Shown one piece after another: positions 1 through 38,982 of a stretch of DNA of 38,982 bases. The notes beneath the pieces are model-generated. The model searched no databases and was not told where the DNA came from. It saw nothing but the letters and a program-made list of their open reading frames with translations. The first letter of the stretch is position 1. The number at the start of each line of letters is the position of its first letter. Both the position numbers and the translations under genes were made by a program. Source of the DNA: an uncultured Verrucomicrobiota bacterium (GTDB taxonomy: Bacteria > Verrucomicrobiota > Verrucomicrobiia > Limisphaerales > UBA8199); NCBI GenBank assembly GCA_964531815.1, contig CAZHEW010000002.1:1-38982 (forward strand), given 5' to 3'.

Positions 1-4
1 CTGT

Positions 5-682
5 ATGCCTTCGGATTACGACGCGACGGAGTTTGTGGATAGTGATTTTCAGGCGCAGAAGCTGGCGCAGTCCGCCGTGTCGGGCGGCGCGGGCCAGGCG
101 CTGCGCGCGCCGACCCGGGAGGAGGTGGCCGCTGAACTGGCGCGAAAGCAGCAGGAACTCGCGGCAATCATTCGGGAAAAGGAAGCGAAGGAACGGGAGA
201 AGGCCGCCCTGGAGGAGACGCGCCGGCGTCAAACAGAGTTTCACACCGGCCGCGAGGAGATGATCCAGAGCCTGACGCGCGGGCTGGGCCTGCTCGAGGA
301 AGCTGAGTTCAGCGCGCGGCGGGACGCCGAGCAGATGGCCAGGACGCTGGCGGATTTGCGGGACGCCCTGGCCAAGGTCCAGGCCATTCGGGAGGAGACC
401 TGGACCAAGAACAACTTCAGTGTCGAACTCACGCGCGCTTTAACCGCTCTGGAAAACGCGCGCATGGAGTGGAATGCGGCGCGGCTGAAATTCCCCGTGC
501 TCTCGGGGCAGGCGGCCGACAGCAGCGCGTTTGCCCAGGGCGCCGTCACGCCGTCGCCCTCCCTGCTGGCGACGCACACCTTCGGCGAGCTTTGCCGGGT
601 GGGGCTGGCCCTGACGTGGCCTCTGGCCGCAGTGGCCCTGCTTGCGCTGGTTGCCCTGTTGATAGCCCTGACGCGTCACTGA
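5..682 (+). CDS. hypothetical coiled-coil protein with C-terminal transmembrane anchor
   Basis: ATG at 5. Long E/R/A/K-rich heptad-like region (REKEAKEREKAALEETRRR...). Hydrophobic C-terminal segment LALTWPLAAVALLALVALLIAL. No recognisable family motif. Only 4 nt lie upstream, so the true start could be outside the window. Confidence 0.5.
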   Translation: MPSDYDATEFVDSDFQAQKLAQSAVSGGAGQALRAPTREEVAAELARKQQELAAIIREKEAKEREKAALEETRRRQTEFHTGREEMIQSLTRGLGLLEEAEFSARRDAEQMARTLADLRDALAKVQAIREETWTKNNFSVELTRALTALENARMEWNAARLKFPVLSGQAADSSAFAQGAVTPSPSLLATHTFGELCRVGLALTWPLAAVALLALVALLIALTRH

Positions 683-694
683 CCGGCTGACGAT

Positions 695-1228
695 ATGGCG
701 TGGTTACGCAAGAAGCCGGACCCGATTTCCGATCGCGCGCGGGCGCTTAACGACGAGATCGCCAGGCTGGAATCCCAGATCAAAGACCTCGACGCCGATT
801 TGCAGCGTGCCCACTCCCAACCGCGCTTGCGCTCCACCGCCCTGCCAAGCGGAAGCACGGCCGGCCACACCGCCTCCGCCCCCGCGCCGCCCCCGGCGCC
901 GGCGGCCGAAGCGCCGATCTTCGAGGAGGTCGGGCAGGATTTGCTGAACTCGCGAGGCGAGGTGGTGACAACCCCGGACCACTACAACGAGCTGGGCGTG
1001 CGCAAGTACGACCTCCTCACCCTGCTGCGGCGCATCCGCGACCACTTTCGCGGGCCGTCCACGACCAATCCGAAGCTGGTCAGTTACCTGGCGGCGGGCG
1101 GCATTCAGGGGCTTCGTCCCCTGCGTTATGAGAAGCGCGTGGCGCGCAACCGCTTCATTTTCTTCACCGTCATCCTGTTTCTGGCCCTGCTGGGCACGCT
1201 GCTGGTCTTCCTCAAGGGGCACCGGTGA
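695..1228 (+). CDS. hypothetical protein with N-terminal coiled coil, Pro/Ala-rich linker and C-terminal TM anchor
   Basis: ATG at 695, 12 nt after the previous stop. Same architecture as the upstream gene: NDEIARLESQIKDLDADLQ helix, PAPPPAPAAEAP linker, FIFFTVILFLALLGTLLVFL tail. Confidence 0.5.
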   Translation: MAWLRKKPDPISDRARALNDEIARLESQIKDLDADLQRAHSQPRLRSTALPSGSTAGHTASAPAPPPAPAAEAPIFEEVGQDLLNSRGEVVTTPDHYNELGVRKYDLLTLLRRIRDHFRGPSTTNPKLVSYLAAGGIQGLRPLRYEKRVARNRFIFFTVILFLALLGTLLVFLKGHR

Positions 1229-1305
1229 TCGAGCGCCATGGCCCCGACGCGCGCCACAGGCCTTTGATTTTGAACCCGCAGGCTATCATGCAGGTTTGAT
1301 TGCAG

Positions 1306-1860
1306 ATGCGAACAGGAAGCCCCATTGAAACGCGCGTATGCGAAATCGTGATTCCCGCTCCCGGCGGGGAGTTCGTTGCGCATTATTCCCCCCGAGGCTT
1401 GTGCGGTTTGGAGTTTCCGGCGCGCGCGCCGAGGCACAGGCGCAGGGTCGCCACGGCGCACGTGTCGGCGCGGGTCCGCCGTTGGCACGCGGCGACTGTC
1501 CGGGCCCTTAAGCAGGTGCTGGCCGGCCGGCCGCCAAAGACGCTGCCGCCGCTTGACCTGTCCGCCGGCACGGACTTTCAGCGGCGAGTGTGGGGCGCGC
1601 TGCGGCGCATCGGCTGGGGCCGGACACGGAGTTACGGGCAGGTGGCGCGGGCGATTGGCCGGCCGAATGCTGCTCGCGCGGTGGGGGCTGCGTGCGGGGC
1701 CAATCCCATTCCGGTATTTGTGCCTTGCCACCGTGTTTTGGCTGCCGACAACCGGTTGGGCGGTTTCTCAGGCGGGCTGGACTGGAAGCGCGCGCTGCTG
1801 AGATGCGAGGGGATCATGCGGCCGGGCCGCGGCAAGAGCCAGAGACGCCGGCACCCGTAG
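1306..1860 (+). CDS. ogt: methylated-DNA--protein-cysteine methyltransferase
   Basis: Active-site motif IPVFVPCHRVL (PCHR) preceded by YGQVARAIGRPNAARAVGAACGANP, the classic Ogt/Ada C-terminal domain. The ORF-track start at 1300 is TTG; the first ATG is at 1306. Confidence 0.85.
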   Translation: MRTGSPIETRVCEIVIPAPGGEFVAHYSPRGLCGLEFPARAPRHRRRVATAHVSARVRRWHAATVRALKQVLAGRPPKTLPPLDLSAGTDFQRRVWGALRRIGWGRTRSYGQVARAIGRPNAARAVGAACGANPIPVFVPCHRVLAADNRLGGFSGGLDWKRALLRCEGIMRPGRGKSQRRRHP

Positions 1861-1873
1861 CGCCGGCCTCGAC

Positions 1874-3241
1874 TCAGTTGCCGGGAGTCTGGCCGGCCTT
1901 TCCGGCTGGAGCGGCTGTCTTTGGCGCGTGGCTGATCCGGCCTCGAATCGTTAGCATCAGCAGTCCGCCGATGGCGCCAAATGGCGCCATGAAATAGAAG
2001 TAGTTGCCGAGGCTGCGGTCGAGCAGGTTGCCCAGGAAGTAGCCGGCCAGGCTGCCACCGAAGTATTGGAAGGAGTCAATCAACCCCAGCGCGAACCCCG
2101 CAAAACGCCGCCCGCCAATGTCCATCGGCGCCGCCGAGCCCAGGATCGAGTGGGTGGAATTGGCGGTAAAGGAGATGAGGACCAGGAACAGGATGGCTGC
2201 ATTCACGCCGTGGAATTGGGCTGCCAGGAGAATGATCGCCGTTTCCAGGAAATAAAGAATTGCGGCGACGGGCGCGCGCCGCCCTTTGAACAGCGTGTCC
2301 GAGACGTAACCAGCCAGCAGCGAGCCGGCTGAGGCCACAAACGGGATGAGGAATGCGAGGAATTGAAACCGAACGGAGCGCAGGTCCACGTGGTAAAGGT
2401 CCTGCATATAGCGGGGGAACCACTGGTCCACGGCTTGCCGGACCGCGCCGGTGCAGGCGTAGGCGCAGGCGGTGATCCACACCACCGGGTTGCTCATGAT
2501 GGCGCGTATGACCTGGGAGAATTGGGCAGTCACCCCGGCGTCGGTTGGGCCGGTGTCGTCTCGAATGACTCCGTGGAAGCCGGCCTCCTCGGGTGTTTGC
2601 TTCACTGTTAACGCCATGCCGACGGCGGCGGCGGCGCAGATGATCGAGGGGGCCCAAAACAGCCAGCGCCAGTGAAGCGGCGGGACGTTAATCAGCCCGA
2701 GGACTGTGAAGCCCGCGAGCAGGGCTGGGCCCAGCGTGAAAATTCCCAGGCGCCCGAGATTGATCATGAACCCGAAGATGCCGGAGAATCGCCCGCGCTC
2801 GCGATGATTGAACCAGGCCGTGTTGATCTTCACCATTCCGGGCGCGCCGAAAGCCTGGAGGTAGCCGTCCACGCCCCGAATGGCGATGAACAGCCCCAGC
2901 ATCCCCGCGAACGACGCCGCGCCAAAGAGAATGTTCATCAGGATCGTCCCGGCCGCGCCGATCAGCATGGCGCGTTTACCGCCGAGGCGGTCGGTCAGCA
3001 GCCCGTTAATGATCTGGCCGCACGCGTAGGCAAAGAGCGAGGTGGTGATGATGTAGCCCATCTCCGCCCGGCTGAAATCAAACTCCCCGCTGATGGATTT
3101 GTTAGCGATGGAGAGGTTGTACCGGCACATGTAGAATGACGTGTACAACAGGCCGAGAAAGCCCCAGTTCAGGCCGCGGCGCGCGCGGAAGCCCGGCGGA
3201 TACTGAAGGTGCGGAAAGGCGGCGGCGTCAGGTTTGCTCAT
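1874..3241 (-). CDS. MFS transporter, organophosphate:phosphate antiporter (GlpT/UhpC)-like
   Basis: About 12 predicted TM helices. N-terminal FYMCRYNLSIANKSI and GLLTDRLGGKRAM motifs are typical of MFS loop 2-3 and OPA-type carriers. Substrate not inferable. Confidence 0.8.
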   Translation of the reverse strand: MSKPDAAAFPHLQYPPGFRARRGLNWGFLGLLYTSFYMCRYNLSIANKSISGEFDFSRAEMGYIITTSLFAYACGQIINGLLTDRLGGKRAMLIGAAGTILMNILFGAASFAGMLGLFIAIRGVDGYLQAFGAPGMVKINTAWFNHRERGRFSGIFGFMINLGRLGIFTLGPALLAGFTVLGLINVPPLHWRWLFWAPSIICAAAAVGMALTVKQTPEEAGFHGVIRDDTGPTDAGVTAQFSQVIRAIMSNPVVWITACAYACTGAVRQAVDQWFPRYMQDLYHVDLRSVRFQFLAFLIPFVASAGSLLAGYVSDTLFKGRRAPVAAILYFLETAIILLAAQFHGVNAAILFLVLISFTANSTHSILGSAAPMDIGGRRFAGFALGLIDSFQYFGGSLAGYFLGNLLDRSLGNYFYFMAPFGAIGGLLMLTIRGRISHAPKTAAPAGKAGQTPGN

Positions 3242-3289
3242 AAGGCATTTAGACCGCGCGCTTCATTCAGCAGGGCAATAGCACGGCAG

Positions 3290-4768
3290 CTACTCCGGAA
3301 CCAGTTCAATCGTCGGCTTCTCCTCCACCTCGGTGATATACTTCCGGGTGGCGGCGGGCAGTTGGTGCCAGATCTTGAGAGCCAGGAGACCTCCGAGCAA
3401 GGCGAAGGGCATAAGGAAACAGGGCCACCAATACCAGCTATGGCCTGTCAGGTAGCCAAGGCTGATGGACTGCAATCCCGTTCCCAGGTAGACAAAGCCG
3501 TCCACCACGCCCGAACAAGTGGCGGTGGCCTTCCGGCCGCCAAAATCAGCCGCCGCCGTGCCCGACATCAGCGAGTGCACACCGATCACCGCCATGGTGA
3601 TGAGCAGCGCGGCCAACCCGACCATGAACGGTGAAGAGAACAAAGAAAATGCCATCACAACCGTCATCAGGAACATGAACCCGCAGAGAATAACCGTTGG
3701 CGGACCGCGGCGGGAGTGAAAAATCTTGTCGGACACCAGCCCGCCGACAAACCCGCCCACGATGCCAAAGAAGCACAGCAGCAATCCCCAGTGGTTGAAG
3801 AAGAACTCCGCGCCGGTCTGCTTGACGTCTTTGGCGAAGATGAAGTACCAGGTCATAATCCCGTTGCGCAGCACGCCGGAGGTCAGCTCGATAAAGGCAA
3901 TCGTAAGCATGATCGGGCTGGCAAAGACCTTCTTGAGCAGCTCCAGCGTCGTGTACTCGATGTGCATAGCCCCCGAAGACGCGTCATGGGTGTCAAAATG
4001 CGGGAAGGCGGCCTCCTCGGGGGTATCCTTGATCAGCCACCAATCCAGCACCGCCCAGATCAGCAGGATGGCCGCTGGAATGAAAAAGACGGCCCAGTTG
4101 GCATCGAGCGGAGTGCCATCCAGCGCGAAGATCTTCTGGATGAGACGGTGCGCCCAGCTCAATTCGCCCTGGGCGTTCGCCTTGGCCATATCCACGATGG
4201 CTTTGCCCCAGTCGAACGCGAAATAGACCCCGAAGGAAATGAGCGTTCCGAAGATGGCCCCGAAGACGCCCCGTTCGCGCACATGGAACCAGTAAGCTTT
4301 AACCTTGATGATCGAGACCGCGCCGTAGCTCTGGAAATACATGTTGATCGCGTAGATCGCCGAGAAGGCCACTACCAGCCGCATCTTGAGCTGGCCGGTG
4401 ACGACCAGGTAGGTCAGCACGCCGAGCACGATATTGGCCAGGGACGCCCCCAGCGCCGCGATGATGATGCCGCGCTTGCCCCCGATCTTGTCCACCAGGG
4501 GCCCGTTCACGAGGAACGACACGCCATACACCGTCGTGCCGATGCCGAAGATCCAGCCAAAGTCCTGGTTGGTCATGAGCGAGCCGAGCGCGTTCTTGGA
4601 GACGGTCAGGTTGTAGCGCGCCATGTAGAGGAACGCGTAGGTCATGCCCAGCGGAAACCAGTTGATGAAGCGCCGGATCATGAACCACGAACCGTGCCCC
4701 AGCGGGTTGTTGTAGAAATAGAGGGCCACAACAACCGCCAGGCAAATCCCAACCAGCAGCAGAGACAT
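3290..4768 (-). CDS. MFS transporter, OPA-like paralog
   Basis: Same family signatures (LYMARYNLTVSKNAL, GPLVDKIGGKRGI). Tandem with the preceding MFS gene on the same strand. Has a longer central loop. Confidence 0.8.
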   Translation of the reverse strand: MSLLLVGICLAVVVALYFYNNPLGHGSWFMIRRFINWFPLGMTYAFLYMARYNLTVSKNALGSLMTNQDFGWIFGIGTTVYGVSFLVNGPLVDKIGGKRGIIIAALGASLANIVLGVLTYLVVTGQLKMRLVVAFSAIYAINMYFQSYGAVSIIKVKAYWFHVRERGVFGAIFGTLISFGVYFAFDWGKAIVDMAKANAQGELSWAHRLIQKIFALDGTPLDANWAVFFIPAAILLIWAVLDWWLIKDTPEEAAFPHFDTHDASSGAMHIEYTTLELLKKVFASPIMLTIAFIELTSGVLRNGIMTWYFIFAKDVKQTGAEFFFNHWGLLLCFFGIVGGFVGGLVSDKIFHSRRGPPTVILCGFMFLMTVVMAFSLFSSPFMVGLAALLITMAVIGVHSLMSGTAAADFGGRKATATCSGVVDGFVYLGTGLQSISLGYLTGHSWYWWPCFLMPFALLGGLLALKIWHQLPAATRKYITEVEEKPTIELVPE

Positions 4769-4929
4769 ACGAGTTTACGCGCGAGCGCTTACCAGGAATC
4801 CGACGCGCGTTCCAGCTAACCAGAGCCCGCGGGCGAGGTCAAAGCAATTGCCGCAGGATTTGCGTGCATCGAAGTCTGGAGCCGCTGCTTGAGGTCCGGG
4901 GCCAGCCTCTTTAGAGTCACGCCCAACGC

Positions 4930-6279
4930 ATGACTGAAACCTTTCTACGCCTCAACTCGACCCTCAACGGCTATGTCTGGGGCTGGCCCATGATCGTGCT
5001 GCTGATGGGCACGGGACTCTTGCTTACGCTCTTGACCGGCGCGGTCCAGTTCCGCCGCCTGGGATTCGCCTTGCGCGAAGTGCTGGGCAGAATCACGCAG
5101 CGCGGCGGCGGGCAAGGGGATGTGCGCCCGTTCCAGGCGGTGGCCACCGCGCTTGCCTCCACGGTGGGCGTGGGCAACATTGCCGGCGTCGCCACGGCCA
5201 TCTACCTCGGCGGTCCCGGCGCGGTGTTTTGGCTGTGGGTGTCCGGGCTGCTCGGCATGGCAACCAAGTACGCGGAAATCGTCGTGGCGCTGCATTACCG
5301 GGAACCGGATGCGGCCGGCACGATGCGGGGCGGGGCGATGTACATCCTGAAGAAAGGGCTCGGCTGGCCGTGGCTGGGCGGCGCCTTCGCGTTGCTGACG
5401 GCGCTGGCGGCCTTTGGCATCGGGAACATGGTGCAGGCCAATTCGGTGGCCGACGCACTCAAAGCTACTTTTGATCTTCCCACATGGATGACCGGCGTCG
5501 TGCTGGTCGTCCTGACGGCGATGGTCATTCTGGGCGGAATCAAGTCCATTGCCAGCGTGACCCAATGGCTCGTGCCGTTTATGGCGGTGCTTTACCTGGG
5601 CGGGGCTGTGATCGTGCTGGCGCTCTGTGCCGGCAAACTGCCGCACGTCTTCAAGCTGATCTTCGACGGCGCGTTCTCCGGCACGGCGGCGGTCGGCGGT
5701 TTTGCCGGCAGCACGATGATGATGGCGCTGCGCTACGGCATCGCCCGGGGCCTGTTCTCCAACGAGGCCGGCTTGGGCAGCGCGCCGATGGTCCACTGCG
5801 CGGCCGACACGGACCATCCCGTCCGGCAGGGCATGTATGGCGTGTTCGAGGTGTTCGTGGACACGATCCTGATTTGCACTGCGACCGGGCTGGTGATTCT
5901 GTTGACGGACACCTGGAACAGCGGTCTGACCGGGGCCGCGCTGTCCGTCAAGGCATTCGAGACGGGTTTGCCCGGCACCTTCGGTGATGTTGTGGTGACC
6001 GGCGGACTGGTGTTGTTTGCTTACTCGACGCTGCTGGGCTGGAGTTACTACGGGGAAACTGGCATCGTCTATCTGCTGGGCGCAAAGGCCGCCATGCCCT
6101 ACCGGCTCGCCTGGCTGGTATTCGTTTACCTGGGCGCGACCGGTTCGCTGCACCTGGTCTGGGACATCGCTGACACGCTCAACGGGCTGATGGCAATTCC
6201 CAACTTGATCGCCTTGCTGGCCTCCCTTCCGCTGCTGCTGCGGCTGCAGCGGGAGTTCTTCAGCCGGTCTGCGGACTGA
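4930..6279 (+). CDS. alanine/glycine:cation symporter (AGCS family amino acid carrier)
   Basis: FQAVATALASTVGVGNIAGVATAI and SNEAGLGSAPMVH motifs are characteristic of sodium:alanine symporter family proteins. Multi-TM. Confidence 0.85.
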   Translation: MTETFLRLNSTLNGYVWGWPMIVLLMGTGLLLTLLTGAVQFRRLGFALREVLGRITQRGGGQGDVRPFQAVATALASTVGVGNIAGVATAIYLGGPGAVFWLWVSGLLGMATKYAEIVVALHYREPDAAGTMRGGAMYILKKGLGWPWLGGAFALLTALAAFGIGNMVQANSVADALKATFDLPTWMTGVVLVVLTAMVILGGIKSIASVTQWLVPFMAVLYLGGAVIVLALCAGKLPHVFKLIFDGAFSGTAAVGGFAGSTMMMALRYGIARGLFSNEAGLGSAPMVHCAADTDHPVRQGMYGVFEVFVDTILICTATGLVILLTDTWNSGLTGAALSVKAFETGLPGTFGDVVVTGGLVLFAYSTLLGWSYYGETGIVYLLGAKAAMPYRLAWLVFVYLGATGSLHLVWDIADTLNGLMAIPNLIALLASLPLLLRLQREFFSRSAD

Positions 6280-6291
6280 GCGCGCGCGGGC

Positions 6292-7545
6292 TTACCTGGC
6301 CTTTACGTCGTAGCACAACAACACATCCTGATCGCGCAGAAACAGCCGGCCTCCCACGATCACCGGGTGCGGCCAGCTCTTCTTGCCGCTGCGGTCGGGC
6401 GGAGCGAAGCGGCTCTTCTCGACGTAGCCGGAGGGAGTGGCTTCCAGGAGGGCTACCACGCCTTTTTCGGCTTCCTCGCGACAGTAGAGACGGCCGTCGG
6501 CGTAGAGGAGCGAGCCTTTGCCCAGTTTGATCTTCTCCTGCCACCGGGCTTCGCCGGACTTGAAGTCCTGGCACGTCCAGCCCTTGCCATCGGAGTAACC
6601 ATAGAGATGCTCGCCCACTTTGACCACGCCGCCATGATGGTTCACCATGACCTTGTTGGCATACACCTGCGTGGCCGTGAACTCGCCTCCTTTGGCCACT
6701 TTGAAAAGGTTGCAGCCGATGCTGTAGCCGGAGGTGACATAGACATAACCGTCGGCGTGGATGGGCGTGGGGATCACTGCGGTGGCGCCTTTGCGGGCGG
6801 CTTTCCACAGCACCTTGCCGTCCTTCGGCGCCACGCCGGCGACGCTCTTGGCGGTAAGCTGCACGTATTGCCGCACGCCGCCTATCTCGGCGATGATGAT
6901 TGAGGAGTAATGGGCATCATCGGTCCAATCCTTGCTTTGCCAGATCAAATCCCCGGTCTTCTTGTTCAGCGCGACCAGCGTGCCTTGCGGCCCCCCAGGC
7001 GTGAAGAGGACCTGATCGCCGTCCACCAGCGGAGATTCCGAAAAGCCCCATTCCGGAAGCGGTCCGCCGAAGTCGGTGGTGAGATGTTTGCGCCAGACCT
7101 CCTTGCCGTCCTGGGCGTTGACGCAGATCACCTCGCCAAACTGACCTAGGGCATAGACGAGGTTTCCGTCGGCGGTGGGCGTGGCCCGCGGACCGGCGTA
7201 GCCGCCCCAGCCCGGCGCACCGGCTTTGCCGAGCGGGGTTGACCAGAGAACCTTGCCGTCCGCGCGGTTGAGGGCAACGACGTGGTTGCCCGCGGGCCGT
7301 TCTCCCATGGTGAAGATGCGCTGGCCGGCGACCGACACGCCGGAGAAACCCCCGCCCAGGCCGGTGGCTTTCCAAAGCAGGGGCGGGCCTTGCTGGGGCC
7401 ACTCCTTCAGCAACCCGGTTTCAGTGCATAAACCGTCGCGGTTCGGTCCGCGCCACTGCGGCCAGTCCGACTGGGCCGCGGGCAGAGATTGAAGGAGAGA
7501 TTGGGCCACCCAGGCCGCGACCACCAGTGCGATATGCTTTCTCAT
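6292..7545 (-). CDS. PQQ-like beta-propeller repeat protein (BamB-like fold), secreted
   Basis: Signal peptide MRKHIALVVAAWVAQSLLQSLPAAQS. DWPQWRGPNRDG N-terminal motif and repeated G-x-V/L-x-A-L-D/N-x-x-T/D-G-K-x-x-W blades. Confidence 0.75.
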   Translation of the reverse strand: MRKHIALVVAAWVAQSLLQSLPAAQSDWPQWRGPNRDGLCTETGLLKEWPQQGPPLLWKATGLGGGFSGVSVAGQRIFTMGERPAGNHVVALNRADGKVLWSTPLGKAGAPGWGGYAGPRATPTADGNLVYALGQFGEVICVNAQDGKEVWRKHLTTDFGGPLPEWGFSESPLVDGDQVLFTPGGPQGTLVALNKKTGDLIWQSKDWTDDAHYSSIIIAEIGGVRQYVQLTAKSVAGVAPKDGKVLWKAARKGATAVIPTPIHADGYVYVTSGYSIGCNLFKVAKGGEFTATQVYANKVMVNHHGGVVKVGEHLYGYSDGKGWTCQDFKSGEARWQEKIKLGKGSLLYADGRLYCREEAEKGVVALLEATPSGYVEKSRFAPPDRSGKKSWPHPVIVGGRLFLRDQDVLLCYDVKAR

Positions 7546-7763
7546 GTAACCAATATGAACTCAGGAGGGCCAAGGCTACAGACACGTCGGCCGGATCCAG
7601 CACCCTCCGTCTGGCCCAGCCGATCTCGCCGCAGGCTACTTGCCTGTAGCGCAGCGGCGACATCATACAGATGGCACTGCTGGATGGGGAATGCAAATCT
7701 TACGCCGGCCATGCGGCCGCGATTTTGCTTTTGCGCGCCCGGCTGATGCGGTTTGATTGCCAC

Positions 7764-9497
7764 ATGATGCTCCGACCTTGCTTCGTTTCGTTGGCGCTGC
7801 TGCTGGGGCAAACGCTTCAGGCGGCGATGCAGCCGCCCGGCGGGCCCCTCGTTCTCGAGCCCGACGGGAAGCCCGGCCCAGCGGTTGCCTTTTGGCTGGA
7901 GAGCTCGTTGAAGCGGGTGTTCCCCGCGTCGCCGCCCGGGACGACCAACCTGCATTTGCTGGCGGCGCGAAACAGCCGGATTGCCTTCCAGGCGTGCCTG
8001 CAAAACCGCCGAGTGCATCCGCTAAACGTCGAGTGTTCGGTGTCCGGTGGGGACGGCTTGAAGCCTCAGATTCGGCGCGTGGGATATGTGCCCTTGCGGC
8101 ATTACACGACCGACACGGACCCCGCCGAGCTGGACGGCTTCGGCCTGCTGCCGGGCCTGGTGCCGGACCCGCTCTTTCCCGACACCAAGGCCACGGTCGC
8201 GCCTTGGGAGAACCAGTCGTTTTGGATCACGCTGAGCATTCCCGCCGACGCCAAGCCGGGCGTGCGAGTGCTGCAGGTGCGTTACACGTTCCACAACGGC
8301 ACGCAGCTCGCGGAACTGCCGGTGCGGTTGGAGATTGCGCCGTTGGTAATCCAGCCCCGGCATGACTTCGACGTCATCCACTGGTGGCGCGGCGAGGCGA
8401 TCTGGGATTACTACAAGACCGGCATGTTCGACGAGAAATGGTGGCAGCTCACCCGGGCTTACCTGGCGGACATGCTCGCGCACGGATCGGACGTGGTCTA
8501 TGTGCCGATCTTCTTCAATCGCCGCGAGACCTTCCAGCGCCCGTGCCAGTTGCTCGGGATCACCAGCCCACAGCCGGACGTGTACCAGTTCGACTGGACG
8601 CAGGTGAAGCGGTTCACCGACATGGCCAAGGGGTTGGGATTCCGGAAGTTCGAATGGTCGCACCTGTGGATTTACTGGGGCGTCGAGAACCCCATCCGGG
8701 CCTACACGCAGCGCGACGGCAAATGGGTGATGCTTTGGCCGCCGGACACAAAGGCCACCTCCGACACCTACCTCACCTTCCTGAAGCAGTTCCTGCCGGC
8801 CTTTCACCGGTTCCTGACCGAGGAAAAACTGCTGGCCGCTTCGTATTTCCACCTGTCCGACGAGCCGGGCAGCGACCAGCACGTCGAGAACTACAAGCGC
8901 GCCCGCAAGGTGCTGCGCGAACTGGCGCCCTGGATGAAGGTAATGGACGCGCTCAGCGATGTGCGTTACGGGCGCGAGGGCCTGACGGACATCCCGATTC
9001 CGATTGTGAGTTCGGCGCAGGCCTACATTGACGAGAAGATCCCGCACTGGGTGTATTACTGCTGCGCGCCGCAGGGACCGTGGCTGAACCGGTTCCTGGA
9101 CACCCCCTTGCCAAAGGTTCGCATGTCCGGCTGGCTGTTTTACCGGCTCGGCGCCAAAGGCTTCCTCCATTGGGGTTACAACTACTGGCACAAGATCGAG
9201 CAGGAGGTGATGACCGATCCTTTCACCGATGCGTCCGCGGCGGCTTGGCCCATGATACCCTACGGCGATCCGTTTATGGTCTATCCGGGCGAAGCAGGGC
9301 CGATTGACTCAATCCGGTGGGAGGTGTTTGCCGAGTCCCTTCAGGACTACGCGCTGTTGCAGAGCGCCGGCATCCGGCCCGACGACCCCTTGCTCGCCCC
9401 GCTCAAGACCTATGCGGATTTTCCGAAGACCGAAGAATGGCTCCGGTCGGCGACGGAGGCCGTCTTGCAGCGACCCGCCGCCGGCAAGAATCCGTAA
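7764..9497 (+). CDS. DUF4091 / GH123-like glycoside hydrolase family protein (Sec signal)
   Basis: Likely start at ATG 7764 (MMLRPCFVSLALLLGQTLQA signal peptide) rather than the ORF-track 7671. Motifs FHLSDEPG (possible Asp-Glu catalytic pair) and GFLHWGYNYW, as I recall them from DUF4091 proteins. Family assignment is from memory, not from a search. Confidence 0.6.
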   Translation: MMLRPCFVSLALLLGQTLQAAMQPPGGPLVLEPDGKPGPAVAFWLESSLKRVFPASPPGTTNLHLLAARNSRIAFQACLQNRRVHPLNVECSVSGGDGLKPQIRRVGYVPLRHYTTDTDPAELDGFGLLPGLVPDPLFPDTKATVAPWENQSFWITLSIPADAKPGVRVLQVRYTFHNGTQLAELPVRLEIAPLVIQPRHDFDVIHWWRGEAIWDYYKTGMFDEKWWQLTRAYLADMLAHGSDVVYVPIFFNRRETFQRPCQLLGITSPQPDVYQFDWTQVKRFTDMAKGLGFRKFEWSHLWIYWGVENPIRAYTQRDGKWVMLWPPDTKATSDTYLTFLKQFLPAFHRFLTEEKLLAASYFHLSDEPGSDQHVENYKRARKVLRELAPWMKVMDALSDVRYGREGLTDIPIPIVSSAQAYIDEKIPHWVYYCCAPQGPWLNRFLDTPLPKVRMSGWLFYRLGAKGFLHWGYNYWHKIEQEVMTDPFTDASAAAWPMIPYGDPFMVYPGEAGPIDSIRWEVFAESLQDYALLQSAGIRPDDPLLAPLKTYADFPKTEEWLRSATEAVLQRPAAGKNP

Positions 9498-9537
9498 TAC
9501 TCTCTCCGATCGGCCGGTTGCCGTCACACTTGAACCT

Positions 9538-11298
9538 ATGAACCGCAGAACTGTCCTCAAACAACTGGCCGGCGCCGGTGCGCTGGGCCTGGTCGCCCCC
9601 TCCGCGGCCCTGGCTGCGCCTGGTGCCGCCGCACAGGACCTGCCGCCACCGCTGGCCAAAGACCAAATCCGCTTCTGGCTGGAGACATCTCTGCGGCGCG
9701 TTTACCCCACCTCCCCGCCGGGCAGCGCGCAACCGCTGAAACTGCTCACCGCCCGCGGGGCGCGGCTCTCGTTTCAGGCGTGTTTCCGCAACGACAAAAC
9801 CAATTCGGTGATCATGCGCTGTGAAGTGCTCGGCGCCGACGATTGCCGGCCGGTCGTGCGGCGCGTCGGTTTCGTTCCATTGCGCGCGTTCAACACCTAC
9901 GTGCCCAAAGATGAGCTTGAAGGCGTGGGCTTCATTCCGGGGCTTTGCCCGGACCCGCTGTTCCCGGAAAGCACAGCGCACATCGGCCCTCAGGCCAACG
10001 GCGTATTTTGGATCTCGCTCTTCATTCCAGCCGGCGCCACGCCGGGGACGCGGCAAATCAAGGTCCGCCTCACGCTGGAAAACGAGTTCTCCTACGTGGA
10101 CTGGACCCGCCCAAAGCCCTGGTCGGTGGAGTTGACCGCGATGGTCGAGGTGCGGCCGCTGGTGCTGGAGCCCCGCCGCGACTTCCCGGTGACGAAGTGG
10201 ATCTCGGCCGATTCAATCTGGGAATACTACCAGATCGAGCCGTGCGGGGAACGTTTCTGGCAATTGGCGGACGCCTACATCGGCAACATGGTCGCGCACG
10301 GCTGCGACACGATCTACACGCCCATCTTCAACGCGCGGCACGAAATCCTCGTCCGCCCGGCGCAGTTGCTCCGCGTGCGGCGCTCGGCGCCCGACCGCTA
10401 CGAATTCGACTTCGCCGACGTGCAGCGCTGGGTGCGCATTGCGCTCAAGCACGGGGCGCGGCATCTCGAATTCACCCACTTCTTCACGCCGGCGCCAACC
10501 AGCGGCAAACACCCGCAGCGCATCTTCGAGCGCGGAGAGAAGATCGGCCCGATGCTCTGGCCGCCGGAGAGCAGCGCCACGTCCGACACGTACCGGAAGT
10601 TCCTCGAACAGTTCATCCCGCGCTTCAAGGCGTTCCTGGAGGCGGAGAAGATTCTCGACCGGTCATTCTTTCACTGCGCCGACGAGCCGGACGGCGACGC
10701 GCAGATGGCGGACTACCGCAAAGCCCGCGCGCTGCTCCGGGAACTGGCGCCGTGGATGAAGGTCATGGACGCGATGAGCGACACGCGCTTCGCCACCGAA
10801 CGGTTGTCCGACATGCCGATCCCGAGCATTGTCACGGCGCCGGAGTTCACCAGGGCAGGCTGCCCGGCATGGGCTTACTTCTGCTGCGGGCCGCGCGACT
10901 CCTACGTGCAGCGGTTGCTCGACACGCCGCTGCCCAAGATTCGCATGAGCGGCTGGCTCTTCTACCGGCTGGGCGCAAAGGGATTTCTGCACTGGGGCTA
11001 CAACTACTGGTTCGTCTTCTGCACCGCCCGGATATCCGATCCCTTTCTCGACGCCGCGGTGGGCGCCTGGCCGGGGCTGCCGGCGGGAGATCCCTTCGTG
11101 GTTTATCCGGGAGAGCACGGGCCGATTGACTCCATCCGCTGGGAGGTGTTCGCGGAGTCGCTGCAGGATTACGCGCTGTTGCAGAGCGCCGGCATCAAGC
11201 CGGATGCCCCGCTGCTCTCGCCGATCAGGAGCTACGCGGAATTTCCCAAGAGCCAGGAGTGGCTGCGGCAGGCGCTGGAGCAGGTGCTGCGCAGGTAG
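9538..11298 (+). CDS. DUF4091 / GH123-like glycoside hydrolase family protein (Tat signal), paralog of the upstream gene
   Basis: Start at ATG 9538 gives MNRRTVLKQLAGAGALGLVAPSAALA (twin-arginine motif). The ORF-track start at 9304 overlaps the upstream gene. Collinear similarity to the 7764 gene throughout (FHCADEPD, GFLHWGYNYW, GPIDSIRWEVFAESLQDYALLQSAGI). Confidence 0.6.
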   Translation: MNRRTVLKQLAGAGALGLVAPSAALAAPGAAAQDLPPPLAKDQIRFWLETSLRRVYPTSPPGSAQPLKLLTARGARLSFQACFRNDKTNSVIMRCEVLGADDCRPVVRRVGFVPLRAFNTYVPKDELEGVGFIPGLCPDPLFPESTAHIGPQANGVFWISLFIPAGATPGTRQIKVRLTLENEFSYVDWTRPKPWSVELTAMVEVRPLVLEPRRDFPVTKWISADSIWEYYQIEPCGERFWQLADAYIGNMVAHGCDTIYTPIFNARHEILVRPAQLLRVRRSAPDRYEFDFADVQRWVRIALKHGARHLEFTHFFTPAPTSGKHPQRIFERGEKIGPMLWPPESSATSDTYRKFLEQFIPRFKAFLEAEKILDRSFFHCADEPDGDAQMADYRKARALLRELAPWMKVMDAMSDTRFATERLSDMPIPSIVTAPEFTRAGCPAWAYFCCGPRDSYVQRLLDTPLPKIRMSGWLFYRLGAKGFLHWGYNYWFVFCTARISDPFLDAAVGAWPGLPAGDPFVVYPGEHGPIDSIRWEVFAESLQDYALLQSAGIKPDAPLLSPIRSYAEFPKSQEWLRQALEQVLRR

Positions 11299-11332
11299 CC
11301 GCGGCTGCCGCTGCCCAACGCGCGGCGGGCGG

Positions 11333-13741
11333 TCAGAATGAACCCAGCTCGATGGGGTTCCGCGCGCGGTAGCGCTTGCCGTTGACAACCACGCGCTTCA
11401 GCCCCGTCAGCGGCGGGACATGCAGCACCACTTTTGACGGTCTGACCCGCCACTGACCACTAAAGAGCACCTCGACTTGCCGGCCATCGGCGGATTTCCT
11501 GAACCGGATCGTCGCGGGGCCGCACTTGGTGGGCAGGTTCTCCAGCGCCGTTTCCCGTTCGGCGCTGAGCCACGCCAGCGGGCAGAGCCGCAGCAAGTGA
11601 ATCTCGCCGGGCGCGATCTCGTCGTCGAGCACTGCCAGCCGCGCCATCAGCACCACCGGCGTCCAGAAGATGTTCGCGTGCTGGCCGCCCCGGGACTCGC
11701 ACACCGTGTAGGTCTGCTGCGACATCATGCCGGTGAACTGCGAATACATTCCCTCCAGGAAGCGCTCCCGCTCGCCCAGTTGCCAGGAATGAAACAGGTT
11801 CCAACTATAGCAGCCTTCCCAGCTCGACATCTCGTGCCGGAGCGATGGCACGTGGCTCGACAGCTCCCCGTAGGGGCGATAGAGGGCCGTTGGCGGGCCC
11901 TCCCGAAACCAGGCGACGGCGTCCTTCATCAACGGGTCGCCGGCGTCCATCAAGCCGGCGAAGACCAGGTGCATCGGGCCGGTGTCCAGGTAGGTGATCC
12001 ATCGGTACTGCCAGCCGTTCTCTTTCGCCATTGAATATGGAACCAGCGCGCGTTGCTGGCCGCGAGGATCCCGCCACCTGGGCATGGTGGCCGCCTTGGC
12101 CCGGAAGGCCGCCAGAAACGCCGCTTTGTAGTCCGCGGCTTCCGCCTCGAACTCCGCCGCGCGCGGGTGTCCGGTCTGCTTCAGGAGTTCAACCGCGGTC
12201 CTCAATCCCTTGTATATCCAGCCATCGGTCCAGCATACCTGAGCGCGGGATTCCTCGTCGGAGGCGCCCGCGGGAGGCATCAGGCCGCCCACCCCGCCGT
12301 GGCCCGTGATCCGCCGCGCGTCCCGAATCCACTCGCAGGCTTTGGTAATGACCGGCGTGTATTCTCTGATGAACTCGGGATCGCCGGTTAGCAGCCCGTG
12401 TTGAGCTATGGTCCAGAGAATGGCGCCGTGGTCCGGCAGCCAATTGACAATTGCCACCTTCTGCGGCACGCCGAGGTAGCCGGGATGCGGCCGAAACGCG
12501 GCCCCTGGCGGATTCACCTTTCCCTGGGCATCCTTGAACACCTTGAGGTACTTCTCCACCAGGTCGTGGTAACCCATCGGGTCCAGGAAACCAGCCAGCG
12601 CTATGGAAATCGGCGTCGCCCAGGTCGCGATGCCATAGCCCATCGCGCCGGTCATCACGTAGGTGTCGCCGGTGGCAGGGTCAAGATCGGCGGTGATCTG
12701 GTCGAACTGCAAATTGCGCTTGATGGCCTGGTTAATGTAATCCTCGGGCAGGTCAACCCGCGCCGCTGTGGCCGGCAGCTTCGACCAGAATGCCTCCGCT
12801 TCCTTCAGCGCGCCCTCGTACCCCAGCGCCAGCTCCGTGTCAAACCGCGTCCGTTCCGTCGGCAGCATGGGAATCAGCAGGTCCACCGCCGCGCCCTGCG
12901 TCGGGGCAAGCTGCACATGGAGCACCGAATCATCCGGCGAGGGAAACCCGGTCCGGAACACCGCCTTGCACTCCGCCCCCGGCGCCACGGCCAGGCGCAC
13001 CCTGCCGTCAGGCTCGAGGATGCGGAAGGCTTCGGCGGGGCGATAGCCCGCCGCCTCCGGCTTGAGCTCGCGCTCGTACCTGGGTGATCCGCCGTAGGGC
13101 TTGAGGTTGTGCCGCAGCTCCATCGAGGTGTTGATCGCCAGCCGGTTGATCCTGATCCCGAACCCCACCACCCCCTCCACCGGCATGGCGGGCGAGACCT
13201 GGTGAACGGAAAGCCGGACCCACGCAAAGAGCGGTTCATCGCCCCGCCGCAGTTCCTGTCCGCCGGGCACATGCGCGAAAATCCGCTGGCGCAGCAGGTA
13301 GCCGCCCCACTGCCATTCACTCCGCAGCACCGGCGCGTTGCGGTCTTCCCAGCCCTGCACCACGTCGCCGTAGTCCTCGCGATTCGCGTTGGCAAACGCG
13401 GGAATCCCCTCCGGGCTGGCCGCCGGGATGAACGCAAACTGGGCCCAGGGCTCAGGAATCGGCGGCCGGATGGCGACCGGGTTCTGCGGCCCTTTGTCGA
13501 ACGGGAAGGCGTTTATCAGCGTGCCGTCATGGAGCACGTTGAAGCGGGTGATGTGCGCCTTCCACCCCAGCATCGTCCATTTCTTGGGGAGCTCGGACCA
13601 CCACGTGCGGGCCAGGGAAATGGATGCTTCGGCGTCGGGCGCCGCCGCCAGGTCTTGCGGCGCGATCAGGCAGGCGGCGATTCCCGCGGTGAACCATAAT
13701 CGGATGGAGCTTCGTCTTGATGAGTAGTTCATATTGCGCAT
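11333..13741 (-). CDS. large secreted protein, possibly six-hairpin (alpha/alpha)6 glycosidase-like
   Basis: Start chosen at ATG 13741 (MRNMNYSSRRSSIRLWFTAGIAACLIAPQDLAAAP signal). About 800 aa of non-repetitive, well-behaved composition. The C-terminal half is helix-rich, W/Y-rich and (alpha/alpha)-barrel-like. The fold call is an impression only. Confidence 0.5.
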   Translation of the reverse strand: MRNMNYSSRRSSIRLWFTAGIAACLIAPQDLAAAPDAEASISLARTWWSELPKKWTMLGWKAHITRFNVLHDGTLINAFPFDKGPQNPVAIRPPIPEPWAQFAFIPAASPEGIPAFANANREDYGDVVQGWEDRNAPVLRSEWQWGGYLLRQRIFAHVPGGQELRRGDEPLFAWVRLSVHQVSPAMPVEGVVGFGIRINRLAINTSMELRHNLKPYGGSPRYERELKPEAAGYRPAEAFRILEPDGRVRLAVAPGAECKAVFRTGFPSPDDSVLHVQLAPTQGAAVDLLIPMLPTERTRFDTELALGYEGALKEAEAFWSKLPATAARVDLPEDYINQAIKRNLQFDQITADLDPATGDTYVMTGAMGYGIATWATPISIALAGFLDPMGYHDLVEKYLKVFKDAQGKVNPPGAAFRPHPGYLGVPQKVAIVNWLPDHGAILWTIAQHGLLTGDPEFIREYTPVITKACEWIRDARRITGHGGVGGLMPPAGASDEESRAQVCWTDGWIYKGLRTAVELLKQTGHPRAAEFEAEAADYKAAFLAAFRAKAATMPRWRDPRGQQRALVPYSMAKENGWQYRWITYLDTGPMHLVFAGLMDAGDPLMKDAVAWFREGPPTALYRPYGELSSHVPSLRHEMSSWEGCYSWNLFHSWQLGERERFLEGMYSQFTGMMSQQTYTVCESRGGQHANIFWTPVVLMARLAVLDDEIAPGEIHLLRLCPLAWLSAERETALENLPTKCGPATIRFRKSADGRQVEVLFSGQWRVRPSKVVLHVPPLTGLKRVVVNGKRYRARNPIELGSF

Positions 13742-13871
13742 GGGTGTTGTCAGCCGGCAGGTGAGCTTACCGTGCCGGCCGGCCCTGACGCCAGTCCAGT
13801 CTTGGAACTGGCCGGGCAAGTAACTGCGATTACAGCAGTAGCAGACGGCTGCCACCGTAGCAACACCGTGC

Positions 13872-13984
13872 CTCCTCCGTTGCTCCTCCGTTGCTCCTCC
13901 GTCCTTCCTCCGCCCCTCCTCCGACCGGCGGTGGGAGGTGGAACGGAGGAGGGACGGAGGAGTGACGGTGGTAGGACGGCCAGA
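13872..13984. repeat. 11-nt periodic CTCCTCCG array, five direct units followed by inverted CGGAGGAG units (imperfect long palindrome)
   Basis: CTCCTCCG (one unit TTCCTCCG) starts at 13872, 13883, 13894, 13905 and 13916. CGGAGGAG starts at 13944 and 13955, with degenerate units at 13933, 13966 and 13977. Symmetry centre is near 13927. Confidence 0.8.
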
Positions 13985-14119
13985 GGAGGGGGTATGGCGA
14001 TGGGGGAATTGGACTCACGGCGTCTCCAGTGAGTCCGGATGTCCGAGTCTTGCGCGGCCGCATTATCGGTTCGCCTCCGGCAAGAGGGTGCTGTTAGGTT
14101 GTGCGGCTGAAAGCACACC

Positions 14120-14497
14120 ATGAGCATTGACTGGGAACAACTTGACGCGCTGGCCCGCGAAGAAGTGGAGGCGATATTGGCCGCCCTGCCGGCGCCCCTC
14201 CGCGAGAGGGCGCAGGCGCTGCCGGTCACCTGCGAGCGCCGCCCCAACGCCGCTCATCGTCGGGACGGCATCGAACCGGACACGCTCGGGCTGTTCGTCG
14301 GGCCGGAGTTTGCCTTCGAGGAGACCACCGCCGAGCCTCTGCCGCCGCAGATTATTCTCTACCTCGAGAACCTCTGGGACATGGCCGGGGAGGACGAGGA
14401 AATCTACCGCGAGGAGGTGCGAACCACCTTCCTGCACGAGTTGGGCCACTATCTCGGGTTGGACGAGGAGGATTTGTTCGACCGCGGCCTGGAGTGA
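14120..14497 (+). CDS. metallopeptidase family protein (small zincin, DUF1025-like)
   Basis: HExxH motif in FLHELGHYLGLDEEDL near the C-terminus of a 125-aa acidic protein, the typical architecture of this family. Confidence 0.75.
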   Translation: MSIDWEQLDALAREEVEAILAALPAPLRERAQALPVTCERRPNAAHRRDGIEPDTLGLFVGPEFAFEETTAEPLPPQIILYLENLWDMAGEDEEIYREEVRTTFLHELGHYLGLDEEDLFDRGLE

Positions 14498-14503
14498 GGG
14501 GGG

Positions 14504-15772
14504 CTACGGGAACAACCCCCGGATCCGTTTGGCTTCCTGAACTCGTTTAATGCCGATGGTGAGCGCCGCCTTGCGCATGGGGATCTTCTGCTTGCGGCTC
14601 AGGGTGACGACCTGGGTGAAAGCGCTTTCGAGGATGCGGAACAGCTTGTCCACCACCTCGGTCTCACCCCAGAAAAAGCTCTGCAGGTCCTGCACCCACT
14701 CGAAGTAAGACACCACCACGCCGCCCGCGTTGCACAAGATGTCCGGAATGACGAAGATCTCCGGGCGCTGGTTCAGGATCACGTCGGCTTCGGGGGTAGT
14801 GGGGCCGTTGGCGGCCTCGGCGATGATGCGACACTGGATCTTGCCGGCGTTGTCCGCTGTGATCTGGCGTTCGAGCGCGGCGGGGACCAGGATGCTGCAC
14901 GGCAGCGTCAGCAGTTGTTCATTGGTGATCGGTTCGGCTTCAGGGAAGCCCGCCACGGTCCGGTGGGCGGCCACATGCTTTTCCAGGCCCCACAGGTCCA
15001 GTCCGTTGGGGTTGTGAACTCCTCCGAGCACGTCGGTTACCGCCACAACTTTCACCCCGTAGCGGGCCAGCGAGAGGGCTGCGACCGAGCCGACGTTGCC
15101 AAAGCCCTGGATCGCGGCGGTGGCCTTGCTGATATCCAGCCCGATGGTGTCGGTGGCGCGGTTGACGAGGTAGCCGACGCCGCGGCCGGTGGCTTCGCGC
15201 CGGCCCAGCGAGCCGCCCAGCGCGACGGGTTTGCCCGTCACGATGCTCGGCACGGTGGAGCCAGCATGTACAGAGTAGCTGTCCATCATCCAAGCCATGA
15301 CCTGTTCATTGGTCCCGAGATCGGGCGCCATGACATCCACCTGCGGGCCGATGAACGGGATCATTTCCTGCGTATAACGGCGGGTCAAACGCTCGAGCTC
15401 GGCCTTCGATAGTTTGCTCGGGTCGCAGGCGACGCCGCCTTTGGCGCCGCCATAAGGCAGACCGGTCAGGGCGCATTTCCAGCTCATCCACATCGCCAGC
15501 GCAGCCACCTCGCCCAGAGTCACGTCCGGGTGAAAACGCAAACCGCCCTTGGTTGGGCCGAGCGTCAGGTGGTGCTGCACGCGGTAGCCCGTAAACACCT
15601 GTGTGGACCCGTCATCGCGATGAATCGGCAGCGCAACCGTCAAGGACCGTTTTGGGTACTTCACCCGCTGGCGCTCAGCCTCCGGCATTTGCAGATGATC
15701 TGCCACCAGCTCAAACTGCTGGCACGCCATCCGAAAAGTAGGATGATCATAGATATCCATGCTCCCCATCAT
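14504..15772 (-). CDS. gdhA: Glu/Leu/Phe/Val dehydrogenase, glutamate dehydrogenase
   Basis: Catalytic-lysine region LPYGGAKGGVACDP and NAD(P) Rossmann motif IQGFGNVGS. Start ambiguous (ATG at 15772, 15769 or 15760; the ORF-track start at 15844 is probably too long). Confidence 0.85.
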   Translation of the reverse strand: MMGSMDIYDHPTFRMACQQFELVADHLQMPEAERQRVKYPKRSLTVALPIHRDDGSTQVFTGYRVQHHLTLGPTKGGLRFHPDVTLGEVAALAMWMSWKCALTGLPYGGAKGGVACDPSKLSKAELERLTRRYTQEMIPFIGPQVDVMAPDLGTNEQVMAWMMDSYSVHAGSTVPSIVTGKPVALGGSLGRREATGRGVGYLVNRATDTIGLDISKATAAIQGFGNVGSVAALSLARYGVKVVAVTDVLGGVHNPNGLDLWGLEKHVAAHRTVAGFPEAEPITNEQLLTLPCSILVPAALERQITADNAGKIQCRIIAEAANGPTTPEADVILNQRPEIFVIPDILCNAGGVVVSYFEWVQDLQSFFWGETEVVDKLFRILESAFTQVVTLSRKQKIPMRKAALTIGIKRVQEAKRIRGLFP

Positions 15773-16004
15773 TAGCGCATCGGTCGGCTTTAGGTAAAGT
15801 GAAAATAAGCCGTGCCGTTCAGACAAGTGTGCATCACACTCCACAATCCGTTGGTTAAGACCGGCCCCTTTCAGCCCCCCGTTAACACGCCCTCCAAAGT
15901 CCCCTTTCGCTTCCGAAAAATACTCATTGCTGCCTTGTCCCCGATCTGTTCTACTTCATCTGCTCTTTGACAGCTCCGGTCCTTCCGGGACCGGCCAGAA
16001 CATT

Positions 16005-16150
16005 TTTTCAGCGCCAGGGAACCCCGTGAGAATCGGGGACGGTTGCGCCACTGTATCAGGCTACAAGCTCCTTCAAGCCACTGCGTCAAAGCGCGGGAAG
16101 GCTGGAGCAAGGTTGGAAGCCCCAAGTCAGGATACCGGCTGGAAAGTGCT
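16005..16150 (+). promoter_or_regulatory. cobalamin (AdoCbl/B12) riboswitch aptamer
   Basis: Conserved elements in canonical order: AGGGAA (16016-16021); hairpin cccc-GUGAGAAUC-gggg (16022-16038); GCCACUGU (16047-16054); GCCACUG (16077-16083); GGGAAGGC (16095-16102); B12 box AGUCAGGAUACCGGC (16125-16139). Confidence 0.85.
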
Positions 16151-16246
16151 CATCATAGTCTGCCTTGAGTAAGGCAGGCTCGCTTCTCCGCAAAGAGAAG
16201 GATGAGGCCAGCTCGCCAAACTGTTTTTGGCGGGGGTCGTCGAATG

Positions 16247-16283
16247 CCTTCATTCTCCGTTTTGCGTGAGTGAAGGTTTTTTT
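16247..16283 (+). terminator. intrinsic terminator, probable riboswitch expression platform
   Basis: Stem CCTTCA(tt)CTC / GAGTGAAGG with a 10-nt loop, followed by TTTTTTT (16277-16283). Lies about 100 nt after the aptamer and about 80 nt before the first ORF. Confidence 0.65.
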
Positions 16284-16364
16284 GTTGCCTTTGCTCCGCG
16301 CTGGTCTCTCTGAAATCAACCCCTGTTCCGCCTTCAGCGGCGGAACTTAGAAAGAAGGATCAGT

Positions 16365-17024
16365 ATGCAGAGGATCGTTTGTTTAATGGCAATTAGTTGT
16401 TGTGCGGTGCCGGCTTTGGCCGCGCCGTATTATTTCCAGAGCGCATCGGGTCAGAATGCCTGGATCGAGGTGGATGGCTGGGCCGGTGCCGGCGCCAATG
16501 AAACCATTCTGGTCGTGGACTGGAACTTTATGGGCGGCCCGTACCAAACCGAATCGCATGCCTTTGGTTTCCGCTGGGACGGCACAGCGTATGAATCCGA
16601 CATGCTCGACGCGTTCAATGATGCCGCCATATTTGATGTCACCGCTGGCTACGGCGGTGCATTTCTTTACAACATCGCGTACAACGACGGCACAGATGCG
16701 CACCTGCATATCGAAGAAGGCGGTTGGAATCCGGGCAGCACAGCCAATCCTTACGCGGAATGGGGCGCAATGAGCCCCGACTGGACAAAACTGGGCGAAT
16801 GGGATGCCAATCAGGCCGCCTATGACGCGGAGTTGCTCCAGCATGGCTATCTTGAAGGTATCAATGCAGTGTTTTGGTATGGTGAATATCCGCTTGGACA
16901 AACGTTTGATGATTATCCGCTCGATGTTCCATTTGCGATCATACCCGAACCCTCGGCGCTTGCGCTGTGCACCCTGGGCGGCGGGTTGTTCCTGCTCCGG
17001 CGGAAGCAAACGGCGGCGGCCTGA
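16365..17024 (+). CDS. PEP-CTERM sorting domain-containing secreted protein, Trp-rich uncharacterised domain
   Basis: Signal peptide MQRIVCLMAISCCAVPALA. C-terminal IPEPSALALCTLGGGLFLLRRKQ, i.e. PEP motif + TM + basic tail. AAGGA lies 5 nt upstream of the ATG. The body shares a module with the next gene. Confidence 0.8.
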   Translation: MQRIVCLMAISCCAVPALAAPYYFQSASGQNAWIEVDGWAGAGANETILVVDWNFMGGPYQTESHAFGFRWDGTAYESDMLDAFNDAAIFDVTAGYGGAFLYNIAYNDGTDAHLHIEEGGWNPGSTANPYAEWGAMSPDWTKLGEWDANQAAYDAELLQHGYLEGINAVFWYGEYPLGQTFDDYPLDVPFAIIPEPSALALCTLGGGLFLLRRKQTAAA

Positions 17025-17093
17025 GACGTTTTGGAAAGGACATTTCCAAGCCTGTCGAGTTACTCTCTACAGGCTCAACTGATTGGAGGCAGC

Positions 17094-19337
17094 ATGAAGA
17101 ACCGCGGATTGTTACCGATCCTCTCCTGTTTGGCTTTTCTCACAGCCAGCGCCGCCGAAGCAGCCACGCTTTCGTTTGAGGACATCCGACTTTGGGCCGG
17201 CAGCGGCACGAACCGGGCCGCGATGGCCGTTCACTGGACCGAGCCCGAGATCCGCAACAATGCCAGTGTGCCCAATCCGGTCGCGGACAAGTCCATCGCC
17301 TGGGGCTTTCGCTGGAATGGAACCGCCAGCGGCGAAGACATGTTCAACGCCATCCTGGCCGCGGACCCGCGGTTGTTCGTGGCGGCCAGCGGCGCCACAG
17401 CTTATGGCAAAGCGGTGTTCGGGATCGGTTACGATCTCAACAACAACCGCGTCCTCGGGCTCCGGGACGGCACGAGCATTCTGGCCGCGTTGTCCCTCAC
17501 CAACGCGCCCTCGGCCTTTACCAACGGCCTGGCAACGATGAGTTACGGCGACACGGACGCCTTTCAATCGCTCGATCCCACGGACCTCTATTGGGGCGGG
17601 TGGTACGGCCCGAGCTGGGAACTGTGGCACGAGTCGGGAGGCAACGGCGGCTTCACCAACGCGCCCGAACGCGGATCAAGCCCGTATTGGACGCCCGATG
17701 ACCCGGACATGCCCTGGACCGGCAACCACGGGCAATGGCACCTCTCGGATGTCGGCATGTCGGGCATCGTGTTGAAAGATGGTTCCTGGATGGGCTGGTC
17801 GGTCGCTGCCGGCGGGCTGGACTTCAATAATCCTGGAGACCCGGGCACGGTGGCCTGGGGATTGCATAAGCACGCGCCTGCCCCGCCTGAGTCCGCGCCG
17901 GAGCTCATCAGCCCTTACGCGGTCGCCTTGACCGATTCTGCGGGGCCATTTGGGCCGGGCTTGTATGGCGATCCCGCCTGCGTGGTGGGCCAACCCTCCA
18001 CCTTGTTGCTCAACGACCATTTCATCGTCGGCAGCAACCGGCATCACATCAAGATCGTCGAGACGGCCTACAACACGGACGTTGACGGCAACAAGGTCAT
18101 CGTCACGCTCAACCGTACCGGCACCAGCGGCGCCTACACCTACGGCTATGTCACGGTGGCATTCGATCATCCCGTCACAAACGATCCCGCTAATCCTTAC
18201 GGGATTGACTTCGAGGTGTTTGGCAACGCGTTTTATGTGGGCGGCGGCACTGCGGGCGGCTACGTGAGCGATAGCACGGACATGCGGACCTGCTATCTCG
18301 CCGGGGGCATCTTCCCCGAGCCGATGCTCGTATCGGTCAGCCCCGACGGCGCGCAGTGGTACACTTACACGAACGGCCCGTACTGCGACGCGGCGTTTCC
18401 CACCCAGGGCTTCGAGTGGGATCCGGGACTGCACGACTCCACCGGCAGCGGCTGGACGATGAAGCAGGCGGACTTTACCAAGCCGGTGAACCCGGCGCTC
18501 GCCGGCCTGTTGGGCGCGATGGGCGCCAACTTGCCGACGTACGACGCCCTGAAGCTCTATGCCGGCTCGGGCGGTGGCACGGGTTTCGACCTTGCTGAAT
18601 CCGGATTCGACTCCATTCAGTACATCCGTGTCTCGGCGGCAGCGGGATACTACGGCGGAGAGGTGGACGCCTTTTCGGACGTGCGCCCGGCTGTGCTCGG
18701 CGAGAGCCTTTGCGTCGCGCCCGCCAACACGACCAACGGAACCGGCACGCTTCGCTTCCGGGAACCGGGCAACCCGGCTGCGAACGTCGTAGCGCTGACC
18801 TTCAACGAGGTGGCGGACATTGCGCTGGCCACAGTTTCAAGGTTCCAGAACGAACCCGCCCTCGCGGCCCTTTCCGGAACAAAGATCGAAGCCGTCAACC
18901 TGCACGTTGCCACCGCCATCGAAACCAACGAGGTTGCCTTCGACGCGGACGTCGCGATCAACGTCGCCCCGCATTACGCCGCGGGCGGCGCCGATCTGGA
19001 CGTGCTGGGTTGGGACGGCACCAACTGGACGCGGACGCCCTTCGAGTTCAGCGCGAGCACAGGCACGGCGGTCCTGAACGGGATCGGCGCTTCCGCCGCC
19101 TTCGCGGTAATCCAAGTCACACCGCCGCGACTGGCCATGAGCCCGGCTGCCGGAGGTTTTGACTTCGAATTCACCCCGGTGACAGGCTGGGCCCACACGC
19201 TCGAAAGCACGACCAACTGGGTGAACTGGGCCAACGTCACCAACGTGACACCTGCGGACGCGCAAACCGTGGTGCTGTCAGACCCGGCGCCGCCACAACC
19301 TCAGTCGTTCTACCGCCTGCGCCTGAACCGGCCGTGA
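17094..19337 (+). CDS. large secreted protein of unknown function (747 aa)
   Basis: GGAGG lies 4 nt upstream of ATG 17094. Signal peptide [23 protein letters not shown]. The N-terminal module is homologous to the preceding PEP-CTERM protein. Central region has FEVFGN...VSVSPDG...GGGTGFDL...YIRV...GEVDAF. C-terminus ends in FYRLRLNRP. Confidence 0.75.
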
Positions 19338-19372
19338 GCTGTAACGCCATCAGGATTTGGACATCGCCAGGT

Positions 19373-20176
19373 ATGAACCGGCCCGCCCATGCAGCCGACC
19401 CTGGAAGGGTTGCCCGGGGATTCTCTGGCGATGTTCCGCCGGGGCGGCGGCGGGGATTCACCCTGATCGAGTTGCTCGTGGTCATCGCCATTATCGCCCT
19501 TCTGGCGGCGCTGTTGTTGCCGGCGTTGAGCCGCTCCAAAACCACGGCGCAACGCATCCAATGCGTGAGCAACCTTCACCAAATGGGCATTGCCGCGCAC
19601 CTCTATGTGGATGACAACGGCGGTTTCTACCCTGTCGCTTATTGGTACGGCACGGTCAACGGCGTGATGGCCGCCATCTCCTGGGATTTGACCACGGTGC
19701 AAGGAAATCCGCCCGCGGTCACTCCCGGTCTGCTCTGGCAAAGCCAGGGCAACAAGCAGATTCAACAATGCCCGTCGTTCACCGGCGGCGCCAACTGGCT
19801 CGTGGACCCCTACACCGGCTACAACTACAACACCAGCTACCTCGGCCACGGCCAATATGAGAACATCCAACAATCTGCCAGGGCTGCCGAGGTGCGGCGC
19901 CCGAACCAGACGCTCCTGTTCGGCGACGGCCAATACTCCGCCGGCGCGAACAAGTTCATGCGCGCCCCGTGGCCAAATCCCGCCGACGATTCGTTCCGCG
20001 GCCGGTGGGCGGGCACCCAGGGCTTCCGCCACTTAAAGAAAAGCAACGCCGCATTCTGCGATGGCCACGCCGAGTCAATGCGCGCGCGCTTCACCGACAA
20101 CGAAGACGGCGCGGCCAACGTCGCCGCCGGCACCGGGTTCCTTTCCGCCGACAACTCCCTTTACGACCTCGAATGA
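19373..20176 (+). CDS. prepilin-type N-terminal cleavage/methylation domain protein, H-X9-DG (DUF1559-like) family
   Basis: [25 protein letters not shown] pilin-like N-terminus. C-terminal [13 protein letters not shown] matches H-X9-DG. Start is either ATG 19373 or GTG 19334, which overlaps the upstream stop (GTGA). Confidence 0.85.
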
Positions 20177-20327
20177 ATCTTCCATCTGCTCCAGGCAAAA
20201 TCCGGCAGCGACTCCCGCGGCTTGAGCGCCTTGGCCCGGGCCGGATTCAAGCGCGCGTCATCCCAACCCGTCTTGAGATGCCTGTTGCCGCTTCCATCGC
20301 GGCGCCCCACCCGCTACATTGGAGCTG

Positions 20328-21113
20328 ATGTCCGACACGCTGGTCGTCAACGAGATCTACCTAAGCCTGCAAGGGGAAAGCACGTTTGCGGGGCTGCCGT
20401 GCATATTTGTCCGGCTCACCGGTTGCGACCTGCGCTGCTCGTACTGCGACACGGCTTACGCGTTCGCCGCCGGAACCAGGCGGTCACTGGCGGATATACG
20501 CGCTGAAGTCCGCCGCCTTGCAAAGCCGTACGACCGAACCCGGGCGCGGAGCGCGCCGCGCGGAATTCGGCTTGGCGTCGTGCCCGCGCTGGCCGCCGGG
20601 GGCAGGCTGCCGCTCGTCGAACTCACGGGCGGCGAGCCCTTGTTGCAGAAGACTTCCCTGCCGCTCATGCGGGCGCTGTGCGACGACGGGTTCACCGTCC
20701 TGCTCGAAACCAGCGGCGCGTGCGACATTTCGCCCGTGGACCCGCGCGTGCGGCGCATCATGGACCTCAAATGCCCCAGCAGCGGCGAGGTGGCGCGCAA
20801 CCGGTGGGAGAACCTGGCCCGCCTGCAGCCCGCGGACGAGATCAAGTTCGTTATCGCCACGCGGCAGGATTACGCGTGGGCCAAAGCCTGCATCACGCGG
20901 CGCAAGCTGGCCGCTATTTGTCCGCTGCTGTTCTCGTGGGCGCAGCCCCTGGCAGCCGGGCAGCGGCACAGGTCGCTCAAGAAAGTGCCGCCGGGCCACA
21001 CGCCGATCTCGCGCCGGGAGCTGGCCGAGAGGATTACCGCCGACGCATTGCCGGTGCGCTTTCAAGTGCAGTTGCACAAGGTGATCTGGGCCCCGGACGC
21101 AAAGGGAGTCTGA
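20328..21113 (+). CDS. queE: 7-carboxy-7-deazaguanine synthase (radical SAM)
   Basis: VNEIYLSLQGESTFAGLPCIFVRLTGCDLRCSYCDT (CxxxCxxC cluster in QueE context) and LTGGEPLLQ. GGAG lies 3 nt upstream of ATG 20328. Confidence 0.8.
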   Translation: MSDTLVVNEIYLSLQGESTFAGLPCIFVRLTGCDLRCSYCDTAYAFAAGTRRSLADIRAEVRRLAKPYDRTRARSAPRGIRLGVVPALAAGGRLPLVELTGGEPLLQKTSLPLMRALCDDGFTVLLETSGACDISPVDPRVRRIMDLKCPSSGEVARNRWENLARLQPADEIKFVIATRQDYAWAKACITRRKLAAICPLLFSWAQPLAAGQRHRSLKKVPPGHTPISRRELAERITADALPVRFQVQLHKVIWAPDAKGV

Positions 21114-21119
21114 CAGCCG

Positions 21120-22520
21120 ATGACCACCCGCCATACATTGGCCCTGCTGCGCGCCTATGAATCGCGCAACGTCACGTTCCTCGACCCGGACGGCTTCTGG
21201 CCCATCGTTTGGGAACGGGCGCAGGGGTCGCACGTCTGGGACGCGGACGGGAAGAAGTACTTGGATTTGACCGCCGCCTTCGGCGTGGCTGCGGCGGGGC
21301 ACGCCAATCCGCGCGTGGTCAGGGCCGGGCAAAGGCAAATGGCAAGGCTGCTTCACGCTATGGGCGACGTCCACCCGCACGCGCTCAAGGCGCAACTGGC
21401 CCGCGAGTTGAGCCGAATTACGTTCGAGCGATGGCAAGCGAAGTCTAAAGGCCTCGGCCCGCGCGCGCCGGTGATCACGGGCAAGACGATCTTCTGCAAC
21501 TCCGGCTTCGAGGCCGTGGAGGCGGCGCTCAAGACCGCGCTGCTGGCCACGGACAAGAAGGGGGTGATCGCTTTCGAGGGCGCTTATCATGGGCTTGGCT
21601 ACGGCGCGCTCAATGTCACGCAGCGGGCGCACTTCCGGTCGCCGTTCCGCGCCCAGTTGCGCGACTTCGGACACTTTGTGCCGTTCCCGCGATCGAGCCA
21701 GACGTATGCCCTGGCGGCCGTCGAATCCGCGGTCCGGCGCCTGTTCCGGGGCGGGCGCATTGGAGCGGTCCTTGTCGAGCCCATCCAGGTCCGCGGCGGT
21801 GTGAACATTCCGCCGCCGGGCTTCCTGCCCCTGTTGCGCCGGCTCTGCGACCAGCACCGGGCGCTGCTGGTCCTGGATGAAATCTATACCGGGTTCGGCC
21901 GCACCGGTAAGTGGTTTGCCTGCGAGCATTCCGGGACGGTGCCGGACGTGATTTGCCTGGGCAAGGCCTTGACGGGCGGCTTCCCGCTGTCGGCCTGCGT
22001 CGGGCGCGGCGACCTGATGGATGCCGCGTGGCCGCCGTCGGGCGGAGAGGCGATTCACACCAGCACGTTTCTGGGCCACCCGGTCGGCTGCGCGATGGCG
22101 CTGGCGCAGATTCGAGAAATGAAGCGATTGAAGGTGGCGCAGCGCAGCGGCAGGTTGGGCAAGGTTCTGCTTTCCGCTCTCTCGGCGCTTGCGCGCGGCC
22201 GCGGAGTTCAACACCCCGCAGCCGCCGGTGTCCACCGGCGCCGTGTCCCATGCGCCGCGAGTGCGCCGGCTAACTTCAGCGGCTGCCAACTGCATGTCCG
22301 CGGCCTTGGTCTGCTGGCCGGCGTGGAAGTCCGCCACGCGGACGGCTCCCCGGCCACAGACGCCGTGCTCCGGGTCGTGAAGGCGCTGCTTCGGCGCGGG
22401 TTCATCTTGCTGCCGGAAGGCGAGCATTCCAGTGTCATCGGCTTCACCCCGCCGCTGACCATCTCCGCCGGCCAACTGCAGGCGGCAGTGGCTGCGCTGC
22501 GCGACGAATGCGCTGGTTGA
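21120..22520 (+). CDS. class-III pyridoxal-phosphate-dependent aminotransferase
   Basis: LLVLDEIYTGFGRTGKWFACEHSGTVPDVICLGKALTGG (PLP-lysine region) and FCNSGFEAVEAALK. Substrate not assignable. Confidence 0.8.
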   Translation: MTTRHTLALLRAYESRNVTFLDPDGFWPIVWERAQGSHVWDADGKKYLDLTAAFGVAAAGHANPRVVRAGQRQMARLLHAMGDVHPHALKAQLARELSRITFERWQAKSKGLGPRAPVITGKTIFCNSGFEAVEAALKTALLATDKKGVIAFEGAYHGLGYGALNVTQRAHFRSPFRAQLRDFGHFVPFPRSSQTYALAAVESAVRRLFRGGRIGAVLVEPIQVRGGVNIPPPGFLPLLRRLCDQHRALLVLDEIYTGFGRTGKWFACEHSGTVPDVICLGKALTGGFPLSACVGRGDLMDAAWPPSGGEAIHTSTFLGHPVGCAMALAQIREMKRLKVAQRSGRLGKVLLSALSALARGRGVQHPAAAGVHRRRVPCAASAPANFSGCQLHVRGLGLLAGVEVRHADGSPATDAVLRVVKALLRRGFILLPEGEHSSVIGFTPPLTISAGQLQAAVAALRDECAG

Positions 22521-22539
22521 GTTCGGCGGCTGCCCGGGC

Positions 22540-23382
22540 ATGAAACTCACGGAAATGAAGCGACTCCTTGCGGCGCGCGGCATCCGCCTGACAAAGTCGC
22601 TGGGGCAAAACTTCCTGCACGACGCCAACCAGTTGCAGCGCATCGTGGCAGCGGCCGAACTGAGCAAGTCGGATCGCGTGCTGGAAATCGGGCCGGGCCT
22701 TGGGCCGCTGACCGAACTGCTGCTGGCGCAGGCAGGCGAGGTCCTGGCCATCGAAAAGGACGCCAAATTGGCGCAGGTCCTTCAGGAGCGCTGGCCGGCC
22801 AGGGATGACGCGGCGCCCGCGCTCCGGATACTCCAGGACGACGCGCTCGACTACCTGGCCCGCGAAGCGCGCGATTGGAGCGAGTGGAAGCTGGTGGCCA
22901 ACCTGCCCTATTCGGTTGCCTCGCCAATTCTGGTGGAACTGGCCGGCACGCGCGGGCCGCGGCGGATGGTTGCCACGCTCCAACTCGAGGTCGCCAGGCG
23001 CCTCATGGCCGGGCCGGGAGGGGCCGATTACGGCGTGCTGACGCTGCTGGTGCAACTGAACTACCTGCCGCAGACCTGGTTCAGGATTCCCGCCAGTTGC
23101 TTCTTCCCGGAGCCGGATGTGGATTCGGCCTGCGTCTGCCTGGTGCGCCGCGAGCGCCCCTTGCTGCCACCGGAACAGCGGGACGCATTCGCCCGCATCG
23201 TCAAGCGCAGCTTCTCCCAGCGCCGCAAGATGATGTTCAAACTGCTGAAAGCGGACTGGCCCGAGCCCCGCCTCGCCGCCTTGTTCGCCCAAGTCGGACT
23301 CTCCCCCCAAATCCGCGCCGAAGCCGTGTCCCTCGAACAATTTGCCCAGCTCACCGCATTGCTGTTAAATAGCCCCCAATGA
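22540..23382 (+). CDS. rsmA: 16S rRNA (adenine1518/1519-N6)-dimethyltransferase
   Basis: LGQNFLHD, VLEIGPGLGPLT (SAM motif), ANLPYSVASPIL. Confidence 0.9.
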   Translation: MKLTEMKRLLAARGIRLTKSLGQNFLHDANQLQRIVAAAELSKSDRVLEIGPGLGPLTELLLAQAGEVLAIEKDAKLAQVLQERWPARDDAAPALRILQDDALDYLAREARDWSEWKLVANLPYSVASPILVELAGTRGPRRMVATLQLEVARRLMAGPGGADYGVLTLLVQLNYLPQTWFRIPASCFFPEPDVDSACVCLVRRERPLLPPEQRDAFARIVKRSFSQRRKMMFKLLKADWPEPRLAALFAQVGLSPQIRAEAVSLEQFAQLTALLLNSPQ

Positions 23383-23894
23383 ACTCCCGCTGCCTGCCGA
23401 TAGTCGCCAGTGTCCTGTGCCTGCTTGCCGGCGACGGCTGCCGGCCATCCGCTTCCGAGCCGGCCACCCGGGCTGAAGCCGAGGAAATCTACAGCCGCAC
23501 CAGGTGGTACTTTGCCCCCCAGGTTGCCTTCTCCAATCTCGTGCCTCCGTGGCGAACCCCGGACACGTCTCCCGATAGCAGTAACCAGACATTCTTCGAT
23601 TTGGCTTCCGGAACGCGCATCATCTACACCGAGTATCTCCCCAGTTCCAGTCTCAAAGCCTTCCAGGGCCGCGGCCAGCTCGAATCAATCCCCCAGGCCG
23701 CCGGCCCAATTTACCGGCTGGAGAACTCCTACACCGCCGCCAATCCCGACGCCGTTATGCTCGTCGGCTTCTGCGGCAAGCGCAGATTCGTTGTCCAGGC
23801 CCGGGGGCCCAACCAGCAAGTCGTTCTGGCCGACGCGCTCTCCCTGGCCACCAATGCCTTGGCGAGCCTGCGGAACCAAGCCCGCTGTCCCTAA
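23379..23894 (+). CDS. hypothetical secreted protein or lipoprotein
   Basis: ATGA overlap with the rsmA stop. N-terminal MNSRCLPIVASVLCLLAGDGC (signal with Cys). No family motif recognised. Confidence 0.5.
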   Translation: MNSRCLPIVASVLCLLAGDGCRPSASEPATRAEAEEIYSRTRWYFAPQVAFSNLVPPWRTPDTSPDSSNQTFFDLASGTRIIYTEYLPSSSLKAFQGRGQLESIPQAAGPIYRLENSYTAANPDAVMLVGFCGKRRFVVQARGPNQQVVLADALSLATNALASLRNQARCP

Positions 23895-23895
23895 C

Positions 23896-24396
23896 GTGAA
23901 GGAAGAGATATTCGACGTTGTCAACGAACGGGACGAGGTCATCGGCCGACAGGCTCGCAGTGAAGTGCATCGCATGGGGTTGATGCACCGGGCCGTGCAT
24001 GTGCTGGTCTTCAACCCGGCCGGGCAGGTCTTCCTCCAAAAGCGCTCGATGTCAAAGGACCGCCAGCCCGGCTTGTGGGATTCATCCGCCTCGGGCCACG
24101 TGAACGCCGGCGAAGATTACGATGCCTGTGCGGCGCGCGAACTCAGCGAGGAATTGGGCCTCCATTTGAATATCCCGCCCCGGCGGCTCTTCAAGCTCGC
24201 AGCCTGCGCCGAAACGGACCAGGAACACGTCTGGGTCTATCGTTGCAAGTCGGAAGGGCCGTTCCGGCTGCACCCCGCCGAAATCGAGCGCGGTGGCTGG
24301 TTTGCGCCCGGGGAAGTCACGCGCTGGATGGACGAACGGCCCCAGGAGCTTGCGTCGGTGCTGCGGGTGATCTGGCGGCGGCTGACGCCGGCTTGA
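23896..24396 (+). CDS. NUDIX hydrolase
   Basis: Nudix box GHVNAGEDYDACAARELSEELGL (Gx5Ex7REUxEExGU). GTG start at 23896, one nt after the previous stop. The ORF-track extension to 23410 overlaps the upstream gene and is Pro/Arg-rich. Confidence 0.8.
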   Translation: MKEEIFDVVNERDEVIGRQARSEVHRMGLMHRAVHVLVFNPAGQVFLQKRSMSKDRQPGLWDSSASGHVNAGEDYDACAARELSEELGLHLNIPPRRLFKLAACAETDQEHVWVYRCKSEGPFRLHPAEIERGGWFAPGEVTRWMDERPQELASVLRVIWRRLTPA

Positions 24397-24475
24397 GGCC
24401 CCGGGCAGGCTGGCGCCCGGGGCGGAAACCGCCCCGACGACGTTGTTCTCTCCCCATGCAGAGCCACAGGGTAGC

Positions 24476-24538
24476 TCCTACATGGCTCCCACATGGCTTA
24501 ATAGAAATTCTATTAAGCCATGTGGGAGCCATGTGGGA
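24476..24538. repeat. 63-nt near-perfect palindrome (31-bp arms, 1-nt centre, one G-T mismatch)
   Basis: TCCTACATGGCTCCCACATGGCTTAATAGAA a TTCTATTAAGCCATGTGGGAGCCATGTGGGA. Contains ACATGGCT at 24480 and 24491 and AGCCATGT at 24516 and 24527. GTAG lies immediately 5' (24471-24474). Confidence 0.9.
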
Positions 24539-24721
24539 CGGGGGCAGGCGGGGGTTGGTTCCCGCCGGATTTGGCGTCCCGGAGCCGTTGATAACCGGGC
24601 CAGCCCTTCGACCTGCGCGGAGTCGAGGCAATAAGTTTCCGTATGCGCCCTTTTTTCCTGGCATCCGCTTGACCCTGGCATGGCCTTCCGCTAGGTTGCG
24701 GAAGCATAACGCATAGCTTTT

Positions 24722-25363
24722 ATGGATAATTTCCTGGTCCCAATGGTGGTGGAGCAAACCGGACGCGGCGAGCGCGGGTATGATATTTACTCGCGCCTGC
24801 TGGTGGATCGGATTGTGTTCCTGGGCACGCCGGTGGACGACATGGTGGCCAACCTGATTATCGCGCAACTGCTGTTCCTGCAGATGAGCGAGCCCAAAAA
24901 GGACATCCATCTCTACATCAATTCGCCGGGCGGGAGCGTCACCGCCGGGCTGGCGGTCTATGATACCATGCAGTTTCTCACCTGCGATGTGAACACCTAC
25001 TGCATCGGCCAGGCGGCGAGCATGGGAGCCGTGCTGTTGTGCGGCGGCACCAAGGGCAAGCGCTACGCGCTGCCGAACTCGAACATCATGATCCACCAGT
25101 TGCTGGGCGGCGCCGAAGGCCCGGCCAGCGACGTGGAAATCCGCGTGCGCTACATGCTGAAGCTCAAGCAGCGCATCAATAGCATCATCGCCAAGCACTG
25201 CGGCCGCTCGATAGAACAGGTCGAGAAAGACACCGACCGCGACAACTTCATGACCCCTGAAGAGGCCAAGGCGTATGGCCTGGTGGACGAAGTGGTGCAG
25301 TCTCGCAAGGAGATACCCGGCCTGGCCGAGAGGGCCACAAGCCTGGCGGACAAGAAGGAGTAA
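24722..25363 (+). CDS. clpP: ATP-dependent Clp protease proteolytic subunit
   Basis: [23 protein letters not shown] and [13 protein letters not shown] (catalytic Ser), MIHQ (His). Confidence 0.95.
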
Positions 25364-25368
25364 GCCCC

Positions 25369-26661
25369 ATGGCGCGCCCGACCAGTCTGACGATCTGCAG
25401 CTTCTGCGGCAAGTCCCACGCCGAGGTCAAGAAGCTCATTGCCGGACCGGGCGTTTACATCTGCGATAACTGCGTCATTCTCTGCACCCAGGTCCTGGAC
25501 AAAGACCTGGCCTCGCAAACCAAGAGGCCCAAGCCGCGCGTTCAAGTCCCCAAACCCTCCGAAATCAAACGCCGGCTTGACCAGGCGTGCATCGGCCAGG
25601 AACATGCCAAGAAGACGCTGGCCGTTGCCGTCCACAACCATTACAAGCGCATACTCCAGGAATTGCCGCCGTCGCGGCCCGAGGAAGCGGACCAGGCGCG
25701 GGACGACTCGAAGGCCGAAGTCGAGATCGAGAAGAGCAATATTCTGATGATCGGCCCGACGGGGTCGGGCAAGACGCTGCTGGCCCGCACGCTGGCGCGG
25801 GTGCTGGACGTGCCCTTTGCCATTGCAGACGCCACCACGCTGACCGAGGCCGGCTACGTGGGCGAGGATGTCGAGAACATCATTCTTCGCCTCCTCCAGA
25901 ATGCCGATTATGATGTGAGGCGGGCGCAGCGCGGCATCGTTTATATTGACGAGATTGACAAGATTGCGCGCAAGACCGACAACGTCTCGATAACGCGCGA
26001 TGTGTCGGGGGAGGGGGTGCAGCAGGCGCTGTTGAAGATTCTGGAAGGCACCGTGTGCAGCGTCCCCCCGCAAGGCGGCCGCAAGCATCCGCAGCAGGAG
26101 TACGTCCGGGTGAACACGAGCAACATCCTGTTCATTTGCGGCGGCGCCTTTGTCGGCATCGAGCGGATCATCCAGCGCCGCCTGGGCCGCCACGTGCTGG
26201 GATTTCACTCCGGCGGGGGAGCCCAGAATGACGCGGCTGTCGAGCGGCAGGAGATCCTGCAATATGTCGAGCCCGAGGATTTGCTCAGCTACGGGTTCAT
26301 CCCCGAGTTCGTCGGCCGTCTGCCGATGACGACCGTGCTGGCGGAGTTAACGGAGGCGCAGTTGGTCTCGATTCTGACCGAGACCAAGAACGCGCTGACC
26401 AAGCAATATGCGAAGCTGCTGGCGATGGAGGGTGTGGAACTGGAGTTTTCACCCGACGGGCTGCGCGAGCTGGCGGCGCAGGCGATCAGGAAGGGCACCG
26501 GCGCACGCGCCTTGCGCAGCCTGCTCGAACGCCTGATGCTCGACATTATGTACGATGTGCCCGGCAACGAGGACATCCTGCACGTGCACATTACCGGGCC
26601 GGTAGTAACCGGTCGAAGCAAACCGATTATCCGCCGCAAACACAACCGGGCAGCGGCCTGA
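25369..26661 (+). CDS. clpX: ATP-dependent Clp protease ATP-binding subunit ClpX
   Basis: N-terminal zinc-binding CSFCGK...YICDNC. Walker [19 protein letters not shown] Walker B. Confidence 0.95.
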
Positions 26662-26693
26662 TTCACCTCCGCCGCGCATATCCCTCCGGCCCT

Positions 26694-27476
26694 ATGCCAT
26701 CCAACCCTCCAGCCTCCTCCGTTCCGCCGACCACTCCCGCCTCTACGCCCCCGGCTGCGAAAAGGCACGGATGTCTGTTTTACGGGTGCGGGGCGTTGGC
26801 CGCCCTGGCGCTGGTGATTGTTGCGACGGTTCTGATCACGCTGTGGTGGGTCCAGCGGCCCATTAGACCCGTCGTGCTCTCGCCCCCGGAAAAGGCGGTT
26901 GTCGAGCAGAAGCTCCAGCAGCTTGGCGGCGGGAATGCCCGCGCCGCCGTCCCGCCAAGCCCGGGCGCCATCCCTTCCGCCGTGAAGCGCGAGGCGGAAG
27001 CCGCCGAGACGCCCGCCGTTCCCCCCGTTCCAGCCGCTGGCACGGCTGCGAGCCTAAAGCGCGACCGGCCCTATGTGCCAGGCTCCAGGACGTTGAAGCT
27101 GACCGAGCGGGAAATCAACGGCCTGTTGCACGCCAACACCGATCTGGGCAGGTCTGTGCGGCTGGAGTTCGCGCGAGACGCCGTCCAGGCCTACCTGGCG
27201 GTGCGCATCCCGCAGGACTTTCCAATTGGCGGCGGCCAGATGTTCCGCGCGCGCGGTCGTTTCCTTCTGTCGCTTGGCAACGGCGGCGAGCCTTACGCGG
27301 TGCTGGAGGATTTAACCGTCCTGGGGCTGAGCCTGCCCAAGGCATGGTTGGGAGGGCTCAAAGGCCAGAACCTGATTGGCCGGGCGATGGGGGAACGCGA
27401 CGGCTCGCCCGTGTTCAACGGGATCAAGAGCCTGCGGGTTGAGCCCGGCACCCTGGTGCTGGAAGTCGAGGAGTAA
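26694..27476 (+). CDS. hypothetical membrane-anchored protein
   Basis: Pro/Ser/Thr-rich N-terminus, single TM (ALAALALVIVATVLITLWWV), then a Pro/Ala linker and a globular C-terminal part. No motif recognised. Confidence 0.5.
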   Translation: MPSNPPASSVPPTTPASTPPAAKRHGCLFYGCGALAALALVIVATVLITLWWVQRPIRPVVLSPPEKAVVEQKLQQLGGGNARAAVPPSPGAIPSAVKREAEAAETPAVPPVPAAGTAASLKRDRPYVPGSRTLKLTEREINGLLHANTDLGRSVRLEFARDAVQAYLAVRIPQDFPIGGGQMFRARGRFLLSLGNGGEPYAVLEDLTVLGLSLPKAWLGGLKGQNLIGRAMGERDGSPVFNGIKSLRVEPGTLVLEVEE

Positions 27477-27484
27477 GGGGCGGG

Positions 27485-28375
27485 TCAGGTCTTGGGTTTG
27501 CGCGGCCGCTTCGGCGAGCGCTTCGGCGGCGGCACCTCTCTGATCTCCGCGTCGAAAGTCCCCGCGATGAAGCTCCTGGCTTCATCAGGCAGGCAGAGGT
27601 AAATCTTGCCGGGCATTCGCCCGTTGGCGGCCTGGCCAAACACGAGCTTGAGGGCGTATCCGTTGGTGATTGTTTCGGTGGCGGATTGCTGGTGCTCGTC
27701 TTTCCAGCGCAATAGGATGTGCGGTGCGCGGGGGCGGTCCGGGGTAACCTCGAGGCTCCCGCCGCTTAGGTCCTCAGCCTGCCGGGCGAGGAGGTTGACG
27801 TTGACCCCCAAGTCCCACGGCCAGGTCTTGCCCTGGCTTAGAGATAGAAAGTCGCTCCGCAAGATGGCTCGCTCGCAAAAGAACCCGCTGCCGTGAATCC
27901 TGCCGGCCACGGTCGTTTCAGGGAGGACTTCGTTCGTGAGGTTCAGCGTCCACTGGATGTTGGTCGGAACCGGGTAGTTGGTGTTGAGGATAACCGGATC
28001 AGCCGGCGCCTGGGCCAGCGCATTGGTGACGCCCGGTTGCTCCGGAGGGGCGGGTTTGAAAATCTGGTGGCGGAACAGGACCAGCGCCGCGCCCGCGGCG
28101 CAAAGCAGGACGAGCAGGGCGACCAGGGCCGGGACAACGGTGCGACGGGGCGAGGCTTGCAGGGGGTCCAACTGGGGGGCGGCGTCCAGCGAAGTCGGGC
28201 GGGCTTTGGCCACCTGGGCCGCCGACACAATGAGCTTGGTGTCCTGGACCGCGGGGGCCTGGGGCACAATGATCTTCTGAAAGCAAGTTGGGCACTCAAG
28301 CTGCCCGCCGCTTGCGCTGGCATCGGCCGTGATATGCTGGCCGCAAACCGGACACGCGAATTTGAACTCGCTCAT
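27485..28375 (-). CDS. hypothetical zinc-ribbon membrane protein
   Basis: Start at ATG 28375 gives MSEFKFACPVCGQHITADASASGGQLECPTCFQKI (CxxC...CxxC). Central TM VVPALVALLVLLCAAGAALVLF. Basic C-terminal tail. Confidence 0.6.
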   Translation of the reverse strand: MSEFKFACPVCGQHITADASASGGQLECPTCFQKIIVPQAPAVQDTKLIVSAAQVAKARPTSLDAAPQLDPLQASPRRTVVPALVALLVLLCAAGAALVLFRHQIFKPAPPEQPGVTNALAQAPADPVILNTNYPVPTNIQWTLNLTNEVLPETTVAGRIHGSGFFCERAILRSDFLSLSQGKTWPWDLGVNVNLLARQAEDLSGGSLEVTPDRPRAPHILLRWKDEHQQSATETITNGYALKLVFGQAANGRMPGKIYLCLPDEARSFIAGTFDAEIREVPPPKRSPKRPRKPKT

Positions 28376-28476
28376 TTGTTCGGCGGCTACGATTTCACAC
28401 GGGGCCGGGCAGGACAATGCTTTTTTGGCAGTGACTTCCCCGCCCCATCGGCGCACATTCGGCGCGAGCGAAGCGC

Positions 28477-29877
28477 ATGAACAATACCTCACCTGTCTCT
28501 CGGAGCGGACGATTCGCCGGCGGTCCTGCGGCGGACGTGGCGCAATTCACCGAATCCATCGCCTTCGACCGGCGGCTCTGGCGCCAGGACCTTGCCGGGT
28601 CGGCGGCCCACGCAAAGATGCTGCGCCGGGCCGGCTTCCTGACGCGGCGGGAATTGCAGGCGATCCTGCGAGGGCTGGCGGCCATCGGCAGGGAAATCGC
28701 GGCGGGGAAGTTCCGCTGGCAGTCCGAGCTGGAGGATGTCCACATGAATATCGAGGCCGCCCTGACGCGGCGGGCGCCGGCTGGAGCCAAGCTGCATACG
28801 GGCCGCTCGCGCAACGATCAAGTGGCGCTGGATATGCGGCTGTGGCTGCGCGAGCAAATCGCGGAGCTGGCCGGGGAGATCCGGCGGCTGCAGCGCGCGC
28901 TGGTGCGGCTGGCGCAGCGCGAGCGCGAGGTGGTGATCCCAGGGTACACCCACTTGCAGCGGGCGCAGCCGGTTTATCTGGCGCACCACCTCCTGGCTTA
29001 CGCGGAGATGCTCGAGCGCGACGCCGAACGCCTGCAGGAGTGCCTTGGGCGGGTCTGTGTCTGTCCCTTGGGCAGCGGCGCGCTGGCAGGCTCCACCCTG
29101 CCGCTGGACCGCGAGCTGGTGGCGAAGTTGCTTGGGTTTGTGGACGCGCGGGGCCGGCCGCGATTGACACAGAACTCCATGGACGCCGTGAGCGACCGCG
29201 ACTTCGTGGTGGAGTTCTGTGGCCACGCGGCGTTGTTGGGGGCGCACCTGTCACGGCTGGCCGAAGACCTCATCCTGTGGTCGAGCAGCGAGTTTAGCTT
29301 CGTCCGCATCGCCGATGCATTTACCACCGGTTCGTCCCTGATGCCGCAGAAGAAGAATCCCGATGTCGCCGAGCTGATCCGGGGCAAGAGCGGGCGGCTG
29401 ATTGGCAACCTGGTCGCACTGCTGACACTGCTCAAGGGCCTGCCCATGACCTACAATCGCGACTTGCAGGAGGACAAGGAGCGGCTGTTCGACACAGCCG
29501 ATACGGTGCGGGCGGTCGTGCGCCTGTGCGCCGCCATGCTCGATCACACGCAGGCCAACCGCAAGGCGTGCCGGGCGGCGGCCAGCGACCCGGCGCTGCT
29601 GGCAACCGACCTGGCGGATTACCTCGTCCGGAAAGGACTCCCCTTCCGGCAGGCACACCATGCAGTCGGCGCGCTGGTCGCGCTGGCCGAACGGCTGGGC
29701 AAGCCGCTGGACCGGCTCAGCCTGGCGGAGCTGCGGTCGGTCGAGAAGAGGTTCGGGGAGGACGCGCTCAAGGTGTTCGATCTCAAGCGGGCCCTGGCCC
29801 GGCGCCAGATCACAGGGGCGCCGGGCACCCGGGAGGTTGCCCGGCAGTTGGCGAGGTGGAAGAAGATATTCGGCTGA
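28477..29877 (+). CDS. argH: argininosuccinate lyase
   Basis: GRSRNDQVALDMRLW, GYTHLQRAQP and the fumarate-lyase signature GSSLMPQKKNPD. Confidence 0.95.
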   Translation: MNNTSPVSRSGRFAGGPAADVAQFTESIAFDRRLWRQDLAGSAAHAKMLRRAGFLTRRELQAILRGLAAIGREIAAGKFRWQSELEDVHMNIEAALTRRAPAGAKLHTGRSRNDQVALDMRLWLREQIAELAGEIRRLQRALVRLAQREREVVIPGYTHLQRAQPVYLAHHLLAYAEMLERDAERLQECLGRVCVCPLGSGALAGSTLPLDRELVAKLLGFVDARGRPRLTQNSMDAVSDRDFVVEFCGHAALLGAHLSRLAEDLILWSSSEFSFVRIADAFTTGSSLMPQKKNPDVAELIRGKSGRLIGNLVALLTLLKGLPMTYNRDLQEDKERLFDTADTVRAVVRLCAAMLDHTQANRKACRAAASDPALLATDLADYLVRKGLPFRQAHHAVGALVALAERLGKPLDRLSLAELRSVEKRFGEDALKVFDLKRALARRQITGAPGTREVARQLARWKKIFG

Positions 29878-29930
29878 GCCAGGCGCCGCCGTCAGGCGCG
29901 GCGGCCCGGCATCTCCAGCCCGCAGAAACC

Positions 29931-30971
29931 ATGGCGCAAGCGCACCAAGAACTGCTATCCAGCTTGCTCAAGGACGTGTCGCGCTCCTTTTACCTCACGC
30001 TGCGGGTGCTGCCGGGCAGCATTCGGAAGCCAATCGGGCTGGCCTATCTGCTGGCGCGCACGACCGACACCATCGCCGACACCGAGCTGGTGGCGCCGGA
30101 GCAACGGCTGGAGGCCCTGCGCGCCATGCGCGAGAGGATTCAGGGTCAGGGCCAGGAGGCGGCGCGGCTGGATTTCGGCGCTCTGGCCCGGCGCCAGGGC
30201 TCGCCCGCGGAAGCGATTCTGCTGGAGCGCTGCGAACAGAGCCTGGCGCTGCTGCACCGCCTGCCGCCCGCGGATCGGCAACTTGTGCGCGAGGTGCTCA
30301 ACACCATTACCAGCGGGCAGGAACTGGACTTGCGACGCTTTGCCGGCGCTTCGGCCGACGTGCTGGTGGCGCTGCGCACAGACGATGAGTTGGATGATTA
30401 CACCTACCGCGTGGCCGGCTGTGTCGGCGAGTTCTGGACCAGGATGTGCCGCGCGCACGTGTTCCCCCGGGCGGCACTGGATGACGGATTCCTGCTGGCC
30501 AACGGCGCGCGGTTCGGCAGAGGGCTGCAACTGGTGAATATTCTGCGCGATGTGGCGGCAGATCTGCGCCACGGGCGCTGCTACTTGCCCGCCGAAAAGC
30601 TGGCGGCTGCGGGGTTGAAACCGGCCGACCTCCTGTTGCCGGCGAACGAGCCGCGCTTTCGCGCGCTCTACCACGCGTATCTGGACCGCGCGGAAGATCA
30701 TCTGCGGGCGGGCGCGGCTTACACCAACGCCCTGCCGCGGCGCAGCGCGCGCGTGCGGCTGGCCAGCGCGTGGCCGATTTTGATCGGCTGGGAGACGCTC
30801 GCGCGGTTGCGCGCCGGCAACGCGCTCGACCCGGCGCGCCGAATCAAGGTCAGCCGGCGCCAGGTGCGGCGGTTCATCCTGCGTTCCGTTCTGCTTTACC
30901 CCTGGCCGGGGGCCTGGGAAAAGTTGTTGCCCGCCGGGAAACCTGTTGCGTCCCCAGCCGTTTTGCCGTAA
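29931..30971 (+). CDS. squalene/phytoene synthase family protein
   Basis: SRSFYLTLRVLP...AYLLARTTDTIAD (first Asp-rich motif), DDYTYRVAGCVG, NILRDVAADLRHGRCYLP (second DxxxD). Start at ATG 29931; the ORF-track start at 29526 overlaps argH. Confidence 0.75.
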   Translation: MAQAHQELLSSLLKDVSRSFYLTLRVLPGSIRKPIGLAYLLARTTDTIADTELVAPEQRLEALRAMRERIQGQGQEAARLDFGALARRQGSPAEAILLERCEQSLALLHRLPPADRQLVREVLNTITSGQELDLRRFAGASADVLVALRTDDELDDYTYRVAGCVGEFWTRMCRAHVFPRAALDDGFLLANGARFGRGLQLVNILRDVAADLRHGRCYLPAEKLAAAGLKPADLLLPANEPRFRALYHAYLDRAEDHLRAGAAYTNALPRRSARVRLASAWPILIGWETLARLRAGNALDPARRIKVSRRQVRRFILRSVLLYPWPGAWEKLLPAGKPVASPAVLP

Positions 30972-30981
30972 AAGAGCCGTC

Positions 30982-31608
30982 ATGCAGATTTCAAAGTCCT
31001 TCCTGGTCGCCTGCGCCGCGGCGTATGGCGCGGCTGTGTCGCCGCTCTGTGCGGAGGACACGGAAGCGCAGATTAGGGCCCGCGTGGCGTTGCAGCAAAA
31101 GCTCAATGAGTTGCAGATGCAGCCGCAGCCCGCGGCCGTCCCGGCGCCCGCGGTGGCAGTAGTGACACCGGCGCCGGCAACCGTGTCGGTCGCACCGGCA
31201 GCGGCGGACTCGGAGAGCGTCGCCAGGGCGCGCGAAACCATGCGCCGGAAGATGGCTGAACTGGAGCAATCGCCGGTCGCTGAACCTGCCGCCGCGCTTG
31301 CGCCGGCCCCGGCGGCGGCAACGCAGGCCAAGCGCCGGACCAAGCCGCCCAAGACTGAGAAAGCGGCTGAGCGCGCGCTGGCTCAATCAGCCGACGCCTC
31401 CACGGCTCCCGCGGCCGTGCCCGGGGCTGCCAGCAAGTCAACCGGCGTCCAAGCCGCGGAGTCCCTCCCGCAAATGGAAGGCCCCGCCGCAGCTATTCCC
31501 GTGAACAAACAGCAGCGCCTGGAGGAGTTGTTAAACCGCTACCGGGCCGACCAGATCACCCCCGAGGAATACCACCAGCAACGCGCCGCAATCCTGGCTG
31601 AACCCTGA
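30982..31608 (+). CDS. hypothetical secreted Ala/Pro-rich protein with SHOCT-like C-terminus
   Basis: Signal peptide MQISKSFLVACAAAYGAAVSPLCA. Low-complexity A/P repeats. C-terminal EELLNRYRADQITPEEYHQQRAAIL resembles the SHOCT short C-terminal motif. Confidence 0.5.
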   Translation: MQISKSFLVACAAAYGAAVSPLCAEDTEAQIRARVALQQKLNELQMQPQPAAVPAPAVAVVTPAPATVSVAPAAADSESVARARETMRRKMAELEQSPVAEPAAALAPAPAAATQAKRRTKPPKTEKAAERALAQSADASTAPAAVPGAASKSTGVQAAESLPQMEGPAAAIPVNKQQRLEELLNRYRADQITPEEYHQQRAAILAEP

Positions 31609-31621
31609 CAGCGATTCTCCA

Positions 31622-32668
31622 ATGAAAAACACCAAATCACGGATGCCCGGTCGAAAAGTCAACGTCGCGGTCGTAGGCCTCGGGTTCATGGGCGTGACCC
31701 ATATCAAGGCTTACCGGCAGCTCAAGGCCGCGCGCATCGTTGCGGTCTGCGATTCCGTCCGCGTCCCCGTCAACGGGGTGCTGCCCGGCGTGGCGGGCAA
31801 CATCACCGGGTCGGACGCGATTGACCTGGGCCGCCAGCTCCGGGTCTATCGCGCGCTCGAAGAACTGCTGGCCGACCCCGAGGTGGAGCTGGTGGATCTT
31901 TGCGTGCCCACGGTTCTGCATCCCCGGCAAGCCATCGCGGCGCTCAAGGCCGGCAAGCACGTGCTGTGCGAGAAGCCTCTGGCCCTCAACTCGGCGCAGG
32001 CGCGGAGCATTGTGCGCGCCGCCCAATCCGCCCGCGGCTTCTTCATGCCGGCCATGTGCATGCGGTTCTGGCCGGGCTGGTCCTGCCTCAAGCAAGTGGT
32101 CGCGGAAAAGCCTTACGGCAGGATTCTGGCCGCCAGCTTCCGGCGCCTGTCGGCCGCCCCGGGCTGGAGCAAGGCCACCTATGGCTCCGGCAGCCTCTGC
32201 GGCGGAGCTTTGCTCGACTTGCACATTCACGACACCGACTTCGTGCAATTCCTTTTCGGCCGGCCGAACAGCGTCTCGTCCAGCGGCGTCACGCGCAAGG
32301 GCAACTCCATTGATCACGTCGTCACCCAATACCATTATCGCGGCGGTCCCGCCGTCTATGCCGAGGGTACCTGGCTGCTGGCTGGCGGCTTCAACATGGC
32401 CTACACGGTGATCTGCGAGCGGGCGACGCTCGACTATGACCTGGCGCGGGGCGCCGAAGCCCTGCGGATCACCGAGCTCGGCAAAGCCCCCCGTGTTGTC
32501 AAGTGCGGCGGCTCGGACGGCTACAGCGGCGAGATCAGCTACATGCTGCAGGCGATCCAAAGCGGCAAAGCCCCCAAGGTGGTCACCGCCAAAGACGGCC
32601 TGAGCGCCGTCCAGATTTGCGAGGCGGAGGCCAAGTCCGTCCGGACTGGCCGCATCGTGTCCCTTTAG
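31622..32668 (+). CDS. Gfo/Idh/MocA family oxidoreductase
   Basis: N-terminal Rossmann VNVAVVGLGFMGVTHIKAY and the EKPLAL motif (HVLCEKPLALNSAQA). Confidence 0.85.
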   Translation: MKNTKSRMPGRKVNVAVVGLGFMGVTHIKAYRQLKAARIVAVCDSVRVPVNGVLPGVAGNITGSDAIDLGRQLRVYRALEELLADPEVELVDLCVPTVLHPRQAIAALKAGKHVLCEKPLALNSAQARSIVRAAQSARGFFMPAMCMRFWPGWSCLKQVVAEKPYGRILAASFRRLSAAPGWSKATYGSGSLCGGALLDLHIHDTDFVQFLFGRPNSVSSSGVTRKGNSIDHVVTQYHYRGGPAVYAEGTWLLAGGFNMAYTVICERATLDYDLARGAEALRITELGKAPRVVKCGGSDGYSGEISYMLQAIQSGKAPKVVTAKDGLSAVQICEAEAKSVRTGRIVSL

Positions 32669-32806
32669 TCGGCGCGGGTTTCCCCGCCCATCTTTCTGGC
32701 GCTCTGCCGTCGGGTCCGTCCGCTGTCCCATGCGCGAGCCCCGCCCCCTGCCCGCAGGGCTGCGCCGGGCTTGCGCCATGCCCCGGGCAGCGAGTAACCT
32801 CCACGC

Positions 32807-34168
32807 ATGCTCAACATGAACCAACCTGTGCGTTCCCCGCTGATCCCGCTCCTGCTGCTTGTTTGCTCTCTGCCCGCGCTGGCGGCCAGGGACACCTTCT
32901 ACGCCGTGGGCGCGGCGCGAGTGGACATTACGCCGGACTACCCGATCTGGCTGAACGGCTACGCGGCGCGGCAAAACGAATCCGAGGGCGTTGACCAGCG
33001 CATTTACGCCCAGGCCCTGGCCATCGGCAGCGGCAAGCGAAAACTCGCTCTGCTGCTGACCGTGGACAACGTCGGAGTGCCGAGGGCCGTGCGGGATGAA
33101 GTCGCCGCCCGCCTGGCCCGCAAGGCCGGGCTGCGCCCGGAACGCTTCGCGCTGTGCTCCACCCATACGCACACCGCGCCGATGCTCTCCAACGCGATCC
33201 CGAACATCTTTGGCGCGACCTTGCCTCCCGACCAGCAGGGACGGGTTGACCGCTACACGAGCGAGCTGACCGACAAACTCGAGCAAGCCGCGCTGGCCGC
33301 CCTCAAAGCCCGGCAACCGGCCACGCTCGCGTGGGGCCAGACCCGGGCCGGCTTCGCCGCCAACCGCCGCACCCAGGGCGGCCCGGTGGACCACGACCTG
33401 CCCGTGTTGGTCGCACGTGACAAGTCCGGCCATGTCCGCGCATTGTTCACCAGCTACGCTTGCCATTGCACTACCATGGGCGCCACCCCCAACCGCATCT
33501 GCGGCGATTGGGCCGGCTACGCCCGCGAATACCTCGAACGCGATCATCCCGGCGCGGTGGTGCTGGTCGCTTTGGGCTGTGGCGGGGACGCCAACCCTCA
33601 TCCGCGGGTCGGCCTCGAGCTGGCTCAACAGCACGGCCACACCCTCACCACTGCCGTCAATGCGCTCCTGCAGCAGCCGCTCAAGCCGCTCAGCCGGAAG
33701 CTGGCCTGCCAGGCTAAAGCCATCGCGCTGCCGTTCGACACCCTGCCTTCCCGCGAGGAATGGATGACGCGCGCGCAATCCAACAACCAGTACATTGCCT
33801 ACCACGCGAAGAAAAACCTCGCCCGGCTCGACCGCGGCGAGAAGCTGCCGACCGAACTGCCCTACTTGGTCCAGACGTGGAACTTCGGCCCGGAGCTTGG
33901 CATCGTGTTCCTGCCGGGCGAAGTGGTGGTGGATTACTCGTTGCGGCTGAAGAAGGAATACGACGCAAGCCGGCTCTGGGTGAACGCCTACGCCAATGAT
34001 GTGCCCTGCTACATCCCCTCGAAGCGCATCTGGCGCGAGGGCGGCTACGAGGCCGGCTACGCGATGATCTACTTCGACCGCCCGACCCGCCTGGCCGAGG
34101 GGACAGAGGAGCTGATTGTCTCGACCGTCCACGATCTGCTGCCGCGCGAGTTCAGATCTGGGAAGTGA
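32807..34168 (+). CDS. neutral/alkaline non-lysosomal ceramidase N-terminal domain-like protein
   Basis: Signal peptide. GAARVDITPDYPIWLNGYAARQNESEGVDQRIYAQALAIG and CSTHTHTAP are typical of this family as seen in PVC bacteria. Confidence 0.65.
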   Translation: MLNMNQPVRSPLIPLLLLVCSLPALAARDTFYAVGAARVDITPDYPIWLNGYAARQNESEGVDQRIYAQALAIGSGKRKLALLLTVDNVGVPRAVRDEVAARLARKAGLRPERFALCSTHTHTAPMLSNAIPNIFGATLPPDQQGRVDRYTSELTDKLEQAALAALKARQPATLAWGQTRAGFAANRRTQGGPVDHDLPVLVARDKSGHVRALFTSYACHCTTMGATPNRICGDWAGYAREYLERDHPGAVVLVALGCGGDANPHPRVGLELAQQHGHTLTTAVNALLQQPLKPLSRKLACQAKAIALPFDTLPSREEWMTRAQSNNQYIAYHAKKNLARLDRGEKLPTELPYLVQTWNFGPELGIVFLPGEVVVDYSLRLKKEYDASRLWVNAYANDVPCYIPSKRIWREGGYEAGYAMIYFDRPTRLAEGTEELIVSTVHDLLPREFRSGK

Positions 34169-34252
34169 GCCGGCACATCTGCGAGCTGAGCGCGTAGAAG
34201 CAGCAAGAAGTAGGGTTTGCCCTGTGTTGCTCGCGGCGCTATAGTTTCATCT

Positions 34253-34468
34253 ATGACCATCCAGGCTGTGCAGCAACTGCCGCGGAGTGAGAAACTCAAG
34301 CTTATGGAAGCGCTTTGGGACGATTTGAGCCGCCCTGACAGCGAACTCCAGTCACCGGCTTGGCACGCCGAGGAATTGGCCGCGACCGAACAGCGGTTGG
34401 CTGAAGGCAAGGAGCAGATACTGGACTGGGAAGTCGCCAAGAAAGAGCTGCGAAACACAACTGAATGA
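34253..34468 (+). CDS. putative addiction-module antitoxin component
   Basis: 71 aa. LPRSEKLKLMEALWDDL...SPAWHAEELAATEQRL resembles the TIGR02574-type addiction module component. ATGA overlap with the toxin gene. Confidence 0.7.
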   Translation: MTIQAVQQLPRSEKLKLMEALWDDLSRPDSELQSPAWHAEELAATEQRLAEGKEQILDWEVAKKELRNTTE

Positions 34469-34764
34469 GGATTCGGCTGCTGGCCTCGGCCGTCAAGGAT
34501 CTCGCTTCCGGGCGTGCGTTTTATGAACAGCAGGGGCAGGGCTTGGGAAGCTACTTCCTTGATTCGGTGTTCGCTGACATTGACTCCCTGGCTCTTTACG
34601 GCGGCATCCACGCGGAGATTTTTGGTCATCACCGGCTGCTGACTCGCCGTTTCCCTTACGCGGTGTACTACAAGATGGACAGCCAAGGCTGTGTCGTAGT
34701 CCATCGTGTGTTGGACTGCCGACAACATCCTGGCAAGACGCGGCGGGCGTTGACAGCCGCTTGA
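34465..34764 (+). CDS. type II toxin-antitoxin system RelE/ParE family toxin
   Basis: 99 aa. A..DL......Y pattern at the N-terminus, RRFPYAVYYKMDSQGCVVVHRVLDCRQHP at the C-terminus, typical of the ParE/RelE fold. Confidence 0.7.
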   Translation: MRIRLLASAVKDLASGRAFYEQQGQGLGSYFLDSVFADIDSLALYGGIHAEIFGHHRLLTRRFPYAVYYKMDSQGCVVVHRVLDCRQHPGKTRRALTAA

Positions 34765-34812
34765 CTGCAGTGAGGTCGGGGCCGCCACAGTGATCAGTGG
34801 CGATGCTGAGGT

Positions 34813-36093
34813 ATGAACGACATTGAAGTCATTATTGTCCTGCTGCTGCTGTTCATGGCCGTGCCGGACGTTTGCCGGCGGCTGGGGCGGCCGGGCCTGG
34901 TGTTTCCGGCGTTCGTGGTATTTGGCATGGCGCTGGGGCCGGTGGCGAACGAAGGCGTGAAGGCGATGTTGCACGGGGCCGGCATGGTGGGCTTCCTGCT
35001 GCTGCTGTTTCAGGTGGGGCTGGAGATTGACCTGCCGCGGCCGCGGCAGGTGCTGGAGGCGGCTGGCTTTGCGGTGCCATGGGCGCTGGTGCAATACCCC
35101 GTGGTGCTGCTGCTGGCGCCGATCGCGGGGCTGGGCGTGGCGGAATCGCTGCTGGCGGCCGCAACGCTGACCGGCGTGTCCGTAGGCATGGCTTACCCGG
35201 CATGGAAGAGCTACCCGGGGCTTGCACAGGACGAGCAGGGGCGCATCCTGCGCATTCTGATTCTGCTGGAGGCAATCGCCATCGTCCTGCTGGCGGTGGA
35301 GGCGCCGGCGCTCAAGGCGGGGTTGAACTGGTTCATCCTGCTGCGCCTGGCGGGCATCGCGCTGGTGGTGCTGCTGGTGGCCCGGTTCGCCCCGCACCTC
35401 ACCCAACTCTTCCAGGTGATTCTGGAGCGCGCGACGCAATGGCGGACGCACCTGCTGGTGCTGCTGGTGCTGGTGGTGTGCGCCGCGGGAGAGCGGCTCG
35501 GGCTCTCGGCGGCCAAGACCGCGTTCTTTCTGGGCTTGTTCATGAGCCGCGCCGAGCATGACGGCAGATGCCTGGAGGAATACACCGCGCCGGTGAGCGA
35601 GCGGTTTTTGATCCCGATCTTCTTTGTGTCGCTGGGGCTGCAGGTGAACTGGGCCGCGGTGGGCTCGTTGATCGGGCTGAGCGCGCTCGGCGCGGCGGGG
35701 CTGCTGATAGGCGTGCGCCAGGTCCTGCATCGGCGCTGGCTCAGGGTGGGAGGCGACCAACACACCTACCTGCTGCTGTGCCCAAACCTGACGGTCGTGG
35801 CTCTCGGGGCCTCAAGCTTGCTGGAGGACCCAATGACTGCCGGGGCGGCGAGTTGGCTGTTGCTGACCGGATTGTTCACAAGCGTGTTTGCAATCGCGTC
35901 CCTGCCGGCCTCACGAAGAGGCGGCGGCCACAGCGGGGAATCGTCCCAACCCAATGCTCCCGAAGGAAAGGCGCCTGGGGGACCGCGCCCGGTTGCCCAG
36001 GGAGCCGCGCGTGCGAGCAGGCGGGTGGCAAAGCCGGCCGGCTGGGGCCCAACTTGGGTTCCCGGAGCCGGCGGGCGTTGCTGGGGTGTTTAG
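34813..36093 (+). CDS. cation:proton antiporter (CPA/Kef-type Na+/H+ exchanger family)
   Basis: GAGG upstream of the ATG. About 11 TM helices. N-terminal IIVLLLLFMAVPDVCRRLGRPGLV is typical of Na_H_Exchanger proteins. The last ~60 aa are low-complexity, so the real C-terminus is uncertain. Confidence 0.7.
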   Translation: MNDIEVIIVLLLLFMAVPDVCRRLGRPGLVFPAFVVFGMALGPVANEGVKAMLHGAGMVGFLLLLFQVGLEIDLPRPRQVLEAAGFAVPWALVQYPVVLLLAPIAGLGVAESLLAAATLTGVSVGMAYPAWKSYPGLAQDEQGRILRILILLEAIAIVLLAVEAPALKAGLNWFILLRLAGIALVVLLVARFAPHLTQLFQVILERATQWRTHLLVLLVLVVCAAGERLGLSAAKTAFFLGLFMSRAEHDGRCLEEYTAPVSERFLIPIFFVSLGLQVNWAAVGSLIGLSALGAAGLLIGVRQVLHRRWLRVGGDQHTYLLLCPNLTVVALGASSLLEDPMTAGAASWLLLTGLFTSVFAIASLPASRRGGGHSGESSQPNAPEGKAPGGPRPVAQGAARASRRVAKPAGWGPTWVPGAGGRCWGV

Positions 36094-36767
36094 CTGGCGG
36101 CCCCGCAGTCGCGCTCGAAACGGTTCAGGTTCTCACGCCGGCCAACGACCATCAGGGTGTCGTTGGTCTCCAGGATCGAGTCCGCGCTGGGCTCGATGGC
36201 TTCGGTCTTCCTGTTGCCTCGAGGGCGGGTGATCAGGACAGCCGTAATACCATAACGCTGGGGCAGTTTTGCCTGGACCAGGGTTTGGCCGTGCAGGGCC
36301 AAGCCGAGCTTTATGTGGGCCAACTGATATTCTCCGTGCAAGGGCTGACGCTCGTTCTGCGCATCGTCACGGAGGCGTTCAGCCAGCCGATAGGCCATGT
36401 CGCGGGTGGGCAATACCACGAGATCGGCCCCCAGTTTCTCCAGCACCTGGGCGTGCTTGGCGTCGAGCGCGCGGGCGACGATCTTCTTTACCTTCAGGTC
36501 TTTGAGCAGCAGGGTGGCGAGCACGCTGCCCTGGATGTTCTCGCCGATGCATACGACCGCGGCGTCGGACTCCTGCACGCCCGCTTGCTTCAGGGCGTCT
36601 TCGTCTTCCACATCCATCTCCAGGGCGCGAAATCCGTCCTCCGCCAGGTCCTCGACTCGTTTGTCGTCCTTGTCGGCCAGGACCACTTCGCAGCCCAGCT
36701 CCGACAGCCGTGTGGCCAGGTGGGTGCCGAAGCGGCCGGCGCCAAGTATGAAAACTCGCTTAGCCAT
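36090..36767 (-). CDS. ktrA: TrkA/KtrA family potassium uptake protein (RCK domain)
   Basis: Start at ATG 36767 gives MAKRVFILGAGRFGTHLATRLSELGCEVVLADKD (Rossmann GxGxxG). TrkA-C-like C-terminal half. The ORF-track extension to 36974 overlaps ktrB. Confidence 0.85.
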   Translation of the reverse strand: MAKRVFILGAGRFGTHLATRLSELGCEVVLADKDDKRVEDLAEDGFRALEMDVEDEDALKQAGVQESDAAVVCIGENIQGSVLATLLLKDLKVKKIVARALDAKHAQVLEKLGADLVVLPTRDMAYRLAERLRDDAQNERQPLHGEYQLAHIKLGLALHGQTLVQAKLPQRYGITAVLITRPRGNRKTEAIEPSADSILETNDTLMVVGRRENLNRFERDCGAAS

Positions 36768-36771
36768 AAAA

Positions 36772-38181
36772 TCAACCGAGGGCCAATTCTTCCGCAGGAT
36801 AACGGACGTGCAAAGGATTTTTTGGCCGGGCCAGGTAAACCGCCAGCACGAGCGGCCCGACGCGCCCGGTGAACAGGAGCGCAATGATGACCAGTTTGCC
36901 GAGCGGGGTGAGCAGCGGCGTGACGCCGGTGCTGAAGCCGACCGTGCCGAAGGCGGAGAAGGCCTCGAATACAAGTCCGAGCCAGTGATGCGGCGTCTGC
37001 GCCGCGGGATGCCCCAACTCGGTGATCATGAGCAGGCCCACGCCACCAAGAAGAACGGCCCCGGCAAGCAGCGCCAGCATGGTGGCAACCCCCGAGAGGT
37101 GGCTGGGAATGCGGCGTCCGAAGATCTGAATCTGCTCGGTGCGCCGGAGGGCGCTCCAGGCGGTCAGGATGAGCAGCGCGAACGTCACCACCTTGATGCC
37201 GCCGGCCATCGAGCCGGGCGCGCCGCCGATCAGCATGAGCGGCAGCGTTGCCAGGAGGGTGGGCGGGTTCATTTGGTTGACATCCACCAGGTTGAACCCT
37301 GCGCTGCGGCACATCACGGAATGGAACAACGGCCAGGTGACGTGCTCCCAGCCGCGGGCGTCTTTGAGCGTGTGGTCACCCTCGAACGCGAGGGTGACAA
37401 GCGCGCCGCCCACCAGCAGTAAGGCCGTCGTGATGATCGTCAGCCGGGTCTGCAGGGTCAGGTAACCGCGCCGCCGCGGGTCGCGCCGCCAGAAGCGGAT
37501 AAAGCGCAGGTTGATCAGGGTCATCAGACCGAGACCGCCGGCGATGACGAGAATGTCTAACACGGCGAGGATGCCTGGAAAGTGACTCCAGCGAGCGGCT
37601 CCTTCCGGGTGGAGAGAGATGCCGGCATTGCAGAAGGCGCTGACGGAGTGAAAGAGTGATTCCCAAAGGCCATGCCAGGGGGACGGTTGCGGCAGGTTTT
37701 CCGACAGCAACAGAAAGAGCGCCACCGTGCCGCCAAGCTCGAAGAGCAGAACGAACAGGCAGGCGTAGATAAAGACATCCAGGGGGCGGGCGTCGCGCAG
37801 TCTGCCCCAGACGGCGTGGATGGTCTGCTCGTCGGCCAGGGACAGGCGGCTGCCGCTCAGAAGCGCCAGGGAGATGCTGGCCGTAAAGATGCCCAGGCCG
37901 CCGCATTGAATGAGGCATAGCAGCACACCCTGTCCGAATCCGTTCAAGGTTTGCGAGATGTCCACGGGAGTCAAACCGGTCAGGCACGTGGCAGAAGCCG
38001 AGAGGAAGAACGCGTCGAGCAGGCTGAGGGGGTGGCCGGGGTGGCGGGTCCAGGGCAACAGCAGCAGCCCCGTTCCAACGAGAATGAGCGCCAGGAAGCC
38101 GAGCGGGACAATGCGCAAGTCCACCTCCTTGCGCCGAATAGAGGGTTGCGGCCAATTCCTGTTGCTTACCGCCGGGCCCAT
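36772..38181 (-). CDS. ktrB: TrkH/KtrB family potassium transporter
   Basis: Multi-TM protein with repeated pore-loop signatures (SATCLTGL, SAFCNAGISL, CRSAGFN, SAFGTVGFSTG). Stop lies 4 nt before the ktrA start. Confidence 0.85.
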   Translation of the reverse strand: MGPAVSNRNWPQPSIRRKEVDLRIVPLGFLALILVGTGLLLLPWTRHPGHPLSLLDAFFLSASATCLTGLTPVDISQTLNGFGQGVLLCLIQCGGLGIFTASISLALLSGSRLSLADEQTIHAVWGRLRDARPLDVFIYACLFVLLFELGGTVALFLLLSENLPQPSPWHGLWESLFHSVSAFCNAGISLHPEGAARWSHFPGILAVLDILVIAGGLGLMTLINLRFIRFWRRDPRRRGYLTLQTRLTIITTALLLVGGALVTLAFEGDHTLKDARGWEHVTWPLFHSVMCRSAGFNLVDVNQMNPPTLLATLPLMLIGGAPGSMAGGIKVVTFALLILTAWSALRRTEQIQIFGRRIPSHLSGVATMLALLAGAVLLGGVGLLMITELGHPAAQTPHHWLGLVFEAFSAFGTVGFSTGVTPLLTPLGKLVIIALLFTGRVGPLVLAVYLARPKNPLHVRYPAEELALG

Positions 38182-38207
38182 AAGGTCAGACTCCGCAGGC
38201 TTTGCGG

Positions 38208-38480
38208 TTAAGAGATGCCCAGTGGATGGGGTTGCACGATGGCACCCACGCTGCCGGGTTTAATGCGCCGTTTCATGCCCGGCAGTCTGGACTGCCGGGC
38301 CTGGGAAAGAAAGCCGTTCTTGCACCGGATGCGCTTGACCTCGGCGACCCAGGTGTCGGAATCCAGTTCGGGTGGGGCGAGGAGCTTGGTGCTGGGCTTT
38401 TCGGTGGCGTTTTCCACGCGCAGCCAGCCGTCGCAGCGGGCCAGCAAAAGGAGTTGCCGCCCGGCGGGGGCCACGGCCAT
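38208..38480 (-). CDS. possible small hypothetical protein upstream of ktrB
   Basis: 90-aa segment from ATG 38480 (MAVAPAGRQLLLLARCDGWLRVENATEKPSTKLLAPPELDSDTWVAEVKRIRCKNGF...) has protein-like composition, unlike the remainder of the 229-aa ORF. No motif recognised; may be non-coding. Confidence 0.25.
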   Translation of the reverse strand: MAVAPAGRQLLLLARCDGWLRVENATEKPSTKLLAPPELDSDTWVAEVKRIRCKNGFLSQARQSRLPGMKRRIKPGSVGAIVQPHPLGIS

Positions 38481-38491
38481 TCTGCCAAGGT

Positions 38492-38962
38492 ATGCCTCAA
38501 TCGCTATCAGCGGTTTACATCCATCTGGTCTTTTCCACCAAAGAGCGTCGTCCACTGCTGCGCGACGCCGCGCGGCGGGGGTCGCTACATGCCTACCTGG
38601 GCAGCATCTCCAAGAATCTGGACTGTCCGCCCATTCTGGTGGGAGGCACGGAAGACCATGTCCATCTGCTCTGCCGCTTCGGGCGCAGTCTGGCGCAGGC
38701 CGAGTGGGTGAAAGAATTGAAGCGGGTGTCGCATCTTTGGCTCCAGGAGCAAGGGCCGGATTACGCGGACTTCCAATGGCAAGGCGGGTATGCGGATTTT
38801 TCGGTGAGCCAGTCCAATCTGGAGGCGGTGCAGCAGTACGTTGCCAAACAGGAGGAGCACCATCGCAAGCTGAGGTTCCAGGATGAGTTGCGGGCATTGC
38901 TCCGCCGACACGCCCTTAAGTGGGATGAACCTAAAAACGGCAGTTGCACACCCCGAAAATGA
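38492..38962 (+). CDS. IS200-like Y1 (HUH) transposase, REP-associated tyrosine transposase (RAYT)-type
   Basis: Start at ATG 38492: MPQSLSAVYIHLVFSTKERRPLL. HUH motif DHVHLL. FQWQGGYADFSVSQSNLEAVQQYVAKQEEHHRK (Y-x3-Q). No TnpB partner visible. The window ends 20 nt after the stop. Confidence 0.75.
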   Translation: MPQSLSAVYIHLVFSTKERRPLLRDAARRGSLHAYLGSISKNLDCPPILVGGTEDHVHLLCRFGRSLAQAEWVKELKRVSHLWLQEQGPDYADFQWQGGYADFSVSQSNLEAVQQYVAKQEEHHRKLRFQDELRALLRRHALKWDEPKNGSCTPRK

Positions 38963-38982
38963 TGGTCAGCCTGTAGATACAA

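Follow-up and report, generated by a model that had tools for sequence, protein, structure and literature searches.

What does a cobalamin riboswitch control when none of the genes behind it matches a family model of the classical B12 regulon? The locus that raises this question lies in a 38,982-nt stretch of DNA (the window) from an uncultured Verrucomicrobiota bacterium. Three co-directional genes, here called gA, gB and gC, lie 3' of the riboswitch, a layout that had been read from the sequence alone and is borne out by cmscan and the gene coordinates. The features are as follows.

15954-16156, + strand: cobalamin riboswitch aptamer, RF00174 (cmscan, E 8e-17 at 74.8 bits, where the gathering score is 31.5)
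16246-16283, + strand: predicted expression platform (RNA folding), a terminator-like hairpin at 16246-16276 (GCCTTCATTCTC...GAGTGAAGG) followed by T7 at 16277-16283
16365-17024, + strand: gA, 219 aa, with signal peptide, putative transcobalamin-beta-like domain and PEP-CTERM
gA residues 1-19, + strand: signal-peptide-like N-terminus
16422-16934 (gA residues ~20-190), + strand: putative transcobalamin-beta-like (SLBB/DUF4430-related) domain (Foldseek and profile)
16941-17009 (gA residues 193-215), + strand: PEP-CTERM anchor (TIGR02595)
17094-19337, + strand: gB, 747 aa, secreted fusion protein with signal peptide and domains BN, Bmid and BC
17154-17828 (gB residues ~21-245), + strand: BN, gA-like domain (29% identity to gA, E 2e-8)
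17889-18698 (gB residues ~266-535), + strand: Bmid, jelly-roll-like domain (AF2 and Foldseek)
18699-19334 (gB residues 536-747), + strand: BC, C-terminal domain, so far found in verrucomicrobial-type loci only
19373-20176, + strand: gC, 267 aa, prepilin-type DUF1559 protein (PF07963, TIGR02532, PF07596), with an alternative GTG start at 19334
19445-19519, + strand: gC cleavage/methylation motif and hydrophobic helix, with the globular domain extending from there to 20173

The RF00174 match spanned the entire model (1-189). The sequence-only reading was correct that a riboswitch is present, although the start that it used, 16005, falls within the aptamer, which begins at 15954. This aptamer is 66-85% identical to the riboswitches at the head of orthologous operons in other Verrucomicrobiota and is of the Verrucomicrobial type; it is the only cobalamin riboswitch in the window, which contains no c-di-GMP element. 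RNA folding of 16240-16295 yielded -15.9 kcal/mol, and from the folded sequence we infer that the platform operates as a transcriptional OFF switch. A simple terminator scanner run over 15800-16400, from before the aptamer into the start of gA, returned no site and missed the hairpin, probably on account of its 9-nt loop. The hairpin and T7 tract had gone unnoticed in the sequence-only reading.

Junctions between the genes are short or overlapping, as had been noted: gA and gB are separated by 69 nt, and gB and gC are 35 nt apart or, if the alternative gC GTG at 19334 is used, overlap by 4 nt that include the gB stop codon. The reported lack of a TonB-dependent receptor or ABC transporter at the locus extends to the whole 39-kb window, in which no cob gene was found either; an outer-membrane transporter was found neither in the window nor at any other locus examined. 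The lower GC content judged by eye was confirmed by calculation, with values of 0.548 for the intergenic region plus riboswitch and 0.564 for gA versus 0.62-0.67 for the neighbours. GC3 was 0.62 in gA versus 0.75-0.86 in nearly all remaining genes of the window. The suggestion of an acquired locus survives in part: gA alone looks laterally acquired, not the entire locus, and the riboswitch is of the Verrucomicrobial type.

The PEP-CTERM assignment of gA was upheld by TIGR02595 (21.4 bits versus a cutoff of 16), with Pfam PF07589 below threshold. Homologs of gA fell into 104 clusters at 42-98% identity. An AF2 model of the protein (pLDDT 79) was compared with the PDB using Foldseek, as had been proposed. 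Transcobalamin or intrinsic factor accounted for 11 of the 14 top matches, including the isolated beta-domain in apo (5no0, TM 0.61 on the target) and cyanocobalamin-bound (5np4) form; the E-values were weak (at least 0.06, none ≤0.001), and further beta-grasp proteins were also matched. A gA sequence profile recovered 847 representative clusters. Among 132 members scanned, 92 carried a surface-sorting tag (65 PEP-CTERM and 27 T9SS), and DUF4430, which is the transcobalamin C-terminal domain (PMC4350170), was the sole recurrent globular family (8 members, best E-value 6e-17). DUF4430 and the gA profile overlapped in constant register in four proteins. The Pfam DUF4430 model did not match gA itself, and gA-family profiles did not match transcobalamin among PDB sequences. 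These results point to a remote transcobalamin-beta-like (SLBB/DUF4430-type) domain in gA and in the gB N-terminus. The earlier statement that nothing here resembles a classical B12 regulon therefore holds for family models but not at the level of these remote domains.

The best fold matches of gA belong to the transcobalamin-like clade of the SLBB beta-grasp superfamily, Pfam DUF4430 (Burroughs et al. 2007, PMC1796856; PMC4350170). Likeness to this clade extends to the bridging proteins that match both profiles in a single register, and one gA relative also contains an alpha/alpha-toroid (SQHop_cyclase_C), as does transcobalamin. Unlike the DUF4430 clade, gA is unrecognised by its model, has an N-terminal beta extension with conserved WxGxGxNE-ILVVDWN and SHAFG(F/Y)RW motifs, and contains an insertion of ~25 residues (PYAxWG...LGEWDxN) where canonical units have YWMYxVN. 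In addition, described bacterial members of the clade are mostly Gram-positive wall-anchored proteins.

The length and start of gB were confirmed by a 747-aa database protein with 96% identity, in agreement with the 747-aa secreted protein originally called. Although 183 homologs were found, gB had no Pfam, NCBIfam or PDB sequence match. The AF2 model of Bmid (pLDDT 91.5) gave weak Foldseek matches of the jelly-roll/CBM32/F5-8C type; BtuJ was not within its top 50, and no informative structural neighbour was identified. In most non-verrucomicrobial loci Bmid is a gene of its own beside gA. By sequence comparison, gB is a fusion, and its Bmid domain is separately encoded in most other phyla. 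The homology between BN and gA is an addition to the original description.

The start of gC was supported by a 267-aa protein with 97% identity. The protein is prepilin-type (PF07963, 35 bits; TIGR02532, 34 bits) and contains DUF1559 (PF07596, 24.9 versus a cutoff of 23.3). The H-X9-DG model TIGR04294 fell just short (17.3 bits versus 19), and the motif in the window reads H-X9-D-N. DUF1559 proteins form a very large paralog family of unknown function; Planctopirus limnophila has 68 of them (PMC10632474). Unlike that PVC-wide H-X9-DG family, gC belongs to one narrow and tightly conserved ortholog group. In an alignment of 21 of its sequences, drawn from 3-4 phyla, 35 positions were invariant, among them two Cys residues and a TGFLSxDNSxYDL C-terminus. 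Identity was 63-87% to verrucomicrobial-type database relatives and 40-53% to those of Planctomycetota and Armatimonadota. At every locus examined, the group lay inside a cobalamin-riboswitch operon beside Bmid or gB, and the remaining DUF1559 paralogs of those loci matched gC by the N-terminal helix only. At 23 of 37 gA loci, and at 8/8 gB loci, gC has Bmid or gB as its neighbour. The cleavage/methylation motif, hydrophobic helix and DUF1559 globular domain resemble those of type II secretion and type IV pilin-like pseudopilins; unlike those systems, no secretin, ATPase or platform genes adjoin gC.

Whether homologs are enriched behind cobalamin riboswitches was the first check proposed for this locus, and the enrichment was found. 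For gA-family loci drawn from species-representative genomes, a same-strand cobalamin-clan riboswitch lay upstream in 32 of 33 informative cases, and every ORF between riboswitch and gA was on that strand too. The same was true of 8/8 gB-family loci and of 4/4 loci picked independently from gC alone. All 50 cobalamin-clan riboswitch matches in 548 kb were on the gene strand. Linked loci span at least five phyla (Verrucomicrobiota, Planctomycetota, Armatimonadota, Desulfobacterota and Spirochaetota), and gA, Bmid and gC occur together, sometimes in permuted order, in Verrucomicrobiota, Planctomycetota (Phycisphaerae and Planctomycetia) and Armatimonadota. At five loci (L038, L039, L040, L042 and L045) the riboswitch immediately precedes gB-gC and gA is absent. 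In some other Verrucomicrobiota, orthologous operons extend into BtuF/BtuC/BtuD-type genes; at L042 the genes that follow are BtuF-like, ABC ATPase and BtuC-like. The operons of L038, L039, L047 and L049 continue into Peripla_BP_2, DUF6580 and Cys_rich_CWC.

Desulfobacterota versions lack gC and have c-di-GMP riboswitches added. Nine such loci, whose products include members of the gA and Bmid families, have a cobalamin riboswitch with a c-di-GMP-I-type riboswitch ~100 nt after it, the arrangement being repeated several times within 7-12 kb. c-di-GMP riboswitches typically go with genes for biofilm and matrix, and PEP-CTERM proteins have a classical link to exopolysaccharide and biofilm. The architecture resembles the AdoCbl/c-di-GMP-I/c-AMP-GMP tandem cluster of Desulfobacca acetoxidans (Sherlock et al. 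2022, PMC9481103), whose describers did not name the regulated proteins and speculated on conductive pili; the window, with its single cobalamin riboswitch, differs from that cluster.

This pairing suits B12-starvation-induced adhesion or aggregation, in which matrix or adhesin proteins would let a cell that requires B12 stick to surfaces or to neighbours that produce it, without themselves binding corrinoids. The c-di-GMP-I class also precedes PEP-CTERM genes in biofilm-forming Methylophaga (PMC12530212), PEP-CTERM, VPLPA-CTERM and T9SS tags predominate in the gA family, dockerin-like tails are present on Bmid proteins and on large proteins encoded in the same operons, and the weak structural neighbours of Bmid are carbohydrate-binding jelly-rolls. 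However, the c-di-GMP element is absent from the PVC and Armatimonadota versions, cobalamin-binding domains are the best structural and profile neighbours of the gA domain, BtuFCD-type importer genes are co-linear with some orthologous operons, and strict coupling to B12 sensing across phyla is more readily understood for a system whose cargo is the ligand itself. We therefore regard adhesion as unlikely.

An extracellular corrinoid role other than uptake, whether withholding from competitors, buffering of unusable cobamide analogues or corrinoid-based redox chemistry of the kind on which a study of Desulfobacca speculated in connection with conductive pili (PMC9481103), seems improbable. It would draw on the corrinoid binding implied by the transcobalamin-like domain, the missing outer-membrane transporter and the pilin-like component, and tandem multi-copy arrays of the gA-type domain, found in surface proteins of 500-1000 aa, suit high-capacity sequestration. 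OFF-type repression by B12 suits acquisition better than it would a role dependent on plentiful B12, gA lacks redox-protein features, and the operons show linkage to membrane components of the BtuF/BtuC/BtuD type and DUF6580. That the riboswitch governs gA alone, with gB and gC an unrelated downstream unit, is highly improbable, because the codon composition of gA and the gA-gB gap are outweighed by the loci with a riboswitch directly before gB-gC, the gA-like domain within gB, the riboswitch at every gC-selected locus and, within the range scanned, no terminator-like site.

The riboswitch linkage, the likeness of gA to transcobalamin in fold and profile, and the BtuF/BtuC/BtuD-type genes in orthologous operons favour capture and hand-off over adhesion, both of which the sequence-only reading had put forward. 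A cobalamin-repressed operon serving envelope corrinoid capture and hand-off is, in our view, what the locus is likely to be, probably an uncharacterised B12-scavenging device. At low intracellular B12 the riboswitch would permit read-through past the terminator-like hairpin. Exported gA would be tethered on the cell surface via its PEP-CTERM/exosortase tag and may bind corrinoid through its divergent transcobalamin-beta-like (SLBB/DUF4430-type) domain. gB, secreted without an anchor and carrying a second copy of the domain plus Bmid, which other phyla encode as a separate protein that is always part of the set, is probably a second binder or a relay/docking component. Once processed by prepilin peptidase, gC would reside in the inner membrane or form part of a short pseudopilus, where it could accept ligand on the periplasmic side for transfer to an inner-membrane importer. 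This importer would be BtuFCD-type or DUF6580 in orthologous operons, and in this genome we place it elsewhere.

A close parallel is the Btu relay of Bacteroides thetaiotaomicron, consisting of the surface lipoproteins BtuG, BtuH, BtuJ/DUF4465 and BtuK (PMC13616437, PMC8941943, PMC6143338). Bacteroides has several non-homologous surface B12 binders behind B12 riboswitches (PMC13616437). In both systems several exported, surface-tethered and mutually non-homologous proteins follow a cobalamin riboswitch, and by analogy both may capture extracellular corrinoid for hand-off to an importer. Domain fusion and paralog expansion are also shared (BtuGH there, BN plus Bmid in gB here), as is a beta-jelly-roll component (BtuJ and Bmid). 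Homology was not detectable, with DUF4465, BtuH and the propeller unmatched in Pfam, PDB sequence and Foldseek searches, and there is no BtuB TonB-dependent transporter in this operon. Anchoring is by PEP-CTERM/exosortase rather than lipidation, PVC and Armatimonadota have the pseudopilin as an obligatory partner, and the hosts belong to PVC, Armatimonadota and Desulfobacterota from the environment, not to Bacteroidota of the gut.

A covariance-model scan detected one Rfam family in the 39-kb window, the cobalamin riboswitch RF00174, and its match spans the complete model (positions 1-189 of 189). Three genes encoding exported proteins (gA, gB and gC) follow the riboswitch:

15954-16156, plus strand: cobalamin riboswitch aptamer (RF00174; 74.8 bits versus a gathering threshold of 31.5; E = 8e-17)
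16246-16276, then seven T residues at 16277-16283, plus strand: terminator-like hairpin (RNA folding)
16365-17024, plus strand: gA, 219 aa, signal-peptide-like N-terminus and PEP-CTERM tail
17094-19337, plus strand: gB, 747 aa, signal peptide
19373-20176, plus strand: gC, 267 aa, prepilin-type motif and DUF1559 match

The three gene lengths match those of database proteins at 96-98% identity, and an alternative GTG start for gC at 19334 overlaps the gB stop codon. The hairpin, with arms GCCTTCATTCTC and GAGTGAAGG and the T tract directly 3', sits between the aptamer and the gA start codon. A consensus promoter/terminator scanner reported no site between 15800 and 16400; it missed this hairpin, probably because of the 9-nt loop. 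Hairpin and T tract together look like an intrinsic terminator, which suggests that the riboswitch is a transcriptional OFF switch. The flanking genes are unrelated housekeeping genes, including one for glutamate dehydrogenase on the opposite strand, as well as radical-SAM QueE-like, aminotransferase, KsgA, ClpP/ClpX, GH123 and MFS genes. A first, sequence-only reading of this DNA had seen neither a TonB-dependent receptor nor an ABC component in the locus. This remained true of the entire 39-kb window, in which we also found no cob gene, no genes for a BtuFCD-type substrate-binding protein, permease or ATPase and, within this part of the genome, no exosortase.

Comparison with related loci indicated that gB is a three-part fusion consisting of a gA-like N-terminal part (BN, residues ~21-245), a middle part (Bmid, ~266-535) and a C-terminal part (BC, 536-747). 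gA is homologous to the N-terminal ~120 residues of gB (29% identity, E = 2e-8). In loci that are not of the gB (verrucomicrobial) type, a separate gene encodes Bmid as a protein of 290-585 aa, frequently with a PEP-CTERM tag, a VPLPA-CTERM tag or a dockerin-like tail at its end. Full-length BC was detected only in gB-type loci; beyond these, a single Phycisphaerae locus (L008) gave a weak match to part of BC. The gB family comprises at least 183 clusters at 90% identity, and gC has thousands of matches.

The gA-family alignment was scanned against one genome per species, which yielded 37 loci from Verrucomicrobiota, Phycisphaerae, Planctomycetia, Armatimonadota, Desulfobacterota and Spirochaetota. 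One of these (L001) comes from the window's own species, and the remaining 36 were scanned at the Rfam gathering threshold. A cobalamin-clan riboswitch was present upstream of the gA homolog on the gene strand in 32 of the 36 loci, in each case with only same-strand ORFs in between. Three loci (L005, L024 and L025) were uninformative because the contig begins inside the operon. The one true exception among the informative loci was L013, in which a c-di-GMP-I-GGC variant alone (5393-5506) lies upstream of a 311-aa gA homolog. We also sampled eight gB-family loci, including that of Pedosphaera parvula Ellin514 (L038), by exact-protein look-ups. RF00174 was found upstream and a pilin-like gene immediately 3' of gB in all eight, and in five the riboswitch was within ~250 nt of gB, gA being absent. 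The idea that gB and gC are unrelated passengers was rejected in view of these five loci, the gA-like domain of gB and the riboswitch at every gC-selected locus. The reciprocal test used four gC relatives on new contigs, chosen from a gC-only search; every one of these loci contained a riboswitch followed by BN and/or Bmid domains and then gC, and BC was present in three. Throughout the 548 kb of fetched DNA, all 50 cobalamin-clan matches were on the gene strand. The enrichment of homologs behind B12 riboswitches, which the first reading had proposed as a test, is thus clear for gA (a single exception against 32 loci), gB (8/8) and gC (4/4), and we conclude that the riboswitch linkage of this module is as strong as that of classical btu genes.

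In all PVC and Armatimonadota loci the conserved unit starts with the riboswitch, which is followed by up to three additional CTERM proteins and then by gA, Bmid and gC; in Armatimonadota these last three are ordered gC-Bmid-gA. gC is absent from the Desulfobacterota loci, where gA-like, BN-like and Bmid proteins with VPLPA-CTERM tags occur in several paralogous copies. Here the cobalamin riboswitch is usually located ~100 nt from a partner of the c-di-GMP-I, c-di-GMP-I-GGC or c-di-GMP-I-UAU class (L010, L011, L014, L020, L021, L026, L027, L034 and L035), as many as three such pairs occurring in 12 kb, and the pairs precede arrays of VPLPA-CTERM gA-like and Bmid paralogs. L020, for example, contains pairs at 293-421/542-670, 6853-7150/7266-7421 and 9383-9578/9688-9810. 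AdoCbl/c-di-GMP tandem switches are known from Desulfobacca, where the regulated proteins were not identified (PMC9481103); the Desulfobacterota loci extend that case by naming the protein families controlled by these previously unexplained logic gates. A Spirochaetota locus (L032, 3970-6510) contains an AdoCbl-II variant riboswitch (RF01689, 37.2 bits), and its gA domain forms the C-terminus of a 399-aa protein that carries no CTERM tag.

Scans of gA and gB with Pfam and NCBIfam returned nothing besides PEP-CTERM. Residues 193-215 of gA matched TIGR02595 with 21.4 bits versus a cutoff of 16, while the match to PF07589 was sub-threshold (15.7 versus 20.7 bits); the C-terminal tail reads IPEPSALALCTLGGGLFLLRRK. 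The AF2 model of gA (pLDDT 79) is beta-rich, with a single predicted helix (77-86) followed by a beta-hairpin (strands 91-95 and 100-107), as expected of a transcobalamin-like SLBB domain, whose beta-grasp fold has a hairpin inserted after the helix. We compared this model with ~350,000 PDB chains using Foldseek. Transcobalamin and intrinsic factor, among the folds that the sequence-only reading had singled out for comparison, accounted for 11 of the 14 best matches, with the beta-domain aligned, probabilities of up to 0.98 and E-values of 0.06-0.4; no chain matched at E ≤ 0.001. The matches included 7qbg_C (E = 0.06, probability 0.98), the human transcobalamin beta-domain on its own (5no0, with a TM of 0.61 on the target) and the same domain with bound cyanocobalamin (5np4). 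Although statistically weak alone, this predicted similarity was treated as meaningful because there are few such chains among the 350,000 and because the link to B12 had been established independently.

An exhaustive profile search placed the gA domain in 847 representative clusters at 50% identity; proteins of 500-1000 aa often contain two to five copies of its ~80-residue core. We scanned 132 gA-profile relatives, of which 65 contained PEP-CTERM and 27 a T9SS sorting tail. DUF4430 (PF14478) was the sole recurrent globular Pfam family, above threshold in eight of the 132 (best E = 6e-17). In P0240, P0249, P0261 and P0301 the DUF4430 and gA-profile matches overlap in a constant register, such that DUF4430 positions 3-68 correspond to gA-profile positions ~70-150. 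The joint alignment is colinear across the whole domain, the gA family having a ~25-residue insertion at the place where canonical units read YWMYxVN. Intermediate sequences of this kind connect gA to DUF4430 by transitive homology. The C-terminal domain of transcobalamin is DUF4430 (PMC4350170), and one gA relative also contains an alpha/alpha-toroid domain, the other half of the transcobalamin architecture. The PF14478 model did not match gA or gB at E ≤ 1. Searches of PDB sequences with gA and gB singly, or with the family profiles A1, A2 and A5, gave no meaningful match and no direct link to transcobalamin, BtuJ, BtuH, BtuG or BtuK; A1 and A5 did not match the transcobalamin sequences. As PF14478 misses gA and the profiles miss the PDB transcobalamins, we prefer to place gA in a new, divergent branch that is related to DUF4430 but not recognized by the current model. 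Five T9SS-sorted proteins of 775-921 aa (P0228, P0240, P0244, P0249 and P0254) contain four or five tandem gA-like/DUF4430 units and may be candidate high-capacity corrinoid-binding surface proteins of T9SS-bearing bacteria.

The AF2 model of Bmid (pLDDT 91.5) showed weak, low-TM similarity to jelly-roll carbohydrate-binding (CBM) and discoidin domains in Foldseek, and BtuJ (structures such as 9I2L) was absent from the top 50 matches. PF14717 (DUF4465) did not match gA, gB or 48 gB-family members, nor did these 48 match any other Pfam family. Family scans of stand-alone Bmid and the other co-operonic CTERM proteins identified only sorting tags, dockerin and TSP3. As the jelly-roll/CBM similarity is generic, we do not claim that Bmid is BtuJ-like. 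[quoted passage not shown] PQQ_2 propellers that recall the propeller B12 binders BtuG and BtuK occur in L043, where a 710-aa PQQ_2 protein (1777-4418) is encoded by the first gene after the riboswitch, and in P0175 and P0209, two gB relatives fused to such propellers.

The first reading had described gC as an H-X9-DG pseudopilin. The prepilin-type assignment was upheld by matches to PF07963 (35.2 versus 21.2 bits) and TIGR02532 (34 versus 16.3 bits) and by a prepilin cleavage/methylation motif (type G/FTLIE plus a hydrophobic helix; RRRG/ in gC). Membership of the DUF1559/H-X9-DG family is less certain: the match to DUF1559 (PF07596, 24.9 versus 23.3) covers the N-terminal 39 model positions only, TIGR04294 scored 17.3, just short of its cutoff of 19, the window's motif reads H-X9-D-N and DG is not conserved across the ortholog group. 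The orthologs are 63-87% identical among verrucomicrobial-type database relatives, and gC is 40-53% identical to the Planctomycetota and Armatimonadota versions. An alignment of 21 orthologs contained 35 invariant positions, including two cysteines, and the C-terminus is conserved as TGFLSxDNSxYDL. Other DUF1559 genes in the same loci resemble gC in the N-terminal helix only. Judged by these sequence comparisons, gC is not a random DUF1559 paralog.

Transport genes were found in orthologous loci. In L042, gB and gC are followed in the same direction by genes for a BtuF-like binding protein, an ABC ATPase and a BtuC-like permease; the BtuF and BtuC models were among the top NCBIfam matches, below their equivalog cutoffs. 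Elsewhere the genes directly after gC (L039, 7544-8411; L049, 6882-7415; L038, 7614-8006; L047, 6863-8070) encode Peripla_BP_2 (L039 and L047), the small polytopic membrane protein DUF6580 (L039 and L049) and Cys_rich_CWC/DUF5522 (L038, L039 and L047), all three of which are candidates for the inner-membrane leg of a pathway. DUF6580 had no PDB relative and we found no literature on it; a role as a transporter is suggested only by the polytopic nature of the sequence. None of the loci examined encodes an outer-membrane transporter.

The best-supported model, and in our judgment a probable one, is that the operon encodes an envelope system for B12 capture and hand-off that is induced by B12 starvation. 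This model builds on the observed riboswitch, synteny, domain relationships and BtuFCD adjacency. With OFF logic, the operon would be switched on during B12 starvation. gA would be tethered at the cell surface and bind corrinoids, and gB, or the separate Bmid, would act as a second binder or relay component. gC would be a periplasmic receptor, either membrane-tethered or borne on a pseudopilus, that feeds an inner-membrane importer. A more far-reaching reading, which we regard as rather unlikely, is that PVC bacteria and Armatimonadota import the vitamin without a BtuB-type TonB-dependent transporter. SLBB/jelly-roll surface binders (gA plus Bmid or gB) would hand it to a dedicated DUF1559 pseudopilin, either a retractile pseudopilus subunit or a membrane-tethered periplasmic receptor, from which it would pass to BtuFCD or DUF6580. 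The main rival to capture and hand-off is a B12-responsive adhesion or matrix programme, with which the sorting tags, the dockerin tails and the coupling to c-di-GMP riboswitches seen in Desulfobacterota agree; in Methylophaga, too, PEP-CTERM genes are preceded by c-di-GMP riboswitches (PMC12530212). This programme, which we consider improbable, leaves both the transcobalamin-like domain and the BtuFCD linkage unexplained.

Most bacteria need corrinoids and do not make them and, to our knowledge, corrinoid capture outside Proteobacteria and gut Bacteroidota is largely undescribed. The capture and hand-off system proposed here would be functionally closest to the riboswitch-headed relay of Bacteroides, in which cobamides are relayed to BtuB by the surface lipoproteins BtuJ, BtuH, BtuK and BtuG (PMC13616437). 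We detected no relationship between any of those families and gA, gB or gC, and the window operon differs from the relay in its anchoring chemistry, in lacking a co-encoded BtuB and in having a pseudopilin, for which the relay has no counterpart. Literature searches on cobalamin together with pseudopilins, on cobalamin riboswitches together with PEP-CTERM and on DUF1559 returned no prior description of the module and no function for DUF1559. The operon could be a riboswitch-controlled accessory system of B12 surface binders whose dedicated pseudopilin is possibly new in mechanism. The module itself is widespread and uncharacterized, is found in at least five phyla and is tied to B12 sensing as tightly as the classical btu genes. 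It offers a new jelly-roll partner in Bmid and, among surface proteins of Gram-negative bacteria, what appears to be a new branch of the transcobalamin-like domain family. Its most unusual component is the dedicated pseudopilin. DUF1559 is one of the largest families of paralogs that Planctomycetes have, and gC, with a cargo indicated by the riboswitch, provides a direct experimental handle on its function. If import without BtuB were true, it would supply the first ligand and function for any DUF1559 family member and would point to substrate-specific uptake receptors as the role of the dozens of paralogs in each planctomycete genome.

The lower GC content noted by eye in the first reading was confirmed by computation: 0.548 in the intergenic region and 0.564 in gA versus 0.62-0.67 in the neighbours. 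GC3 was 0.62 in gA compared to 0.75-0.86 in nearly all other window genes. The nearest relatives of the window gA are proteins of Phycisphaerae and Pirellulales (69-73% identity, versus 58% for other Verrucomicrobiota), whereas the riboswitch is 66-85% identical to Verrucomicrobial and 42-53% to Phycisphaerae riboswitches. In many Verrucomicrobiota the riboswitch directly precedes gB. From these comparisons it appears that lateral transfer placed the gA cassette behind a riboswitch that was already resident, either by insertion or by exchange. The suggestion that the locus was acquired appears to hold for gA; recent acquisition of the whole locus was rejected, because GC3 is aberrant in gA only and the riboswitch is of the Verrucomicrobial type.

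The Tepidisphaera locus (L048) contains a phage-type integrase just upstream of the riboswitch, a tRNA just downstream of gC and a nearby fluoride riboswitch with a CLC gene (features at 3099-4289, 7800-7872 and 9126-9195); the integrase and tRNA hint that a mobile island can carry the module. Elsewhere in the window, two GH123-family ORFs (7671-9497 and 9304-11298) overlap by ~190 nt, possibly as the result of a tandem duplication or because the start of an ORF was placed too far upstream, and an 840-aa ORF without a Pfam match is located at 11333-13855 on the minus strand.
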